Assembly (NCBI GenBank): GCA_964447315.1
Contig: CAYURQ010000001.1
Location: forward strand, 27,351 to 91,350
Length of the DNA: 64,000 nt
Direction: 5' to 3'
DNA from: Candidatus Woesearchaeota archaeon
Lineage (GTDB): Archaea; Nanobdellota; Nanobdellia; Pacearchaeales; GW2011-AR1
Shown here in pieces: positions 1 to 64,000 of the stretch (its first letter is position 1; each line of letters begins with the position of its first letter). The notes under the pieces are model-generated. The model did not search any database and was not told the origin of the DNA. It worked only from the letters and a program-made list of their open reading frames with translations. The position numbers and the translations under genes were made by a program.

Positions 1-72
1 ATAAAATATAATGCTTTTATTGATGTAAAAGATGAGGTTGCTCCAAAAAATAGAAAGAGTGTTAAAGAGAGG

Positions 73-372
73 ATGGATTGGAATAAAAAACCACTAAAAT
101 TATATCTTAATATCAATGATTTTAATATACAAACGAAGTCTAAAGGATTTTTTAAATCCAGAGAATTTACTCAATATTTTAGGAAAAGAATTTATCTTAG
201 TTTAAAGGGTAAAGAAGATGTTTGTCTCACATATAAATTTAAACTTAATCCTAGAAAAATGAAATTAAATATTTCTGGGGAATTTCAAGGACCTTTTAAT
301 TCAGAAAATTTACTTTATATGAATGATTTGGAAAAATTTATTTTAACTGGGGAAATCAATAAAAAAGATTGA
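73..372 (+). CDS. hypothetical protein (99 aa)
   Basis: ORF near the window edge with no recognisable motif. Confidence 0.3.
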   Translation: MDWNKKPLKLYLNINDFNIQTKSKGFFKSREFTQYFRKRIYLSLKGKEDVCLTYKFKLNPRKMKLNISGEFQGPFNSENLLYMNDLEKFILTGEINKKD

Positions 373-499
373 TTTTCATCATATATATCCTAAAATATAT
401 ATTAGCAGAATATAGAAACATTTAAAAAGCAATTTTTGGTATCTTTTATTATTAAGCAGTTATTAAAGTCATTTGCAAATATGCTATACCCTGTAAATT

Positions 500-715
500 G
501 TGTCTAAAATGAATATTCTTCAGCCTAAACAAACAAAGATGAGCGAAAAAGAAGCTCAAGAACTATTGGATAAGCTTAACATATCTAAATCTCAGTTGCC
601 AAAAATATTTTCTGATGATTCTTCACTTCCTGAGGGATGTGTTGTTGGAGATGTTATAAAAATTGAGAGAAAACAAGAAGATAAAGTAAATGTATATTAT
701 AGGGTGGTTGTTTAA
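500..715 (+). CDS. rpoH: DNA-directed RNA polymerase subunit H (Rpb5 C-domain-like)
   Basis: 71 aa ending ...VNVYYRVVV, typical of RpoH; lies directly upstream of rpoB as in the archaeal rpo operon. Confidence 0.7.
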   Translation: MSKMNILQPKQTKMSEKEAQELLDKLNISKSQLPKIFSDDSSLPEGCVVGDVIKIERKQEDKVNVYYRVVV

Positions 716-720
716 AAAAG

Positions 721-3700
721 ATGGCAAGAAATAATCATTTAGTTATGAAGAATTACTTAAAGAATCATTCTTTAGTTGAATCTAATATTACTTCTTTTAA
801 TAATTTTATTGAAAAAAGACTTCAGGAAATTGTAGATGAAATACAAGCCACAATTGATAATGAAGATTTTGAGATTACTTTAGGAAAGATTGAAGTTGGA
901 AATCCAAAAGTTATTGAAGCAGATGGAAGTTATTCTTTTATTACTCCTTCTGAGGCTAGACTTAGAAACTTAACTTATGCTGCTCCTGTTACAATGGAAT
1001 TAACTGTTAAGAAAGATGGGCAAGTAGATTCAGAAGTTGTTGAAATTGGTAAAATGCCTGTTATGGTGAAAAGTAATGTTTGCAATACAAATGGCATGAA
1101 TAGTGATGAACTTGTTGAGAATTATGAAGATCCATTGAATCCTGGAGGGTATTTTATTATTAAAGGAAATGAAAGAGTTATGGTTATGGCTGAAGACTTA
1201 GCAGAAAATCAACCTTTTATTGAAGAAAATAAGAAAGGCGAATTAACTCTTAAAATGTTTTCTTTGAAAGGAACTTACAGAATTCCAGTTACCTTATCAG
1301 AAGATAAAGAAGGAATCTTGAATGTTTCTTTCAGTAGATTTAAGGATTTACCAATTGTTGTTATTCTTAAAGCATTAGGATTGACAAAAGAATCTGATAT
1401 TTCTAAATTAATTGGAAAAGAAACAGATAGTTTAATTGTTAATTTATATGAATTTGTTGATTTAGCAGATAGAGAAGATGCAATGATGTATATTGCTGAA
1501 AAGACAAATTTACAGGGAACAAAGAAAGAAATTTTAGATAGAGTAAAACAAAGAATTGATTCATATTTATTTCCTCATATTGGACAAACTAAAGAAGATA
1601 GAATCAAAAAAGCAACAACCCTTTGTAAATTATTAAAACAATTTTTGATTGCTAAAGATAAACCTGAACTTAGAACAGATAAAGACCATTATGCTAATAA
1701 AAGAGTTAGACTTTCTGGTGATTTACTTGCAACTTTATTTAGAGTTAATTTAGGAATTTTAATTAGAGATATTCAGTATTCCCTTCAAAAATCTTCTAAG
1801 CGTAAGAAATTTTTCTCAATAAAAGTTTTAGCTAAATCAACTTTATTTTCTCATAGAATAGAATCAGCAATTGCAACTGGTTCTTGGACTGGTGAGCGTT
1901 CTGGTATCACTCAAAATATGGATAAAACAAACTATTTAGCGACTATTTCTCAACTTCAGAGAGTTTCAAGTATGCTTCCTGGAGATCAAGAAAATTTTAT
2001 GGCAAGAACATTACATCCAACTCATTATGGAAGATTCTGTCCAATTGAAACTCCAGAAGGTACTGAAATCGGATTACGTAAAAATCTTTCAGTTCTTAGT
2101 AGGGTTTCAACTAGAATTGATATTGATGATGAAAAATTCATGAAAGAATTACATGAGTTGGGAATGGAAAGTGAATCAGATAATCTAGAAGGATACGATG
2201 TTTCACTAAATGGAAAATTTATTGGAACTGTTAAACAAGGAATTAATTTTGTTAAATCTCTTAGGGACAAGAGAAGAGATTCTGGATTGCCAGAGCAAAT
2301 GAATTTTAGACTTGATGAAGGTTTTAGAGTTGTTTCTATTTCAACTGAGCCTGGAAGAGTTTTAAGACCAATGATTATTGTTGATGAAGGAAATCCAAGA
2401 CTAAAGAACGAACATTTAGTTGAAATTGAGCAAGGAGAATTAAACTGGCAAGATTTAGTTAAACAAGGAATTATTGAATATTTAGATGCTTCTGAAGAAG
2501 AAAATTGCTTGATTTCATTATATGAAGAAGAATTAACACCAGAACATACTCATGTAGAAATTGATGTTACTGCTTTATTTGGAGCTGTTACAAGTTTAGT
2601 TCCTTATGGAAATCACGACCAGAGTTCAAGATTGAATAGAGGAAGTAAAACGCAAAAACAGGCACTTGGACTTTACGCTGCTAATTATTTGTGTAGATTA
2701 GATACAGATGTTTCTGTTTTACAATATCCTCAAAAACCAATTGTAAGAAGTTTTGTTTATGACACTTTGAATACCTATCCTGCTGGACAAAATTTAACTG
2801 TTGCAATTATGAGTTATGAAGGATATAATATGGAAGATGCTTTAATATTAAATAAAGGAAGTTTGGATAGGGGAGTGGGAAGAAGTTTTTATTTTAGACC
2901 TTATTCTGCTATTGAAATGAATTATGCTGGTGGATTAAAAGATGAAATTGCATTGCCTGAAAAAGATGCATCAGGTTATAGAACAGAAAAAAGTTATAGA
3001 TTATTAGAAGATGATGGTATTATTTATCCAGAAGCTAATGTTGATGAAGGAGATGTAATTATTGGTAAAATGTCTCCCCCTAAATTCTTGTCAGAAGCTA
3101 GAGAAATTTCAGTAAGAACAAAGAAAGAATCTAGTGTTACAATGAGGCAAGAAGAAAAAGGAATTATTGAATCTGTATTTATTACAGAAGACGATGAAGG
3201 CAATAAAATTGTTCAAGCTAAAACTCGTGATCAAAGAATTCCTGAATTAGGAGATAAATTTGCTACTTCACATGGTCAGAAAGGAGTTATTGGAGAAATT
3301 GTTCCTGAAGATGATGTTCCTTTTACTGCAAATGGGATTAAACCAGATATTATTTTCAATCCACATGGTTTACCAAGTCGTATGACAGTAGGATATTTAC
3401 TTGAATTACTTGCTGGTAAAGTTGGATGTGTTAAAGGAGAAGTTGTTGATGGAACTTCATTCTCTGGAGAAAGTAAATATAATTTAGAACAACAAATGGA
3501 GAAATTAGGATTTAGATTTGATGGTAAAGAAACAATGTATAATGGTATAACTGGAAAGAAAATGAAATCAAAGATTTTTGTTGGGAATTTGTATTATCTT
3601 AAGCTTAAATATATGGTTGGTAATAAGATGCATGGTAGAGCATCTGGTAAAGTTGCACTTTTAACAAGACAACCAATTGAAGGACGTTCTAGGGGTGGAG

Positions 3701-3981
3701 CTTTAAGATTAGGTGAAATGGAACAGCAAGCATTAGTTGCCCATGGTTCTTCATTATTACTTAAGGAAAGATATGATTCAGATAAAGTTGTATTACCAAT
3801 TTGTGCTAAATGCGGAGCAATGGCAGTAGAAGATAAAATACGTAAAAAAATATCTTGTCCAATTTGTGCAAGCGAAACAATAGAACCTGTTGAAGTATCA
3901 TATGCATTCAAGCTTCTTATAGAGGAGTTGCAAGGGTTACATGTAAATACAACTTTTGATTTAAAAAATAAATACGAATAA
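721..3981 (+). CDS. rpoB: DNA-directed RNA polymerase subunit B (unsplit B'/B'')
   Basis: 1086 aa; Rpb2 signature GDKFATSHGQKGV; C-terminal Cys4 zinc motif (CAKCG...CPIC). Confidence 0.95.
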   Translation: MARNNHLVMKNYLKNHSLVESNITSFNNFIEKRLQEIVDEIQATIDNEDFEITLGKIEVGNPKVIEADGSYSFITPSEARLRNLTYAAPVTMELTVKKDGQVDSEVVEIGKMPVMVKSNVCNTNGMNSDELVENYEDPLNPGGYFIIKGNERVMVMAEDLAENQPFIEENKKGELTLKMFSLKGTYRIPVTLSEDKEGILNVSFSRFKDLPIVVILKALGLTKESDISKLIGKETDSLIVNLYEFVDLADREDAMMYIAEKTNLQGTKKEILDRVKQRIDSYLFPHIGQTKEDRIKKATTLCKLLKQFLIAKDKPELRTDKDHYANKRVRLSGDLLATLFRVNLGILIRDIQYSLQKSSKRKKFFSIKVLAKSTLFSHRIESAIATGSWTGERSGITQNMDKTNYLATISQLQRVSSMLPGDQENFMARTLHPTHYGRFCPIETPEGTEIGLRKNLSVLSRVSTRIDIDDEKFMKELHELGMESESDNLEGYDVSLNGKFIGTVKQGINFVKSLRDKRRDSGLPEQMNFRLDEGFRVVSISTEPGRVLRPMIIVDEGNPRLKNEHLVEIEQGELNWQDLVKQGIIEYLDASEEENCLISLYEEELTPEHTHVEIDVTALFGAVTSLVPYGNHDQSSRLNRGSKTQKQALGLYAANYLCRLDTDVSVLQYPQKPIVRSFVYDTLNTYPAGQNLTVAIMSYEGYNMEDALILNKGSLDRGVGRSFYFRPYSAIEMNYAGGLKDEIALPEKDASGYRTEKSYRLLEDDGIIYPEANVDEGDVIIGKMSPPKFLSEAREISVRTKKESSVTMRQEEKGIIESVFITEDDEGNKIVQAKTRDQRIPELGDKFATSHGQKGVIGEIVPEDDVPFTANGIKPDIIFNPHGLPSRMTVGYLLELLAGKVGCVKGEVVDGTSFSGESKYNLEQQMEKLGFRFDGKETMYNGITGKKMKSKIFVGNLYYLKLKYMVGNKMHGRASGKVALLTRQPIEGRSRGGALRLGEMEQQALVAHGSSLLLKERYDSDKVVLPICAKCGAMAVEDKIRKKISCPICASETIEPVEVSYAFKLLIEELQGLHVNTTFDLKNKYE

Positions 3982-3982
3982 A

Positions 3983-6900
3983 ATGAACAAGCCAATAAGA
4001 AAAAGAATAAAGAGTTTGAATTTTAGCTTACTTAGCCCTGAGCAAGTTAAGAAATTAAGCTCAGCAAAAATAGTTACTCCTGAACTTTATGATATTGATG
4101 GTTATCCAGTTGATGGAGGGTTAATGGATTTAAGGTTAGGCGCTGTAGACCCTGGTGTTAGATGTAGAACTTGTGGTGGAAGAATTAAGGAATGTTTAGG
4201 ACATCCAGGAAGTATTGACATGGCAAGAGCTGTTATTCACTTGAAATATATTCCTTTAATTGAAATGTGCTTAAGATGTTTTTGCCAAGATTGTGGAAAA
4301 TTAATGCTATCTGAGAAAGATATGGAAAAATATAGTGCAAGTCAAAGAGCTAAGAAAGCAAAAGACTCAAAGAAATGTCCTCATTGTCAAGCTTCTCAGG
4401 AAAAAATGAAGTTAGATAAACCAACAAGTTTTTATAAAGGTAAAACAAGAATTTTTCCAACTGAAATTAGAGAGATGCTTGTTAATATTCCTAATGAAGA
4501 ATTAGAAAAAGTTGGAGTTAATTGTAAAACTTCAAGACCTGAGTGGGCTGTCATTACTTCATTATTAGTTCCGCCTGTAACAGTTAGGCCTAGTATTATC
4601 TTGGAAACAGGAGAACGTTCAGAGGATGATTTAACACATAAACTTTCAGATATTATTAGAGCTAATCAAAGACTTTGGGAAAATTTAAATGCTGGTGCTC
4701 CAGAAGTTATTATTGAGGATTTGTGGGATTTACTGCAATTTCATGTAACAACTTTCTTTGATAATACAGTTACTAGAATTCCACCTGCTAGGCACAGAAG
4801 TGGACAACCACTTAAGACTATAACTGAAAGAATTAAAGGTAAAGAAGGAAGAATTAGAAAAAATATTGCTGGTAAGAGAGTAAATTATTCTGGTAGAACA
4901 GTTATTTCTCCTGATCCATTTATTGGAATTAATGAAGTTGGAGTTCCTTATGAAATTGCAAAAGTAGTTACAGTTGCTGAAACAGTTAATGATTTAAACA
5001 TCAAAAAATTAAAAAAATTGATTCAAAAAGGTAGTGAATATCCTGGTTCTAGTTATGTTATTAGACCAGATGGAAAAAGAAAGAAAGTTACTGAAGAACT
5101 TAAAGAAGAGATAATTTCTGAATTGGCTCCGGGGTATAAAGTTGAAAGACATTTACAAGAAGGAGATGTTGTTTTATTTAATAGGCACCCAAGCCTTCAT
5201 AGAGGAAGTTTAATGGCTCATTTTGTTAGAGTTTTACCTGGTAGAACTTTCCGTATGCATCCTTCTGCTGCTGCACCATATAATGCTGATTACGATGGAG
5301 ATGAAATGAATATTCATAGCCCTCAAAATGAAGAAGCACGTGCAGAAGCTAAAATTTTACTTGATGTTAAAAAAAATTTAATGTCCCCAAAAAATAATAC
5401 TAACTTGGTTGGAAGTATTAAAGATTCTAACACTGGAAATTATTTATTAGGACTAGATGAATTTACTTCAGATGAAGCAAATCAATTATTTTATTATTCT
5501 GGAATTGATGCTTATGCATCAAAGAAACATATAACAGGATTTGAACTATTTTCAGAAATTTTTCCAAAAAGTGTTAATTTCAAGAATGATTCAATCACAA
5601 TAAAAGATGGGGTTGTTGAAAAAGGTGTTATTGATAAAACTACTTTTGGAGATGAAGATGGTGATTTAGTTAAGGTTTTAGATAATACTCTTGGTAGAGA
5701 TGAAACTTTCAAAATTTTAAAGAATGCTTTTGATTTAGGAAAGAATCATATTACTAATAGAGGAATTACAATTTCAGTTAATGATTTGGATTTAAGAAAA
5801 GATGTTATTGAAATGGGTGAAGAGATAATTAAGAAATCAGAAAAGAAAACTCAAGATTTAATTAATTCTTATAATGATGGAACTTTAGAAATTATTCCTG
5901 GTAAAACATTAGAGGAGTCTAGAGAGCTGAAAATTGTTCAGACATTGAATGAAGTAAGAACGAAGATTGGTGAAATTGTTAGGAGAGAATATCCTAAAAC
6001 TAATCCTGTAAATCATATGATTAGATCAGGTGGTGGAGGTAATATACTTAATGTAACTCAGATGGCTTCATGTGTTGGACAGCAAGCATTCATGGGGGGA
6101 AGAATCAATATTGGGTATAATGGAAGAACTTTATCATTATTCAAACCAGGAGATTTAAGTCCTGAAGCTCATGGATTTATTAAAAGTTCTTTTATTAAAG
6201 GATTAAGACCAGATGAATTCTTTTTCCAGGCTGTTACTGGAAGAGACTCACTTATGGATACTGGTTTAAGAACTCCAAAATCAGGCTATTTATATAGGAG
6301 ATTAGCAAATGCTCTTCAAGATTTAAGAGTGGAATATGACGGAACAATTAGAGACAGCAATAATAATATTATTGAATTCTTATTTGGAGATGATGGAATA
6401 GATGTTTCAAAAATGCATACTAAAGGAAAACTTGACAGTGGAGAAGCAATTGGAATTGTTACTGCTCAGAGTTTTGGTGAAAGTTCGACACAGATGGTTC
6501 TTAATACATTCCATATGGCTGGTGTAGCTGAAATGCAGGTTACTTCTGGTTTACCAAGATTAATTGAAATTTTTGATGCTAGAAAAACACCTTCTTCACC
6601 AAAAATGGAAATTTTCTTAAATAAAGAATATAATGATGAGAAAAATGCAAGAATATTTGCTGAAAAAATAAAAGAAATTACCCTTAAAGAAATTGCTTCT
6701 GAGATTAATTTAGATTTTGGAAATAAAAAAATTGAGATTGTTATTGATAAACAAGGATTAAGACAAACACATTCAAGTGTTAAAACAATTGTTGATAGAT
6801 TAAAGGATTTACACTTTAAAGCTAAGGATAAAGGGGATTTAATACAATTAGATGCAGGGGATATGAATTTCAGAGAAATTTATAAACTTAAAGAAAAACT

Positions 6901-7474
6901 TAAAGGCACTTTAATTTCAGGAATTAAAGGAGTAAAGCAAATATTAGTTGTAAAAAGAGATAGAGATTATGTTATTGTGACTCTTGGAACAAATTTAAAA
7001 GAAATTATTCAAATGAAAGAAGTTAATCCTAATAAGTTGATTTCAAATGATTTTTATGAAGTGGCAGATATTTTTGGTATTGAAGCTGCTCATTCTTTGA
7101 TTATCAAAGAAATTTTAGAAGTTCTTAAATCCCAGGGTATTGATATTGATATGAGACACTTAAAGCTTGTTGCAGATGCAATGACAAATACTGGAGAAGT
7201 TAAAGGAGTTACTAGAATGGGAATTATTGCACAAAAATCTTCAATCCTTGCAAGAGCAACATTTGAAACACCTGTTAAACAATTTGTTAATGCATCAATT
7301 AAAGGAAATAAAGATGAATTATCAAGTGTTATTGAAAATATAATTCTTAATCAACCAGTTCCAGTTGGAACAGGATTACCAGGACTTTTAGTTAAGGTAA
7401 CAGGGCCTTTAGTTAAAGATGAAAAAAACAAGAAAAAAGCTGATTCCAAGATTGTAGATATTGTTAATAATTAA
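3983..7474 (+). CDS. rpoA: DNA-directed RNA polymerase subunit A (A' and A'' fused in one ORF)
   Basis: 1163 aa; catalytic NADYDGDEMN; N-terminal zinc Cys clusters; trigger-loop/A''-type region GESSTQMVLNTFHMAGV around aa 830 continues in frame to the C-terminus. Confidence 0.9.
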   Translation: MNKPIRKRIKSLNFSLLSPEQVKKLSSAKIVTPELYDIDGYPVDGGLMDLRLGAVDPGVRCRTCGGRIKECLGHPGSIDMARAVIHLKYIPLIEMCLRCFCQDCGKLMLSEKDMEKYSASQRAKKAKDSKKCPHCQASQEKMKLDKPTSFYKGKTRIFPTEIREMLVNIPNEELEKVGVNCKTSRPEWAVITSLLVPPVTVRPSIILETGERSEDDLTHKLSDIIRANQRLWENLNAGAPEVIIEDLWDLLQFHVTTFFDNTVTRIPPARHRSGQPLKTITERIKGKEGRIRKNIAGKRVNYSGRTVISPDPFIGINEVGVPYEIAKVVTVAETVNDLNIKKLKKLIQKGSEYPGSSYVIRPDGKRKKVTEELKEEIISELAPGYKVERHLQEGDVVLFNRHPSLHRGSLMAHFVRVLPGRTFRMHPSAAAPYNADYDGDEMNIHSPQNEEARAEAKILLDVKKNLMSPKNNTNLVGSIKDSNTGNYLLGLDEFTSDEANQLFYYSGIDAYASKKHITGFELFSEIFPKSVNFKNDSITIKDGVVEKGVIDKTTFGDEDGDLVKVLDNTLGRDETFKILKNAFDLGKNHITNRGITISVNDLDLRKDVIEMGEEIIKKSEKKTQDLINSYNDGTLEIIPGKTLEESRELKIVQTLNEVRTKIGEIVRREYPKTNPVNHMIRSGGGGNILNVTQMASCVGQQAFMGGRINIGYNGRTLSLFKPGDLSPEAHGFIKSSFIKGLRPDEFFFQAVTGRDSLMDTGLRTPKSGYLYRRLANALQDLRVEYDGTIRDSNNNIIEFLFGDDGIDVSKMHTKGKLDSGEAIGIVTAQSFGESSTQMVLNTFHMAGVAEMQVTSGLPRLIEIFDARKTPSSPKMEIFLNKEYNDEKNARIFAEKIKEITLKEIASEINLDFGNKKIEIVIDKQGLRQTHSSVKTIVDRLKDLHFKAKDKGDLIQLDAGDMNFREIYKLKEKLKGTLISGIKGVKQILVVKRDRDYVIVTLGTNLKEIIQMKEVNPNKLISNDFYEVADIFGIEAAHSLIIKEILEVLKSQGIDIDMRHLKLVADAMTNTGEVKGVTRMGIIAQKSSILARATFETPVKQFVNASIKGNKDELSSVIENIILNQPVPVGTGLPGLLVKVTGPLVKDEKNKKKADSKIVDIVNN

Positions 7475-7588
7475 TTAAATTCTTTAAATAAAATTTTCAA
7501 TAAAAGTAGTAAATCCAAGCAAGAGAAATTTACCGTCGATAAAACTTAAAATTAAATAATGTAAAGGTTTAAAAACTAAATCCTTCTA

Positions 7589-8020
7589 ATGCTTTTATCT
7601 AAAATGGTTAATACAATTGACATGCAAGATTTGAGATACTTGAATTTATTTTCTAAAGTTACTAGAATTAGTACTAAATATTGTTTTATGTATAATAATG
7701 TTGTAGTTTTTGCTGTTCCTAAAGCACTTATTTCAAAAGCACTTGGAAAAGATGTTATTAACTTGAAAAAAATTAGTAATGTTCTTAAAAAAAGAGTTAA
7801 GGTTGTTGCAATTCCAGAAGGAATTAAAGACGCAAGAAAATTAATTGAAGCAATTGTTAGTCCAGTTACTTTTAAGGATTTGGAAATAACTGAAAATGAA
7901 ATAATTCTTAATGCAGGGCCTCAAAACAAAGCTGCTTTAATTGGTAGAAATAAAAGACGTTTAATGGAAATGCAAGAAATTGTAAAAGATTTTTTTCATA
8001 AAGAATTTAGGATTGTTTGA
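7589..8020 (+). CDS. nusA: NusA-like KH-domain transcription termination factor (archaeal NusA)
   Basis: 143 aa with two KH-like segments (VVFAVPKALISKALGK..., ...NKAALIGRNKRRL); sits between rpoA and S12. Confidence 0.65.
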   Translation: MLLSKMVNTIDMQDLRYLNLFSKVTRISTKYCFMYNNVVVFAVPKALISKALGKDVINLKKISNVLKKRVKVVAIPEGIKDARKLIEAIVSPVTFKDLEITENEIILNAGPQNKAALIGRNKRRLMEMQEIVKDFFHKEFRIV

Positions 8021-8064
8021 ATTTTTTAATATATATTTTTTAAATTAATTATATTTATAAAAGA

Positions 8065-8655
8065 TTGATTGGTTTATTTTTTATGGATAAAGAAGATTTA
8101 CATATATATGAATTATTTGATGGGGAGCATTTATATTATAGCAGTCATACTTTAGAAATGTTGCATTCTAATGAGGATTATTTAAAATCTTATTATTCCA
8201 AAAATATTAAAAATGTTAATTTCAATGACATAAAAAAGATTCAAAATCATTTAGATGAATATACTCTTAATCCTTATTTAATGTTGACTGGCTTTGAAAG
8301 TTTCACTCAAGAAAATGAAATTTTTGAGAAACTACTTGACATTATTCCTTTATTCTGGCAAGAGGATTATCATATAAAGGATAAAAAAATATGGCGTTCT
8401 TCTGGGGAGACTCCCCTTGATAATTATATAAAAAGATTGGAAAATCCAGGAAGAGATATGAAATTTCTTGAGAGAATGTTAAATATGGTTACTTCAAATA
8501 ATAACCTAGGAAGATTTAGAGATGCAAAAAAAGCAGAAAAATTATTTATGCAATATTCTGATGAGGAATCAATTCCATTACTTATGGAAAAATTAAAACT
8601 TCATTCTAGTTTGTATAATAAATTTGGAAATTCCAGAGAAAGCATAGAAGATTAA
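8065..8655 (+). CDS. hypothetical protein (196 aa) inserted between nusA and rps12
   Basis: ORF without recognisable motif. Confidence 0.4.
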   Translation: MIGLFFMDKEDLHIYELFDGEHLYYSSHTLEMLHSNEDYLKSYYSKNIKNVNFNDIKKIQNHLDEYTLNPYLMLTGFESFTQENEIFEKLLDIIPLFWQEDYHIKDKKIWRSSGETPLDNYIKRLENPGRDMKFLERMLNMVTSNNNLGRFRDAKKAEKLFMQYSDEESIPLLMEKLKLHSSLYNKFGNSRESIED

Positions 8656-8762
8656 TAATCTTTAAAAGACGTAGGATTTTCTATTGACAGCAAGCTTTAA
8701 AAACTAATTTTATTAAGGATAGTTGTTATAATCGTTGTATTATATTATATATTTCAAATAAA

Positions 8763-9185
8763 ATGGGATTAAAAAGCGCATCAAAAAAGCAAAAGGACAG
8801 GAAAAAGTTTAGGTGGAACTCTCGGGATTATAAAGTTAGAGTTCTTGATTTATATGCTAAGTCAGACCCTTTAGCAGGAGCTAATCAAGCAAAAGGGATT
8901 GTTTTATCTAAAGTTCAAAGAGAAGCAAAGCAGCCAAACTCAGCTATGAGGAAATGTTGCAAGGTTCAGTTAACAAAAAATGGAAGACAAGTAACTGCTT
9001 TTATTCCGGGTAATTTAGCTCAAAAATTTATTGATGAGCACGATGAAGTTATGATTGAAAGAATTGGTGGCAAGCAAGGAAGAAGTAAGGGAGATATTCC
9101 TGGTGTTAGATTTCAAGTGATTAAAGTGAATGATCAACCATTAGCTAGATTAGTTAAGGGTAAGATTGAGAAGGGTAGAAGATAA
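8763..9185 (+). CDS. rps12: 30S ribosomal protein uS12
   Basis: motif [17 protein letters not shown]...; 140 aa. Confidence 0.92.
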
Positions 9186-9188
9186 AAA

Positions 9189-9455
9189 ATGGAAATTAAC
9201 AAAAAAAACAACAAAATAATAATTAACTTAACTAAAAAAGATTATGATGAAAAAGTTTCGGGTTTTTTAGAAAAAAAATATTCTGAAAATATAGTTACTC
9301 AAAGAGGAAAGTATGCATTTATAGCATCTAATGAAAATAGTCAAGTAAATGTTGTTCCCTATCCTTTTGAAACTCCTAATAATCCAGAAACAGTTATGTT
9401 AGTTATTCCAGAAGGAAAAGGAAAATTAAAAAAAGAATTAGAGAGGTTATTATAA
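9189..9455 (+). CDS. hypothetical protein (88 aa) wedged between rps12 and rps7
   Basis: tight spacing: 3 nt after the S12 stop, and S7 starts 2 nt after its own stop. Confidence 0.4.
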   Translation: MEINKKNNKIIINLTKKDYDEKVSGFLEKKYSENIVTQRGKYAFIASNENSQVNVVPYPFETPNNPETVMLVIPEGKGKLKKELERLL

Positions 9456-9456
9456 A

Positions 9457-10083
9457 ATGTCAGAACAAATACAAAAACAATCAAATATACTAAATTTTAA
9501 AATTTTTGACAAATATGATTTATCAGAGGTTAAAGTAACTGATCCTGGTTTAAAGTCAGCGATAAATCTTGAACCAAAATTAATTTTAAAATCTCAAGGA
9601 AGAAATGTTGTTAAACATGGACAAGCAAAAGTTAATGTTGTTGAAAGATTAATGAACAAGTTATCTGTTGCAGGACACAGAAACAAAAAACATAGAATTG
9701 AGAAAGGTGATTCTACTGGAAAATATTCTAAAAATATGAAAATTGTTTTAGAAGCACTTGAATTAGTTGAAAAAAGAACTCATAAAAATCCAGTCCAGGT
9801 TTTAGTGAATGCAATTGAAAATGCTGCTCCAAGAGATGAAACAACTGTAATTGAATACGGAGGAGCAAGGTATCCTCAAGCGGTTGATGTTGCCCCTTTA
9901 AGAAGAGTAAATTTATCATTAAAACATCTTGTTCATGGTGCAAGTGATAAAGCTTTCAAAAAGAAAAAGAAACTTTCACAAGCTCTTGGAGAAGAAATAA
10001 TTATGGCTGCTGATAATAACGGAGATGGCATGTCAATTCGTAAGAAAAAAGAATCAGAAGCTCAAGCTGATTCTGCACGATAA
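9457..10083 (+). CDS. rps7: 30S ribosomal protein uS7 (with Lys-rich C-terminal extension)
   Basis: KSQGRNVVKHGQAKVNVVERLMNKL... S7 core. Confidence 0.9.
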   Translation: MSEQIQKQSNILNFKIFDKYDLSEVKVTDPGLKSAINLEPKLILKSQGRNVVKHGQAKVNVVERLMNKLSVAGHRNKKHRIEKGDSTGKYSKNMKIVLEALELVEKRTHKNPVQVLVNAIENAAPRDETTVIEYGGARYPQAVDVAPLRRVNLSLKHLVHGASDKAFKKKKKLSQALGEEIIMAADNNGDGMSIRKKKESEAQADSAR

Positions 10084-10098
10084 AGATATTTCATAATC

Positions 10099-10359
10099 AT
10101 GATTTTAGATAATCTTACTATAGAAGAAATTAATTTTTTAGGAAAAATTAATCAAGAATTTAAAAATAAGAATCTAAATGGAAATGTTTACTTAATTAAT
10201 GAAAAGATTAATGGAAAAATAAAAATACTTAATTTTATTGTTAATATGGTAAGTCATAAAGATATTATTTTAAATCTCAAAAAAGATGTAGAAAAATTTA
10301 TTCCTTGTGTTTATGTTTCTAATATATCAAAATATCATGCTTATTGCAAAATTTATTGA
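10099..10359 (+). CDS. hypothetical protein (86 aa)
   Basis: ORF between rps7 and EF-2. Confidence 0.35.
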   Translation: MILDNLTIEEINFLGKINQEFKNKNLNGNVYLINEKINGKIKILNFIVNMVSHKDIILNLKKDVEKFIPCVYVSNISKYHAYCKIY

Positions 10360-10398
10360 TAGATAACTTTTTAAACTAATTTTTGTAAATGTATTGTT

Positions 10399-12558
10399 AT
10401 GGCTGAAAAAGTTGATTTTGTGAAATTAATGAAAAATCAAAATAGGATTAGAAATATAGCTATTGCTGCTCATATTGACCATGGTAAAACTACTTTCTCT
10501 GATAATTTGCTTGCTGGTGCTGGAATGCTTTCAGAAGAAACAGCTGGAAAGCAAAGAGCTTTAGATTTTCACGAAGATGAAGCTTCAAGAGGCATTACTA
10601 TTGATAGTGCAAGTGTTTCAATGTTGCATAATGTTGGAGGTCAGGAATATTTAATTAATTTAATTGACACTCCAGGACATGTTGATTTTGGAGGAGATGT
10701 TACAAGAGCTATGCGTGCTGTTGATGGATGTGTTATTTTAACATGTGCTGTTGAAGGAGTTATGCCTCAAACAGAAACAGTTGTGAGACAAGCTTTAAAA
10801 GAGCTGGTTAAACCAGTTTTATTTATCAATAAAGTTGATAGATTAATCAAAGAAGTTAAGTTAACTCCAGAAGAAATGCAAAAGAAGTTTATTGGAATTA
10901 TTGAACATGTTAATAGATTAATAGAGCAAATTGCACCAGAGGGATATAAAGAAAAATGGAAAGTAGGGGTTGGTGAAGGAACAGTAGCGTTTGGAAGTGC
11001 TTTTCATAACTGGGCTTTAAGTTTTGAGTACATGCAAGAAAAAGGAATTTCATTCAAAGATGTTATTGATGCTTATGAAAATGATAATTATAAGGAATTA
11101 GCTAAAAAAGCTCCTTTACATGAAGTTGTTTTAGGAATGTCTATTAAACATCACCCAGATCCAAAAACAGCTCAAAAGTATAGAATTCCAAAGATTTGGT
11201 ACGGGGATTCAGAAAGTGATATTGGAAAGGATTTGGTTAATTGTGATCCAAGCGGAGAACCTGTATTTGTTCCCACTAAAATTGTTGTTGATAAGCATGC
11301 TGGTGAAATTGCAGCAGGTAGATTATTTTCAGGAACAATTAAACAAGGAGATGAAGTGATGCTAATTCAGCATGGTACAAAAACAAGGGTTCAGCAAGTT
11401 TCTGTTTACAAAGGAGCTCAAAGAATTGTTTTAGATAGTGTTTCAGCTGGTAATATTGTTGGAATTGTTGGTTTAAGAGATATTGTTGCAGGAGAGACTG
11501 TTTCAAAAAATGAAATGGAACCTTTTGAAGCTATAACTCATTTATTTGACCCTGTTGTTACTAAATCAATTGAAGCTACAAAAGCAGCTGATTTGCCAAA
11601 ATTAATTGAAGTTTTAAGACAAGTTGGTAAAGAAGATCCTTCTATTAAAGTTCAAATTAATGATCAAACAGGTGAAAGTTTAATTTCTGGTATGGGTGAA
11701 TTACATTTAGAAATTATTGAAAATAGAATTAAAACAGAAAAAGGACTAGAAGTTAAAACTTCTCCTCCAATTATTGTTTATAGAGAAACAGTTACTAAAG
11801 AATCAAATGCTTCAGAAGGAAGAAGCCCTAATAAGCACAATATTTTTTACATGAAAGTTGAACCATTAGAAGATGAATTGTATCATGCTATTCATGAGGG
11901 AGTTTTACCTGAAGGACGTGTTAAGAAAAAAAGTCAAGCTGTTATTGATGGGCTAACAAATATGGATTGGTCAAGTGATGAAATTAGAAATGTTAAAGAT
12001 ATTTACAAAGGCAATATGTTTTTAGATGAAACTCGTGGAGAAGTTCATATTGGTGAAGTTATTGAAATGGTTATGGATGCTTTTGAAATGGTTATGGATG
12101 AAGGTCCTTTGGCAAGAGAACCATGTATGAAAATGAAAGTTACTCTTGTTGATATTAGGTTGCATGAAGATGCTATTCATAGAGGTCCTGCTCAAGTTTA
12201 TCCTGCTGTGAGAGATGCTGTTAAGCAATCAATGGCTAAAGCTGGTCCAGCTATTTTTGAACCATTACAGGTTCATGTCATTGAATGTCCTGATGAATTT
12301 ATGGGAACAATCACTAAATTAGTTGGAAGTAAGAGAGGACAAATGCTTGATATGGGGCAAGAAGGTTCATTATCACAGATTAAAGCTAAACTTCCAGTAG
12401 CTGAAATGATTGGATGGAGTAATGATTTAAGAAGTGCTACTGAAGGACGTGGGACAAGCTCAATCTTAGAACAGGAATTTGAAAGAGTTCCTCAATCATT
12501 ACAAGACGGAATTATCCAAAAGATTAGAGATAGAAAAGGTTTAGCTGAAAACCAGTAA
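10399..12558 (+). CDS. fusA: translation elongation factor aEF-2
   Basis: G1 motif AHIDHGKTT, DTPGHVDF; diphthamide-loop HEDAIHRGPAQ. Confidence 0.95.
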   Translation: MAEKVDFVKLMKNQNRIRNIAIAAHIDHGKTTFSDNLLAGAGMLSEETAGKQRALDFHEDEASRGITIDSASVSMLHNVGGQEYLINLIDTPGHVDFGGDVTRAMRAVDGCVILTCAVEGVMPQTETVVRQALKELVKPVLFINKVDRLIKEVKLTPEEMQKKFIGIIEHVNRLIEQIAPEGYKEKWKVGVGEGTVAFGSAFHNWALSFEYMQEKGISFKDVIDAYENDNYKELAKKAPLHEVVLGMSIKHHPDPKTAQKYRIPKIWYGDSESDIGKDLVNCDPSGEPVFVPTKIVVDKHAGEIAAGRLFSGTIKQGDEVMLIQHGTKTRVQQVSVYKGAQRIVLDSVSAGNIVGIVGLRDIVAGETVSKNEMEPFEAITHLFDPVVTKSIEATKAADLPKLIEVLRQVGKEDPSIKVQINDQTGESLISGMGELHLEIIENRIKTEKGLEVKTSPPIIVYRETVTKESNASEGRSPNKHNIFYMKVEPLEDELYHAIHEGVLPEGRVKKKSQAVIDGLTNMDWSSDEIRNVKDIYKGNMFLDETRGEVHIGEVIEMVMDAFEMVMDEGPLAREPCMKMKVTLVDIRLHEDAIHRGPAQVYPAVRDAVKQSMAKAGPAIFEPLQVHVIECPDEFMGTITKLVGSKRGQMLDMGQEGSLSQIKAKLPVAEMIGWSNDLRSATEGRGTSSILEQEFERVPQSLQDGIIQKIRDRKGLAENQ

Positions 12559-12587
12559 TTTCAATAAAATTCTAAAAATCAATTAAA

Positions 12588-12872
12588 ATGACTAATGAAA
12601 AATATTTAAACCATGTAACTGAAGCAAAATTAGTTGATACTTTGGAACATATTCAAGATCTTGAAGGAATCTTTTTGGATAATGGGAATCCTATTGATGG
12701 ATTTTTGTTGCTAAAGGAGTATTATGATTATATTGATTCTGGAAAAGAGGATTCTCTTTATGTCCACTTTTATGAAAGAATAAACGACATCATAAATTAT
12801 CTTTCTAGAAAAAAACATCACAGACCAAAATTATTGAGGAATTTCAATGAATATTGGAAGAAAAAAGATTAA
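12588..12872 (+). CDS. hypothetical protein (94 aa)
   Basis: ORF only. Confidence 0.35.
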   Translation: MTNEKYLNHVTEAKLVDTLEHIQDLEGIFLDNGNPIDGFLLLKEYYDYIDSGKEDSLYVHFYERINDIINYLSRKKHHRPKLLRNFNEYWKKKD

Positions 12873-12983
12873 TCAATCTTAGGGTCCCAATCATTATCCT
12901 CTAAAGTCTTTCACAAAGGTGGAAAAACCCAATATATAATAAATATTGATAATCTTTTTATACATCAGATTTTTTTTCTTGAT

Positions 12984-13247
12984 ATGAATGATGAAAGCAA
13001 ACTTGAAAAAGCTCTTAAAAAAATTAGTGAAAAAAGGGATTTGCTTTTAGAAGATTTTTCAAAAAAACGAGCTAGAAAATTAAGAAAAAAACTTCAAAAT
13101 TATGTTAATGATTTTAATATTCAAATGGATTTAAATGATATAAAAAAATATACTTCAGAGATATATAATCTAGAAAAATATATTGCACAAGAGACAACAA
13201 AACAACAAGCCATAAAATATTATGACAAAATGAACAATAATTCTTAA
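12984..13247 (+). CDS. hypothetical protein (87 aa, coiled-coil-like)
   Basis: ORF only. Confidence 0.3.
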   Translation: MNDESKLEKALKKISEKRDLLLEDFSKKRARKLRKKLQNYVNDFNIQMDLNDIKKYTSEIYNLEKYIAQETTKQQAIKYYDKMNNNS

Positions 13248-13270
13248 AAACCCATAAATTATACAATTTC

Positions 13271-13555
13271 ATGAAAAAGGAATATACTTTTAAAGAGTTA
13301 GAAGATTTTAATAAATTAGAGAATTATTTAAAAATTTTTCCTATGTTACAACAAAATTTTCTTAGAGACCCTAATGTTAAGAATGCAAGCATTTTTTCTA
13401 AAATATTAAATGAATATGAAAAAGTAGGTAGTCCTTATTTTAGTGAATTTGAAAATTCTTGGATTGACAAAATGCATGAAGGTATTAGAGATTATTTCAT
13501 GGATAAAATAAATACAAAATACTTAGGGATTTTTTGGGATGAAAGTGAATTATAA
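13271..13555 (+). CDS. hypothetical protein (94 aa)
   Basis: ORF only. Confidence 0.35.
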   Translation: MKKEYTFKELEDFNKLENYLKIFPMLQQNFLRDPNVKNASIFSKILNEYEKVGSPYFSEFENSWIDKMHEGIRDYFMDKINTKYLGIFWDESEL

Positions 13556-13590
13556 ATAAATTTTAAATACTTTAATAATAATATATTTTA

Positions 13591-13884
13591 ATGGAAGATT
13601 ATAAAGAATCTAACTTGAGGAAAGAAGTTATTAATTCTAAAAAAGCTTCTAAATTATCTGAAACAATTCATAAAAATATGCCTTCTGAAATTCGTGCTGA
13701 AGAAGCTATTAGACATTATAAAAGATATAAAAAAGCTACAAATAAATACATTAACAAAAAAATAAGATATTTGAGAAGATGTATAGCAGCAAAATATTTG
13801 CCTTGGACTGATTTATATCAAACAAGACACCCTAAACATCCAACTCCAAAAATTGAAAATGACTTAGAGTCTAAATTAGATTAA
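13591..13884 (+). CDS. hypothetical basic protein (97 aa)
   Basis: ORF only. Confidence 0.35.
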   Translation: MEDYKESNLRKEVINSKKASKLSETIHKNMPSEIRAEEAIRHYKRYKKATNKYINKKIRYLRRCIAAKYLPWTDLYQTRHPKHPTPKIENDLESKLD

Positions 13885-13897
13885 TTTTTTTTAATCA

Positions 13898-14710
13898 TTA
13901 TATGAAAAAACTTGCAATCATTAACAGTGCAAAAATTAAAACAAACCATCCGAAATTAATCTTCTTTGAAAGTTTTATCAAAACATGAATTGTCAGTAAA
14001 CCAAAAATAAAACTTGTTATTAAAGATATTACTGAAAAAGCAGTAAAACTAAAGTCTGGTACGTTGAGAATTATATTTCCAAAGAAAACAATTGGAAGAC
14101 TCATTAAGAAACTCAAACGCAAGGCTGTTGTATCATTAAATTTACGGAGCATTAATGTTGAAACAGTTATTCCTGAACGTGAGAGTCCTGGTAGTGATGA
14201 AAGTCCCTGAGCAAAACCAAGCAATATTCCGTCGCTGAGTGTTAGATGTTTAATAGAACGTAATTTTGAATCATGATTTTTTTTAATTTTTAATTGCAAC
14301 AATCCTGTTATTAATAACAAGATTCCTACTGCAAGTGAAATAACTTTTCCTGTTACTGAAAATTTATCTTGATACATTCCTAGTCCTGTAATTAAAATAA
14401 ATCCAAGAATTCCTGATATTATTGTTGAGATAATTAAAAATTTTAATGTCTTTTTTGTTGGCTTATCAGACTTTTTATATTGGAATAAGGAAATAAATAA
14501 ATGTGCTACGTCTTTTCTAAAGTAAATTAATGCTGCAAAAAAAGTACCTAAGTGCAACCATAAAATATTTTGAATTATAACACTTAAGTCAGTTATTTGA
14601 AAAAAGTTTGCAAATACTAAAGCTAGAAAACCACTTGAGCTTATTGGAATCCATTCTGTGATTCCTTGAATAATTCCTACGAGAATTTGCTGCAGTATTG
14701 TTAAGTCCAT
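13898..14710 (-). CDS. uppP: undecaprenyl-diphosphatase (BacA/UppP family)
   Basis: N-term MDLTILQQILVGIIQGITEWIPISSSG and later GLSRSGITVS match UppP signature regions; multi-TM. Confidence 0.8.
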   Translation of the reverse strand: MDLTILQQILVGIIQGITEWIPISSSGFLALVFANFFQITDLSVIIQNILWLHLGTFFAALIYFRKDVAHLFISLFQYKKSDKPTKKTLKFLIISTIISGILGFILITGLGMYQDKFSVTGKVISLAVGILLLITGLLQLKIKKNHDSKLRSIKHLTLSDGILLGFAQGLSSLPGLSRSGITVSTLMLRKFNDTTALRLSFLMSLPIVFFGNIILNVPDFSFTAFSVISLITSFIFGLLTIHVLIKLSKKINFGWFVLIFALLMIASFFI

Positions 14711-14789
14711 AAATGCATTAATAAAAGAGGGATTAAATAATTATTGTCTTTAACATAATAATTATTAAATACTTGAAAAAATTAATTCA

Positions 14790-15032
14790 ATGATGAGTGA
14801 TGGAATATCAGAAGCATGGAGAGATAATGATTTATCTAAAATATATGAAAAAATAAGAAATATTGAAGATAAATTCAAGGAAAATGAATCTATTGATTTA
14901 GCTGAAGAAATTTTAAAAGAATTTGATGTTTTAAAGAGAATGAGAAGAGGATATTGGAAAACAATCAATCATAAAGCAATTGACGAGAAAATTTCTTATT
15001 ATAAAGAATATATAATTAAATATCGAATATAA
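14790..15032 (+). CDS. hypothetical protein (80 aa)
   Basis: more protein-like than the antisense ORF 14765..14968. Confidence 0.35.
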   Translation: MMSDGISEAWRDNDLSKIYEKIRNIEDKFKENESIDLAEEILKEFDVLKRMRRGYWKTINHKAIDEKISYYKEYIIKYRI

Positions 15033-15150
15033 AATAAAATAAAAATAATTATAAGACTATTTTCTAGGTTATAGAAAAGTTTATAAACTCAAATTTTTTA
15101 ACATAATCACTTAAACAAATCTAATTTAAGATTAAAAATATTAAGATAAA

Positions 15151-16437
15151 ATGGCAAAGGAAAAACCAAGCATGAATGTTGTGTTCGTTGGACACGTTGA
15201 CGCAGGAAAATCTACTTGTGTAGGTAGAATGTTTTTTGATGGTGGCGGTGTTTCAGAACAGGAAATGAAAAAACTTAAAGATGAAGCTGAAAAGCATGGT
15301 AAAGCTGGATTTGAATTTGCTTATGTAATGGATAATATTAAAGAAGAAAGAGAAAGAGGAGTTACTATTGATTTATCTTATAAGAAATTAGTTACTAATA
15401 AATTTGAAATCACAATTATTGATGCACCTGGTCACAAAGACTTTGTTAAGAATATGATTACTGGTGCTTCACAAGCTGATGCTGCTTTCTTAGTGATTGC
15501 TGCTCCTTCAGGAGTTCAACCACAAACCACTGAACATTTATGGTTATTAAGAACAATGGGTGTTAAGAACATTTCAGTTGCTATTAATAAAATGGATGCA
15601 GTTGACTATGATGAAGCTAAATTCAATAAAGTTAAAGAAGATGTTTCTACATTATTAAAACAAGTTGGAATTAACCCAGAAACTACACCTTTTTTAGCAG
15701 TTAGTGGATTAATGGGAGATAATGTTTTCAAGAAATCAGAGAAAATGCCTTGGTACAAAGGATCTACAATTCAAGAGCAAATTGATTCATTCCCAGCTCC
15801 TGAATTACCAACTAACTTACCTATGAGAATGCCTGTTCAAGATGTTTATGATATTACTGGAATTGGAACTGTTCCTGTAGGAAAGATTGAAACTGGTATT
15901 ATGAAAGTAGGACAAAAAGTTGTTGTTTTACCAGGTAGAACAGGAACTGGAATTTCTGGAGAAGTTAAAACTATTGAAGCTCACCATGAAACTTTAAAAG
16001 AAGCACCTGCTGGAGAAAATGTAGGGATTAATGTTAGAGGGGTTGGTAAAAAAGATATTACAAGAGGAGATGTTATTTGCGAAGCAAGTACACCAATACC
16101 AATTGTAGAAGAATTTATTGCTCAAATTGCAGTAATCAATCACCCAACTGTATTAGCTAAAGGATATACACCTGTATTCCATGTACACACAGCTCAGGTT
16201 CCTTGCCAATTCATTGAATTACTTGAACAAATTGATCCTAAGACTGGACAAGTTATTAAAGAAAATCCAGATTTCTTAAAGAACGGAGACGTAGCAAAAG
16301 TAAGAATTAAACCTGCTGGAAACTTATGTTTAGAAACAACTAAAGACAACCCATACATGGGAAGATTTGCAGTAAGAGATGCTGGTGCTACTGTTGCTGC
16401 TGGTATGTGCTTGGAAATTACCAAGAAAAAGAACTAA
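15151..16437 (+). CDS. tuf: translation elongation factor aEF-1 alpha
   Basis: GHVDAGKST, DAPGHKDF, NKMD motifs. Confidence 0.95.
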   Translation: MAKEKPSMNVVFVGHVDAGKSTCVGRMFFDGGGVSEQEMKKLKDEAEKHGKAGFEFAYVMDNIKEERERGVTIDLSYKKLVTNKFEITIIDAPGHKDFVKNMITGASQADAAFLVIAAPSGVQPQTTEHLWLLRTMGVKNISVAINKMDAVDYDEAKFNKVKEDVSTLLKQVGINPETTPFLAVSGLMGDNVFKKSEKMPWYKGSTIQEQIDSFPAPELPTNLPMRMPVQDVYDITGIGTVPVGKIETGIMKVGQKVVVLPGRTGTGISGEVKTIEAHHETLKEAPAGENVGINVRGVGKKDITRGDVICEASTPIPIVEEFIAQIAVINHPTVLAKGYTPVFHVHTAQVPCQFIELLEQIDPKTGQVIKENPDFLKNGDVAKVRIKPAGNLCLETTKDNPYMGRFAVRDAGATVAAGMCLEITKKKN

Positions 16438-16489
16438 AATTCTTGTATTCTAGATATTACTCAAATTATTTAGTGAATGTTTTTTTCTC

Positions 16490-16510
16490 AATAGTAAAAA
16501 TATTGTGAAA
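16490..16510 (+). promoter_or_regulatory. 21-bp promoter-like motif AATAGTAAAAATATTGTGAAA, copy 1
   Basis: identical 21-mer recurs at 16883..16903; each copy lies ~33-35 nt upstream of an ATG. Confidence 0.4.
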
Positions 16511-16542
16511 TAATTAGTTAGTTTTAAAAATAGATTATTTCT

Positions 16543-16863
16543 TTGGTTTTTATGTTTAAATTGAAACAAACACAAACTCATATTGGAAAGTTTATTTGCA
16601 AACATAGTGAAAATACAACTCCTACATGGATTCAAGAAAATGAGAAAGTTATCCCTGCTAAAAAAATGGAAGTTTATTTTATGAAAGACTCTAAAGGCAT
16701 GGATCTTATCAAAATTACTGATTTTTTAACAACAGAAGAAGATGGGATGGATTATGGCAAATTAAATGCTGCAATAGATAAATATTATGAAAGGTATGAT
16801 GGACAGAGGCTTCGTAGATGTCAGGTTTATGATAGTAATTTAGAAAAAGTTTTTTCAATGTAA
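16543..16863 (+). CDS. hypothetical protein (106 aa; true start may be internal)
   Basis: ORF downstream of the repeated promoter-like motif. Confidence 0.4.
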   Translation: MVFMFKLKQTQTHIGKFICKHSENTTPTWIQENEKVIPAKKMEVYFMKDSKGMDLIKITDFLTTEEDGMDYGKLNAAIDKYYERYDGQRLRRCQVYDSNLEKVFSM

Positions 16864-16882
16864 TATCTTAAAAATAATTCTT

Positions 16883-16903
16883 AATAGTAAAAATATTGTG
16901 AAA
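16883..16903 (+). promoter_or_regulatory. 21-bp promoter-like motif, copy 2
   Basis: identical to 16490..16510. Confidence 0.4.
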
Positions 16904-16937
16904 AGACTTATAAACTGAATTCAATAGTAAACTTATT

Positions 16938-17324
16938 ATGAAGAAAAAAATTGAGGTAAATATTGAAAAGTATTCTGATGTTTATTTTGAAAATGTTCAA
17001 GATAGTGAATCAAGAGCTTATGAAAAAAACAAGAATATAGAAAACAATAAAGGAAAACCTTATTTTGGATATCAGATAACAATAAACTCTTCTAATCCTC
17101 AAATATTTGCTAGAAACTACATTGAAAAAATTAATGGACATTATATTTTTAAAGAAGGTGGTAATTTTAAAGAATCTAAAAATATTGATATTGCTCACAC
17201 TCTTGAAGAGGCATATAAAAAAGCATATGAACATATTTCTAAAAAACCAAAAGAAAAAATTGAAAAAATGATGGATGATTGTGGTCTTGAAAAAATAATT
17301 CATGATAAAGAATCTTATTATTAA
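16938..17324 (+). CDS. hypothetical protein (128 aa)
   Basis: ORF only. Confidence 0.4.
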   Translation: MKKKIEVNIEKYSDVYFENVQDSESRAYEKNKNIENNKGKPYFGYQITINSSNPQIFARNYIEKINGHYIFKEGGNFKESKNIDIAHTLEEAYKKAYEHISKKPKEKIEKMMDDCGLEKIIHDKESYY

Positions 17325-17365
17325 ATTATAATAATCCTTATAAAGGGATATTTAGTTTTAAAAAA

Positions 17366-17656
17366 ATGGAAAACAACAATAGTAAAGAAAGTAATTTATA
17401 TGATAAGTTTAAAGTTGATTATGTTGTTAGCATTAGATCAAATGGAACAAAGGAAAAATTAAAGGAATCTGCTATTTTTGCTTGTGATAATATAAATAAA
17501 GTTTCTAATTTCATGAGAAAAATGTTGGGAGATGATTTAATTAAATTTCACATTAATAGAGTAAGTGAAAAATCATATTATAAAGGAGTTTTAAGAGATA
17601 CAAGTGGAAAAATCCCTTTTTATAGTGGGAATGAATTTGAACATTATTGCAGATAA
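17366..17656 (+). CDS. hypothetical protein (96 aa)
   Basis: ORF only. Confidence 0.4.
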   Translation: MENNNSKESNLYDKFKVDYVVSIRSNGTKEKLKESAIFACDNINKVSNFMRKMLGDDLIKFHINRVSEKSYYKGVLRDTSGKIPFYSGNEFEHYCR

Positions 17657-17688
17657 ATACTTAAAAACAATAAAATACTGTTTCAATA

Positions 17689-18243
17689 ATGTTATCTAAA
17701 GACATGTCAAAAGGGGAGATAGATAGAGAATTAGATGGAAAAGGGGATTATATTCAGATAGATTTGTTGAATAAATTTATTGAAGATAAGCCATCTATTT
17801 TAATGAAAAGATATGCTTATACTAAACTAGCTCAGATTTATCAAAGCAAAAAAATGTTTAAAGATGCTGCAAAAAATTATGAACATTTGGCTGTTTTATC
17901 TGTTGCATTTACTGACAAAGTAAAGTATTTTCTTATTGCAGCTGAATTTTATATAAAAGATGGGTCTTTTGAAGAAGCAGATTATTCAACTAAAAAAGCT
18001 ATGCAAGAAGGTAATTCTTATGAAAGTGGAGAAATTTATCATTCAATTAAACATACTTATAAAAAACAAGCCCAAGAATATGAATCTCAAGGAAAATGGA
18101 GTAAGTCAAGCCTTATTTATGAAAAATTACTTTCAATGAAAATAACTGAACAAGAAGAAAAAGATTTCAGAGCAAAACTTTTAGATATATATGAAAAACT
18201 TGGTAAATTTAAAGAGTATAAAATTTTAGATGAGAAAAAGTAA
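17689..18243 (+). CDS. hypothetical protein with TPR-like helical repeats (184 aa)
   Basis: repetitive A/Y/K-rich helical segments. Confidence 0.4.
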   Translation: MLSKDMSKGEIDRELDGKGDYIQIDLLNKFIEDKPSILMKRYAYTKLAQIYQSKKMFKDAAKNYEHLAVLSVAFTDKVKYFLIAAEFYIKDGSFEEADYSTKKAMQEGNSYESGEIYHSIKHTYKKQAQEYESQGKWSKSSLIYEKLLSMKITEQEEKDFRAKLLDIYEKLGKFKEYKILDEKK

Positions 18244-18514
18244 TTTAACTTCTAGTGTTATTTGGATTTAAATCTTTGGAAAATAAATTAATAAATTAAA
18301 AGAAACCTTTAAATAGGTATTTTATCTTTTTTAAGATAGTTAGAAGAATATCATTAGATTTTAATGTTTATTACTAATACACATCATATTCACATAAAGC
18401 AAAAAACCTAGATATTTTGGGAATTTTGTAAAAGAAAGTAAGTATTTTGATATTTTTCTAAGAAGTAAAATCATAAGATTTTACTGCAATTAAATATAAT
18501 AAGGAGAAACTAAA

Positions 18515-19693
18515 ATGGCTAAAGTAAGTCCAGTATCAATTAAATATATGATACATGCTAATTTCTCAGCTGAAGGTGCTTTAGAAAAACCTGATGTAAT
18601 CGGAGCTTTATTCGGACAAACAGAAGGTCTATTGGGCGCAGATTTAGAAATGCGTGAATTGCAGAAAGAAGGAAAAATTGGTAGGATTGAAGTTGAATTA
18701 GAAAGAAATGGTAAAAAAACAGTTGGAGTAATAAAAATTCCTACTGCTTTAGATCAATCTGAAACTACTTTAATTGCTGCTGCAATTGAAACTATTGAAA
18801 GAATTGGGCCTAGTGACTCTCAAATAGAAATTGAAAAGATTGAAGATGTCAGAGGAAGTAAAAGAGATTATATCTTGGAAAGAGCTAAAAAACTTATGAA
18901 AGATGTTCATGGTTCTGCTGATTCCAGAGATATTTCAAATCAGATAAAAGATTCTTCTAGAACTTCAATGATTGAAAAATACGGTAAAGAAGAACTTCCT
19001 TGTGGAAATTTATCAGGTGGAGAAGTAATAGTTGTTGAAGGCAGAGCAGATGTTGTTAACTTGTTGAAAGCAGGAGTAAATAATGTTATTGCTATGAATG
19101 GTACAAAACTTCCAGATGCTATCAAAGAATTAGGTAGGAATAAAGAGCTTACTCTTTTTGTTGATGGAGACCGTGGAGGTAAATTAATCATTCAAAATGC
19201 TACTGATAATGCAAATATTGCTTATATTGCTATTGCACCAGATGGAAAAGAAGTTGAAGAATTAACAGGAAAAGAGATTCTTATGAATTTAAGAAAAAAA
19301 GTTACTGTTAAGGAATTCTTCAGGAATGATTCAAGAAATAACTCTAGATATTCTTATCACCAAGAGAAAATATCTAAAGATGAATTAGATGAGGTTATTG
19401 AAGAAATTAAGATTGATGAAACTGAAAAAGTAAAGCTTAAAGGAATTTCAGATAAAATATCTGGAACTGGTAAAGCACTGCTTTTAGATTCAAATTTAGA
19501 AGAATACAAATCAACTTCTGCCCGAAGCATTTCAGGTTTATTGAGAAAACTTGATAAAAAACCAGTGGTAATTGTAATGGATGGAAGTGTTACATCTGGA
19601 ATAATTTCAGCTGCAGAAGAAGTAAAGTGTCAAGTTATTGTTGCAAATAATTTTAGTGCAACAAGTCCAAATATTCAGTTATTAAGTCTTTAA
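18515..19693 (+). CDS. dnaG: archaeal DNA primase DnaG (Toprim)
   Basis: GEVIVVEGRADVVNLLKAGVNNVIAMNGT and FVDGDRGG Toprim motifs; N-terminal region conserved in archaeal DnaG. Confidence 0.85.
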   Translation: MAKVSPVSIKYMIHANFSAEGALEKPDVIGALFGQTEGLLGADLEMRELQKEGKIGRIEVELERNGKKTVGVIKIPTALDQSETTLIAAAIETIERIGPSDSQIEIEKIEDVRGSKRDYILERAKKLMKDVHGSADSRDISNQIKDSSRTSMIEKYGKEELPCGNLSGGEVIVVEGRADVVNLLKAGVNNVIAMNGTKLPDAIKELGRNKELTLFVDGDRGGKLIIQNATDNANIAYIAIAPDGKEVEELTGKEILMNLRKKVTVKEFFRNDSRNNSRYSYHQEKISKDELDEVIEEIKIDETEKVKLKGISDKISGTGKALLLDSNLEEYKSTSARSISGLLRKLDKKPVVIVMDGSVTSGIISAAEEVKCQVIVANNFSATSPNIQLLSL

Positions 19694-19787
19694 TTTAAAT
19701 TAAAGGCTTAATTTTTTATTTTTTATTATTGTTATTATTTATTAGTTACAACATATAGAAAGATTTTTAAAGTAAAATTAATTGTAA

Positions 19788-20270
19788 ATGATTAAAATGA
19801 CAATTACAAAAAAAGTATTAGAGAATACATTTGACTTATATGATGAAGTTGGTAAGGATAGAAAGTTGTATCTTTATGCAGAACTAAAAGAAAATAAAGA
19901 AGTTCTTGAAAAAACAAGACAAAAGACAATTCAAAGAATTAATAATTATTTACATAATAAAGAATTAAAACCAGCTGAGAGAGATTATTTGGAAAGTTTA
20001 AAACAAGAATATTCAAAATTAAGACAAAAACCAACATTGAAAACAAAATTAATGGAATTAGATTTTGATGAAAAAATATTAGGAAAAATATGTGCTTTCT
20101 TAAATCAAAAGTATGAAACTAAATCAATAACTCCTGGAAATGTAACTTATTCATACTTAGAAAATATCAGTGAAAAAGAACTTTTAGAAACAAAAGGGTT
20201 TGGATTAAAAAGTGTTCATGAAATAAAGAATATTCTTGAAAAGCGTGGGTTTAAATTAAAGAAAGAATAA
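19788..20270 (+). CDS. hypothetical protein with C-terminal helix-hairpin-helix resembling RNAP alpha-CTD
   Basis: C-terminus ELLETKGFGLKSVHEIKNILEKRGF resembles alpha-CTD HhH (EL..I.NFG.KSL.EIK..L...G). Confidence 0.45.
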   Translation: MIKMTITKKVLENTFDLYDEVGKDRKLYLYAELKENKEVLEKTRQKTIQRINNYLHNKELKPAERDYLESLKQEYSKLRQKPTLKTKLMELDFDEKILGKICAFLNQKYETKSITPGNVTYSYLENISEKELLETKGFGLKSVHEIKNILEKRGFKLKKE

Positions 20271-20271
20271 A

Positions 20272-20820
20272 ATGGTAAAATCAGACAGGAATTATAGTTT
20301 AACTAATGCAAGAAAAACCCTAGGTTTAACTCAGGCACAATTATCTAGTAGATTAGGAATAAAACCAGAAGTATATAACACTTATGAAACTGGGAGTTAT
20401 ATTCCTTCATTAGATACTCAAGTTAGAATAAGTAATTACTTTGTTGATAATGGAGTTCCAGTTATTGAAAGTGATTTGTTTCCTGAAAAAGAAAGAAGCT
20501 TTGAAAAAGAAAAATTCTATGATAAATTTTTTGATGAAAATCTTGCTTTAGATTTTGAAAACAAAGATCATTTTGATAGTTGTCTTGAAAGAATATTAAC
20601 TCCAAGAGCAGGTGTTAAACCCAGGCAAATAGATATTTTAAAAAGATTTTATGGTATTGGTTGTAATCCAGAATCTGTAGAAGAGATTGCAAAAACAGCA
20701 GGAAAAAATGGGCAGAGCATGAGTAAAGCAAGGGTTTACCAAATGATGCAATCTGCAGTTAATAAAATAAGGAGAGATGTTCTCACTGATAAAAAAAAGC
20801 ATTATTTAATTGAGTTTTAA
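20272..20820 (+). CDS. two-HTH transcription regulator: N-terminal XRE/Cro-type HTH plus C-terminal sigma-70 region-4-like HTH
   Basis: N-term LTNARKTLGLTQAQLSSRLGI (XRE HTH); C-term RQIDILKRFYGIG...SVEEIAKTAG...SKARVYQMMQSAVNKIRR resembles sigma70 r4 (L..RFGL...TLEEIG...RERIRQIE.KAL.KLR). Confidence 0.55.
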   Translation: MVKSDRNYSLTNARKTLGLTQAQLSSRLGIKPEVYNTYETGSYIPSLDTQVRISNYFVDNGVPVIESDLFPEKERSFEKEKFYDKFFDENLALDFENKDHFDSCLERILTPRAGVKPRQIDILKRFYGIGCNPESVEEIAKTAGKNGQSMSKARVYQMMQSAVNKIRRDVLTDKKKHYLIEF

Positions 20821-20906
20821 AAGATGTTTTTACCTTGGATAAAATTAAAAATGATAAGATATGCCTATTTGTTTAGACATTTAGTTACATATTATGAAAA
20901 TTATTC

Positions 20907-20928
20907 ACTATGTGTTAAAACACATAGT
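20907..20928. promoter_or_regulatory. perfect palindrome ACTATGTGTT-AA-AACACATAGT (candidate operator)
   Basis: 10-bp inverted arms with 2-bp spacer in the intergenic region between the HTH regulator and the surface-protein gene. Confidence 0.4.
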
Positions 20929-21032
20929 ATATATGATGTCATTATAAAGTTACACTAATAGTAAGATTTATAAATGAAATTTACTCTCAATAAGTATCAG
21001 AAAACAAAGTTTTTCTGAAGAATTAAATAAAA

Positions 21033-22262
21033 ATGTCGACAAACAAAAACACGAAAATGAACACAAAAAACCTTATGGTTTCTTTATGTGCAATTGTAGT
21101 TGCAATGTTTTTAGTGGTTACTGTTGCTGCTGCTGACGTAACATCAAGTATTTCTATTGAAGTAGATGATATTGACGTAGCTGACAATCCATCAGTTGTT
21201 GCTGGTGAATCTGTCGCTATTGAAGTTAAATTTACTGCTGATGTAGATGCTTCAGATGTTAGAGTTAAAGCAGAAATTGAAGGCGACAAAGTTGATGTAT
21301 ATGTAATGTCTAGACCATTTGATGTGGAAGCTGGTCACACATATAAGAAAACTTTATCTGTGAAAGTTCCTTTTGAACTTAAAGATGAAATTTCAGAAGA
21401 TATTCACTTAAATGTGAAAATCTGGAATGGAGACTATAAAACAGAAGTTGAAAACTTAGTATTAAGAGTTCAAAGACCTTCATATAACCCTGTTATCAAG
21501 TCTGTAAGTGTTTCTCAAAATATTGAAGCTGGTGAAACTTTCCCAGTGGATATTGTTTTAAAGAACATGGGATACAATGACTTAGATGACATCTATGTAA
21601 CAGTTAGTGTTCCAGAATTAGGAGTTAAGAAAACTTCTTATTTCGGAGACTTAGTTCCAATTGAAACTTGTAATGAAGACTGTGAAGAAGAAGACACTGT
21701 TAGTGGGAGACTTTATTTAGAAGTTCCTTACGAAGCAGAAGCTGGTGTTTACGAATTAGAAGTTAACGTTAAAACTGATGATGTTGATAGCACTGTTTCA
21801 GAACAATTTGCTATTAAAAATGACTTCACTTCAAACGTTATTGTAACTTCTGAAAGTAAAACAGCTAACGTGGGTCAAGATGCTGAATACAGCTTGTTAC
21901 TTGTAAACCCAACAAACAGTTTAAAAGTATACAGAGTTGTTACAGAATCTAGCGGTGAATTAAGCACAGGTGTTGATGAATCTGTTGTTGCTGTTCCAGC
22001 TGGATCAAGCAAGACAGTTACTGTAATGGCTAAAGCTTCTGAAGCTGGTGAGTACAATTTTAATGTACACATCTTTTCAGGAGAAAAATTAACTGATACA
22101 GTTTCTCTTTCATTAACTGCAGAAGATAACGCTGCTACAAACCCAATTGTAGTCTTAACAGTTGTTTTAGCAATTATCTTTTTAGTACTTTTAATTGTAT
22201 TAATTGTACTATTAGGAAAGAAACCTAGAAAACAAGAAGAATTCGGAGAAAGTTATTACTAA
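21033..22262 (+). CDS. cell-surface (S-layer-like) protein with N-terminal signal peptide and C-terminal TM anchor
   Basis: hydrophobic N-term then AAADV; Val/Ser/Thr/Asp-rich beta-type body; C-term ...PIVVLTVVLAIIFLVLLIVLIVLLGKKPRK; GC noticeably higher than surroundings. Confidence 0.6.
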   Translation: MSTNKNTKMNTKNLMVSLCAIVVAMFLVVTVAAADVTSSISIEVDDIDVADNPSVVAGESVAIEVKFTADVDASDVRVKAEIEGDKVDVYVMSRPFDVEAGHTYKKTLSVKVPFELKDEISEDIHLNVKIWNGDYKTEVENLVLRVQRPSYNPVIKSVSVSQNIEAGETFPVDIVLKNMGYNDLDDIYVTVSVPELGVKKTSYFGDLVPIETCNEDCEEEDTVSGRLYLEVPYEAEAGVYELEVNVKTDDVDSTVSEQFAIKNDFTSNVIVTSESKTANVGQDAEYSLLLVNPTNSLKVYRVVTESSGELSTGVDESVVAVPAGSSKTVTVMAKASEAGEYNFNVHIFSGEKLTDTVSLSLTAEDNAATNPIVVLTVVLAIIFLVLLIVLIVLLGKKPRKQEEFGESYY

Positions 22263-22300
22263 CTTTTAATGTAAATTTTTTATTTTTATTTTTTAACTTT

Positions 22301-22324
22301 CTCTTTTCTTTTTTTAGAAAAGAG
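22301..22324 (+). terminator. hairpin CTCTTTTC-(T7A)-GAAAAGAG followed by a T-tract
   Basis: 8-bp stem directly downstream of the surface-protein gene. Confidence 0.35.
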
Positions 22325-22385
22325 AATATTCTTCTTTTTGATATGATAGAAAAAATTAATAAAGAAAATATCTTAAATTAATAAA

Positions 22386-22694
22386 ATGCCCAACAATAAT
22401 ATAATAAGAAAATATTATTTTGCTCTTAAAAAGAATCAAAATATTGGTGGAAATTTTAATGATATATTAAAAGAAAAATACCAAAATACCCCTAATTTTA
22501 TTGAATTTAACCAATTAAAAGATTTTTATATTGTTCATGATAATTCATGTACTGTAATTAGTTATTTAATGGAGCCAGATGATATAGTTGAGATAACTGG
22601 CACTAATAAAAAAATAAAAGAAACCAGGCAAATATTAGAGGAAAAATTAGAGAACTGGAAACTTAAGAGATTTGATGAAAAAGAAGATGAATGA
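22386..22694 (+). CDS. hypothetical protein (102 aa)
   Basis: ORF only. Confidence 0.35.
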   Translation: MPNNNIIRKYYFALKKNQNIGGNFNDILKEKYQNTPNFIEFNQLKDFYIVHDNSCTVISYLMEPDDIVEITGTNKKIKETRQILEEKLENWKLKRFDEKEDE

Positions 22695-22956
22695 AAAAGA
22701 AAAAATTGAGAATCTTAGAAATAGTTCAATATTTCAGGAAAAAATAAAATATCAAAGTAGCATTTTCTTTAGTTCATTAATAATAGCAGGATTACTTGAG
22801 ATTAATATTAATGAGTATAAAAAATATAAATTTATTGATAATATTGTTAATTCATATATTCAAGAAATTCAAACAAGAAATGATTCTATTAATCAAGCCA
22901 ATAAAAACTGGAAATTTTATGAACATAAACTAGAATTAGAAGATATTATTAAATAA
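22672..22956 (+). CDS. hypothetical protein (94 aa)
   Basis: ORF only; overlaps the previous ORF by 23 nt. Confidence 0.3.
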   Translation: MMKKKMNEKEKIENLRNSSIFQEKIKYQSSIFFSSLIIAGLLEININEYKKYKFIDNIVNSYIQEIQTRNDSINQANKNWKFYEHKLELEDIIK

Positions 22957-22973
22957 GTTCTTTGAGGAAAAAT

Positions 22974-25832
22974 CTAAACTTTCAAACTCACAATCTTGCT
23001 AACTCCGTCATGCATACTTACTCCAAATAAATTAGTTGCATTAGTAATTATTTCATCGTTGTGAGTTATAACAAGATATTGTCCTTTTCTCATGAATTTT
23101 TGAAGAAGTCCTGCAAGTCTGCCTGAATTACGCTTGTCTAATGCAGCATCTATCTCATCAAGTATGTAAAAGCAGTAAGGATTTAATTCCTGGATTGCAA
23201 ATATCAGTGAAAGTGCAACCATTGTTTGTTCACCCCCACTTAAAGATGTAACGTCAAAATATTTACCATGCCCTGTTTTAACTACAATTCCAACTCCTCC
23301 ATCAAATGGATCTTTTTTATTTTCTAGTTCTAAAAATACTTGTCCTTTTTCTGAAATAGAAGCAAAATTTCTAGAAAATATTGTATTAAGTTCCTCAAAA
23401 GTTTTCATGAAGGATTTTTTCTTTTTAATATCAATCTCATGAATAATTCTTAAGATGCTATTTTTTTCTTTTTCAATAATCTCTACACGACTTTGAACTG
23501 CTTGGTATTCTTTTTTAATTTCATCGTAAACTTCTAAAGAACGCATATTAACATTACCCATATTATTTAGAGTTGCTTGAGTTTTATTGAATCTTTCTTG
23601 AAGAACCTCTCTGGATTGTTTTATTATTTCAACATTTGGAAATTCCAACAATTCTGTTTCAAAATTTTCAATCTCAGCACTAAAACGTGCTTTTTCAACT
23701 TTAAAATTATTTATCTCTTGTTCAATGTTATAAATTATATTTTTCTTGATTGAAAATTGTTGTTCGTTTTCACGTATTTTTTGATTGCAGAAATCTTTAT
23801 CTTTTAACATGGTATGGTGTTTCCTTGTTAATTCTTCGTCTTGTTTTCTTTTTTCATTTAATTTTCTTTGTTTTTCATTAAAAGATTCTTTTAATTTTTC
23901 TAATTCTTCTGTTATATCTTGAACTTCACGGGCATTTTGTTTTATTGATATTTTTGCACGTTCAAGTTCTCTTTGTTTAAAGGATATTTCTGAATTGATA
24001 TTTTCTGTTGTACGCATTGAAATTTCTTGCATTTCAATTGAAAATTTATCATATTTTTCTTCAACTCCTGAATAATTTTCAAAATCTTTTTCAAGCTTTT
24101 GTTTAATCTTTTCTAGTCCTTGTAATTCTCCTTGTGCAAGATTAATTTTTTCTTGAAGAGCTTTAATCTGTGATTTTTTTTCATTAATACTTGATATTTT
24201 ATTTAAATCATTTTCACGTTTTGATATTTCTTGAGATATTTTTTCAATTTCTTGTTTAAGCATATCTCTATTTGTTTGAATTGTAGTTAAATCTGAGTCA
24301 GAAATAGAAATCTTATCTTCAAGTTTTTTCACTTCTGAATTCACTTCTGAATGAATTGTACTTATATGGTCTTTTGTTATTTTACTTTTACATAAAGGAC
24401 AAATATCCATTTTAGATATTTTTTCAATCATCTTTCTTTGCTTTTCAATTTCTGCTTCATTTGCAAATGAAATTTTATCTAATTCACGTTCTTTTAATAT
24501 TAAATCTTCAAAAAATTCTTTTTTTTGTGCTAATTCAATTCTTAAATTATCAAGAATTTCAATAGAAGTTTTTTTATCAAATAAATCATTAACTGCAGAA
24601 TCAATTTGCTTTATTAAAAAATCTGATTCATTTTTATAATTTTGTAAAATAGATCTTTTATCATCGAACCTTTCACGTATTGATTTTAATTCAGAACGTG
24701 TTGTATAAAATTTCTTTCTTTGTTCTTCTAATTCATCTAATTTTTGTTTTTTTGTTTTAAGCTCTTTTTCTTTTTTAGCAAGGCTTGGAGATTCTTTTTG
24801 AAGTGTTTTTAATTCTAACTCGTTATCACGAATTGAATTTTCTAATTCAACTTTTGATTTTTTCAAGGAATTTAACTTTGTTTCATTATTTTCAATTCTT
24901 ACTTTAAGGCCTTCTAAATCTGCCCTAAGTGTTGCAATTTCTGAATTAAGTTTTTCTTGTTCTAATCCTGTTGATTCTGTTATCTTTGAATCTATTGTTT
25001 TTACTTTTTCTTCAAGATTTTTAATAACTGCTTGGATATTTACAATTGTTTTTTTAACTTTTTCAATTTCTTTGTTTTTCTTTTCAATATTATCATCAAT
25101 TGAAGAAGCGTGTTTTTGTTTTTTATTTAAATCATGAGTTAATATGCTGGCTTTAAATTTTTTAATATCTTCCTGATATTTTTTATAACGTAGAGCTTGT
25201 TCTCTTTCTTTTTCAAGATTATTTAAGTAAGATGTTCTTTCACGAAGTATGGATAATACATCTTTTAACTTGTTTTCAGTCCTGTTTAATTCTTTTAGTG
25301 ATTTTTCTTTCCTAGATTCATAGATTGAGATTCCAGATACTTCTTCAATAATTTTACGTCTTTCTTCAGTATGCATTCTTACAAAGTTTTGAATTTCACC
25401 TTGCAAGATTATATTGAATCCATTTGGATCAATTCCTGCTTGGGCAAGTAAACCAAGTATTTCTTGTCTTGTTTTTGTTTGATTATTTATTTTGTATATG
25501 CTTTGTCCGTTTCTACGTACAATACGTTTAATTGATATTTCTTTATCATTTATTGAAAAAGCATTGTCTGAATTATCAAAAATCATTTCAACTGATGCTT
25601 CTTTTGCAGGTGAAGCAGCTTTTGTTCCCATGAAAATAAGATTTTTGGCTTTTGCAGCACGCATTGATTTAACACTTAATCTACCTAAAACAAAGCATAA
25701 TGCATCTGAAACATTACTCTTACCAGAACCATTAGGACCTAAAATTACATTAATTCCTGAAGTAAATGGAATTTCTGTTTTTCTAGGGAAACTTTTGAAA
25801 CCATGCATCACCAGTTTTTTAATATAAGCCAT
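22974..25832 (-). CDS. SMC-family ATPase with Rad50-like CxxC zinc hook in place of a hinge
   Basis: N-term GPNGSGKSNVSDALCFVLG, LIF, ILQGEI and C-term LSGGEQTMVALSLIFAIQ...ILDEIDAALD...GVSMHDGVSKIVSL are SMC-like; mid-protein MDICPLCKSKIT hook; no Gly-rich hinge; 952 aa. Confidence 0.8.
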   Translation of the reverse strand: MAYIKKLVMHGFKSFPRKTEIPFTSGINVILGPNGSGKSNVSDALCFVLGRLSVKSMRAAKAKNLIFMGTKAASPAKEASVEMIFDNSDNAFSINDKEISIKRIVRRNGQSIYKINNQTKTRQEILGLLAQAGIDPNGFNIILQGEIQNFVRMHTEERRKIIEEVSGISIYESRKEKSLKELNRTENKLKDVLSILRERTSYLNNLEKEREQALRYKKYQEDIKKFKASILTHDLNKKQKHASSIDDNIEKKNKEIEKVKKTIVNIQAVIKNLEEKVKTIDSKITESTGLEQEKLNSEIATLRADLEGLKVRIENNETKLNSLKKSKVELENSIRDNELELKTLQKESPSLAKKEKELKTKKQKLDELEEQRKKFYTTRSELKSIRERFDDKRSILQNYKNESDFLIKQIDSAVNDLFDKKTSIEILDNLRIELAQKKEFFEDLILKERELDKISFANEAEIEKQRKMIEKISKMDICPLCKSKITKDHISTIHSEVNSEVKKLEDKISISDSDLTTIQTNRDMLKQEIEKISQEISKRENDLNKISSINEKKSQIKALQEKINLAQGELQGLEKIKQKLEKDFENYSGVEEKYDKFSIEMQEISMRTTENINSEISFKQRELERAKISIKQNAREVQDITEELEKLKESFNEKQRKLNEKRKQDEELTRKHHTMLKDKDFCNQKIRENEQQFSIKKNIIYNIEQEINNFKVEKARFSAEIENFETELLEFPNVEIIKQSREVLQERFNKTQATLNNMGNVNMRSLEVYDEIKKEYQAVQSRVEIIEKEKNSILRIIHEIDIKKKKSFMKTFEELNTIFSRNFASISEKGQVFLELENKKDPFDGGVGIVVKTGHGKYFDVTSLSGGEQTMVALSLIFAIQELNPYCFYILDEIDAALDKRNSGRLAGLLQKFMRKGQYLVITHNDEIITNATNLFGVSMHDGVSKIVSLKV

Positions 25833-25881
25833 TTTATCTAATATTTATAAAAGAAATAAGGGTTTTTAAGATTTTATTGGA

Positions 25882-26550
25882 TTACAACCTTCTTTGAGCT
25901 AATTTTTCAAATGCTTTTTTCCAGGTTTCCCAGGTTTTTCTAAATATTCCTGCATTTTGCTGTTTTTCTGCATTTTTTTCAAGATACATTATTGTTAAAG
26001 GGTCTGAAGTGTATCCTGAGCCAATTTCTTTTCCATATTTTTCACGTATTTTATCCATTTCTTTTTCACGCACACATTTTGCGAGAATTGAAGCAGCAGA
26101 TACAGCAATATGGTTTTTATCTGCTTTGTGCTCGCAGATTAATTCAATTGTACTCATATCTTTAACTAAACTTCTTACAACATCTTTCCACTTTTCTATA
26201 CTAACAGAAGGGCAATCAATAACAATTTTTATTTTTTTATAACCTTTATTTATTTTATTAATTATATCTGAAGTCATTTTAGCTTCTAATTTATTAAGAT
26301 TTTTTCCATTCTTTAATGCATTGTCAATTTCAAGAGGATTTGCAAGAACTATTTCAAAGGTTTCTGCTTTTTCTTTTATTATTTTAGAAAAGTGTTCACG
26401 TCTTTTATTTGTTAGTTGTTTTGAATCTTTAATTCCTATTCTACGAAACTCTTTTTCAGTTTCTTTTGTTACTAAACATCCTGCAAGAACCATTGGGCCT
26501 ATAACTGGACCACGACCAGCATCATCAATTCCTAAAATAAATTCTGTCAT
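25882..26550 (-). CDS. rnhB: ribonuclease HII
   Basis: N-term ILGIDDAGRGPVIGPMVLAGC. Confidence 0.85.
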   Translation of the reverse strand: MTEFILGIDDAGRGPVIGPMVLAGCLVTKETEKEFRRIGIKDSKQLTNKRREHFSKIIKEKAETFEIVLANPLEIDNALKNGKNLNKLEAKMTSDIINKINKGYKKIKIVIDCPSVSIEKWKDVVRSLVKDMSTIELICEHKADKNHIAVSAASILAKCVREKEMDKIREKYGKEIGSGYTSDPLTIMYLEKNAEKQQNAGIFRKTWETWKKAFEKLAQRRL

Positions 26551-26596
26551 AATAGTCTCAAATGGATTGTGTTTTATAAGTATTGTTGTCTAGTGA

Positions 26597-27004
26597 TTAT
26601 TTCTTTTTATTTTTTCTTTTCTTTAAAATTAGTAATAAAATACAAATAACTATTATTCCTAATATTGTTAAAAAACTATTCATTAAGTTTATTGCCAAAC
26701 CAATTAAATTCAAGTAAAATACAACTAATGGAACAATTGCAATACTTAGTCCAAAGCTTAAAGCAATTCTTTCAAGCCAGTTTATAGTTCCTTTTTTATT
26801 GTCTTCATTTTTGGTTGTTTCAAGGAAAAAAACATAACTTAGTATAAATCCTGGAAGGAATAAAACATAAACACTTCCAAATACAATTCTGAAACTTGTT
26901 GATAATTCAATCATGCTGAACATTGCAATAGCTAAACTAATAAAAGCAAGAATAAAAACAACTCCTCCTGCACTCCAGAACCATTTTTTAATATCTTTAT
27001 TCAT
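26597..27004 (-). CDS. small multi-TM membrane protein (start moved to the internal Met of ORF 26597..27391)
   Basis: protein-like sequence starts at MNKDIKKWFW...; the upstream part of the ORF is low-complexity and overlaps the next gene. Confidence 0.4.
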   Translation of the reverse strand: MNKDIKKWFWSAGGVVFILAFISLAIAMFSMIELSTSFRIVFGSVYVLFLPGFILSYVFFLETTKNEDNKKGTINWLERIALSFGLSIAIVPLVVFYLNLIGLAINLMNSFLTILGIIVICILLLILKKRKNKKK

Positions 27005-27116
27005 AAATATAAGTAGGTGAAAATATTTATAAACATTATGATATAATTTATTTGTTATGGTTAAAAAGAGGAAGCACAAATATAAGAGGAAAGCTAAGAA
27101 AAATGGAAAACCCCGT

Positions 27117-27740
27117 ATGAATTCTACAACTAAATGGTTGATTTTTGGAGTTATTATGGGATTATTTATTATTGCTGTATTAGGTGCTATATTTGTTTTA
27201 CAACCTGAGATATTAGATGAGATATCTGCAAAATTTTTTAATAATGCAGAAGTTAATTTAGGGGCAACTTCTAATGTAAAAGAAAATAGCTCTTTAAGTT
27301 TTTCTGGACAATCTGTTCCTAATCCAAGCAAAAGTAATTCAGGAGTAGGAGCTGTGGTTTCATTATCAGCTCCGAGTGTTGATAATTCCATTTATTATTC
27401 AGGTTTAGCAAGCATGTTAAGTGAAACTCCAATGGTTCAGGATATTCCTAAAGGAGAAACAATTTTACTACGATTTTACAACTTTAATACTGGATACAGA
27501 GAGTTTGAAGAATCATTTATCTTAACAAAAGGAGCTGTAAAACCTGGGTATACAGAAGATGTTGAAATAACAATAGTAATGCATAGTAAATATCTTCCTG
27601 AATTAAGTAAGGATAATCTTTGCAGTACAATTACAAAGGCAAATGAGAATGGAGATGTTGGGATTTACACTGATTTGTCAACAACAAAAATAATTATGAA
27701 ATTTAATAGTATGATGGAGTATAAAGATTGTTTGATGTGA
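27117..27740 (+). CDS. membrane-anchored hypothetical protein (start at MNSTTKW...)
   Basis: single N-terminal TM helix followed by a Ser/Asn-rich soluble domain. Confidence 0.4.
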   Translation: MNSTTKWLIFGVIMGLFIIAVLGAIFVLQPEILDEISAKFFNNAEVNLGATSNVKENSSLSFSGQSVPNPSKSNSGVGAVVSLSAPSVDNSIYYSGLASMLSETPMVQDIPKGETILLRFYNFNTGYREFEESFILTKGAVKPGYTEDVEITIVMHSKYLPELSKDNLCSTITKANENGDVGIYTDLSTTKIIMKFNSMMEYKDCLM

Positions 27741-27810
27741 AAATAGCAAAGCGTATTTTTTTAAATTATATATTAGAATATTTCATATAAAACTAATGTT
27801 TTTTATTCTT

Positions 27811-27833
27811 CATAAGGGAGTGTTGGAATAAAG
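27811..27833 (+). repeat. G/T-rich boundary element (short variant) CATAAGGGAGTGTTGGAATAAAG
   Basis: related to the recurring element at 35678, 40373, 41489 and 46630. Confidence 0.35.
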
Positions 27834-27910
27834 AAAAGTTTATATAATATTAGAACATTAAAATATAGAGGTGATGGAACCTCAAGATTCCCAATTCTTG
27901 AAAAAATACT

Positions 27911-29068
27911 ATGGCGCAAGTTAAAATGCAAGCACCATTATTAGAAAATATTTTAGATGTTTCTAACTCATTTTACTTAGATACTTTAGGATATAAACCT
28001 GAGAGAACTTCTTTGCAAGAACTTCCTAAAGAAAGTTGGAGTAATCTTGCTAATGAAAGAGGTCTAAACACAAATTCATCTGGAGTATATTTTCCAAGAA
28101 ACCAATTAGCAGTAATAAAACAAGAGAATCCCTTGAGTTTATTTCATGAGTATTTTGGACATGGATTATATTGCGAACAAAGCTTAGATGGAAGAAAATT
28201 AGTTGAATTAGAAAAAAAGCTTTTAGAAAAAGAAAAAAACAGATTTAATGGATATGAATTTACTTTAAAGGAATTGCAGGAGTTTAGGATAGAAAATCCT
28301 ACATTTCAAGAATTAAATAGATTTAAAGAAGAAAACTTAGGAAAATATGAATTATTTGCCTTATGGACAGAATATTTATTGTCAAAAGAGAATAATATGC
28401 TTGGAGATTTTGAAAGAAGATATGATAATTTTTCAAGGAAAGATAAAGAAGTTATTGATTCTACAATAAACTTTTCAGAAAGTTATGGTAATTTAGCTGC
28501 TTTTTATGCTCAAGGAATGAGCAAAATAATGACCAAAGATAGAGTGACAAAATTAATCAAAGATATTTATAAAAAAGATTTAGATAAGATAAAATTTGCA
28601 TTAGTTTATGGTTCTAAAAAACCTTTTAGTGATATTGATGTATTTATGGTTGGCAAGGGAGCTCCTATTGAATCTCATACAGATTGGTTAGATGCAAAAT
28701 ACAAGAATACTGTAGAATTTCAAAATGGATTAAGAAATTTTGATGTAAGAATAAGTGTTCCTTTAATGAATGGGGAATTTTTATTTGGAGATGAAGAATA
28801 TTTCGAAAAATCAAAACAAAAAATACTCTCTCAACCTATTACTGAAAAATCGATAAAATACAATCTGAGATGGTCTTCTAGAATGCAAAGATTGAAAGAA
28901 GAAAATCAAGAAAATGAATTTTTAAGAAAAAAATTTAAAGGATACAGTCTTACTTATATTAATAATGCATTGGCTTTAAGAAAAGGAAAAAGAATCTTTA
29001 CTAAAGAAGGTTTGCTTTCATATTCGCCTAGCGAAAGTAACACAGAATTAAAAGGAGGAAAAGCATAA
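27911..29068 (+). CDS. two-domain hypothetical protein with Pol-beta-type nucleotidyltransferase motif
   Basis: LVYGSKKPFSDIDVFMVG (GS...DxD) at aa ~235; N-terminal domain has HEYFGH; first gene of a tight 4-gene operon. Confidence 0.5.
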   Translation: MAQVKMQAPLLENILDVSNSFYLDTLGYKPERTSLQELPKESWSNLANERGLNTNSSGVYFPRNQLAVIKQENPLSLFHEYFGHGLYCEQSLDGRKLVELEKKLLEKEKNRFNGYEFTLKELQEFRIENPTFQELNRFKEENLGKYELFALWTEYLLSKENNMLGDFERRYDNFSRKDKEVIDSTINFSESYGNLAAFYAQGMSKIMTKDRVTKLIKDIYKKDLDKIKFALVYGSKKPFSDIDVFMVGKGAPIESHTDWLDAKYKNTVEFQNGLRNFDVRISVPLMNGEFLFGDEEYFEKSKQKILSQPITEKSIKYNLRWSSRMQRLKEENQENEFLRKKFKGYSLTYINNALALRKGKRIFTKEGLLSYSPSESNTELKGGKA

Positions 29069-29368
29069 ATGAAACTTGAACAAATGACTGGAGAAATTTC
29101 ACAAGCATCTCAAGGAAGGAGCAAATACTTCGTGGTTGGAGATTTAAGTTACTTGTCTGGATCTCATTTATATATGGCTGATGAACTATATATAAAGAAT
29201 TTTAGAGATGGAAGTATACTCCACATTCATGAAGTAGATGGTAGAATCACTGGTGCTAATATTAGGGGCACTAATGATTTAAGAGGGACTCCAATTAGCA
29301 ACTATCAAGCAACAATGTTAGATGTCTTGCCTGGAAGCTCTAGAACAATCATAAAAAACGGATCATAA
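29069..29368 (+). CDS. hypothetical protein (99 aa), operon member
   Basis: start 1 nt after the preceding stop. Confidence 0.4.
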   Translation: MKLEQMTGEISQASQGRSKYFVVGDLSYLSGSHLYMADELYIKNFRDGSILHIHEVDGRITGANIRGTNDLRGTPISNYQATMLDVLPGSSRTIIKNGS

Positions 29369-29369
29369 A

Positions 29370-29612
29370 ATGGTTTCAGAAAAGCAGATTAAGCACGAGC
29401 TTATAGCCATATATTCTAATTATCTTTCCAGTAAAGAGGATAAAAAGAATAGAGAAAAAGGGTATAAGCTTTATACAAAGTATTTCAATGGTGCAGAAAC
29501 TCTTTTTAGAGAAAATGTGAGTACTGCAATTTGGCAAGCCTTTAATCTGTACGAAGGCAAACTAAAAGAATCCAATGCAAAAAAGATTCTTGAAGATCTT
29601 CGCAAGACTTAA
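29370..29612 (+). CDS. hypothetical protein (80 aa), operon member
   Basis: start 2 nt after the preceding stop. Confidence 0.4.
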   Translation: MVSEKQIKHELIAIYSNYLSSKEDKKNREKGYKLYTKYFNGAETLFRENVSTAIWQAFNLYEGKLKESNAKKILEDLRKT

Positions 29613-29661
29613 TTTTTATTTTATTTTTTATTTTTAGATAATAAAATTCATATTTAGAAAA

Positions 29662-30147
29662 ATGAAAAAACAAGAAATACTAGAAGAACTTAAAAAACAA
29701 TTTGAATTAACAAAGAAAAAACTTAATTTCAAAGCTAGTTATGATGAAATAAATAACATGTCCTATATTGAGGATATGGCTTTAAGCCAGGGTTTTGTTA
29801 GTAACCAATTCCCAAGGCAGATGATTAACAGAATTGTTGAAACCTTTTATGGATGGGTTGGAGAGATTTATTCCTGGATTTATACCCCGCAAATGGACCT
29901 TATTCATGGGCATGAGGGAAAAAGACTTTCTGAACAAGAAAAAAAAGAATTACTTAATATGATTGATAGAATTATGTATTTAGTTAGAAAAAATAAAAGA
30001 ATTGCTTTTCAAGGTTTAATTGAAAAACAAGAAGGAGAATTTGTTGATGAATTAGTTGAATTTGATAAAAAATACTTTAATCCTTTTATGTTAAAATATC
30101 ATAAAAAATTTGAGAATATCTGGAAACAAGAAATAGATAAAAATTAA
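29662..30147 (+). CDS. hypothetical protein (161 aa)
   Basis: ORF only. Confidence 0.4.
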   Translation: MKKQEILEELKKQFELTKKKLNFKASYDEINNMSYIEDMALSQGFVSNQFPRQMINRIVETFYGWVGEIYSWIYTPQMDLIHGHEGKRLSEQEKKELLNMIDRIMYLVRKNKRIAFQGLIEKQEGEFVDELVEFDKKYFNPFMLKYHKKFENIWKQEIDKN

Positions 30148-30158
30148 ATATTTTTCAA

Positions 30159-30467
30159 TTAATAAGGTATCTTTTCACCTTCCCTAGAGCAATGCGTGCA
30201 ATTGCCTTCAAGACCACATTCTCCTCCAGAAAGCCTTAATCCTTGTCCAGGAGCATTATAATTTCCTTGATAATATCTACATCTTGGTTCAATAAGAAAT
30301 TCTTGCCATCCTCCTGAAGATCCAAGAGTGCTACGTCTAGATACTTTCATTCCCCCTCGAACTTCAACATCTTTTTCTTTAGAAGTGCAAGTGAATGGAT
30401 GATCATACTTTTCTCTTAAATTTTCCATTACTTCTTTAAGAACTGAATTTGAATATTCATAACTCAT
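30159..30467 (-). CDS. Cys-rich small protein, paralog 1 (start corrected to MSYEYS...)
   Basis: shares KYDHPF[TI]C, F[LF]IEP[RK]C.YY.G and a C-terminal CxxC with the upstream paralog; the corrected start aligns the two N-termini and removes the overlap. Confidence 0.5.
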   Translation of the reverse strand: MSYEYSNSVLKEVMENLREKYDHPFTCTSKEKDVEVRGGMKVSRRSTLGSSGGWQEFLIEPRCRYYQGNYNAPGQGLRLSGGECGLEGNCTHCSREGEKIPY

Positions 30468-30474
30468 TTTTAAA

Positions 30475-30783
30475 TTATACATTTCCTCCATCTGTTTCAC
30501 AGGCTCTGCAAACACTTTTTCCTGGTTTTCCACAAATTCCAGTGTCTCCTCCTGTATATCCTCCCCTATAATAACTACATTTTGGTTCAATAAAGAATTT
30601 TTGATATCCGCTATTACTAGGAGCTGATCCAGGATACCACCTAACAGTCATCCCTCTAACCCGCACCCCTATCTCCTGCGCTTTTTTACTCCCTCCCTTT
30701 GCAAGAATATTTAGATACCCACAAATAAACGGATGATCATATTTTTTTTCCAGATCCTTTTTTATTTCATTAACATCTGACAT
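30475..30783 (-). CDS. Cys-rich small protein, paralog 2
   Basis: tandem paralog of 30159..30467. Confidence 0.5.
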   Translation of the reverse strand: MSDVNEIKKDLEKKYDHPFICGYLNILAKGGSKKAQEIGVRVRGMTVRWYPGSAPSNSGYQKFFIEPKCSYYRGGYTGGDTGICGKPGKSVCRACETDGGNV

Positions 30784-30939
30784 TAAAAAATAATGCTCTT
30801 AATATTTAAATAAATTATTGTACTGAAAAATACTCTTCCTCTAAAACAGTAAACTAAGTAAAACAGATAATACTTCTGTAAAAGACGAAAGATTTAAATA
30901 GTAATATCAATTGATATTATCATAAAAATAGGAGTTAAA

Positions 30940-31218
30940 ATGCCATTATTACAAAAAAGAAATCCAAATGCAAGGTCACCAACATTACAAACAGTATTGA
31001 TGGTTGAAAAATTCATTGAAGAAAATAGTGGAGAGTATAAAAAAACAGAATTGTTCAAAAAACTTCCTAGAAAAGTAATGTGGCAAACATTTCAAATAAT
31101 AGTGCAATATCTTGAAGAAAATTATAAAATAATTATTGGAAAGGATGGAATAGTAACCTACATATGGAATCCAAATTTCTATGAAAAAATTAAAGATAGG
31201 CCAGAGATAAAAATATGA
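30940..31218 (+). CDS. putative antitoxin-like protein (family with a paralog at 59574..59861)
   Basis: overlaps the downstream RelE/YoeB-like gene by 4 nt (ATGA). Confidence 0.4.
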   Translation: MPLLQKRNPNARSPTLQTVLMVEKFIEENSGEYKKTELFKKLPRKVMWQTFQIIVQYLEENYKIIIGKDGIVTYIWNPNFYEKIKDRPEIKI

Positions 31219-31535
31219 AATCAAAGGTTGTTTTTGTTGATAATAGCCTAGAAAAAGCGTTTAATTCTCTTGATGAATCAGACCCTATTAAAAAAGCATT
31301 AATTAGGGCAATAAAAAATATTCAACAAGATCCAAAAGCTGGAAGGAGTGTTATAAAAAGAATGATTCCAGAGAGACTAATTAAGAAATATGGGATAAAT
31401 AACTTGATGATTTACAATTTGCCAAATGCATGGAGAATGTTATATTCAGTAACTACTTCTGGAGATATAGAATTGGTGGCTGTAATACTTGATTGGATGA
31501 ATCACAAGGACTATGAGAGATTATTCAAGTTTTAA
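31215..31535 (+). CDS. RelE/YoeB-like toxin candidate
   Basis: C-terminus ...AWRMLYSV...ELVAVILDWMNHKDYERLF resembles YoeB/RelE (WSRRI..HRLVY.V...L.I..CRYHY). Confidence 0.4.
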   Translation: MKSKVVFVDNSLEKAFNSLDESDPIKKALIRAIKNIQQDPKAGRSVIKRMIPERLIKKYGINNLMIYNLPNAWRMLYSVTTSGDIELVAVILDWMNHKDYERLFKF

Positions 31536-31832
31536 TTATTCTTCATCTTCCTCAAGAACTAGTAAACTAAGTAAAACAATTAATACTCCTGCTATTATAG
31601 AAATTACCCAGCTTAGCCAACCTAACTCTAGAGTCTTAAACTTAATTATTAAAAAACCTGCAATACCAAGCAATCCTATGAATATATAATCTTTTCGTAT
31701 TTTTTCTTTGATAATTGGGGCGTGTTCTGAAAATACATCAAGAATTCCAGTAACAATTACAACAACCAATAATATATTTAAGTTAAGATAAGTGCTAACA
31801 AGTCCTGCCCATATTTGTTCAATCAATAACAA
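31536..31832 (-). CDS. 3-TM small membrane protein, copy 1 of 4
   Basis: near-identical copies at 33542, 36225 and 38237; a divergent relative at 44150. Confidence 0.5.
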   Translation of the reverse strand: MLLIEQIWAGLVSTYLNLNILLVVVIVTGILDVFSEHAPIIKEKIRKDYIFIGLLGIAGFLIIKFKTLELGWLSWVISIIAGVLIVLLSLLVLEEDEE

Positions 31833-31873
31833 TATTAGATAAGTTACTAAGACTGTTTGAAAGATGTGATTTA

Positions 31874-31908
31874 CTAGGGATGCGTTGTGTCTGTGGAAAA
31901 GGGAAAAG
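31874..31908 (+). repeat. G/T-rich element variant CTAGGGATGCGTTGTGTCTGTGGAAAAGGGAAAAG
   Basis: 5' region of the membrane-protein gene; related to 33886..33949. Confidence 0.35.
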
Positions 31909-31937
31909 TTTATAGAATTTTAAATTATTATTAAAAC

Positions 31938-32324
31938 ATGGAAGAAAGAGATGTAATAATTAAGATTTATGATAAAAAAGAAGAAATTAATAAAATAATT
32001 AAAGAATTAAAAAAATATTCATTTGAAGATTACATTAAAACTGGCCATTATGAAATTTCTTTATTAACTAAAGGAACAGATGAAGATAAATTGAGAGAGA
32101 TTTATCCTAAATTTGATATTATAGAATTAATAGCATTGAGGAGGCATAAAAATGGTTATGAGAATTATGATGTTTATTATGAACTTGAAAAAGGAAATTA
32201 TGCTTTGTTTGCCATAAATCTAGAAGGTAAAAAACCTAAAATAGATAATGCATTTATAGCTAATAGAATATTCAAAAATTTCTTAAAATCTATGGTAAAA
32301 AGATATGGTAATAAAATGGTTTAA
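31938..32324 (+). CDS. hypothetical protein (128 aa)
   Basis: duplicated at 36633. Confidence 0.45.
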   Translation: MEERDVIIKIYDKKEEINKIIKELKKYSFEDYIKTGHYEISLLTKGTDEDKLREIYPKFDIIELIALRRHKNGYENYDVYYELEKGNYALFAINLEGKKPKIDNAFIANRIFKNFLKSMVKRYGNKMV

Positions 32325-32656
32325 TTAGTCATGCATTGCATAGGTATATTTGCTATAGGAATTTGTTTTATTCCTGCTTTTTCATCTTCTAATCCCACCC
32401 CAATAAATAATTGATCTCTGCTTGGTTTTACAATAAGATTTAATTTTTCAAAGTCTTTTATTTGTTGTATATTAAACCCTATTGCCTCAAGAAAATTAGA
32501 AAACTCTCTTACTTCTAAACTAACTACTTTTCCGTTTCCAGTAGTGCTAATAATAAAATCTCCAAAGCTAAAATTCTTCTTAACTTTCTCATTATCTTGA
32601 ATAGAAGCCACAATTAAGCTGTCTGTATTCTCATCATATTTAGAGACTTTTATCAT
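32321..32656 (-). CDS. DUF2283-like small protein (111 aa)
   Basis: N-term MIKVSKYDENTDSLIVAS resembles DUF2283 (MKI.YD.EADALYIRL). Confidence 0.35.
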   Translation of the reverse strand: MIKVSKYDENTDSLIVASIQDNEKVKKNFSFGDFIISTTGNGKVVSLEVREFSNFLEAIGFNIQQIKDFEKLNLIVKPSRDQLFIGVGLEDEKAGIKQIPIANIPMQCMTN

Positions 32657-32756
32657 ATTTTATAATAATATTTTGTTTATTTATACCTTTCTATTCATCT
32701 TCTAGAGGCAAGTAAAACATATAAATCTTAATAAATAATTAAAACTCCTTTTCTTA

Positions 32757-33545
32757 ATGGGAATTGATTCATCTGAAGCAAATCAAATAATAAACGCTAT
32801 TGATTTTGTAAATCATCATTATGGAGGTTCTGCAAAAGTTACTGGAGAATTCTTTTGTAAAGACTGTAATGAGAAATTTCCTTCTGGAGAATTTCGTTAT
32901 GATAAAGGAGGGTATATTCCAGGGCCAGGTTTAATTAATTTGTCTTCTGAAAGGGCTGCATTTCCCCTTCATGAGTTTCATACTGTTCTTGCTTTAAAAG
33001 ATTCTGATGAGATCTATGAAAAAAGAGTGATTTTAGACTTATTTAATAAATCAAGAAACTGGAATTTTTATGATGTTCCAGAAAGATGCTTTGAGGATTA
33101 TATGAAAATAATGAAAACAAGCTCACTAATTTCTATTGCTAGTCTAGAAGCTAATCATTGGTGTTATTCACTTCATTCAACACCAGATTTTACAGAAGAA
33201 GAAATGCTGGAGGATCCTATTAAAAGGGATATTCTAGAAATGGATAGGAAGATTAATCTTAGGCCAAATAAATTAGAAAATGAGGTTAAACCAGAAATAA
33301 ATCGGGTTTTCAAAGACATAATTGGTAATAGAGAAATTCCAATAATTTATATTATTCCAGAAGAATTTAGAGGAGATTTTGGAGAGGAATATTATAAAAG
33401 GGATTTTATTGAAGCAACATACAATACTTTTAAAGCAAAGAACATACTTTTTCCAGATGAAAAAAGAAATTCTGTTATTAAAATAATTGATTCTTACTTT
33501 AAAGAAGCAGAATTAAAGCATGAAAGACACCCTTCTCCTTTTTAG
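32757..33545 (+). CDS. hypothetical protein (262 aa)
   Basis: duplicated at 37452. Confidence 0.45.
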   Translation: MGIDSSEANQIINAIDFVNHHYGGSAKVTGEFFCKDCNEKFPSGEFRYDKGGYIPGPGLINLSSERAAFPLHEFHTVLALKDSDEIYEKRVILDLFNKSRNWNFYDVPERCFEDYMKIMKTSSLISIASLEANHWCYSLHSTPDFTEEEMLEDPIKRDILEMDRKINLRPNKLENEVKPEINRVFKDIIGNREIPIIYIIPEEFRGDFGEEYYKRDFIEATYNTFKAKNILFPDEKRNSVIKIIDSYFKEAELKHERHPSPF

Positions 33546-33844
33546 GATTCTTCATCCTCTTCTAAAACAAGTAAACTAAGTAAAACAATTAATACTCCTG
33601 CAACAAGAGATATTACCCATGACAACCATCCTAATTCTAGTGTTTTAAACTTGATTATCAGGAAACCTGCAATACCAAGCAATCCTATAAATATGTAATC
33701 TTTAGGTTTTATTTTTTCTTTAATAATTGGAGCGTGTTCTGAAAATACATCAAGAATTCCAGTAACAATTACAACAACTAATAAGATATTTAAGTTAAGA
33801 TAAGTGCTAACAAGTCCTGCCCATATTTGCTCAATTAATAACAA
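33542..33844 (-). CDS. 3-TM small membrane protein, copy 2 of 4
   Basis: ~90% identical to copy 1. Confidence 0.5.
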   Translation of the reverse strand: MLLIEQIWAGLVSTYLNLNILLVVVIVTGILDVFSEHAPIIKEKIKPKDYIFIGLLGIAGFLIIKFKTLELGWLSWVISLVAGVLIVLLSLLVLEEDEES

Positions 33845-33885
33845 TATTAGATAAGTTACTAAGACTGTTTGAAAGGTGTGATTTA

Positions 33886-33949
33886 CTAGGGATGTGTTGT
33901 GTCCACGGAATAGGAGGTGTTGGAGTGAGGGTTTGGGAATGTTGATAGG
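33886..33949 (+). repeat. G/T-rich element (GGGTTGGAATGTTGATAGG subfamily)
   Basis: shares GGGTT(T)GG(G)AAT(A)TGTTGATAGGAT with 58344..58409 and 59472..59524. Confidence 0.4.
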
Positions 33950-33960
33950 ATTATTTTAAT

Positions 33961-34602
33961 TTATATAGAAGAATTAATATCTCCATGCACTACTAATGAT
34001 TGATAATTTTCAAATAAGAAAGGGGCATAAAATTGGGCTTCTGGAAAATCTTTAGTTGTACTTAGATACCAAATATTCTCTTCCATTTTATCTTTAGCTC
34101 TTTCAACTGACTTTTCTATAGTAGAACCTTCTATTAATGCTTTAACAAGGATATTTGAGGGTTCTAAAAATAATTTTGCTATTTTATCTCTTCTTGGAGA
34201 TGCCTCCTGATTAGGATCTTTCCCAAGATTAAAATCTCTCTCATATCCAATAAAACAAATGGCTCCTTTAGTAACTATTATCTTCCCTAGTTTTTGTCCT
34301 GATGAACAAGTTAGGGAATAAACAACCATGCCTGAAAGAACTTTTGCATTTTCTTTAGAGATTATTATCTCATTTTTATGCCCAGCAATCAAATCAGGAT
34401 TACCATGCCCATTAAACATAATAAAATCTGGTTTTTGCTTTTTTATAATTTTTAAGATTTCTTTTTTATTTGCTTTTTCTCTTTCCCTATTTATTGTTTT
34501 GTTTCCTCTTTCTTTCGAATATTTAACTAATTCTTTACTATAATAATATAAATAAGAGAGGGTCCCATCATGCTCGGGTCTGGAAAAAATAATATTACTC
34601 AT
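33961..34602 (-). CDS. clan CD cysteine peptidase-like protein (minimal caspase/legumain-like fold)
   Basis: hydrophobic strand + His-Gly (FIMFNGHG), then 34 aa later hydrophobic strand + Cys (VVYSLTCSSGQ); this is the His/Cys dyad arrangement of caspase/legumain/gingipain. Confidence 0.45.
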   Translation of the reverse strand: MSNIIFSRPEHDGTLSYLYYYSKELVKYSKERGNKTINREREKANKKEILKIIKKQKPDFIMFNGHGNPDLIAGHKNEIIISKENAKVLSGMVVYSLTCSSGQKLGKIIVTKGAICFIGYERDFNLGKDPNQEASPRRDKIAKLFLEPSNILVKALIEGSTIEKSVERAKDKMEENIWYLSTTKDFPEAQFYAPFLFENYQSLVVHGDINSSI

Positions 34603-34604
34603 AA

Positions 34605-34841
34605 TTATTGTTTTACTAAAAAACCTCTTTTGAAAGCTTTAAGATAGTTTAATTGGATTTCAACTATTCTATTTCCAATATCTGTATTATCTTCTATGTT
34701 TTTTATCAACTCATCTCTTTTCATAAATTTTCCATCAGACATTCCAAATGAAACACTTACATTTGGGGAAGCCTGCCTAATTCTTTCTATGACTATTTCT
34801 TTCTTTAACTGATCTATATTCTCTTGTTTATTTTCTTTCAT
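34605..34841 (-). CDS. hypothetical protein (78 aa), operon member
   Basis: stop 3 nt before the peptidase-like gene start. Confidence 0.4.
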   Translation of the reverse strand: MKENKQENIDQLKKEIVIERIRQASPNVSVSFGMSDGKFMKRDELIKNIEDNTDIGNRIVEIQLNYLKAFKRGFLVKQ

Positions 34842-35020
34842 ATTATTTCTAACTCTTTTAGTATTTTTAATATTTTCTCTCCATTTTCTGTCTTATTCTT
34901 TATTTCTTGGTAAGCAAGATTCCAACTTATTGGATTTTTATCTATAATTACTATTGTATTGTTTCTTTCTTTTATAGGCACTCCAGAATAAACTTTAAAG
35001 AAATCTTCTTCATTTACCAT
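34838..35020 (-). CDS. hypothetical protein (60 aa), first gene of operon
   Basis: 4-nt overlap with the next gene. Confidence 0.35.
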   Translation of the reverse strand: MVNEEDFFKVYSGVPIKERNNTIVIIDKNPISWNLAYQEIKNKTENGEKILKILKELEII

Positions 35021-35203
35021 TATTAAATTAGTAAATTAATCTTTTTAATTTTTGTCATTTCTTTTTCCTCGGCTTATTCCAATAAGGACTTTGGGGTTTC
35101 ATGAAACACTGAAGAGAAAAGGATATTTAAATGCTGTTTTTTGGAGTGTGGGTAAAACAATTCATCTTAATCTATATATTTTTTAATTAATGATTCTATA
35201 ATT

Positions 35204-35464
35204 TTAATTATACACTTTATCTCTTTTATCAATTTTTACTATCAAAATTATTTTCTGAGCTTCTTTAATTTTATATAATGCTCTAAAGTACCCAATTCTA
35301 TACCTAAAAACCATCTCATTATTATCTCTCCCAATAAACTTTGAATCACTTGGTACAGGAGTATTTTCAAGGTTTTTTAATCTCTTTTCAATCCTTTCTC
35401 TTTCTTTGGTATCTAATTTGTTTAAAAAATCCTGGGCTTTAACAGACAGCTCTACAGAATACAT
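35204..35464 (-). CDS. relE: RelE/ParE-family toxin
   Basis: MYSVELSVKAQDFLNKLDTKERERIEKRLKNLENTP...FRYRIGYFRALYKI...IILIVKIDKRDKVY matches the RelE/ParE consensus throughout. Confidence 0.75.
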   Translation of the reverse strand: MYSVELSVKAQDFLNKLDTKERERIEKRLKNLENTPVPSDSKFIGRDNNEMVFRYRIGYFRALYKIKEAQKIILIVKIDKRDKVYN

Positions 35465-35465
35465 T

Positions 35466-35627
35466 TTACAGTCTCTTTGTTCTGCCTTCTTTTAAATCTT
35501 CTTCAGCTTGATTTAAAGAGTTTATGTCGTCTTGGGTTAGAGTTACATCTATTATGTGCTCCTTTAAAGAATCCATATCTTTTTTTAAATTGTCTAGTTT
35601 ACTTATGATTAATTCTTCGTTTTCCAT
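35466..35627 (-). CDS. putative antitoxin (53 aa, not in the supplied ORF track)
   Basis: MENEELIISKLDNLKKDMDSLKEHIIDVTLTQDDINSLNQAEEDLKEGRTKRL; stop 1 nt before the relE start. Confidence 0.5.
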   Translation of the reverse strand: MENEELIISKLDNLKKDMDSLKEHIIDVTLTQDDINSLNQAEEDLKEGRTKRL

Positions 35628-35677
35628 ATCTTCCAATATAAAAATAACTATATAATCTTTTCGTATTTTTTATTTTT

Positions 35678-35715
35678 CATAAGGGGTGTTGGTTGGAGCA
35701 TTTTAGGGAGTATTG
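35678..35715 (+). repeat. G/T-rich boundary element CATAAGGGGTGTTGGTTGGAGCATTTTAGGGAGTATTG
   Basis: marks the end of duplicated unit 1; recurs at 40373, 41489 and 46630. Confidence 0.6.
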
Positions 35716-35781
35716 TAAATTAAAAAAAAAGAAATAATTAGCAGAACAATCAAAAAAAATTAGAAAAGATATGGAAAGAAT

Positions 35782-36189
35782 CTACAAAATTTCTTTTAAA
35801 TAATTAGATAAATTTAAATCCCTAATTTCTTGTTTTCTTAACCATTTATAATCTTCATGTTCTTTACTTAACTTAACATTCTCTGGTTTTTCATGAGTTT
35901 TTAATATATATATTATTCTTAAAAGATGAACTTTTTTCCCTTGTTTCTCATATTCTTTACTTAATATTCTATAGATTGAAACTATTTCTGTATCGAGACT
36001 TGTTTCTTCCTTAACTTCTCTAAGTACAGCTTCAGAAGGATCTTCTCCAAATTCAACTCTTCCTCCAGGAATTTCCCATTCTCGAGAACCATCTACTTCT
36101 TTTGAATTTCTTTTAAGAAAAAGAAACTTATCTTGTATCTGAATCAATCCATTTGCTAAAATATTTGTTTTTTTCTTAATTTCTGACAT
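35782..36189 (-). CDS. Nudix hydrolase
   Basis: Nudix box GGRVEFGEDPSEAVLREVKEETSL. Confidence 0.8.
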   Translation of the reverse strand: MSEIKKKTNILANGLIQIQDKFLFLKRNSKEVDGSREWEIPGGRVEFGEDPSEAVLREVKEETSLDTEIVSIYRILSKEYEKQGKKVHLLRIIYILKTHEKPENVKLSKEHEDYKWLRKQEIRDLNLSNYLKEIL

Positions 36190-36224
36190 GTTTTAATAAA
36201 AGAATACATTTTATTTAAGGTTTT

Positions 36225-36527
36225 CTAATCTTGTTGTTCACCTTCTTCTAAAACAAGCAAACTAAGTAAAACAATTAATACTCCTGCTATTATAGAAATT
36301 ACCCAGCTTAGCCAACCTAACTCTAGAGTCTTAAACTTAATTATTAAAAAACCTGCAATACCAAGCAATCCTATGAATATATAATCTTTTCGTATTTTTT
36401 CTTTGATAATTGGGGCGTGTTCTGAAAATACATCAAGAATTCCAGTAACAATTACAACAACCAATAATATATTTAAGTTAAGATAAGTGCTAACAAGTCC
36501 TGCCCATATTTGTTCAATCAATAACAA
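36225..36527 (-). CDS. 3-TM small membrane protein, copy 3 of 4
   Basis: C-terminus differs from copy 1 (EEGEQQD vs EEDEE) at the duplication junction. Confidence 0.5.
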   Translation of the reverse strand: MLLIEQIWAGLVSTYLNLNILLVVVIVTGILDVFSEHAPIIKEKIRKDYIFIGLLGIAGFLIIKFKTLELGWLSWVISIIAGVLIVLLSLLVLEEGEQQD

Positions 36528-36632
36528 TATTAGATAAGTTACTAAGACTGTTTGAAAGATGTGATTTACTAGGGATGCGTTGTGTCTGTGGAAAAGGGAA
36601 AAGTTTATAGAATTTTAAATTATTATTAAAAC

Positions 36633-37019
36633 ATGGAAGAAAGAGATGTAATAATTAAGATTTATGATAAAAAAGAAGAAATTAATAAAATAATTAAAGA
36701 ATTAAAAAAATATTCATTTGAAGATTACATTAAAACTGGCCATTATGAAATTTCTTTATTAACTAAAGGAACAGATGAAGATAAATTGAGAGAGATTTAT
36801 CCTAAATTTGATATTATAGAATTAATAGCATTGAGGAGGCATAAAAATGGTTATGAGAATTATGATGTTTATTATGAACTTGAAAAAGGAAATTATGCTT
36901 TGTTTGCCATAAATCTAGAAGGTAAAAAACCTAAAATAGATAATGCATTTATAGCTAATAGAATATTCAAAAATTTCTTAAAATCTATGGTAAAAAGATA
37001 TGGTAATAAAATGGTTTAA
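36633..37019 (+). CDS. hypothetical protein (128 aa), duplicate
   Basis: identical to 31938..32324. Confidence 0.45.
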   Translation: MEERDVIIKIYDKKEEINKIIKELKKYSFEDYIKTGHYEISLLTKGTDEDKLREIYPKFDIIELIALRRHKNGYENYDVYYELEKGNYALFAINLEGKKPKIDNAFIANRIFKNFLKSMVKRYGNKMV

Positions 37020-37351
37020 TTAGTCATGCATTGCATAGGTATATTTGCTATAGGAATTTGTTTTATTCCTGCTTTTTCATCTTCTAATCCCACCCCAATA
37101 AATAATTGATCTCTGCTTGGTTTTACAATAAGATTTAATTTTTCAAAGTCTTTTATTTGTTGTATATTAAACCCTATTGCCTCAAGAAAATTAGAAAACT
37201 CTCTTACTTCTAAACTAACTACTTTTCCGTTTCCAGTAGTGCTAATAATAAAATCTCCAAAGCTAAAATTCTTCTTAACTTTCTCATTATCTTGAATAGA
37301 AGCCACAATTAAGCTGTCTGTATTCTCATCATATTTAGAGACTTTTATCAT
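37016..37351 (-). CDS. DUF2283-like small protein, duplicate
   Basis: identical to 32321..32656. Confidence 0.35.
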   Translation of the reverse strand: MIKVSKYDENTDSLIVASIQDNEKVKKNFSFGDFIISTTGNGKVVSLEVREFSNFLEAIGFNIQQIKDFEKLNLIVKPSRDQLFIGVGLEDEKAGIKQIPIANIPMQCMTN

Positions 37352-37451
37352 ATTTTATAATAATATTTTGTTTATTTATACCTTTCTATTCATCTTCTAG
37401 AGGCAAGTAAAACATATAAATCTTAATAAATAATTAAAACTCCTTTTCTTA

Positions 37452-38240
37452 ATGGGAATTGATTCATCTGAAGCAAATCAAATAATAAACGCTATTGATT
37501 TTGTAAATCATCATTATGGAGGTTCTGCAAAAGTTACTGGAGAATTCTTTTGTAAAGACTGTAATGAGAAATTTCCTTCTGGAGAATTTCGTTATGATAA
37601 AGGAGGGTATATTCCAGGGCCAGGTTTAATTAATTTGTCTTCTGAAAGGGCTGCATTTCCCCTTCATGAGTTTCATACTGTTCTTGCTTTAAAAGATTCT
37701 GATGAGATCTATGAAAAAAGAGTGATTTTAGACTTATTTAATAAATCAAGAAACTGGAATTTTTATGATGTTCCAGAAAGATGCTTTGAGGATTATATGA
37801 AAATAATGAAAACAAGCTCACTAATTTCTATTGCTAGTCTAGAAGCTAATCATTGGTGTTATTCACTTCATTCAACACCAGATTTTACAGAAGAAGAAAT
37901 GCTGGAGGATCCTATTAAAAGGGATATTCTAGAAATGGATAGGAAGATTAATCTTAGGCCAAATAAATTAGAAAATGAGGTTAAACCAGAAATAAATCGG
38001 GTTTTCAAAGACATAATTGGTAATAGAGAAATTCCAATAATTTATATTATTCCAGAAGAATTTAGAGGAGATTTTGGAGAGGAATATTATAAAAGGGATT
38101 TTATTGAAGCAACATACAATACTTTTAAAGCAAAGAACATACTTTTTCCAGATGAAAAAAGAAATTCTGTTATTAAAATAATTGATTCTTACTTTAAAGA
38201 AGCAGAATTAAAGCATGAAAGACACCCTTCTCCTTTTTAG
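37452..38240 (+). CDS. hypothetical protein (262 aa), duplicate
   Basis: identical to 32757..33545. Confidence 0.45.
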   Translation: MGIDSSEANQIINAIDFVNHHYGGSAKVTGEFFCKDCNEKFPSGEFRYDKGGYIPGPGLINLSSERAAFPLHEFHTVLALKDSDEIYEKRVILDLFNKSRNWNFYDVPERCFEDYMKIMKTSSLISIASLEANHWCYSLHSTPDFTEEEMLEDPIKRDILEMDRKINLRPNKLENEVKPEINRVFKDIIGNREIPIIYIIPEEFRGDFGEEYYKRDFIEATYNTFKAKNILFPDEKRNSVIKIIDSYFKEAELKHERHPSPF

Positions 38241-38539
38241 GATTCTTCATCCTCTTCTAAAACAAGTAAACTAAGTAAAACAATTAATACTCCTGCAACA
38301 AGAGATATTACCCATGACAACCATCCTAATTCTAGTGTTTTAAACTTGATTATCAGGAAACCTGCAATACCAAGCAATCCTATAAATATGTAATCTTTAG
38401 GTTTTATTTTTTCTTTAATAATTGGAGCGTGTTCTGAAAATACATCAAGAATTCCAGTAACAATTACAACAACTAATAAGATATTTAAGTTAAGATAAGT
38501 GCTAACAAGTCCTGCCCATATTTGCTCAATTAATAACAA
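38237..38539 (-). CDS. 3-TM small membrane protein, copy 4 of 4
   Basis: identical to 33542..33844. Confidence 0.5.
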   Translation of the reverse strand: MLLIEQIWAGLVSTYLNLNILLVVVIVTGILDVFSEHAPIIKEKIKPKDYIFIGLLGIAGFLIIKFKTLELGWLSWVISLVAGVLIVLLSLLVLEEDEES

Positions 38540-38655
38540 TATTAGATAAGTTACTAAGACTGTTTGAAAGGTGTGATTTACTAGGGATGTGTTGTGTCCA
38601 CGGAATAGGAGGTGTTGGAGTGAGGGTTTGGGAATGTTGATAGGATTATTTTAAT

Positions 38656-39297
38656 TTATATAGAAGAATTAATATCTCCATGCACTACTAATGATTGATA
38701 ATTTTCAAATAAGAAAGGGGCATAAAATTGGGCTTCTGGAAAATCTTTAGTTGTACTTAGATACCAAATATTCTCTTCCATTTTATCTTTAGCTCTTTCA
38801 ACTGACTTTTCTATAGTAGAACCTTCTATTAATGCTTTAACAAGGATATTTGAGGGTTCTAAAAATAATTTTGCTATTTTATCTCTTCTTGGAGATGCCT
38901 CCTGATTAGGATCTTTCCCAAGATTAAAATCTCTCTCATATCCAATAAAACAAATGGCTCCTTTAGTAACTATTATCTTCCCTAGTTTTTGTCCTGATGA
39001 ACAAGTTAGGGAATAAACAACCATGCCTGAAAGAACTTTTGCATTTTCTTTAGAGATTATTATCTCATTTTTATGCCCAGCAATCAAATCAGGATTACCA
39101 TGCCCATTAAACATAATAAAATCTGGTTTTTGCTTTTTTATAATTTTTAAGATTTCTTTTTTATTTGCTTTTTCTCTTTCCCTATTTATTGTTTTGTTTC
39201 CTCTTTCTTTCGAATATTTAACTAATTCTTTACTATAATAATATAAATAAGAGAGGGTCCCATCATGCTCGGGTCTGGAAAAAATAATATTACTCAT
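38656..39297 (-). CDS. clan CD cysteine peptidase-like protein, duplicate
   Basis: identical to 33961..34602. Confidence 0.45.
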   Translation of the reverse strand: MSNIIFSRPEHDGTLSYLYYYSKELVKYSKERGNKTINREREKANKKEILKIIKKQKPDFIMFNGHGNPDLIAGHKNEIIISKENAKVLSGMVVYSLTCSSGQKLGKIIVTKGAICFIGYERDFNLGKDPNQEASPRRDKIAKLFLEPSNILVKALIEGSTIEKSVERAKDKMEENIWYLSTTKDFPEAQFYAPFLFENYQSLVVHGDINSSI

Positions 39298-39299
39298 AA

Positions 39300-39536
39300 T
39301 TATTGTTTTACTAAAAAACCTCTTTTGAAAGCTTTAAGATAGTTTAATTGGATTTCAACTATTCTATTTCCAATATCTGTATTATCTTCTATGTTTTTTA
39401 TCAACTCATCTCTTTTCATAAATTTTCCATCAGACATTCCAAATGAAACACTTACATTTGGGGAAGCCTGCCTAATTCTTTCTATGACTATTTCTTTCTT
39501 TAACTGATCTATATTCTCTTGTTTATTTTCTTTCAT
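39300..39536 (-). CDS. hypothetical protein (78 aa), duplicate
   Basis: identical to 34605..34841. Confidence 0.4.
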   Translation of the reverse strand: MKENKQENIDQLKKEIVIERIRQASPNVSVSFGMSDGKFMKRDELIKNIEDNTDIGNRIVEIQLNYLKAFKRGFLVKQ

Positions 39537-39715
39537 ATTATTTCTAACTCTTTTAGTATTTTTAATATTTTCTCTCCATTTTCTGTCTTATTCTTTATTT
39601 CTTGGTAAGCAAGATTCCAACTTATTGGATTTTTATCTATAATTACTATTGTATTGTTTCTTTCTTTTATAGGCACTCCAGAATAAACTTTAAAGAAATC
39701 TTCTTCATTTACCAT
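39533..39715 (-). CDS. hypothetical protein (60 aa), duplicate
   Basis: identical to 34838..35020. Confidence 0.35.
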   Translation of the reverse strand: MVNEEDFFKVYSGVPIKERNNTIVIIDKNPISWNLAYQEIKNKTENGEKILKILKELEII

Positions 39716-39898
39716 TATTAAATTAGTAAATTAATCTTTTTAATTTTTGTCATTTCTTTTTCCTCGGCTTATTCCAATAAGGACTTTGGGGTTTCATGAA
39801 ACACTGAAGAGAAAAGGATATTTAAATGCTGTTTTTTGGAGTGTGGGTAAAACAATTCATCTTAATCTATATATTTTTTAATTAATGATTCTATAATT

Positions 39899-40159
39899 TT
39901 AATTATACACTTTATCTCTTTTATCAATTTTTACTATCAAAATTATTTTCTGAGCTTCTTTAATTTTATATAATGCTCTAAAGTACCCAATTCTATACCT
40001 AAAAACCATCTCATTATTATCTCTCCCAATAAACTTTGAATCACTTGGTACAGGAGTATTTTCAAGGTTTTTTAATCTCTTTTCAATCCTTTCTCTTTCT
40101 TTGGTATCTAATTTGTTTAAAAAATCCTGGGCTTTAACAGACAGCTCTACAGAATACAT
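39899..40159 (-). CDS. relE: RelE/ParE-family toxin, duplicate
   Basis: identical to 35204..35464. Confidence 0.75.
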   Translation of the reverse strand: MYSVELSVKAQDFLNKLDTKERERIEKRLKNLENTPVPSDSKFIGRDNNEMVFRYRIGYFRALYKIKEAQKIILIVKIDKRDKVYN

Positions 40160-40160
40160 T

Positions 40161-40322
40161 TTACAGTCTCTTTGTTCTGCCTTCTTTTAAATCTTCTTCA
40201 GCTTGATTTAAAGAGTTTATGTCGTCTTGGGTTAGAGTTACATCTATTATGTGCTCCTTTAAAGAATCCATATCTTTTTTTAAATTGTCTAGTTTACTTA
40301 TGATTAATTCTTCGTTTTCCAT
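40161..40322 (-). CDS. putative antitoxin (53 aa), duplicate
   Basis: identical to 35466..35627 by the +4695 offset. Confidence 0.5.
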   Translation of the reverse strand: MENEELIISKLDNLKKDMDSLKEHIIDVTLTQDDINSLNQAEEDLKEGRTKRL

Positions 40323-40372
40323 ATCTTCCAATATAAAAATAACTATATAATCTTTTCGTATTTTTTATTTTT

Positions 40373-40436
40373 CATAAGGGGTGTTGGTTGGAGCATTTTA
40401 GGGAGTATTGGGGGAGGAAGGGAAAAGTAGATAAAT
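40373..40436 (+). repeat. G/T-rich boundary element (long form)
   Basis: ...GGAGCATTTTAGGGAGTATTGGGGGAGGAAGGGAAAAGTAGATAAAT; the GGGAAAAGTAGATAAAT tail is shared with 41489..41554. Confidence 0.6.
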
Positions 40437-40591
40437 ATTCATTAAACAATAATATCACAATGAGAAAAAGTTTATATATCCCGCATTGTTTGATAAATTA
40501 TGAGAGTAAAATGGGGGGTGAATGTATTTTCTGAAAGATAGTTTTATAAATATAATTAAATCTCTCTTTTATAAAGATTTTAAGTAAAAAA

Positions 40592-40846
40592 ATGGAACAG
40601 CAATTTATGACAAATAATTCAGATAATTTGCAAGAACTCTTTGATTCTAAAAAAAATGAAGTTGTTTCTCTTTGTAAGGAAGTTGCTGAAAATGAATTTG
40701 ACTTATTTGAATTTAATCTTTTCTTAGCTTCTATGGGGAAGAAAAAATTAGATGAATCTACTAAGAAAGTAAGAGAACTTAGAAAGAAAGTAGATAAAGG
40801 AAAGATTGATTTAACAAAAGACGAAGATATGTTGGATGATTATTAA
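40592..40846 (+). CDS. hypothetical acidic protein (84 aa)
   Basis: ORF only. Confidence 0.35.
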   Translation: MEQQFMTNNSDNLQELFDSKKNEVVSLCKEVAENEFDLFEFNLFLASMGKKKLDESTKKVRELRKKVDKGKIDLTKDEDMLDDY

Positions 40847-41427
40847 TGCCTTTTCTTTTTATTAGAATGTTTATTTTTTGAAAAATTTCTTAACATCTTA
40901 TTTACCTCTTGTTCTGATCCAGGTTCTATAATTGTTGGTACATCCAAATCAATATTTAAATAATTACAAGGATCTTGAAAATCTCTTCTATTATTTGTTG
41001 AGATGCAATTTATTCCAGCAATACAATATACAGATATTATTCTTAAATCATTATCCCCTGCCTTCCAATTATTGTCTTTTCTTTCTGTTTTTAGTTTGTC
41101 AAAAAGTGCATTTACCTTGGCTTGATTTACATCTTTCTTTTTTATGGGTTTTATCCTATTTCTTCTTAAAAAATTAAAGATTTCTCTTTTATTTAATTCT
41201 TTATCTGGATTCTTTTTAGATAACAGATTTAATAATTCACTAAAAACAATATAATTTGTATGAAGAAAATTGCCTCTTTTTGCAATTCTAGGCCTATATC
41301 CCCAAGTTCCTTTTTCATTTTCCATCCAAGAAAAAGAGTTATCTGTATCTAAACCAATTTTTCTTAAAATTTTATTTCTTGCTACAACTCTTTCCATATG
41401 AATAACCTTCTTTTTCTTATTATCCAT
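40843..41427 (-). CDS. hypothetical basic protein (194 aa; start moved to MDNKKKK)
   Basis: the listed N-terminal extension to 41610 is translation of the G/T-rich element. Confidence 0.4.
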   Translation of the reverse strand: MDNKKKKVIHMERVVARNKILRKIGLDTDNSFSWMENEKGTWGYRPRIAKRGNFLHTNYIVFSELLNLLSKKNPDKELNKREIFNFLRRNRIKPIKKKDVNQAKVNALFDKLKTERKDNNWKAGDNDLRIISVYCIAGINCISTNNRRDFQDPCNYLNIDLDVPTIIEPGSEQEVNKMLRNFSKNKHSNKKKRH

Positions 41428-41488
41428 TATTTGTTTAATCAAACTAAATTTAAAAATATATAGCAAGATTAAAGAATTTTTTATTTTC

Positions 41489-41554
41489 CATAGGGGGTGT
41501 TGGTTGGAGCATTTGGGGGAGTGTTTGGAGGGAGAGAGGGAAAAGTAGATAAAT
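41489..41554 (+). repeat. G/T-rich boundary element (long form)
   Basis: CATAGGGGGTGTTGGTTGGAGCATTTGGGGGAGTGTTTGGAGGGAGAGAGGGAAAAGTAGATAAAT. Confidence 0.6.
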
Positions 41555-41575
41555 GTTAAAACAATCTCTTTTTTT

Positions 41576-42445
41576 ATGGAGATTGCATCAGTTATAGAAA
41601 TAGGAAGCAAGTTTTTATCCTATGTTCTTGGGTTTTCAAGCATAGAATCAAATGAGATGGTGTTATACAGAATTCTTGCAGTATTTATTCTTGGTTGGTT
41701 GTGCTTATTTGGTTTTTTAATCATAAGAAAATCAAAATCCTTAAAACATTGGAGAATTCCCCATTTAGTTAGTATTAGTGCCATAATCTTAGTAAGTTCA
41801 GTTGGATTTTTTATTAGTTATATTCTCATATTAAATTTTAATATGTTAATTATTATAACAGAAAATATAAATGAACCAATAAACTTTCTAACAGTACTCT
41901 TTTTTATGATTTTTTACATTTCATTTGGTCTTGATTCAATAAATAAAAAATTAGGGAATGGGGAAAACTCTGAAGAATTAATTCCAAAAGAGGTGGGAAT
42001 CTTTGTCTGGAGATCAATTATGCTTGGATTTGGATTGCTAGTTGTTGTATTGTCCCAATTATTTCTATTAAAATATCTAGGGAGACTTCCTTTTGACTTA
42101 AATGTTTCTCCATCTCCTCCTTGGTTTTATTTAGCTGCGTTTCTTTTCTTTTTTTTAGCTGGAATTCTCCTTTGTTATTTTTCACTTGCAAGAAAAAAAT
42201 CTACTGAATTTTTTAATAAAATGGACAAATTTATGGAAAATAATCTTAGAGTGCCATTCATTTTTATGTTTGTTATTTTCATAATAATATTAATAGATAA
42301 AATAATAAGAAAAGATTCTGATAATTTAATACGTTCAGCTTTTATAAGCGCAGTTTTCTTAGTTATTTCTATTTTTATTAAAAAAATAAATAAGTGGGTA
42401 GTAGATTTTTTGAAAAATCTGGGTACTTTGGAAAAGAAAAAGTAA
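41576..42445 (+). CDS. multi-TM membrane protein (289 aa)
   Basis: several hydrophobic helices. Confidence 0.45.
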   Translation: MEIASVIEIGSKFLSYVLGFSSIESNEMVLYRILAVFILGWLCLFGFLIIRKSKSLKHWRIPHLVSISAIILVSSVGFFISYILILNFNMLIIITENINEPINFLTVLFFMIFYISFGLDSINKKLGNGENSEELIPKEVGIFVWRSIMLGFGLLVVVLSQLFLLKYLGRLPFDLNVSPSPPWFYLAAFLFFFLAGILLCYFSLARKKSTEFFNKMDKFMENNLRVPFIFMFVIFIIILIDKIIRKDSDNLIRSAFISAVFLVISIFIKKINKWVVDFLKNLGTLEKKK

Positions 42446-42471
42446 TTAAACTTAAAAGCTTCTTTAAAAAT

Positions 42472-42645
42472 ATGAAAGATTATATTGAAAATGCCGAAGT
42501 TGTTATAGAAGATGAAATGACTGTCAAAGGTTCTGTAGAGATTGATGAAGATGGAACAGTCACAATAATCAGGGGTGATGGCAGATATAGAGGAAAAAGA
42601 GTTTTAACCCATATTTCTAAGTGCATTATAAAAGAATTATCTTGA
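42472..42645 (+). CDS. small hypothetical protein (start moved to MKDYIEN to avoid overlap)
   Basis: ORF 42394..42645 overlaps the preceding membrane-protein gene. Confidence 0.3.
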   Translation: MKDYIENAEVVIEDEMTVKGSVEIDEDGTVTIIRGDGRYRGKRVLTHISKCIIKELS

Positions 42646-42730
42646 TTTAGTTTCTCCACAAATTACTAATCTCCCTGAATGAATTTATAAGAAAAGTGAA
42701 TTATTTAAATCCTATTCTATATAAGGAAGT

Positions 42731-44074
42731 ATGAAAAAACTCCACACAATTCTTCTAATAGGGTTTATCCTATTAGCTGTAATACTTAATTTTTTACCTA
42801 GGTTGGATTATAATTATCCAATACATGTAGATGAGTATGTTCATATTCAGTATGGGAATCACTTATCTGGTGGGGCTCCCCTTTATTTTGGAGGAGAGTA
42901 TAATAGTCTGGAAGCAGGGTTTCATTATTTAATTGCTACTCTTAATTCTATTGGGGTTCCATATTTGACTATGTTTCAGTTTTTTGCTTCAATAATAACT
43001 ATTCTTATTTGTTTAGGAGTATTTATTTTGGCTAGGAGATTATTTAATGAAAGAGCAGGAGTATATGCTGTTTTATTTATTGCTGTTTTAAAATCAACAA
43101 CAATGATTTTAGGGCCTATGTTCTTTGTTCCAATGGCTATTGGAATGTTTTTTATTGCAATGATTTTGTTTTTAATTGAAATAGGTAGTAAAGCCTGGAT
43201 ACTTTTCCTTGCAGGAATTTTAATGATTCATCCTCCAACTGCAACTGCAATTTTATTGTTAATTAATATTAGGTTTATTTTCTTAAAGAAAAATTATATA
43301 AAGAACTTAGGTTATCAGGCAATTGCAGGATTAATTGCCCTGCCAATGTATATTCCTCACTTCATAAGCAAAGGAGTAGAAACAATTAATTCTCTATCTT
43401 TTACTCCAATAGTAAGTGCATTATTTATTCCGAGATTTTTAACTTATTTTGTAATATTAATAGTAATTGCAGGAATTTATTTTACAGCAGAGAAAAAGAA
43501 GTATTCAATAATAACTTATGCTATTTCATTGCTGATATTTATATTTATATTTTATAAATTTAGAATAGAAGTGTTTATTCCATATCCAAGAGCATTAATG
43601 TATCTTTTTGTTGTATTTGCTCTTTTGTTTGGATATGGGTCTTCAGAATTAATTAAACTTTCAAAGAATAAAAAAATACAAGCAGTAATTCTTATTTTAA
43701 TAATAGCTTTGACATTAATATTTGCACTCCCTTCAAAAATAACTTCTACAAAAGAGCATTTTCAGATAATGGATGATAAAGATTATCAGGCATTTAATTA
43801 TATTAAAGAAAACACTCTTGAAAATTCAATAATTCTTGCAGATCCCTGGAAAGCAAATGCAATAACTCCTTTTGCTGAAAGAGTAGTTTACACTAGGATA
43901 GTTCAGGGGCCTAATGAAGAAAGTGAAATAAAAAACCAAGAATCTTATGATTTTTTTAAAAACAATTGTGAGGATATTAATTTCCTTGTTAATAATCAGA
44001 TAAATGTTGTGTATGGGGAGTGTGGGAATTCTTCTTTGGAGATGGTTTATGAGAATGTTTATTTTCTTAGATAA
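42731..44074 (+). CDS. polytopic membrane protein, GT-C-type glycosyltransferase-like (uncertain)
   Basis: 447 aa, >10 TM helices, acidic motif in the first loop (HVDEYVH). Confidence 0.35.
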   Translation: MKKLHTILLIGFILLAVILNFLPRLDYNYPIHVDEYVHIQYGNHLSGGAPLYFGGEYNSLEAGFHYLIATLNSIGVPYLTMFQFFASIITILICLGVFILARRLFNERAGVYAVLFIAVLKSTTMILGPMFFVPMAIGMFFIAMILFLIEIGSKAWILFLAGILMIHPPTATAILLLINIRFIFLKKNYIKNLGYQAIAGLIALPMYIPHFISKGVETINSLSFTPIVSALFIPRFLTYFVILIVIAGIYFTAEKKKYSIITYAISLLIFIFIFYKFRIEVFIPYPRALMYLFVVFALLFGYGSSELIKLSKNKKIQAVILILIIALTLIFALPSKITSTKEHFQIMDDKDYQAFNYIKENTLENSIILADPWKANAITPFAERVVYTRIVQGPNEESEIKNQESYDFFKNNCEDINFLVNNQINVVYGECGNSSLEMVYENVYFLR

Positions 44075-44149
44075 ACAAATAAAGTATTAAGTAACCCTAT
44101 AATTAAAGTAATCAAACCCTTATATTCTTTTTTTATAATGTTTATTTGA

Positions 44150-44632
44150 CTAAGAATAATGAGATATCCTATTTCTATCTTCTATTGAATAATCCCTTTC
44201 TTCTTGAGGTGGTTCATAGTGAGATTCATTTTTATTTTCAGGCTCGTCTTTTTCAGTAAGAACCATCCAGCTTAATAAAATAATAATTAATCCTCCTAGT
44301 ATTGCAATTGCATAACCAATCCAACCTAAATCTTTTAACTTAAGATAAATAATTCCTGCTCCTAATATTCCTAAAATAATTATGAAAACTTTGTCTTTCC
44401 ATGTTATTGGCTTTTCTTTTTGTTTCTTTATTTTTGGAGGAAAAATAATGCTTATTGCTCCAACAATGATTACTGCAAACATGAACCAATTAATATTAAT
44501 CAAGGAATCAATTGTTGTTTGATAAAATTCTCTTAATAACAAGGTAATTAAAAACAAGAACAACAATATTTGAAATGTTGTGTGAAATATGTGCTTCACA
44601 TGTTCTATTATTATTTTTTGTTTTCTGTTCAT
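44150..44632 (-). CDS. membrane protein related to the 3-TM family (160 aa)
   Basis: C-terminal ...LKLKDLGWIGYAIAILGGLIIILLSWMVLTEKDE parallels ...FKTLELGWLSWVISIIAGVLIVLLSLLVLEEDEE. Confidence 0.45.
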   Translation of the reverse strand: MNRKQKIIIEHVKHIFHTTFQILLFLFLITLLLREFYQTTIDSLININWFMFAVIIVGAISIIFPPKIKKQKEKPITWKDKVFIIILGILGAGIIYLKLKDLGWIGYAIAILGGLIIILLSWMVLTEKDEPENKNESHYEPPQEERDYSIEDRNRISHYS

Positions 44633-45132
44633 TCTACCTTAACCTTCTTTAATTTATCTGCAAGAGCTTTTAATTCTTCATCTGAAGCTCTTGGACCTTC
44701 AATAGAAGTTATATATCCTGGATATTCTTTGAAAAAAACTTCTAAATCATCTAAATATTGTTTCCATTCCCCTTTTTTAAGATGTTCTGTTTTATGCATA
44801 GGAAAAAGCTTAGTATGGGTATGATCTATTCCCATTCCTTCTGCCATAAGTCCAACTCTTCCAACATCCTTGAAATGTTTTTTTAATATTTTAGATACTT
44901 TTTTTGATGCAATTATAAGTTCTTTTAAATTGTTATCTTGTAAATCAAGAACATCGCTTTTTAGATGTTTTTTAGTTATAACTACTGTTGAACCCTCTGT
45001 ACTTGGAAAAGGAGATAAAAATGCCATGTGTTTTTTATCTTCCCAGAATAATCCATGAAGAGGAATGTTTCCTTTAACTATTTCACAGAAAATGCATTTT
45101 CCCTCTTTTGTTTTTGAATCATAGTTTGCCAT
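44629..45132 (-). CDS. HIT-family (histidine triad) hydrolase
   Basis: N-term CIFCEIVKG; histidine-triad-like GIDHTHTKLFPMH. Confidence 0.65.
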   Translation of the reverse strand: MANYDSKTKEGKCIFCEIVKGNIPLHGLFWEDKKHMAFLSPFPSTEGSTVVITKKHLKSDVLDLQDNNLKELIIASKKVSKILKKHFKDVGRVGLMAEGMGIDHTHTKLFPMHKTEHLKKGEWKQYLDDLEVFFKEYPGYITSIEGPRASDEELKALADKLKKVKVE

Positions 45133-46274
45133 TATCCAAACAACCCCTTAAAATTTACATAATCATTAATATTAAACTTTTCTGCATTACCACTATCTAT
45201 TTCCCATACAACATGATAAATATAATCCATAATATATCCTTCATATTTCTTTGAATCAACATACCAATCTCCTTGCTGTGAATCATAACTTAATTCTGGT
45301 TGTTCTAAAACAATTACATACAATGGAGGATATTTCCCTTCCCCTAAATGTGGGACATAAATCCAATGAACATTCCAGTAAAATGAATTCTTGAAATACA
45401 ATGTATTCGGAGCATAAAATATAATTCCTAGTTTTTTATCTTCATTATAAAATATTTCATATTTTGAATTGTTTATTTCGTGGGTAGAGCCTTGTCGGAT
45501 TGTTACTAATTTATTTGTATCAACAATTTCTGAAACACTCTCACGAAGTTCTTGTGAAATATTTGTTGTTTGAGTTCCATTTTCCCTTAATATTATATCT
45601 ATTGTTTGGTTTGTTTCTGTTAAGCTATAATCATTATTGTAAATCTCTAATTTATCTGTGTAAATATCATATCCAGAAAGAATTAATCCATATGCAAAGT
45701 TGCCAAGCTCTGAATTATCATTTGAAGAAGCTGAAAATTCTATCTTGAAATAAGGTTTTTGTTTGAATAAATAATAATCAAACCCTGAATTTAAGTTTTC
45801 AGAGTATAAATCAACTGAAACTTCTTTTATCCTTTTTTCATTAGTTTCTGAAACTGAAGTTTGGTTTGGATTTGTAAACCATCCTATTTTGGTTACTTGT
45901 TCGGGGTCTGTTGTCAAAGAATCAATAATAATTCCATTTGAAGTAGATAAGGTAGTATAATTTGTTCCATTATAAGTTATTATTTGTCTATAACTTTCTT
46001 TTCCAAATAATCTATCTTCATTATTATTTAGATTTAGTTTAGACTCCCATCCACTTAAAAGAAATGTGTTTGAATTTTTGTAATAATTGTAAGAAGTTAT
46101 TCCAGTTGAATTTGAATTTCTTATACTCATTAAATCGGCATTTTTAGAGGGTTCTGCAAACATGAAGATTCCAACAAAAACTAAAATAATCAATAGGATT
46201 GCTCCAAATAAAACCCAATGGTGTTTTATCTCGTATTCTATTTCTTCAATTAAATTATGTTCGTGTTCAGGCAT
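45132..46274 (-). CDS. membrane-anchored extracellular protein (start moved to MPEHEHN)
   Basis: single TM after the N-terminus; Asn/Ser/Thr/Tyr-rich body. Confidence 0.45.
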   Translation of the reverse strand: MPEHEHNLIEEIEYEIKHHWVLFGAILLIILVFVGIFMFAEPSKNADLMSIRNSNSTGITSYNYYKNSNTFLLSGWESKLNLNNNEDRLFGKESYRQIITYNGTNYTTLSTSNGIIIDSLTTDPEQVTKIGWFTNPNQTSVSETNEKRIKEVSVDLYSENLNSGFDYYLFKQKPYFKIEFSASSNDNSELGNFAYGLILSGYDIYTDKLEIYNNDYSLTETNQTIDIILRENGTQTTNISQELRESVSEIVDTNKLVTIRQGSTHEINNSKYEIFYNEDKKLGIIFYAPNTLYFKNSFYWNVHWIYVPHLGEGKYPPLYVIVLEQPELSYDSQQGDWYVDSKKYEGYIMDYIYHVVWEIDSGNAEKFNINDYVNFKGLFG

Positions 46275-46275
46275 T

Positions 46276-46413
46276 TTATTTTTTCTTAGGCTTATTCCAA
46301 TAAGGACTTTTACATTTAGGGCAAACCATAGGCAACTCATTAGAACGAGTTATCCAAGAATGATTACATCTCTCACATTTACATTCAAAAACCTTAATCT
46401 CTTTCTTAGACAT
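46276..46413 (-). CDS. zinc-ribbon small protein (45 aa, not in the ORF track)
   Basis: MSKKEIKVFECKCERCNHSWITRSNELPMVCPKCKSPYWNKPKKK (CxC..C...CPKC); its stop abuts the next gene's ATG. Confidence 0.5.
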   Translation of the reverse strand: MSKKEIKVFECKCERCNHSWITRSNELPMVCPKCKSPYWNKPKKK

Positions 46414-46629
46414 AATTATCAAAACCATTCCAAGTTTAAATGTATTACTATGATAATATACTCACATAAATTTATAAACTATATATATCTATAATATATT
46501 ACTATGAGTAACTACAAACCCAAAACAAGATATTGTTCTAAGTGCCTTCAGAGTATAGATGAAACCAAAGATGATTATGTTATGTTAATTAGTAAAACAG
46601 GGCAAAAAATTAAAGAATTTTTTATTTTC

Positions 46630-46666
46630 CATAGGGGGTGTTGGTTGGAGCATTTTAGGGAGTATT
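46630..46666 (+). repeat. G/T-rich boundary element CATAGGGGGTGTTGGTTGGAGCATTTTAGGGAGTATT
   Basis: fourth copy of this family. Confidence 0.6.
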
Positions 46667-46718
46667 ATCAATTAAACAAAAAGAAATAATTTAAATAGAA
46701 TATTTAGTATCTCTTATT

Positions 46719-47783
46719 ATGGCTAGCATGATTAAAAATAGTACAATTGTTGTTGCTGGAATAATAATCAGTAATTTATTGGCTTATGTATTTCACATTT
46801 ATGTTGGTAGGAGTTTAGGTCCTGCTGAATATGGGGTTTTTGGTGTATTAATGGCATTGCTTACAATAATCTCCTTGCCTGCAGGAGCAATAAGCAGTTC
46901 TTCTACAAAATATATTGCTAAATATAATGTTCAAAAAAAACAAGGGCAAATTGGATTATTAAGAAGAAATTTAAGTATAAAGATAATAACTTATTCCCTA
47001 ATAGTTTTTCTATTAATAATCCTATTAAGTAAACCAATTGCTAATTATCTTAATATAGAATCACAGATTTCAGTTGTTATTGTTGGATTAGCTTCTATTT
47101 TTGCATTAATGCTTCCTATTAATAGAGGAGTTTTACAAGGAATGAAGAAGTTTAAAGCTTATAGCATGAATACAATATTAGAATCAACAATAAGATTAGT
47201 TTTAGTGGTGTTATTTATTTACGCTGGATTAAAATCAGAAGGAGCAATATTAGCTTATGGATTAGCATACTTTTTTGCATTCTTGCTAATCTTTCCATTA
47301 ACAAAAGAAGTAAATTCTCATGACAAAAATGAAAAACTTATTTCTCCTAATTTCTTGAAATTTGCAATCTTGGTTTTAATAGTGAATTTAATAATACAAG
47401 GAATAATTAATATCCCCACAATATTTATTAAACATTATTTAACAGCAGAGTTTACAGGATTATGGACAGCAGCATTAACTTTAGCTAGAATTAGCTTATT
47501 TGTGGTTGGAGGAATAATTTTAGTTATGTTTCCAGAAGTAGCTGAAAAATCAAACCATAAAGATAAAAGAGCTGTGTTAAAGAAGGCATTCATATTAACA
47601 CTTATCTGCTCATTTGGCATTGCATTAATTTTCTGGATAATTCCTGAACCATTTATTAATATTTTATATGGCTCAGAATTCCTTGGAGCAGTTCCAATAT
47701 TAAAATGGATGAGTATTGCAATGATTGGAATAGCCTCACTTCAGCTTAGTTTGAATTATTGGTTGGCGGGGAAGAAAGAATAA
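46719..47783 (+). CDS. polysaccharide/oligosaccharide flippase-like membrane protein (Wzx/MOP-type), short
   Basis: N-term ...VVAGIIISNLLAYVFHIYVGRSLGPAEYGVFGVLMAL typical of Wzx-like flippases; 354 aa is short for the family. Confidence 0.5.
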   Translation: MASMIKNSTIVVAGIIISNLLAYVFHIYVGRSLGPAEYGVFGVLMALLTIISLPAGAISSSSTKYIAKYNVQKKQGQIGLLRRNLSIKIITYSLIVFLLIILLSKPIANYLNIESQISVVIVGLASIFALMLPINRGVLQGMKKFKAYSMNTILESTIRLVLVVLFIYAGLKSEGAILAYGLAYFFAFLLIFPLTKEVNSHDKNEKLISPNFLKFAILVLIVNLIIQGIINIPTIFIKHYLTAEFTGLWTAALTLARISLFVVGGIILVMFPEVAEKSNHKDKRAVLKKAFILTLICSFGIALIFWIIPEPFINILYGSEFLGAVPILKWMSIAMIGIASLQLSLNYWLAGKKE

Positions 47784-47824
47784 AAAACAAAAATTTTAAA
47801 TAAACTTAATAATTCTAAAAAAAA

Positions 47825-48547
47825 ATGGTTAAGAAGATATTAGATTTTGGATGTGGGAAAGGAATAATAAGCAATTACCTAACTAAAAAAAATAAAAATT
47901 CCTATATATATGGAATAGACATCTCTAAAGAAAACATTAAAGAATGTAAAAAAAATAAAATATCAGAAAACCAATATTTTAAAATTAACGTAGGCAATAA
48001 AACTCATTTCAAAGATGATTATTTTGATGAAGTACATTGTTATGAAGTTTTAGAACATGTAAAAAATGTAAAAAAAACTTTATCTGAAATAAAGAGAGTA
48101 TTAAAAAATGGTGGGAGATTATATTTGTCGGTTCCTTTAGAAAAGAGTGAAAAGATACTCCAAAAGTATAATAAAAAATATATGAATCAAATAGGCCACA
48201 AGAGAACCTTCAGTAAAAATAAAATAATTCAAACACTAAACGAAAGAGATTTTGCGATAATCAATTACAAGCAAATTAACTCTATAAAACATTTATATTG
48301 GAGATTTCTTTTTAGGAATAAAATAGAAATATTGGACCAAAATGCAAAAATCAAATCAAAAAAATTAGCATTTTTTAAGTTAATCAATGTATTTCTTTCT
48401 AGAGGGTCCTATGCTCTTTATCTTGGAGAAAAATCTCAAAAAAGATTCATTTATTTAATTTGTATTCTTGGAACGCCTTTTGGAATTATTTTAGATTTAT
48501 TTTTAATAAAAAAACAACAAAAAATAACATCCATAAATATAAAGTAG
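47825..48547 (+). CDS. class I SAM-dependent methyltransferase
   Basis: motif I ILDFGCGKGI; post-I D, and motif II/III-like segments. Confidence 0.7.
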   Translation: MVKKILDFGCGKGIISNYLTKKNKNSYIYGIDISKENIKECKKNKISENQYFKINVGNKTHFKDDYFDEVHCYEVLEHVKNVKKTLSEIKRVLKNGGRLYLSVPLEKSEKILQKYNKKYMNQIGHKRTFSKNKIIQTLNERDFAIINYKQINSIKHLYWRFLFRNKIEILDQNAKIKSKKLAFFKLINVFLSRGSYALYLGEKSQKRFIYLICILGTPFGIILDLFLIKKQQKITSINIK

Positions 48548-48560
48548 AGTTTAGACTAAT

Positions 48561-50684
48561 TTAAATTTCAAAAGGAACTCCTGGTTCTGGATTTACTCCA
48601 AAGATATAAATTTCATTCTCAGAATCTTCATAAATTTTTTTAAAATATTCTTTGTCTTCAAATTTATCCATAACCCCCACGTATGATTTAATATCATACT
48701 TTGTTGTTATTATTATCTTTTTTGAATTTATTACTTTCTCCTCCATAGCATCACATCTTCCATCCCTATAAAGATACTGATGAGGATTTATTCCGCAAAA
48801 ATAAAATGTGCAAGAACCAGATTCATTATTTGAAAGATTTTTAATTTTTTCATATGCTGTATATGAATCATTTAGTAAAAATATTTCTTTTATACAATCA
48901 GGGGTTTCAAATGGGTCCTCTGTAGAGTTTCTTGCAAAAACGTGGTAACTTCTACTTCTTTGGGCTATTCCTCTATAATCCCAATCTAAAGAAAGAGAAA
49001 TAATTTGATTGTCAAATGTATCTTCTCTGTCCAAGCTATCAGAAGCTAGATTAAAATACTCCGGAGAGCAAGAAAAAATATTCCTTTCTTCATTTGAATT
49101 ATTAAGTTGAATATACGAATTACTAAAGATTAAAAATGAAATTAAAACTATGAAAATTACTTTAATAAATATTCTTTTTCTGAAAAATAAATTGAGAACA
49201 TTAAATAATCCAAAAGCAGAGATTATAGCTACTAAAGGATTTAAATAACCTATCAATCTGTTCATCATAGGAAATGGAAGGAATAATAAAAAAATTCCTA
49301 TAAGAGTTATAAAAAATATTGATCCGTATTTTTGATTATTTTTATTTTTCATAAGTGAGAATAATCCTATAAAAAAGAATATAATAATAGAAAGATTATA
49401 CATATTCATAAAGGAATTAATAATATTTATTAATCCATCAACTTTCAAATCCCAATTTTCGGACCAAAGAAATAATAATTTTGGATTCCAAAATAAAGAA
49501 ATTAAAAACAAAAATAATGTAGAAATTGATAAAATAATTATGATTACCTTTTTTAGCTTCTCATTATTAGATATGAACCTTTCATAGATTAAATAAGAAA
49601 AAATAAAAATTGCGATTAAAGATCCCATCAGTGTGTGAACTAAAATACCAAGATAAATTATGGGTAGAGATAGAAACAAGTATCTTCTAATATTTTTCTT
49701 AAATAAAAATCGCATTAAAGGGAGGGAGATAATTAAAAATAAGGGCAAGATTATTCCTATGGAGTCTACAAAAGAAAATACCCTTTGAGAAGAATAAGTT
49801 AAATACAATAATAAAAAGAAAAATAGTGTAAAAGTAAATAACAAAATTAAAAATTTTGAAAAGTCAGATTTATTCAAATTCTTAAGATTTTCATTTTCAC
49901 ATACATTATAAAAATAGGAAAGAATTATAGGAAATAGTACCAATATGATTGTTCTTGGAGAAATTTCATATAGTGATATTGGAACAAAATTATATGTTAA
50001 AGTAAAAATTCCTATAAGTGAGGATATCAAAGAAATTCCTTTATTTTTAGTAAAAAGATATGAAAGATTGTATATTCCAAAAGAATATGTGGCGAATAAG
50101 AGAATTTCTAAACAAAAAAGCAAAATATTCTCATATCCTATTAAATTAGAAAAGAAAATTCCAAATGAAGTTAAAAGATGTATACTATTTAGATAGTCTC
50201 CATTGAAATAGAAAAAATTATCTAAAGTTATAAGATTAATTATGTGTCTATGAGTGTTACTATCACATCCAGATAGAATTCCCACCTTAGTAAATCCCAG
50301 GATTAATATAAATGCTACCAAACCTATAAAAACGGATAAGAAAATAGGAGAAATTTTTAATGAAATATTAAACTTTCTATTTAAAATATCTTCTTTAGAT
50401 TTAATAATTGTTCCTAATATAGAGAATAATAATATTAAAATTGAATAAAAAGTAAGATTAAATATTTTAAAGTAATTCATTAAATATCCTAAAACTACTA
50501 AAAAAGTAAACCCAATGCTCCAGTATAAAATAAATTTATTAAAGAAGCTAATCTTTTCTAATTTCAAAGATAATAACCTTATTAATCCAAAAGTTATCGA
50601 ACTACCCACTAAATAAGGAACTATTAGAAATACTGGCAAAACAAATATTGCTTTTAGGATATTATGTATCTGGATGGCATTCAA
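48561..50684 (-). CDS. AglB/STT3-like oligosaccharyltransferase candidate
   Basis: ~520 aa polytopic N-terminal domain then soluble domain beginning ...SLDWDYRG (variant of the WWDYG motif). Confidence 0.4.
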   Translation of the reverse strand: MNAIQIHNILKAIFVLPVFLIVPYLVGSSITFGLIRLLSLKLEKISFFNKFILYWSIGFTFLVVLGYLMNYFKIFNLTFYSILILLFSILGTIIKSKEDILNRKFNISLKISPIFLSVFIGLVAFILILGFTKVGILSGCDSNTHRHIINLITLDNFFYFNGDYLNSIHLLTSFGIFFSNLIGYENILLFCLEILLFATYSFGIYNLSYLFTKNKGISLISSLIGIFTLTYNFVPISLYEISPRTIILVLFPIILSYFYNVCENENLKNLNKSDFSKFLILLFTFTLFFFLLLYLTYSSQRVFSFVDSIGIILPLFLIISLPLMRFLFKKNIRRYLFLSLPIIYLGILVHTLMGSLIAIFIFSYLIYERFISNNEKLKKVIIIILSISTLFLFLISLFWNPKLLFLWSENWDLKVDGLINIINSFMNMYNLSIIIFFFIGLFSLMKNKNNQKYGSIFFITLIGIFLLFLPFPMMNRLIGYLNPLVAIISAFGLFNVLNLFFRKRIFIKVIFIVLISFLIFSNSYIQLNNSNEERNIFSCSPEYFNLASDSLDREDTFDNQIISLSLDWDYRGIAQRSRSYHVFARNSTEDPFETPDCIKEIFLLNDSYTAYEKIKNLSNNESGSCTFYFCGINPHQYLYRDGRCDAMEEKVINSKKIIITTKYDIKSYVGVMDKFEDKEYFKKIYEDSENEIYIFGVNPEPGVPFEI

Positions 50685-50764
50685 TATAAAAAATGCCTAC
50701 ATCAAATATATTAAAAAAATTGTTTCTAAAGAAAATATTTTACTCTTAAATTTCATTTTAATAA

Positions 50765-51805
50765 TCACACCATATTTATTACAGATTTAATTGTTTCCTT
50801 TATGCTTTTAAAAAACCCAAGAGATATTCCTTTTTTATAAATTTCTTTGTCAGAAAATATTCTTTTTGATTGTATTTTCTTTCTTTCTATCTTATTCTTC
50901 TTAAGATCTCTAAAAAAAGAAAAGTTTGCCTTACATATTGAAAAAGCATTAGAAAATTTTCCTTTAAAGCAAAATAAAACTATTGATCCAAAACTATATA
51001 TTAGAGAATAGAAAAATATATTTGAGAACACAGAAATTTTTTTCTGAGGATATTTAAAAAGATTAGACAATCTGTTTTTCCATAAGTTAAATAAATAAAA
51101 ATCTGAACGTTCGCTTTTTTTTGAAGATCCCCTTACTTTATGCCAATAAATAGAAGATGGAATTGAAATTATATTATATCCTTTAGTCCAAGCATTCCAT
51201 CCTAAAGACATATCTTCACCATACATAAAGTAATTCTCATCAAAACCTTTTAACTTTAGAAAGATAGTTTTTTTTATGAACATTCCTGCTCCTGAAGGGT
51301 GGAATGTAAATTTTATTTCTTTATCCATCTTATAAATTTTTTTTCCAGAATCTTCTGAAATAAAAGATCCAAATGAAGTTTTTTTTAGATTATTCACTAA
51401 AACTTTATCTTTATTATAATAATCTAACATCAAAGAGGATCCGATAAATAATTTTTTTTCTAGCAAAACATTTATTGCCCCAGAAACCCAATCTTTATCT
51501 ACGGAAGTATCTGAATTAAGAAATGCTAAATATTCTCCTTTAGCAAATCTTGCTCCCTTATTATTTCCTCTTGCAAAACCATAATTTTTCTTAAGTTCCA
51601 ATATTTTTATCCAAGGATATTTATTTTTTGTGTATTCAACAGAATTATCTTGAGAATTATTATCAACCATGATAACTTCATAATTGGATTTTGGATAATT
51701 TATTTTCTTTAGAGAATCAAAACATTCTTTGATATGTTGTTTTCCATTATAATTAAGAACAATTATGCTTACTTTAGGGTAATTTATTTTACTTTTTCTT
51801 TTCAT
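50765..51805 (-). CDS. family 2 glycosyltransferase
   Basis: VSIIVLNYNG...EVIMVDNNSQDNS. Confidence 0.8.
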   Translation of the reverse strand: MKRKSKINYPKVSIIVLNYNGKQHIKECFDSLKKINYPKSNYEVIMVDNNSQDNSVEYTKNKYPWIKILELKKNYGFARGNNKGARFAKGEYLAFLNSDTSVDKDWVSGAINVLLEKKLFIGSSLMLDYYNKDKVLVNNLKKTSFGSFISEDSGKKIYKMDKEIKFTFHPSGAGMFIKKTIFLKLKGFDENYFMYGEDMSLGWNAWTKGYNIISIPSSIYWHKVRGSSKKSERSDFYLFNLWKNRLSNLFKYPQKKISVFSNIFFYSLIYSFGSIVLFCFKGKFSNAFSICKANFSFFRDLKKNKIERKKIQSKRIFSDKEIYKKGISLGFFKSIKETIKSVINMV

Positions 51806-52988
51806 ATATCTCTTTCATTTTCTCATTTATTTTCTTTGCTATTTTCTCTCTATTAAAATTTTCCTCTGCAAATTTTCTTCCTTCTACTGACATTTCTTTG
51901 ATTTGAATTTCTTTTAAATTATTAATTACATTTGCTAATTCTTTAGGGTTATTTTTGCAAAGGATTCCTGATTTTGATTCATTTATAACATTTTTTATTT
52001 CTCCTTTTCCTGTAGCTATAAATGGTAACCCACAAGACATATACTCATAAACTTTTGTTGGAACAGCATAAACTAAAGAAGGAAGATCTGCTAAAGGGGC
52101 AAATCCAATAAGAGATTTATTTAATATCTCTGGTATTTTTTCTCTTGGAATTGATTCTTTTATTTTTACTTTATTTTCTAATTTTAAATCTTTTATTAAA
52201 TTCTTTAATTTTTCTTTTTCTTCTCCATCACCTACAATTAGCAATTTATAATCTTTAATTTCCTTCATAGCTAAAATTATGTTCTCTATTTTTTGGGCAT
52301 AACCCAATCTACCTGTATAAATAATTATTTTTTCTTTATTAATTTTTAATTCTGGTTTAAATAAATCCATATCAGAACCATTATAAATTACTTCTATTTT
52401 CTTAGAATCCAAATAAGGATGGCTTTTTAACAATAAACTTTTTTGTTTTTTAGAAGTAACTCTTGTAAATTTAGACTTTGATATTAGAAATTTTTCAATC
52501 CATCTTGAAAATTTTTCATTAAAACTTCCTTTTTTTATAAAACCTAAATCTATTCCTGCATCAATCCACAAGTCTCCATAATCTAAAATTGTATCCGTTC
52601 CTTTTATTTTATTAATATATCCTACAAATCCTGTAAACAATGGAGGGGCTATAGCTATGCAAAAATTATATTTTTTTAAAAACAATAAAGAATAAAATGT
52701 TGTGTTAAAAGGGAAGATAAGGTAATAAAGTAATCTTGAGAAAAAAGAAGGTTCTTGTTTTTTTGGTTGCCACGTCCAAATACTAAAAACATTGAACCCA
52801 TATTTTTCTTTCCTTTTATCTATAAAATTCCATTTCCTTTTATATTTCCCAAAAGGATAAGTTGGGTGAGGACAAAAAACATCTACATCATTTCCCAATT
52901 TTGATAAATATTTTGCTAAATCATAAGCTCTAGATGCTCCCCCTCCAAGTTCTGGAGAAAAATTTTGAGAAAGAATCATTATTCTCAT
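51789..52988 (-). CDS. family 4 (GT-B) glycosyltransferase
   Basis: N-term MRIMILSQNFSPELGGGASRA...; C-terminal E..(8)E-type region. Confidence 0.8.
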   Translation of the reverse strand: MRIMILSQNFSPELGGGASRAYDLAKYLSKLGNDVDVFCPHPTYPFGKYKRKWNFIDKRKEKYGFNVFSIWTWQPKKQEPSFFSRLLYYLIFPFNTTFYSLLFLKKYNFCIAIAPPLFTGFVGYINKIKGTDTILDYGDLWIDAGIDLGFIKKGSFNEKFSRWIEKFLISKSKFTRVTSKKQKSLLLKSHPYLDSKKIEVIYNGSDMDLFKPELKINKEKIIIYTGRLGYAQKIENIILAMKEIKDYKLLIVGDGEEKEKLKNLIKDLKLENKVKIKESIPREKIPEILNKSLIGFAPLADLPSLVYAVPTKVYEYMSCGLPFIATGKGEIKNVINESKSGILCKNNPKELANVINNLKEIQIKEMSVEGRKFAEENFNREKIAKKINEKMKEIYEKKK

Positions 52989-54070
52989 TTTATCAAAACC
53001 TCCACAATCCTTTTAGAAGTATTTCCATCCCAAAATTCTGGAATTTTTCCTTTTTTGTTTTTTCCTTCTAGAATGTCATTCACAGAGGAAATTATCAATG
53101 ATTTATCTAATCCCGTTAGAATATTCGTTCCTTCTTCTATTGTTATTGGTCTTTCGGTATTTTCTCTTAAGGTTATACAAGGAACACCAAGATAAGTTGT
53201 TTCTTCTTGTATACCTCCTGAATCTGTTAAAATAAGTTTTGAATTTACTACAAGATTCATAAAATTTAGATAATCTAAGGGTTCTGTTATAATTAAATTC
53301 TTCATCTCTTCTAATTCTTTATTCAAACTAAATTTTTCAATATTATTTTTTGTTCTTGGATGTATTGGAAATATTAATTTCTTGTTTTCCTGGACTTTTT
53401 TAATTATATTTAAAAGATTTGATAGGCTTTCCTTATTGTCTACATTACTCGGCCTATGAAGTGTTAATAGTATGTAGTCTTTTTCTTTTAATTTATATTT
53501 TTTGAAAGTATCTTTTTTATTTATCTTATCTAAAAGAAATTTTAAAGTATCAATCATCACATTACCAACAAAAAATATATTTTCTTCTGAAAAGCCTTCT
53601 TTTTTTAAATTTTCTATTCCTGATTTTTCTGTTATAAATAGGTAATTAGATATTCTATCTGTTAATATCCTATTTATTTCTTCCGGCATATTTTTATCAA
53701 AACTTCTCAATCCTGCTTCGACATGAGCAACTTTTATTCCTAATTTTACAGCTACTAAAGAACAAGCAATTGTTGAATTAACATCTCCAACAACTAAAAC
53801 TAAATCTGGTTTTTCTTTGATACAAATCTTTTCAAACTCAATCATTATCTTAGCTGTTTGTTCTGTATGGCTTCCACTTCCAACACCTAAATTATAATCT
53901 GGTTTTGGAATTTCTAAATCTATAAAAAAACTCTCACTCATATTTTTATCATAGTGTTGTCCTGTATGAACCAAAATAGGTTTTATATTAGAATGATTCT
54001 TATATTCTCTCATTAATGGAGCAATCTTCATAAAATTTGGTCTAGCTCCAACGACATTAATAATTTTCAT
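52985..54070 (-). CDS. wecB: UDP-N-acetylglucosamine 2-epimerase (non-hydrolysing)
   Basis: MKIINVVGARPNFMKIAPL...HTGQHYD. Confidence 0.85.
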   Translation of the reverse strand: MKIINVVGARPNFMKIAPLMREYKNHSNIKPILVHTGQHYDKNMSESFFIDLEIPKPDYNLGVGSGSHTEQTAKIMIEFEKICIKEKPDLVLVVGDVNSTIACSLVAVKLGIKVAHVEAGLRSFDKNMPEEINRILTDRISNYLFITEKSGIENLKKEGFSEENIFFVGNVMIDTLKFLLDKINKKDTFKKYKLKEKDYILLTLHRPSNVDNKESLSNLLNIIKKVQENKKLIFPIHPRTKNNIEKFSLNKELEEMKNLIITEPLDYLNFMNLVVNSKLILTDSGGIQEETTYLGVPCITLRENTERPITIEEGTNILTGLDKSLIISSVNDILEGKNKKGKIPEFWDGNTSKRIVEVLIK

Positions 54071-54073
54071 CCC

Positions 54074-54469
54074 TTAAATCCTCCGGGATTTCTTTTTTTC
54101 TTGCTTTTGTTCTTGCTTTTGCTCTTTTTTTTGTTTCTCTAACTCCAAAGGTTTCAATGCAACAATCCTGGTTAATTTTTCTAATCTGTCTTCTGTTTTT
54201 CTGTTTCGTATTGTTAAATAAAAAATAACTATGAACAAAAACATAAATGCTAAAATCATGTATAAATCCATTACACGAATTATGTTTAATGGGTCAAGTA
54301 TTTTGTTAACTTGATTGTGGAGAACCACTAAGAGTATTCCTATAAACCAAATAATATTCCAAAACCATAATCCAACTTTTGTTAAACTTTTTCTTTGATA
54401 TTGCAACATTGTAAAGTAAAACATTGCTAAGATGAATACAATCCCTATAACTTCAAATGCATATACCAT
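54074..54469 (-). CDS. small membrane protein (DUF2304-like?) associated with the GT2 gene
   Basis: 3 TM helices, KE-rich tail. Confidence 0.4.
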   Translation of the reverse strand: MVYAFEVIGIVFILAMFYFTMLQYQRKSLTKVGLWFWNIIWFIGILLVVLHNQVNKILDPLNIIRVMDLYMILAFMFLFIVIFYLTIRNRKTEDRLEKLTRIVALKPLELEKQKKEQKQEQKQEKKKSRRI

Positions 54470-54491
54470 TTTATTTTATTTATTATTTTAT

Positions 54492-55184
54492 TTATTTGTT
54501 GAACTTTAAATTTAACATTTTATTTGCTATTTTAATACCATCTATGATGGTTGTTCCTTTTTGATTTTCAAAGTAAATTGTTCTTACTTCTTGAGGAACA
54601 TATCTTATTTTATGTGTTTCAGCATTTATTAACATTTCTGAAGCAACTGCATAATCTCTTGATTTCCATCTTATTTTTCTATATGCATCTGCTGTAAATA
54701 ATCTATATCCTGTTTGAGTATCTCTTACTTTAATTCCAAAAATATATTTTGAAAATACATTAAAGAATTTATTACCCATTTTCTTTACAAAAGGCATTGT
54801 TTTATTAAATGGCCTTTCTCCAAAAACAGCATCACATTTATTTTTTATTAGTGCATTAATTAACTTTGGTATTTCATGAGGGTCGTGCTGTCCATCTCCA
54901 TCTAATGTTATTAATATGTCTGCTCCAAGAATTAAACCAGCATCACATCCTGTTTTAAGTGTTCCACCTAAACCTAAATTTATCTCATGTCGGAGAGCAA
55001 TTGCTCCTGCTTTTCTTGCTAATTCTTGTGTATTGTCAGTGCTTGCATCATCCACAACAATTACTTTGTCAACATACTTTTTTGTGTCTTCAACAACTTT
55101 GCTAATATATTTAGATTCATTATGTGCAGGAATAACAGCAATTATTGTTTTCCCATTCATACCATTATATTGTTTTCTTATCAT
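54492..55184 (-). CDS. dolichyl-phosphate sugar synthase-like GT2 (DPM1-like)
   Basis: IIAVIPAHNESKYI...VIVVDDASTDNT...LDGDGQHDP. Confidence 0.8.
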   Translation of the reverse strand: MIRKQYNGMNGKTIIAVIPAHNESKYISKVVEDTKKYVDKVIVVDDASTDNTQELARKAGAIALRHEINLGLGGTLKTGCDAGLILGADILITLDGDGQHDPHEIPKLINALIKNKCDAVFGERPFNKTMPFVKKMGNKFFNVFSKYIFGIKVRDTQTGYRLFTADAYRKIRWKSRDYAVASEMLINAETHKIRYVPQEVRTIYFENQKGTTIIDGIKIANKMLNLKFNK

Positions 55185-55185
55185 T

Positions 55186-55320
55186 TAAATTTATCCTTTG
55201 ATTTAGTTTGTTTATTATTTATCCTTTGATTTAGTTTGTTTGGTTTGTTTAGTTTCTTTATCTTTTATCATGTTTTTGTTTGGGTTGTTTGGTTGTTTGG
55301 TTTGTTTAGTTTGTTTATCA
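55186..55320. repeat. TG-rich degenerate tandem repeats (TTATCCTTTGATTTAGTTTGTT x2, then GGTTTGTTTAGTTTG-type units)
   Basis: visible periodicity in intergenic sequence. Confidence 0.6.
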
Positions 55321-55321
55321 T

Positions 55322-56056
55322 TTATTCTATTGTTTCTGTTACATTCCAGGAATCATCCTGGAATTCGTATTTTTTAATTGAAGAATCTATAATTAAATCT
55401 TGAAGAGCATAAACATGTCTTTTCCTTTCTCTGAGTTTTGGGTTGTTTAAGTATGCAGATATTCCTTTAACGTGTGCTTGTCCAATAAAATAAGGTACTT
55501 TTCCCTGGAATTGCACTTTTTTAGTTAATTTGTCTATGTTTGCTGCACTGACCAAATTTCTATAATCATGGATTACTCCATATTTTAAAGCATCATCAAT
55601 AATTATATGTTCATTTCTTTTTGGGCTTTCAAGAAATATTGATAAAGGAGATCCTAACATCAAATATAAACCAGCAAGTCCTTTTCCTGATTTTTTTAAA
55701 AAATCCCTTCTTGAGAAATCTTTTTTTGGCTTTCCAAAAGAATTTGCAAAAAGAGAAATTCCTATTGTCAATTGAACTGCGTCTGGAAGCAAATAAGAAG
55801 TTTTTGAAGTATCTGGAATATAAATGGGTTTTCCTGCTTCTTGTGCAAATTTTGCTATCTCTCCATAAAAACCATTTTCAATTGATCTGCCCCTTTCACC
55901 ATCTTCAATAAATATTGCTGGTGCATTATCTGCATTTTCTTTAAGAAGATTTTTATTTTTATTGAAAAATTCTTTATTATGTATAACTCCAACTAAATCT
56001 ATATCTATTCCATTAACTTTTTCTTGTAAAATTATTGGTAATTTTTGTTTTTTCAT
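55322..56056 (-). CDS. hypothetical protein with internal twin-arginine-like motif (SRRDFLKKSGKGLAGL)
   Basis: ORF only. Confidence 0.4.
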   Translation of the reverse strand: MKKQKLPIILQEKVNGIDIDLVGVIHNKEFFNKNKNLLKENADNAPAIFIEDGERGRSIENGFYGEIAKFAQEAGKPIYIPDTSKTSYLLPDAVQLTIGISLFANSFGKPKKDFSRRDFLKKSGKGLAGLYLMLGSPLSIFLESPKRNEHIIIDDALKYGVIHDYRNLVSAANIDKLTKKVQFQGKVPYFIGQAHVKGISAYLNNPKLRERKRHVYALQDLIIDSSIKKYEFQDDSWNVTETIE

Positions 56057-56063
56057 TTAAACT

Positions 56064-56450
56064 TTACTCCTTATTGCCTATTGGTCCTTTAAAAATATCT
56101 TTAATTTCTTGAATGGCGAATTGAAGTTTTCCTTGGTGGCTTGGATCTTTGCTATCTAGGTAGTAACTAAGCATTTGGTATCTGTGCTTTGCAGCATTAA
56201 TTACATAATTAACTCCTGCACTTCCTCCATCTTTGAAGTATAAATCAAATATTTGTTCTTCAGGATTACTTGGGGTCGGGATATTGTATCTTTGGAAGAA
56301 TAAAGGGTCTTTTTGCACTATTTCACTTGTTTCTTTTTTAATTATATAAGATAATGAAGGGGTTTTTTCATCAAATACTTGAAATCCTGCTTGTTTAAGT
56401 CTTTCATTAACTTGTTTCATAAATTCTTTTCTTTGTTCTGGGTTTGTCAT
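56064..56450 (-). CDS. hypothetical protein (128 aa); intact copy of a gene partially duplicated at 57971..58318
   Basis: ...VNERLKQAGFQVFDEKTPSLSYIIKKETSEIVQKDPLFFQR... shared. Confidence 0.5.
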   Translation of the reverse strand: MTNPEQRKEFMKQVNERLKQAGFQVFDEKTPSLSYIIKKETSEIVQKDPLFFQRYNIPTPSNPEEQIFDLYFKDGGSAGVNYVINAAKHRYQMLSYYLDSKDPSHQGKLQFAIQEIKDIFKGPIGNKE

Positions 56451-56505
56451 GTAAATATATTCTTAATTTATGTATATAAATGTTATGTTTTGTTGTAATT
56501 TAGAA
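56287..56505. repeat. direct repeat, copy 1 (~215 bp, near-identical to 58084..58297)
   Basis: covers the 5' two-thirds of the gene plus its upstream region. Confidence 0.7.
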
Positions 56506-56551
56506 GTGGTGGTATTATGGTAAGGTTTAATCTTATTTAATAGGGGAATTA

Positions 56552-56613
56552 AAAACTTTCCTTCTGAAAAGGAAAGTTTTATATAAAGTTTCCTTCTTAA
56601 AAGGAAAGTTTTA
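56552..56613. promoter_or_regulatory. two tandem hairpin/palindromes AAAACTTTCCTT-CTGAA-AAGGAAAGTTTT and AAAGTTTCCTT-CTTA-AAGGAAAGTTTT
   Basis: 12-bp perfect stem and near-perfect second copy, ~30 nt upstream of the ATPase ATG. Confidence 0.45.
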
Positions 56614-56639
56614 TATATATTAATTGTGTTAAAAAAAGC

Positions 56640-57914
56640 ATGATAAGTCGAGAAATTTTGAAAGATATCTTACTTGAAAAACCAAGACACAAAAAGATAA
56701 TTAAAAGAGACATAAACTTGGTAGATATTGATAAGATTTTTTCTATAATAGGTCCAAGAAGAGCAGGTAAAACTTATTTTCTATTTCAAATAATTGAAAA
56801 TTTAATTGAAAAAGGTGTGGAAGAATCTCAAATTTTATACATTAATTTTGAAGATGATAGATTAAGTGATATTGAAAAGGAGGATTTGCAATTGATACTT
56901 GATACTTTTTATGAGCTTTTTCCAGAAAATAGAAATAAAAAAATTTATTTTATGTTTGATGAGGTACAAAATGTTCCCTCTTGGTCAAAATTTATCAGAA
57001 GATTGCAAGATAAAGAAAATTGCAAAATATATCTTACAGGAAGTTCAGCAAAATTACTTAGCAAAGAGATAGCAACAGAATTAAGAGGAAGAACTTGGTC
57101 GTATTACATTTACCCTTTCTCATTCAAAGAATATCTTTTGAAAAAAGAGATTAATTTAAATAAAAATACAATCTATACAAAAGATAAACATCTTATAATA
57201 AATTATTTTAATAAATATCTAGAACAAGGAGGTTTTCCAGAAACAATTGAGTTAGGAGAAAGAGAAAGAATTATTCTCCATCAAAATTATTATGATAGTG
57301 TTCTTTTTAGAGACATTATAGAAAGATATAATCCCTCTAATGTAGACATTATTAGAGAATTATTTAAAAGTTTAATAAACAATTTTGCTAGATCCTTTTC
57401 TGTTCATAAATTTTATAACAATCTAAAATCTCAAAACAGGGCAATTAGTAAAGATTATCTTTATCCATTAGTTAATTATCTAGAAGATACAATGTATTTC
57501 TTTTTTGTCCCAATATATTCGGAATCCCAAAATATTAGAACAACTAATCCCAAGAAAGTTTATCTCGTGGATAATGGATTAATAAAAAGCATAATTTCTA
57601 AACCAGAGGAAGAAGGATGGCTTTATGAAAACCTAGTGGCAATAGAATTATTAAGGCAGGGAAAAGAGATATCTTATTTTAAAGGTAAAGGAGAATGTGA
57701 TTTTATCTCTATAGATAAAATTAAGAAAATATCTATGCCCATCCAAGTTACTTTAGAGCCTGATTCAGAAAGAGAAATCCAAGGTTTATTAGAAGCAATG
57801 AACAGAATTAATGTAAACCAAGGAACCATTATAACAAAAGCTGAAGATAAGACTATTGAAAAAGAAGGCAAAAAAATAATCATAATTCCTCTTTGGAAAT
57901 GGTTATTAATTTAA
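56640..57914 (+). CDS. AAA-family ATPase (DUF4143-type)
   Basis: Walker A IIGPRRAGKTYFL; Walker B IYFMFDEVQ; common archaeal AAA+DUF4143 architecture. Confidence 0.75.
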   Translation: MISREILKDILLEKPRHKKIIKRDINLVDIDKIFSIIGPRRAGKTYFLFQIIENLIEKGVEESQILYINFEDDRLSDIEKEDLQLILDTFYELFPENRNKKIYFMFDEVQNVPSWSKFIRRLQDKENCKIYLTGSSAKLLSKEIATELRGRTWSYYIYPFSFKEYLLKKEINLNKNTIYTKDKHLIINYFNKYLEQGGFPETIELGERERIILHQNYYDSVLFRDIIERYNPSNVDIIRELFKSLINNFARSFSVHKFYNNLKSQNRAISKDYLYPLVNYLEDTMYFFFVPIYSESQNIRTTNPKKVYLVDNGLIKSIISKPEEEGWLYENLVAIELLRQGKEISYFKGKGECDFISIDKIKKISMPIQVTLEPDSEREIQGLLEAMNRINVNQGTIITKAEDKTIEKEGKKIIIIPLWKWLLI

Positions 57915-57970
57915 GAATTTAATTCCATAAACAAAATTAGCTACACCAATATATACAGAAACTCTCTTTT

Positions 57971-58318
57971 TTATTTTAATAAAAAGAATCCGGCATTACA
58001 TAGGTATTTTGTTACTTTTCCATAATCTGGGTAGTATAAATCAAATATTTTTTCTTCTGGGTTGTTTGGAATGCTTAAATTATGTCTTTGGAAGAATAAA
58101 GGGTCTTTTTGCACTATTTCACTTGTTTCTTTTTTAATTATATAAGATAATGAAGGGGTTTTTTCATCAAATACTTGAAATCCTGCTTGTTTAAGTCTTT
58201 CATTAACTTTTTTCATATATTTTTCTTTTTCTTGTTGTTTCATGTAAATATATGCTTGATTTATGTATTTAAATGTTATGTTTTTGTTGTAATTTAGTAG
58301 TGACAAGTTTATCTCCAT
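57971..58318 (-). pseudogene. partial, 3'-truncated paralog of 56064..56450
   Basis: identical core then divergent C-terminus (…DLYYPDYGKVTKYLCNAGFFLLK*). Confidence 0.5.
58084..58297. repeat. direct repeat, copy 2
   Basis: see 56287..56505. Confidence 0.7.
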
Positions 58319-58343
58319 GTGGTTGGAATATTTTAAGAGAATT

Positions 58344-58409
58344 AGAGGTTGTTGGAGTTAATTGTGGGTTGGAATATGTTGATAGGATGTTTTGGGATTG
58401 TTGGGGGTG
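58344..58409 (+). repeat. G/T-rich element (GGGTTGGAATATGTTGATAGGAT subfamily)
   Basis: translated by ORF 58349 as a spurious N-terminal extension. Confidence 0.45.
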
Positions 58410-58477
58410 TTTTATGTGGATTTATTTTACCCCTACAAAATAGGAAGATTTATAAATATGTGGGGGTAAATATATTT

Positions 58478-59428
58478 ATGTATAAAAAAATTAAAAAAAT
58501 AAATAATAAAGAGTATGAATACTTAGTGGAATCATTTAGGTTGCCTGATGGAAAACTGAAAAAAGCAGAAGTATTGGTTAAGAGTATGGGTAGAGAAAAA
58601 GATAAAAAAACTCTCTCTAGGAAAATTCTTGAAAAAAAGAAAAAGGAATTCCTTAAATATATGTTAAGCACTTATGAAACAGATGCCATCTTTAGTGAAG
58701 AGGAATTTGAAAAAATAGAAAATATTAGAGTTGAGTATATTAATTTATTAAAAAATGTTCCTAATCAAGCTAAAAAAGACTTATTTGACAGATTTACTGC
58801 TAATTTCACTTATGAAAGCAATTCTCTGGAAGGAAATTCCCTGACTTTAAAAGATGTTAATATAATTATGTTTGAAAACATTTCTATAAAAGGAAAAGAT
58901 CTCAGGGAGATATATGAAACCAGAAACTCCAGAGAAGTAGTTGAAAAAATAATTAAGGGAAAATTTAAAGTTACTGAAAAAGACATAATAGAAATGCATA
59001 AAATCCTTTGCAGAGACTTAGATATTTCATTAGGATATAAAAAATTTCCAAATGTGTTAATTGGAAAAAAGATAGAATTAACCCCTCCTGAAAAGGTTGA
59101 AAGTGAAATGAGAAAATTAATTGCATGGTATAATGAAAACAAGTCAAAGATTCATCCACTAAAGTTAGCTTCTTTATTTCATGGGAAATTTCAGCAAATA
59201 CATCCTTTTGAAGATGGAAATGGGAGAGTTGGAAGATTCATAATAAACGTTATTTTAACAGAAAATAAGTATCCTCCTTTAATCATAAGAAAATCTCAAA
59301 GAATATCTTATCTTACTGCTTTAGAAAAATTTGATAAAAAATATCCTACTTCTTTAGAAAGATTTATTCTGGAAAAATTCAAAGAAACATACAGGAATTT
59401 CTTTGAAATTTATGTTAGATATTTGTAG
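58478..59428 (+). CDS. Fic-domain protein (start moved to MYKKIKK)
   Basis: Fic motif HPFEDGNGRVGR. Confidence 0.8.
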   Translation: MYKKIKKINNKEYEYLVESFRLPDGKLKKAEVLVKSMGREKDKKTLSRKILEKKKKEFLKYMLSTYETDAIFSEEEFEKIENIRVEYINLLKNVPNQAKKDLFDRFTANFTYESNSLEGNSLTLKDVNIIMFENISIKGKDLREIYETRNSREVVEKIIKGKFKVTEKDIIEMHKILCRDLDISLGYKKFPNVLIGKKIELTPPEKVESEMRKLIAWYNENKSKIHPLKLASLFHGKFQQIHPFEDGNGRVGRFIINVILTENKYPPLIIRKSQRISYLTALEKFDKKYPTSLERFILEKFKETYRNFFEIYVRYL

Positions 59429-59471
59429 TTAATATTGATTTTTGTTATTATTTTATATTTACAAGATTATA

Positions 59472-59524
59472 GAGGATTAGGGTTGTTAGGGTTAATTTGG
59501 GGTTGGAATATGTTGAGAGGATGG
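59472..59524 (+). repeat. G/T-rich element (GGGGTTGGAATATGTTGAGAGGATGG)
   Basis: same subfamily as 58344 and 33886. Confidence 0.45.
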
Positions 59525-59573
59525 TACATTTTGTAATACAAATATTTATAAACCTATCAATTGATATGTATAT

Positions 59574-59861
59574 ATGGAATTAAAATCAATTAATAGAAAT
59601 AAGAAAGTTGCAAAAATATTTAGATCTCCTACTTTAGAAACTGTAAAAATGGTAGAGAGAACAATAAAAGAAAATAGTGGAGAATTTAAGAAAACCCAAA
59701 TTTGGGAGAAATTACCAAAAAAAATAATGTGGCCGACTTATTTAACTATTTTAAATTATCTTCAAGAGATAAATAAAATAATAATGGAAGAAGACGGAGA
59801 GATTACTTATATTTGGAACCCAGAATTGTTAAAGAAAGTAATGAACCGAAAAAGATATTAA
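59574..59861 (+). CDS. paralog of the 30940..31218 antitoxin-like protein
   Basis: shared ...SPTL.TV.MVE..I.ENSGE(F/Y)KKT(Q/E)...KLP(K/R)K(I/V)MW.T...I(L/V).YL.E...II...G.ITYIWNP. Confidence 0.45.
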   Translation: MELKSINRNKKVAKIFRSPTLETVKMVERTIKENSGEFKKTQIWEKLPKKIMWPTYLTILNYLQEINKIIMEEDGEITYIWNPELLKKVMNRKRY

Positions 59862-60409
59862 CTATTCTCAAGTATTTCTTTTGTTTTGTTCACAAAAGAA
59901 ATTGTTTTTGTTTGCAGTTCTTTTGCTTGTTCTTGATTATGCTTTTCTATTCCATATGAAGCTTGCTCTCTTCTGGCTTTTGCTTCTACAAAATAACTAA
60001 TCTCCTGTTTTTCCATGGAACTCTTTATTATTAATTCAATGTCTTTTTTATTGAGTTTATTGGATTCTTTTTGTTCTCCTTCATATGAATAATACAAATA
60101 AATTAATGCGCAAAGTGTTGCTAAATGATTCTTTGAAGAGTATCCTTTAACAGATAATAATGATAATGAAGAATGATAAATAGCATAATAACACCCCACA
60201 ATTGTCCAATCATAGAATCTCTTTTCTTTTAACAAATGATTAATGAAATCAATATTGTTATCTGCTTTATTAATATGGGATTTGCTCAAATAATATTTTT
60301 CTGATTCTTTTTTAATTGTGTTATTCTTTAAATACAACTTGAATGATTTTTTTGCTCTAGACTTATTTTGCATCCAAATTTCCCAAATTGTTTTTTTTAT
60401 TCTTCCCAT
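59858..60409 (-). CDS. HEPN-domain protein
   Basis: helical ...YDWTIVGCYYAIYHSSLSLL... typical HEPN partner of an MNT; overlaps the MNT gene. Confidence 0.6.
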   Translation of the reverse strand: MGRIKKTIWEIWMQNKSRAKKSFKLYLKNNTIKKESEKYYLSKSHINKADNNIDFINHLLKEKRFYDWTIVGCYYAIYHSSLSLLSVKGYSSKNHLATLCALIYLYYSYEGEQKESNKLNKKDIELIIKSSMEKQEISYFVEAKARREQASYGIEKHNQEQAKELQTKTISFVNKTKEILENS

Positions 60410-60981
60410 TTTATTTCACTAAGTTTTTTATAAAAATAAATACTTCCTGTTAGGGGGTATCCTGTAAGAAACATGTGGTTTATTGATTCATTCTTCTTAC
60501 TTAATTGATTGAAATCTATTTCCATTATTGATGCTCTTATCCCGTATTTTTCTGAAATCTCTTCATATTCTATTTTAGGAAGTTTGTCATAAACAAAAAG
60601 AAGATCTATGTCGCTTTTGTTATTTGAGGTTTCTTTTGCTACTGATCCAAATAATACTGCCACTGTTGGTTTAAGAAACTCTATATATTCTTCAATTGCT
60701 TTTCTTCTTGCAAAAGGCATTTTTTGGAATTTTATTTTATTAATTAAGTCTAGTAAAGCAATGGAGATATTATTTTCATAATTGACTGAATAAAAAGTGT
60801 TGCTCTTATTCTTTTCTTTCTTTAATACATTTATCTCTACAAGATTATTTAAATTTTTTAACAAATTATTTTTACTTTTTATTTTTGTTCTTTCTTGTAT
60901 TTGATTGAAGTAATATTTATTTTTGCCTAAAGTCTCAACTATTTTTAGAGCATTCTTATTTATTAATTCTTTATAGTCCAT
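60397..60981 (-). CDS. minimal nucleotidyltransferase (MNT) with N-terminal wHTH-like region
   Basis: VAVLFGSVAKETSNNKSDIDLLFVYD (GS...DxD). Confidence 0.7.
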   Translation of the reverse strand: MDYKELINKNALKIVETLGKNKYYFNQIQERTKIKSKNNLLKNLNNLVEINVLKKEKNKSNTFYSVNYENNISIALLDLINKIKFQKMPFARRKAIEEYIEFLKPTVAVLFGSVAKETSNNKSDIDLLFVYDKLPKIEYEEISEKYGIRASIMEIDFNQLSKKNESINHMFLTGYPLTGSIYFYKKLSEIKWEE

Positions 60982-61034
60982 TTTTAATACTAATTAGTAT
61001 TAATTTGATACTTTATATATTTTTTGGTTGTTAA

Positions 61035-61460
61035 TCATATCTTAGGCATTCTTGGCCTAATAGAATGTTCCTTAGGAGGATAAACCAAAGGAGTTAAAAC
61101 ATCTTCTATGTTTGGAGTTAAAGTATATGTCCACTCTTCATTAAATTCCGCTTTAAGTTTAGTAGCTAATTTATTTGCTTTGTCAAGATATTTTTCATTT
61201 GAAACATCTACATGATTTAGGTATAAATTTATGGCTCCAAATTCTTGATAACCTGAAAAAAATCTATTTGTATGAACACTTAAAATATTATTTGGAAGAT
61301 TTCCCTTATCTACTTCTGGTGAAAGAACCATAGTATCAATTAATCTTGTTAATTTTGATTTTCTTATTACTTTTTCTGTTATTTCTCTTACTTTTTCTTT
61401 TTTAAATTGAAGTTCTGTTGGAGTTTTTCCAACTTTTTTAGCCCAATAAAATTCACTCAT
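61035..61460 (-). CDS. hypothetical protein (141 aa)
   Basis: ORF only. Confidence 0.4.
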   Translation of the reverse strand: MSEFYWAKKVGKTPTELQFKKEKVREITEKVIRKSKLTRLIDTMVLSPEVDKGNLPNNILSVHTNRFFSGYQEFGAINLYLNHVDVSNEKYLDKANKLATKLKAEFNEEWTYTLTPNIEDVLTPLVYPPKEHSIRPRMPKI

Positions 61461-61491
61461 GGTTTTTCAAGAAATAAATTGTATATAAGAA

Positions 61492-61902
61492 TTATTGTGA
61501 TAAAGTATCAGCAGGACCTAATAAATCCAAAACTTCTCCAAGAGTGTTTCTTCTGTTTACATATTTATTGAAAAACCAAGGGGATAAATCATTATGAAAT
61601 CCCACAGCGTAAACAATTGGTTTACTATTTAACTTAAAAGGCATTATTGCGCTCCCAAATTCCATTGGCAATGTTGTTCCTTTATCTTTTTCTGTTAAGT
61701 AAATAAAAACATCTGAATTTGCAATTCCCTCCAACTCATTTTCAGAATACTCTTTTGCATAATCTTGATTTTCCACATAGGGTTTTATTGGTTTGTGTGT
61801 TGTCCAATCATAAGAAACCTCATGCCCCATTTATTTAAGTTTTTTGTATGCTTCAAGAACAAGTTCTTTTTTCTCAAACTTGGCAGCAATATATATTTTC
61901 AT
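61492..61902 (-). pseudogene. nucleoside 2-deoxyribosyltransferase-like gene interrupted by an in-frame TAA (at 61831..61833)
   Basis: upstream 23 codons MKIYIAAKFEKKELVLEAYKKLK then TAA, then in frame MGHEV...DVFIYLTE...GTTLPMEFGSAIMPFKLNSKPIVYAVG (NDT-like). Confidence 0.45.
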
Positions 61903-61943
61903 AAGATTTCAATTGAAAAATTGTATATAAGGATTATTGTGGT

Positions 61944-62804
61944 TTATTTCTTAATTCTTTTTTTATGGATTGCTAAATATCTTCTTAAAAAATAATCTAA
62001 AAATCCTTCTTGGTTTTTTGTAAATGCTTTGTAGTAAGAACTTCTTTTTTTGTATTCAATTATAATCATTGGATATCCTGCATGCCATAGTATAAAATTC
62101 ATTAGTAATCTCCCAACCCTTCCATTTCCATCTCCAAAAGGGTGGATGCTCTCAAATATATAATGTGCTCTTCCTGCAAGTTCTACAGGATTCATCTCTT
62201 TGCTCTCTTTCTCTATAAAATCTATAAGCTTATTCATTAATGGCTTTACTTCTTGCCAATCTGGGGCCAAATAAGGTCCAACCCTTACAAGATAATCTCT
62301 AAATTTTCCTGCAATATCTGGTTTGGTTTCTTTGAAAGTTTCTTTATGCCAATTTAATAAAAGTTTATTAGTAACTTTTTCTTTTTTATTTAACATTTTA
62401 AGAAATACTCTATTATGTGCTTCTGTTTCTTTAACATCTCTTAAAGGTTTGTTAGGAGATATTTTATCATGAATAATTTCTCTTGCTTCTTCTAGAGTTA
62501 TCGTAGATCCTTCAATGGCATTTGTATTGTATGTAAAAGCAATAGAAATCTCTTCTTTTTGTTTTTCTTTAGCAGATTTGGGAAGTCTCTTCCATTCTTC
62601 TTGAAAATCTTTTTTAATATTCTCTAATTTTTTATATAAATCTGATTTTAATTCCCTCATAAATTCACTTTTTATCTTATCTATATCTTTTGGAATTTCA
62701 GTTCCAAGATATTTTTCTTTTTTTATTATTTTATTTCCATTTCTAACACTATGCTCAAGATAAAAATATTTCTTAGTTCCTTTTATTCTTCTTCTAATTA
62801 TCAT
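61944..62804 (-). CDS. Fic-domain protein
   Basis: HPFGDGNGRVGR. Confidence 0.8.
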   Translation of the reverse strand: MIIRRRIKGTKKYFYLEHSVRNGNKIIKKEKYLGTEIPKDIDKIKSEFMRELKSDLYKKLENIKKDFQEEWKRLPKSAKEKQKEEISIAFTYNTNAIEGSTITLEEAREIIHDKISPNKPLRDVKETEAHNRVFLKMLNKKEKVTNKLLLNWHKETFKETKPDIAGKFRDYLVRVGPYLAPDWQEVKPLMNKLIDFIEKESKEMNPVELAGRAHYIFESIHPFGDGNGRVGRLLMNFILWHAGYPMIIIEYKKRSSYYKAFTKNQEGFLDYFLRRYLAIHKKRIKK

Positions 62805-62934
62805 TATAATAATGTACCCCTACAAGTTTATATACTTTTTGTTTTTATTATATAATGTAGGGGTATATAATATTTTCTATTGTAGGGTCTACATTTTCAA
62901 TATTTTGTAGTCATCTAACTAAAATTATTGTGGT

Positions 62935-63276
62935 TTATTTTAATCCACTTGGTCCTAGATTATGTAATACGCTTCTTATTTCCTCTATTGTTTTTTGTTG
63001 GGATTTTTTATCTGACATTCTTACAAATCTTAATAATAAATCTGTTAAAGTTTTTTCATCGAATAATTTTAATTTATCTCCTTCAACAATAAAATAAAAT
63101 CTAAATGATTTATATCTTATTTCCTTAATTAAAATTCCTGCAACAACCCCCAAAGTTTTTCCTTTTTTTGGATTTTCTTCTAAAGTTCTTAACAAAGAAA
63201 TAATTTCATGTGTTTCCCCTTTGAATTTTTTCTTAATCTCTTTTGCCAGTGAATCGACTATTTCGACTTTGGCCAT
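62935..63276 (-). CDS. toxin-like small protein (113 aa) of a two-gene module
   Basis: 19-nt overlap with the upstream 70-aa ORF. Confidence 0.35.
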   Translation of the reverse strand: MAKVEIVDSLAKEIKKKFKGETHEIISLLRTLEENPKKGKTLGVVAGILIKEIRYKSFRFYFIVEGDKLKLFDEKTLTDLLLRFVRMSDKKSQQKTIEEIRSVLHNLGPSGLK

Positions 63277-63470
63277 TCTTTTTCAACCTCTTTTTCAAAT
63301 TCATCAAGAGAAATTGTATTTTTAGAGGACATTAGAAAATCTCTAAGTTGTTCTTTGACAGCAAAATCATAAATCCTATTAATAATTTTGTCGTAGCTTT
63401 CTCCTTTTGTTCCAAAAGTACTTATTTTTTCTTTTGTTTCTTTACTTAATTGAATTGTTGTTATTTCCAT
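63258..63470 (-). CDS. antitoxin-like small protein (70 aa)
   Basis: precedes and overlaps the 113-aa gene. Confidence 0.35.
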   Translation of the reverse strand: MEITTIQLSKETKEKISTFGTKGESYDKIINRIYDFAVKEQLRDFLMSSKNTISLDEFEKEVEKEWPKSK

Positions 63471-63513
63471 TTTAATCTATAACAACTATAGTGGCTATAG
63501 TTTATAAATGTTT

Positions 63514-63927
63514 TTATTCATCTAAATGTTTTCTTAATTCTTGAATTATTTCAGGAATTTCTTTTAATGCATTTTTTACTGTTGAAATATCTATGTCATC
63601 TCCATAGTAATTTATTCCATGTCTTAGCTTTCTGTATCTGTCAAATTTCATTGAGATTTTTTCTTGTTTAAGAACATCTTTTAGGAAATAAGTAATTACT
63701 TCATGTGAATTGAATTTATATCCTTTTGAGAAACCAATTGCCTCACAATATTGCCTAAGGCCCTCATATAATTCTCTAAATACAGATTTTATAGTTACTT
63801 CATTTAAAGGTATTAGTTTTGCTGTTTTTACTGCTTGTTCTGCTGATTTTGCAATACTCTTGGCTCTGATTGGATTTTTAATTCTTTTTTGAGCATATCC
63901 TTTTTTAATGCTATTTTCAAAGTTCAT
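63514..63927 (-). CDS. HEPN-domain protein
   Basis: R-x(3)-H motif RKLRHGINYYG; helical. Confidence 0.5.
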   Translation of the reverse strand: MNFENSIKKGYAQKRIKNPIRAKSIAKSAEQAVKTAKLIPLNEVTIKSVFRELYEGLRQYCEAIGFSKGYKFNSHEVITYFLKDVLKQEKISMKFDRYRKLRHGINYYGDDIDISTVKNALKEIPEIIQELRKHLDE

Positions 63928-64000
63928 TATAAAACCTCTAAATTTCCATTTACTGTAATTCCATTAATTATGTTATTTAGCAATTCTTTATTTTTTTCTT

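Follow-up and report, generated by a model that had tools for sequence, protein, structure and literature searches.

A conserved three-gene cassette of DPANN archaea and CPR bacteria encoding two very small proteins and a small predicted caspase/gingipain-type cysteine protease

Can a cysteine protease of the caspase type be reduced to little more than its catalytic core and be encoded together with two tiny partner proteins as one unit? This question was raised by a locus in a 64,000-nt stretch of a Candidatus Woesearchaeota archaeon (contig CAYURQ010000001.1, positions 27,351 to 91,350; referred to as the window), for which the initial annotation had proposed an operon of three genes ending in a minimal caspase/legumain-like (clan CD) peptidase candidate. 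To take a closer look, we analyzed the three open reading frames, the predicted fold of the largest product, the distribution of all three families and their genomic neighbourhoods. We could confirm that the three genes form a self-contained cassette which recurs in the same order in DPANN archaea and CPR bacteria and matches no described family or defence system, whereas its biological role can so far only be inferred.

The locus and its three genes

All three ORFs are located on the minus strand and are tightly packed. The features of the locus are as follows:

34838-35020 (minus): p60, first gene, 60 aa, no known family
34605-34841 (minus): p78, second gene, 78 aa, predicted to be helical with two long terminal helices, a small hairpin and a short middle helix
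33961-34602 (minus): 213-aa predicted stand-alone clan-CD (caspase-haemoglobinase fold) cysteine peptidase without signal peptide or extra domains
34405-34407 (minus): codon of the predicted catalytic His66, within a G65-H66-G67 motif
34306-34308 (minus): codon of the predicted catalytic Cys99
34567-34569 (minus): codon of Asp12 at the N-terminus of helix alpha1, inferred candidate S1-pocket residue for a basic P1 side chain
35041-35053 (minus): A/T-rich TATA-like element 21-33 nt upstream of the p60 ATG, putative archaeal promoter of a leaderless or short-leader transcript (inferred)
35204-35464: ParE/RelE-family toxin gene (PF05016, E=6e-7) with a 56-aa upstream ORF
31564-35715: copy 1 of a perfect 4,152-bp repeat carrying the trio, a ParE/antitoxin pair, two membrane-protein genes and three unknown genes
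36259-40410: copy 2 of this repeat
38656-39715 (minus): second, identical copy of the trio (p60 39533-39715, p78 39300-39536, protease 38656-39297)

The motifs FIMFNGHG (residues 60-67) and VVYSLTCSSGQ (residues 93-103) are present in the 213-aa protein, with His66 and Cys99 being 33 residues apart instead of the approximate 34 given in the initial annotation. The p60/p78 junction is a 4-nt ATGA overlap as described before, but the junction between p78 and the protease gene is a 2-nt spacer (TAA-TT-ATG) and not a 3-nt overlap. The described neighbourhood with a RelE module and a multi-copy membrane protein in a duplicated region was also confirmed, as the ParE/RelE-family toxin gene lies next to p60, a membrane-type protein of roughly 100 aa occurs in four copies and the two copies of the repeat show 0 mismatches over 4,152 bp at an offset of 4,695. 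An independent Logan assembly of the source sample reproduces the order antitoxin-ParE-p60-p78-protease on a short contig. The window is an archaeal chromosome segment carrying RpoB, RpoA', aEF-2, aEF-1alpha and SMC, and the trio shows no compositional anomaly with a GC content of 27.7% against 27.6% for the window. No tRNA or Rfam element was found anywhere in the window, and a scan for sigma-70 promoters and terminators gave fewer sites than in shuffled sequences and is uninformative for an archaeon.

A predicted clan-CD fold with a conserved His/Cys pair

Sequence comparison barely detects a relationship of the 213-aa protein to known peptidases. The only Pfam signal is a match to Peptidase_C25 (PF01364) below the threshold (16.6 bits against a cut-off of 23, E=0.0048, residues 32-103), which spans the His-Cys region. 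No match to the CHAT domain (PF12770) or to Peptidase_C14 (PF00656) with its p20/p10 organisation was found, and searches of NCBIfam, PADLOC, PHROGs and PDB sequences gave nothing significant. In contrast, the AlphaFold2 model (pLDDT 96.4, pTM 0.93) shows the element order b1-a1-b2-a2-b3-[two short strands]-a3-b4-a4-b5-...-b6, which is the caspase-haemoglobinase topology with its alpha/beta/alpha sandwich built on the b2-b1-b3-b4(-b5-b6) sheet with helices a1-a3 (PMC4357240). His66 and Cys99 are located two residues after b3 (60-64) and b4 (93-97), the positions that define the clan (PMC4357240). In the comparison with known structures the values were 17.8 for RgpB, 17.3 for Kgp, 17.0 for activated SAVED-CHAT, 14.4-12.8 for separases, 13.5 for metacaspase-9, 13.1 for Craspase TPR-CHAT, 13.0 for legumain and about 11 for MALT1, GPI8 and caspases. 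Thus, the clan-CD assignment of the initial annotation is supported, but the nearest relatives are gingipain, CHAT and separase and not caspase or legumain.

The predicted active site is essentially invariant. Cys99 is present in 270/270 relatives and His66 in 265/269, with three Tyr and one Gln as exceptions, and His66 is found in 100% of 81 loci. G65 and G67 are nearly invariant, D139 is present in 269/269 and D12 is always Asp or Glu in 258 relatives. Interestingly, D12 lies at the start of helix a1 in the position described for RgpB Asp163 and TbMCA2 Asp95, although this was not based on a residue-by-residue superposition, and in RgpB the P1 arginine is bound by Asp163 and by Gly210 and Gly212 flanking the catalytic His (PMC4357240). 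From this we infer a preference for Arg/Lys at P1, provided that the enzyme is indeed active.

The gingipains RgpB and Kgp (MEROPS C25; PDB 4ief, 4rbm) share the G-H-G motif at the end of b3, the Cys at the end of b4 and the acidic residue at the start of a1, but identity is only 12-14%. They are secreted multidomain zymogens with an N-terminal prodomain, an Ig-like domain and a T9SS C-terminal domain and lack the two small partner genes, while the protein described here is stand-alone, with b1 starting at residue 3 and no hydrophobic N-terminus. The CHAT-domain proteases of prokaryotic immunity (SAVED-CHAT, PDB 8tl0; Craspase TPR-CHAT/Csx29, 7y83 and 7y9x; anti-sigma DdvA, 8rot) are cytosolic clan-CD proteases as well and act as switchable effectors on dedicated protein partners encoded nearby. 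However, the 213-aa protein has no fused sensor domain (SAVED, TPR or transmembrane), no CRISPR or CBASS genes are adjacent, and p60 and p78 show no similarity to Csx30/Csx31. Separase, an Arg-specific clan-CD protease held inactive by the small pseudosubstrate partner securin, follows the logic that we infer here for p60 and p78, but it is eukaryotic, over 1,000 aa long and has large helical regulatory domains, and there is no sequence relationship between securin and p60 or p78. At 213 residues the protein is close to the minimum size for the fold and is the smallest stand-alone form that we could compare it with.

Distribution and mobility of the cassette

A word-indexed search revealed 192 relatives of the protease, all of about 213-219 aa and unnamed, and an exhaustive HMMER search of 1.84 billion cluster representatives (clusters at 50% identity) found 1,839 clusters at E<=1e-3, 782 at <=1e-10 and 244 at <=1e-30. 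A scan of one genome per GTDB species returned 80 loci. Archaeal labels were Woese-, Pace-, Nano-, Micr-, Aenigmat-, Alti-, Iain- and Nanohal-archaeota, and bacterial labels were Davies-, Shapiro-, Woyke-, Gottesman-, Collier-, Levy-, Woese- and Kuenen-bacteria, Saccharibacteria, Paceibacterota and Microgenomates. A few MAGs labelled Gammaproteobacteria, Pseudomonadales or Methanosarcinales carry proteins 72-92% identical to CPR or DPANN ones and are most likely mislabelled. The protease is not a local oddity but belongs to a large family spread across DPANN and CPR.

Using HMMs of all three proteins, the order p60-p78-protease on the same strand was found in 90-91 of 92 loci reached through the protease, the exceptions being a contig end and a truncated gene. 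Starting independently from p60 the same order was found in 31 of 41 loci, and in another 7 the contig ends, or probably ends, before the protease. In total, the trio keeps its order and orientation in nearly all of about 120 independent loci, which is far beyond chance. The p60/p78 junction is a 4-nt overlap in 50 of 83 loci and the p78/protease junction clusters between -8 and +4 nt. Across 81 loci spanning 31-95% protease identity, F7, P15, R19, W33 and E39 of p60 and R20, G33 and G56 of p78 are near-invariant, with Lys being the only substitution seen for R19 and R20. p60 (56 homologues) has a fixed length and ends in L-x-I-I. From its sequence pattern and a weak local profile match to p78 (17-22 columns, probability 29-38%) we infer for p60 an N-terminal segment, a beta-hairpin and two helices joined by a T-x-x-G turn. 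Neither small protein matches any Pfam, PDB or PHROG entry significantly, even with broader profiles. Only weak DUF7713 hits (7 of 44 p60 members, E>=0.014) were seen, and in PADLOC-DB v2 the protease and p60 gave no hits while p78 gave only noise at E about 0.01. In agreement with the initial annotation, which did not recognise the architecture as a described toxin-antitoxin or defence system, we found no paper describing it in the open-access literature.

Interestingly, two loci whose trios are 94% identical in DNA share only 1,183 bp, from 50 nt upstream of the p60 ATG to 56 nt past the protease stop, with unrelated flanks, and the window shares DNA similarity with its relatives only from the p60 ATG into the protease gene. 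The cassette of about 1.2 kb thus behaves as a discrete unit. TTTAAA/TTTATA-type boxes recur about 27-36 nt upstream of the p60 ATG in many archaeal loci, suggesting a dedicated promoter and a leaderless or short-leader mRNA, but no conserved operator-like palindrome was found upstream, as the palindromes in the window (GTTTCATGAAAC, CTTATTGGAATAAG) are not conserved in other loci. The 150 genes immediately flanking the trio in about 85 loci fall into 117 Pfam families and no conserved fourth gene was found among them. Recurrent themes, here without correction for genomic background, are RadC/UPF0758, Schlafen/AlbA_2, Pol-beta nucleotidyltransferases with HEPN, NYN and type I/IIG restriction-modification genes, with PADLOC hits to AbiEi, AbiO, pAgo-SIR2, Nhi and mad3/mad8, but housekeeping genes such as FtsZ, SecA, RpoB and Lon also occur. 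One MAG carries two divergent trios.

Variants of the cassette were also observed. In one population (22 contigs) a canonical p60 is followed by an unrelated, tightly coupled pair of 79 aa and 274 aa instead of p78 and the protease, and p60 can therefore serve another module. p60 is also paired with other genes in locus L107, and in locus L124 the protease is replaced by a DUF2283 protein. A divergent subfamily has a 237-248-aa protease with a C-terminal transmembrane helix, with two extra small genes between p60 and the p78-like gene in locus L131. Uncharacterised pairs of a DUF5678 small protein and a retropepsin-like mini-protease of about 150 aa lie directly beside the trio in one locus (L013) and within 5 kb of it in another (L008). 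They show a similar theme of a tiny upstream protein plus a minimal protease, but are aspartic, consist of two genes, and DUF5678 has no detectable homology to p60 or p78.

A possible proteolytic switch

Our preferred, though tentative, reading (probability roughly 0.45) is that the enzyme is an active, probably Arg/Lys-directed endopeptidase controlled by p60 and p78, and that the unit works as a tripartite toxin-antitoxin or abortive-infection-like switch, in which loss or displacement of the small partners would release the protease on cellular or invader targets. p60 and p78 might bind the enzyme as trans-encoded inhibitor, pseudosubstrate or substrate, and/or as regulator, and each carries one invariant basic residue (R19 and R20, respectively) that could occupy the S1 pocket, as does Arg126 of the RgpB prodomain, which is inserted against Asp163 (PMC4357240). 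This reading is based on the strict co-inheritance and translational coupling, the precedents of the RgpB prodomain and securin, the mobility and copy-number variation, the neighbourhood and the modular reuse of p60. The abortive-infection or toxin-activation type of module suggested by the initial annotation fits the genomic context, without experimental support so far. Tripartite operons such as omega-epsilon-zeta seem to share the gene order of two small proteins followed by a larger enzyme, the patchy distribution with variable flanks among other toxin-antitoxin modules and a small helical middle protein. In the present case, however, the effector would be a protease and not a kinase, no sequence or fold relationship was shown, and no DNA-binding fold was recognised in the small proteins, p60 not having been modelled. 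The restriction to DPANN and CPR is unusual for toxin-antitoxin or defence modules and p60 is more conserved than is typical for antitoxins. It could also be possible, although this is less likely than not, that the trio represents a previously unrecognised class of conflict system, specific to and exchanged between ultra-small episymbiotic CPR bacteria and DPANN archaea, with the two micro-proteins acting as a split 'prodomain'/pseudosubstrate plus a regulator. It would then be the first toxin-antitoxin or abortive-infection-type module with a clan-CD protease as the toxin and one of the simplest caspase-type switches known.

The principal rival, which we regard as unlikely but alive, is a lifestyle-specific housekeeping or maturation system of ultra-small episymbionts, in which the protease processes a conserved cellular protein and p60 and p78 are its cofactors, adaptors or dedicated substrates. 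The restriction to DPANN and CPR labels, the conservation of p60 across the two domains (E 1e-15 to 1e-22 for a 60-aa protein), the fact that archaeal and bacterial copies mostly have their nearest relative within their own domain, the core genes among some neighbours and the chromosomal nature of the window are in favour of it. In contrary, the differing flanks at 94% nucleotide identity, the variable copy number with divergent paralogues in one MAG, the degenerate versions and the frequent position among toxin-antitoxin and defence genes speak against it. Occurrence within CPR classes also appears patchy, with for example only two Saccharibacteria loci, but this point is weak as the scan was pattern-limited.

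It is improbable that p60 and/or p78 are precursors which are cleaved or ligated to an active product, such as a signalling or antagonistic peptide or a modified protein, in analogy to legumain-type ligases and the transamidases GPI8 and PorU. The invariant basic residue in each small protein and the strictly conserved C-terminal end of p60 would fit, but both proteins are conserved along their whole length and p78 is predicted to be folded, unlike leader/core precursor peptides with variable cores, and the cassette contains no export signal, transporter or modification enzyme. A viral origin or a role against host defences, with the cassette being found in chromosomes only as prophage cargo, is very unlikely. 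One circular Methanofastidiosa virus (BK063666) encodes a distant 248-aa homologue with a C-terminal membrane anchor, preceded by a 66-aa ORF with a p78-like T-x-x-G helix motif whose similarity to p78 is not significant (P=0.048). However, no relative was found in 2.9 million IMG/VR contigs with the patterns used, one partial hit was found among 50,697 phage records and none among the plasmids searched, PHROGs gave no match, and integrase or structural phage genes are absent from the top flanking families. That the 213-aa protein is a non-catalytic scaffold, for which only the four relatives with Tyr or Gln instead of His66 speak, or that the small ORFs are not real genes, is hardly compatible with the invariant Cys99, the nearly invariant G-H-G, D12 and D139 positions and the conservation of p60 and p78 as proteins across two domains of life with fixed order and coupling.

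In summary, the fold class is known, but the trio comprises a new predicted clan-CD family below the detection limits of existing profiles in an undescribed three-gene architecture. Caspase-type proteases have recently emerged as executioners in prokaryotic immunity, in Craspase, SAVED-CHAT and gasdermin systems, and all known examples are large or fused to sensor domains. Here the predicted catalytic core is stripped to 213 residues and its control appears to be delegated to two separate proteins of 60 and 78 residues, which would make it a very tractable minimal model for how clan-CD proteases are switched. At the least, three new protein families are defined that current annotation calls 'hypothetical'. 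The trio is also one of few well-defined gene modules that appears confined to both CPR bacteria and DPANN archaea, two huge and poorly understood radiations which share a similar episymbiotic lifestyle and have few recognised defence or toxin-antitoxin-like systems.

The repeated segment and its gene content

The trio of p60, p78 and the protease lies in a duplicated segment of the window. The two copies form a perfect direct repeat of 4,152 bp with 0 mismatches and are separated by a 543-bp spacer that holds a NUDIX hydrolase gene. The repeat could be a very recent duplication or an assembly artefact, and an independent short Logan contig breaks at both ends of the block formed by the trio and ParE. 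The features are as follows.

31564-35715 and 36259-40410: the two copies of the direct repeat
35782-36189: NUDIX hydrolase gene in the spacer
31536-31832, 33542-33844, 36225-36527 and 38237-38539 (all minus strand): four copies of a gene for a roughly 100-aa protein
31938-33545, with the copy at 36633-38240: three further orphan genes inside the repeat
40592-41610: pair of genes of 84 aa and 255 aa flanking repeat copy 2

The roughly 100-aa protein has three hydrophobic segments and an acidic tail, does not belong to any Pfam family and occurs in two subtypes with 63% nucleotide identity. Its four copies punctuate the cassette array and may act as recombination anchors. The three orphan genes encode a 128-aa protein, a convergent 111-aa protein whose sequence looks DUF2283-like by eye and a 262-aa CxxC-containing protein, and none of them gave a Pfam hit.

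Variant p60 and protease loci

Interestingly, p60 and the protease are also found in other arrangements. In the loci L107 and L136–L141 (e.g. L136, positions 2406-3722) a canonical p60 with all invariant residues present is followed after a 70-nt spacer by an unrelated coupled pair of 79 aa and 274 aa, with no p78 or protease. This arrangement was seen on 22 contigs from several samples and neither protein of the pair has a Pfam hit. Furthermore, a divergent subfamily (loci L131, positions 2486-4115, and L133–L135, as well as the phage record BK063666, locus L093, positions 3600-4543) possesses a protease of 237–248 aa with a C-terminal transmembrane helix. Locus L131 has two extra small genes between p60 and the p78-like gene, namely a 97-aa HTH-looking protein and a 52-aa membrane peptide, and a circular Methanofastidiosa virus carries a two-gene version.

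Some MAGs labelled as uncultured Gammaproteobacteria, Pseudomonadales or Methanosarcinales (loci L036, L039, L052–L054, L056, L068, L082 and L027–L029) carry trios whose protease is 72–92% identical to those of Davies-, Gottesman- and Collier-bacteria or Nanoarchaeota, and the taxonomic labels of these TPA assemblies are probably wrong.

Small modules next to the trio in DPANN islands

In two further trio-bearing loci, L013 (positions 3704-4370) and L008 (positions 10782-11451), a small DUF5678 protein of 70–80 aa is paired with a retropepsin-like aspartic mini-protease of 146–151 aa, being located directly next to the trio in L013 and about 4 kb downstream of it in L008. This is a second uncharacterised module composed of a tiny protein and a minimal protease in these DPANN islands. 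Between positions 3543 and 8776 of L013 an element of 38–69 nt (core CATCTCTTTAATTCTCAT) is repeated six times at intervals of 0.8–1.2 kb between small cassettes, including on both sides of the trio, and it may be the shared 5' end of short minus-strand ORFs or a recombination or promoter element. The pair of 84 aa and 255 aa that flanks repeat copy 2 in the window (40592-41610) is syntenic with a pair of 85 aa and 162 aa placed directly after the trio in L013 (positions 5819-6579). In the window the trio and this pair are separated by the ParE/antitoxin module, which suggests toxin-antitoxin insertion into a shared backbone.

Follow-up and report, generated by a model that had tools for sequence, protein, structure and literature searches.

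Truncated copies of a small zinc-finger gene border gene modules in a DPANN toxin-antitoxin/defence island and may act as att-like repeats

The G/T-rich element that recurs at gene-module boundaries in the window (the whole stretch of 64,000 nucleotides analysed here, from a Candidatus Woesearchaeota archaeon) consists of the terminal ~50-90 bases of a gene for a small zinc-finger protein, here called Z. Besides an intact copy of this gene, the window, which includes a toxin-antitoxin (TA)/defence island of this low-GC DPANN (tiny-genome) archaeon, contains 5′-truncated copies that share the orientation of the intact gene, stand at the borders of modules and display crossovers inside their common core. 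We consider, with a probability of roughly 0.6, that these fragments are att-like gene-fragment direct repeats serving as portable homology for cassette shuffling.

Gene Z (46504-46689, plus strand) is an ATG-started open reading frame encoding a 61-amino-acid zinc-finger protein, and the copy of the element at 46630 forms its 3′ end (W4, with the core at 46617-46666 followed by a sequence termed tail1 up to the stop codon). The earlier note had taken the C-terminus of this ORF for a spurious translation of the element, but the gene is genuine and is the source of the element. Direct reading of the protein gives an exact C11-x2-C14-x28-H43-x2-C46 spacing with an aromatic-H-x-x-C-W knuckle, and the invariant residues of the family, F-H-x-x-C-W (F42, H43, C46 and W47), are encoded within the element. 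The richness in G and T is a by-product of the codon content at the 3′ end of Z, which specifies Gly-Cys-Trp-Leu-Glu-His and Trp-Glu-Leu-Glu-Gly-Lys. With homologues in other DPANN contigs (57-68% identity) and pN/pS values of 0.12-0.40 among intact copies, Z belongs to a conserved small-protein DPANN family under purifying selection. The AlphaFold2 model of Z (pLDDT 87.5) had the PARP-1 DNA-binding finger 4av1_C as its top structural match in Foldseek (probability 0.95; TM 0.50; E only 0.38), and the spacing fits the PARP-type zinc finger (C-x2-C-x28/30-H-x2-C). Z, however, gave no Pfam zf-PARP match and is a stand-alone archaeal protein of 50-70 amino acids.

All four sites listed earlier for the main subfamily were recovered. 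A 37-mer occurs on the plus strand at 35678, 40373 and 46630 without mismatches and at 41489 with three, i.e. four copies where none were expected from 100 shuffles. The repeat extends beyond the limits first given, with 93% identity between 35665-35739 and 46617-46691, 95% between 41465-41522 and 46606-46663, and 86% between 40360-40450 and 41476-41565, the last match including GGGAAAAGTAGATAAAT, the common tail previously noticed in the long forms at 40373 and 41489. The striking character of these G-rich tracts also held, as stretches of 40 nt in which G makes up 42% or more occur at the repeat sites alone, against 5-12% G in ordinary intergenic regions.

Fragment W1 (35665-35739, plus strand), composed of a core (35665-35714) and tail1, still reads FFIFHKGCWLEHFREYCKLKKKK up to the stop, lies directly outside the BRE/TATA of a minus-strand antitoxin/RelE operon (35204-35627) and was recovered at E=4.5e-12 with a profile that drew solely on other genomes. 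W2 (40360-40436, plus strand) has a core identical to that of W1 followed by tail2 (GGGGGAGGAAGGGAAAAGTAGATAAAT), homologous to the EYWELEGK end (stop included) and 3′ flank of tail2-type Z genes, and has no in-frame start codon upstream of its F39 codon. W3 (41465-41556, plus strand), also a core with tail2, sits between the promoters of a minus-strand PIN-like gene (40843-41428, a weak Pfam PIN match) and a plus-strand gene for 289 amino acids (41576). No ATG, GTG or TTG was found upstream in the Z frame of W1-W3, and these are clear 5′-truncated, non-coding copies of Z. The shorter relative reported at 27811 is a marginal case (W0, 27797-27830, plus strand, TTTTTTATTCTTCATAAGGGAGTGTTGGAATAA, shortly before the promoter of gene 27911-29068): a 20-nt match of 95% identity (E=0.003) and an nhmmer match with a profile including the window copies (E=0.005) speak for it, while the profile from other genomes only gave E=0.22; it may be a fourth, decayed fragment. 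All window fragments are located 5′ of intact Z (27.8-41.5 kb versus 46.5 kb), with spacings of 1116, 4695 and 5141 bp on one strand.

The second subfamily proposed earlier is a real small repeat, comprising two good copies and a weaker relative that occurs twice in a duplication. An exact 23-mer is found at 58366 and 59500, with 86% identity between 58333-58389 and 59467-59523, and a 77% relative at 33926-33956 appears again at 38621-38651. One tract (58333-58420, plus strand) lies ahead of a Fic-domain gene (58478-59428), in the intergenic region between it and its divergent neighbour, another (59467-59524, plus strand) is upstream of the promoter of a gene for 95 amino acids (59574-59861), and a third, G/T-rich one (33905-33955, plus strand), is repeated at 38600-38650 via the block duplication; the relationship of this subfamily to Z is not significant, the 33905 tract included when compared with the Z profile. 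The positions originally assigned to this subfamily (33886, 38581, 58344 and 59472) are the starts of wider G-rich tracts, and its supposed relatives at 31874 and 36569 carry no motif, being instead the region that the four copies of a membrane-protein gene have in common upstream.

The placing of the repeats at module boundaries was confirmed by a duplication that stops exactly at the end of a core. A 4,180-bp match (31536-35715 to 36231-40410) has all eight of its mismatches within 31538-31563 and is otherwise 100% identical, leaving exact 4,152-bp units A (31564-35715) and A′ (36259-40410), separated by a 515-bp spacer with a NUDIX gene (35782-36189, minus strand). On the left the duplicated block stops inside the 3′ end of M, a repeated membrane-protein gene, and on the right inside the Z core. 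An artefact of assembly might underlie this exact 4.15-kb duplication. Between W2 and W3, module B (40437-41464) carries a plus-strand gene for 84 amino acids and the minus-strand PIN-like gene, a portable two-gene unit that other DPANN genomes also carry in the absence of Z elements. Module C (41557-46503), between W3 and intact Z, has genes for 289, 447, 160, 167 (HIT), 402 and 50 amino acids and ends with the Z promoter; it is syntenic with the related genome L004 at 80-88% nucleotide identity, three genes excepted (the 289-amino-acid gene is absent from L004, where HIT is replaced by HD and the 50-amino-acid gene by RHH). Fragments of the 3′ ends of other genes were also seen, namely of a zinc-ribbon gene for 50 amino acids in the window (35060-35105, minus strand), of M in L004 and of a RelE-like gene in the related genome L009 (2367-2525).

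Our sample comprised five genomes, with 1-20 kb of each relative contig covered. Contigs of L004, L006 and L009 repeat the pattern, with at least 12 fragments, all co-oriented with intact Z; the profile search found fragments at 4813 in L004, at 11549, 18498 and 19093 in L006, and at ~687, 1098, 1572, 2316 and 10844 in L009. These fragments contain 1-nt and 6-nt indels and are 0.4-8 kb apart (411, 474, 744 and 765 bp in L009 and 931 bp in L004, on one strand), with unrelated genes between them (NYN nuclease, TA pairs, methyltransferase, PIN). The order intact Z, insert, 3′ fragment occurs in L004, L006 and L009 (a TA operon followed by the fragment at 10844) and is absent for the window fragments and for L009 fragments 687-2316. 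In L004, a tail2-type Z is followed by a methyltransferase gene, a Z fragment with tail1 and Polysacc_synt, whereas in the window Z with tail1 directly precedes Polysacc_synt; the comparison of cassette order advised in the earlier note thus revealed a methyltransferase cassette, absent from the window, that is exactly bounded by repeats. Window Z is a mosaic relative to L004, its 5′ part and core being 75% and 82% identical to the intact L004 gene and its tail and downstream sequence 89% identical to the L004 fragment. Another breakpoint between the two genomes (31641|42694) falls in M and not in the element. The core variants are genome-specific (GGTTGGAGCA in the window, GGATGGGGCA in L006 and L009, and GGATGGAACA in L004), which points to concerted evolution.

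Within the window, TTTTTCATAAGGGG marks the left part of W1 and W2 and TTTTCCATAGGGGG that of W3 and W4, while tail1 follows in W1 and W4 and tail2 in W2 and W3, so that all four left/right combinations are present. This four-gamete pattern, together with duplication and indel endpoints inside the core, shows that the copies do recombine, and since the crossover points differ (after GAGTATTG for W1/W2 and after GCATTT for W3/W4), homologous rather than fixed-site exchange fits. Among the roles suggested earlier for the element, that of a recombination site at cassette boundaries is supported by the four-gamete pattern, the duplication endpoint and the bounded cassette polymorphism, while the G-quadruplex (G4) and shared-promoter roles are not. 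If the fragments are portable homology, each gene module would lie between two copies of the 45-60-bp core, and recombination between any two cores would loop the module out as a circle that could re-enter at another core, or else would delete or duplicate the module; such exchange would shuffle cassettes and keep the cores of one genome alike. Both this loop-out/loop-in route and the homologous (RadA-type) enzymology are what we infer. Counted against this reading are the 5′ position of all window fragments, where simple serial insertion into Z would leave them 3′ of the gene, and the breakage of four fragment lineages within ~15 nt of each other at AAAGAATTTTTTATTTT. Such clustering has a site-specific look, but it would also result if one ancestral fragment had been propagated. 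That a streamlined genome has kept 'junk' stretches of 50-90 nt hints at selection, and junctions without the element exist (31641|42694 in M), as does module B elsewhere without Z.

The clustered 5′ edges (within ~15 nt) are among the features expected if a dedicated site-specific recombination system, with its genes on a mobile element or at another place in the genome, recognised the core. The arrays would then be archaeal counterparts of integron cassette arrays/CALINs or of serially accreted integrative elements. Co-oriented arrays, the single-gene cassettes of 411-765 bp in L009 and the classical layout of intact target gene, insert and 3′ fragment (L004, L006 and L009 at 10844) agree with this, as do the partial target copies scattered through the island, a known signature of serial integration (bioRxiv 10.1101/2020.12.28.424599). 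We nevertheless regard such a system as rather unlikely: no integrase, resolvase or transposase domain, and no Phage_integrase or other recombinase family, was found among the ~115 neighbouring ORFs scanned in five genomes; both Z and the core were absent from the 2.9 million viral contigs searched; crossover points vary by event; and fragments in the window stand 5′ of intact Z, the wrong side for such a system. The site also lacks a fold, the core being unable to self-pair because it contains almost no C: when all four window copies were folded as DNA on both strands, no hairpin was found across the core and the energies were no better than those of shuffles (MFE -1.9 to -6.3 kcal/mol; z -0.9 to +1.9). 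A MITE or insertion-sequence remnant, which would have terminal inverted repeats and a target-site duplication, was rejected on similar grounds, the sequence being G/T-only without an inverted repeat of its own and the copies being collinear with the 3′ end of a gene. ARAGORN reported no tRNA genes, and Rfam at gathering thresholds gave no match in the whole window. It is very improbable that the fragments are inert pseudogene debris of random rearrangements in a decaying island, with no further role in recombination. The other 3′ gene fragments that litter the region (zinc-ribbon gene, M in L004, RelE-like gene in L009) would suit such an origin, but the Z copies are too many and all co-oriented, their 5′ edges cluster, and the four-gamete pattern with duplication and indel endpoints in the core is that of recombining copies. 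This already disfavoured explanation would be revived if the duplication and mosaics were assembly artefacts.

The position of the fragments invites a regulatory explanation, in which they are kept as cis-acting DNA that lies between divergent promoters and activates from upstream or insulates; Z or its wHTH/RHH neighbour might bind it, or it might act via a G4. Fragments begin immediately outside the BRE/TATA of minus-strand genes (by direct reading at W1, TATA at -28 to -21 and BRE at -36 to -30 relative to the ATG), and W2, W3 and L009 fragment 1572 take up the space between divergent genes, their tails ending in a plus-strand TATA-like box. The core moreover contains a direct repeat (GRGTRTTGG twice, ~23 nt apart), sequence is kept despite frameshifts, and an L009 tail forms a strong G4 motif (GGGAGTTGGGGGGGTTGGGGGGG, at 1593). 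Cis-regulation seems quite unlikely all the same, as W1 and the L004 fragment have no divergent partner gene, orientation is fixed by Z and not by the neighbouring gene, and homogenisation within genomes is predicted by recombination and does not require selection on function. The shared promoter or leader suggested earlier found no support for the core, which is situated immediately beyond the BRE/TATA of its neighbouring genes; the promoter-like AAAAGTAGATAAAT is confined to the tail of copies 2 and 3. G4 potential was judged by four runs of at least three G with loops of up to 7 (or 12) nt, or a G4Hunter score of at least 1.5, with conservation from copy to copy. Canonical G3+ motifs are absent from the window, its cores score 1.24-1.28 and only the W2 and W3 tails reach 1.72; the cores of the orthologous L004 copies lack G-runs of length three or more and the L009 motif at 1593 is strong, so the property is not conserved. 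A free-standing G4 or regulatory motif was rejected as the identity of the element, which is the coding 3′ end of Z.

In integrative elements that target the 3′ ends of genes (tRNA islands; Prochlorococcus tycheposon accretion, bioRxiv 10.1101/2020.12.28.424599), co-oriented partial target copies flank the cargo and are scattered in a variable island. Here too, module presence or absence is exactly repeat-bounded (L004 versus window), successive modules are parted only by a partial target copy, and direct repeats flank the methyltransferase of L004 (Z and fragment), the TA operon of L009 (Z and 10844) and module B of the window (W2 and W3). The differences are that a small protein-coding gene, for a zinc finger, takes the place of a tRNA as target, that there is no integrase or remnant in the ~115 ORFs, that window fragments are found 5′ of intact Z and that crossover points vary within the repeat, although later mutation or gene conversion may also account for varying junction positions. 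In the 'minimal mobile elements' and repeat-flanked islands of Neisseria, modules are swapped by homologous recombination in flanking homology. The present arrays resemble these in that unrelated modules are swapped, lost or duplicated by short-homology recombination without an element-encoded recombinase, but instead of the conserved flanking genes of a naturally competent bacterium, the homology is a 45-60-bp pseudogene fragment in many copies within one island of an archaeon.

Integron arrays and CALINs, including archaeal ones, hold short, mostly single-gene cassettes (many of them TA), each with a co-oriented site, and sites are more alike within than between genomes, a trait reported as characteristic of attC (PMC9668308), as in the arrays described here. 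Tandem short cassettes with co-oriented sites were found in L009, L004 and the window, and as in CALINs there is no adjacent integrase. Unlike attC, the site has no imperfect inverted repeats (R″-L″/L′-R′) and no single-strand hairpin, and it derives from and overlaps protein-coding sequence; unlike in integrons, the cassette genes lie in either orientation with their own promoters, and no IntI was present in the ORFs scanned. It is unlikely that this DPANN lineage possesses a cassette-capture platform functionally like an integron but mechanistically unrelated to integrons. In such a platform, an unstructured site of 45-60 bp overlapping the 3′ half of the PARP-like Z would play the role of attI/attC, an unrecognised recombinase would cut single-gene TA and defence cassettes out of this site and insert them there, and recognition of the site might fall to Z or to the conserved wHTH/RHH protein encoded divergently from it.

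The repeat that the earlier note had reported at 35678, 40373, 41489 and 46630 was recovered as a 37-mer (all four copies on the + strand, none expected by chance), and self-BLAST extended this family to 50-93 bp, with a tail common to copies 2 and 3. The G-rich tracts are indeed striking, being found only at the repeat sites, and G makes up 5-12% of normal intergenic DNA here. The fourth copy lies inside ORF 46504..46689 (+ strand, 61 amino acids; protein MSNYKPKTRYCSKCLQSIDETKDDYVMLISKTGQKIKEFFIFHRGCWLEHFREYYQLNKKK), within which the element encodes FFIFHRGCWLEHFREY, the stretch GGG TGT TGG TTG GAG CAT being read as G-C-W-L-E-H. This ORF is a real gene, hereafter Z, as judged from homologues, invariant residues and mostly synonymous differences. 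As the element codes for the 3' part of Z, its G/T-richness is codon content. Copies 2 and 3 carry a tail with homology to the ...EYWELEGK C-terminus (followed by a stop codon) plus the AAAAGTAGATA flank of another Z subtype.

A word-indexed search retrieved a homologue 68% identical to Z, an exhaustive HMMER search yielded 11 representatives at E<1e-3 (including one false positive), and contig scans located intact Z copies at seven further loci. The 340-amino-acid 'Z-like' match P0007 was rejected as a false positive arising from a thyroglobulin repeat. Residues K31, F42, H43, C46 and W47 are invariant in the family alignment, four of the five lying inside the element, and the intact copies differ mostly synonymously (pN/pS 0.12-0.40, pS 0.35-0.9, leaving out the rows of Z from the related contig L004). 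Z matched no Pfam family. Its AlphaFold2 model is confident (pLDDT 87.5), with a PARP-1 DNA-binding zinc finger as top structural match (probability 0.95 but E=0.38), and the cysteine/histidine spacing is C-x2-C-x28-H-x2-C, exactly the signature of PARP-type fingers. Intact Z mostly has a small wHTH or RHH gene as its divergent neighbour. The nearest named relative bearing Z is "Candidatus Diapherotrites archaeon ADurb.Bin253", and further homologues are annotated as Nanoarchaeia, which places the source organism among the DPANN archaea.

The other three copies, W1 (35665), W2 (40360) and W3 (41465), are headless: their alignment to Z starts only at codon 36-39, and the Z frame ahead of them has no start codon (ATG, GTG or TTG). 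A profile built from other genomes only recovered all four window copies at E ~1e-12; a possible copy at 27.8 kb reached just E=0.22. On direct reading of the sequence, each fragment starts at the outer BRE/TATA edge of a minus-strand gene, and the 5' edges cluster within about 15 nt. A T6/T5 run stands at this edge. The W2 tail (40460-40534, + strand) contains a TATA-like AAAAGTAGATAAAT; 25 nt further on, an ATG opens a 24-codon ORF (MRKSLYIPHCLINYESKMGGECIF, then a stop), which could be a leaderless micro-ORF or meaningless. Another headless gene fragment was noted at 35060-35105 (- strand), inside the duplicated unit: the 3' end (…MKPQSPYWNKPRKKK and stop) of the 50-amino-acid zinc-ribbon gene 46276..46428, 93.5% identical over 31 nt.

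The same architecture was found in relatives, where the nhmmer profile placed Z fragments at 4813 in L004, at 11549, 18498 and 19093 in L006, and at about 687, 1098, 1572, 2316 and 10844 in L009, all on the same strand as the intact Z of their own contig. These fragments carry frameshifting indels and are therefore non-coding, and they have the same genome-specific variant of the core (the 45-60 bp shared by copies) as their own intact Z. Consecutive copies are separated by one or a few unrelated genes, including single minus-strand genes at L009 742-1062 and 1160-1531, a plus-strand NYN nuclease, a two-gene toxin-antitoxin-like operon (L009 10168-10814) and a methyltransferase in L004. At L009 1593-1640, the region of a fragment corresponding to the tail of W2 and W3 (tail2) is expanded into GGGAGTTGGGGGGGTTGGGGGGGTTGGGAAGGGGG, probably by G-run slippage; this strong, canonical G4 motif has divergent promoters on either side. 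No Z elements were found near homologues of the W2-W3 genes in other DPANN genomes.

Several lines of evidence place crossovers within the core. The window copies display a four-gamete pattern, all four combinations of two left haplotypes and two tails (tail1 in W1 and the intact gene, tail2 in W2 and W3) being present. The block 31564-35715 is duplicated with 100% identity at 36259-40410. In the longer, 4,180-bp match that contains it, the eight mismatches are confined to the first 28 nt, within the repeated membrane-protein gene M, and at the other end identity stops at ...GAGTATTG in the Z core, beyond which tail1 and tail2 differ. Dispersed repeats thus edge the block at either end, which is what homologous exchange or conversion would produce, although so exact a 4,152-bp duplication could also be an assembly artefact. 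Comparison with L004, syntenic with the window at 80-88% nucleotide identity, is consistent with loss or gain of a cassette between two cores: the gene order in L004 is ...377 aa / RHH / Z(tail2) / methyltransferase / Z fragment(tail1) / Polysacc_synt, and that in the window is ...402 aa / 50 aa / Z(tail1) / Polysacc_synt. The intact Z of the window has a mosaic make-up, its 5' part and core being 75% and 82% identical to the intact Z of L004 (its core only 66% to the L004 fragment), whereas its tail and downstream region are 89% identical to the L004 fragment versus 35% for the tail of the intact L004 gene. Such a mosaic is the expected product of the loss of [tail2 - cassette - core] between two cores, or of an insertion in the opposite sense. 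In L004 the fragment has kept the reading FFIFHKICWMEHFEEYYQLNKKK followed by a stop, and since it differs from the window copy by eight synonymous and four non-synonymous codon changes, it was until recently the functional 3' end of a paralogue.

Gene M belongs to a family of ~100-amino-acid membrane proteins with four minus-strand copies (31536-31832, 33542-33844, 36225-36527 and 38237-38539; identity between subtypes about 89%), and a 160-amino-acid protein at 44150-44632 (- strand) has an M-like C-terminus. M likewise sits at rearrangement junctions: it marks where the exact 4.15-kb duplication ends on the left, and the breakpoint between window and L004 falls within M and not Z (L004 1-146 corresponds to window 31498-31641, then jumps to 42694).

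We give a probability of about 0.6 to the reading that the cores act as att-like direct repeats, shuffling cassettes by homologous recombination, a mode favoured because crossover points vary between events and no recombinase was seen. Exchange between two cores would excise the intervening tail and genes as a circle, or delete them; the circle may re-enter at any other core, and unequal or ectopic exchange would duplicate modules. Recombination at the core would account for the common direction of all copies, the joint movement of each tail and the cassette to its right, the mosaic structure of Z, the concerted evolution of the cores and the resemblance of the W3-Z genes plus the 5' half of Z to a circular permutation of the L004 unit. 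The window fragments lie 5' of the intact Z, and simple serial insertion predicts otherwise.

The clustered 5' edges and the L009 arrays of single-gene cassettes speak for a trans-acting site-specific enzyme exchanging cassettes at the core, a reading that we hold to be unlikely given that Pfam recognized no recombinase domain among ~115 ORFs (window, L006, L007, L008, L009 and L010) and that the crossover points are not constant. Both homologous and site-specific exchange rank above two further readings: that the retained fragments have a cis-regulatory role, which is rather improbable, and that they are pure debris, which is the most doubtful of all. Among the roles proposed by the earlier note, recombination at cassette borders therefore stands, with crossovers in the core, and quadruplex formation does not, its motif not being conserved: the window holds no canonical quadruplex motif, G4Hunter scores are 1.24-1.28 in the core and reach 1.72 only in the W2 and W3 tails, the L004 copies have no run of ≥3 G in the core, and a strong G4 motif occurs in one L009 tail. 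G4 formation was thus rejected as the reason for the element, as was an attC-like hairpin (shuffled sequence folds at least as well). The window yielded neither tRNA genes nor Rfam matches, and the core and Z homologues were absent from the viral contigs searched. The window's only strongly C-rich tract on the + strand (30627-30705; G4Hunter -1.6) derives from two small Gly/Cys-rich ORFs that are paralogous and overlap or adjoin each other (30159-30590 and 30475-30783, - strand).

The second G/T-rich subfamily is a genuine but small repeat (58333-58389 versus 59467-59523, 86% identical), with a 77% relative present twice, at 33926 and 38621; the sequences at 31874 and 36569, listed as relatives in the earlier note, proved instead to be the shared upstream region of M. 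Tracts of this subfamily precede a Fic gene and a 95-amino-acid gene, both on the plus strand, by 50-110 nt and also lie downstream of M, and no copies were found in the relatives' contigs. A GGTGTTGGAG-like motif is common to this subfamily and the Z core, without significance. Descent from a diverged Z fragment was rejected: the shared ATAGGRGGTGTTGGAG is suggestive by eye, yet nhmmer gave E=16 at 58321, and the Z profile did not match the tracts at 33.9 or 59.5 kb. A partial duplication (56237-56508 and 58033-58302, about 90% identical), which takes in the promoter and 5' part of each of two minus-strand paralogues (128 and 115 amino acids), stops 17 nt short of the tract at 58319. Nearby, ahead of the AAA_14/DUF4143 ATPase gene 56640..57914, 56550-56617 holds two tandem copies of a palindrome followed by a TATA box (AAAGTTTCCTTCT.AAAAGGAAAGTTTTATATA), an arrangement that resembles a duplicated operator-promoter. 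A further G/T-rich tandem repeat, unrelated to the Z element (GTTTGGTTTGTTTAGTTT-like; 55185-55340, with 55226-55280 matching 55285-55340), lies between or within minus-strand genes 54492..55184 and 55322..56056 and is likely to code for a Lys/Gln/Thr-rich stretch of low complexity.

The nearest known systems are the partial target-gene repeats that mark serial integration in genomic islands, tycheposons being one example (bioRxiv 10.1101/2020.12.28.424599), followed by integron/CALIN arrays, which are known in archaea (PMC9668308). Unlike both, the Z site derives from a protein-coding gene and lacks secondary structure, and no recombinase is visible at the arrays.

The window (GC ~28%) carries archaeal core genes in its first 22 kb (RpoB, fused RpoA'/A'', aEF-2, EF-1alpha and uS12). 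RNA polymerase A' and A'' are usually separate subunits in archaea; here a 1163-amino-acid ORF (3983-7474, + strand) matches A' over residues 4-820 and A'' over 808-1132, so that the subunits appear fused. From ~27 kb onwards follows an island of small genes, most without annotation, with many toxin-antitoxin and defence domains (RelE/ParE-like toxin, PIN, NUDIX, HIT, Fic/DOC, HEPN plus nucleotidyltransferase, AAA_14 ATPase). For annotation, an intergenic 'G4-like' motif may be nothing more than codons for a zinc knuckle rich in Gly, Cys and Trp, and the 61-amino-acid Z, whose exact sequence has no prior record, is worth calling as a gene. DPANN genomes are tiny and streamlined, with few recognizable mobile elements; nonetheless, their defence and toxin-antitoxin islands differ among close relatives. 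A recombining gene-fragment repeat at cassette borders offers a concrete, testable route to this island variability, whether it works by simple homologous recombination or by an unknown site-specific system.
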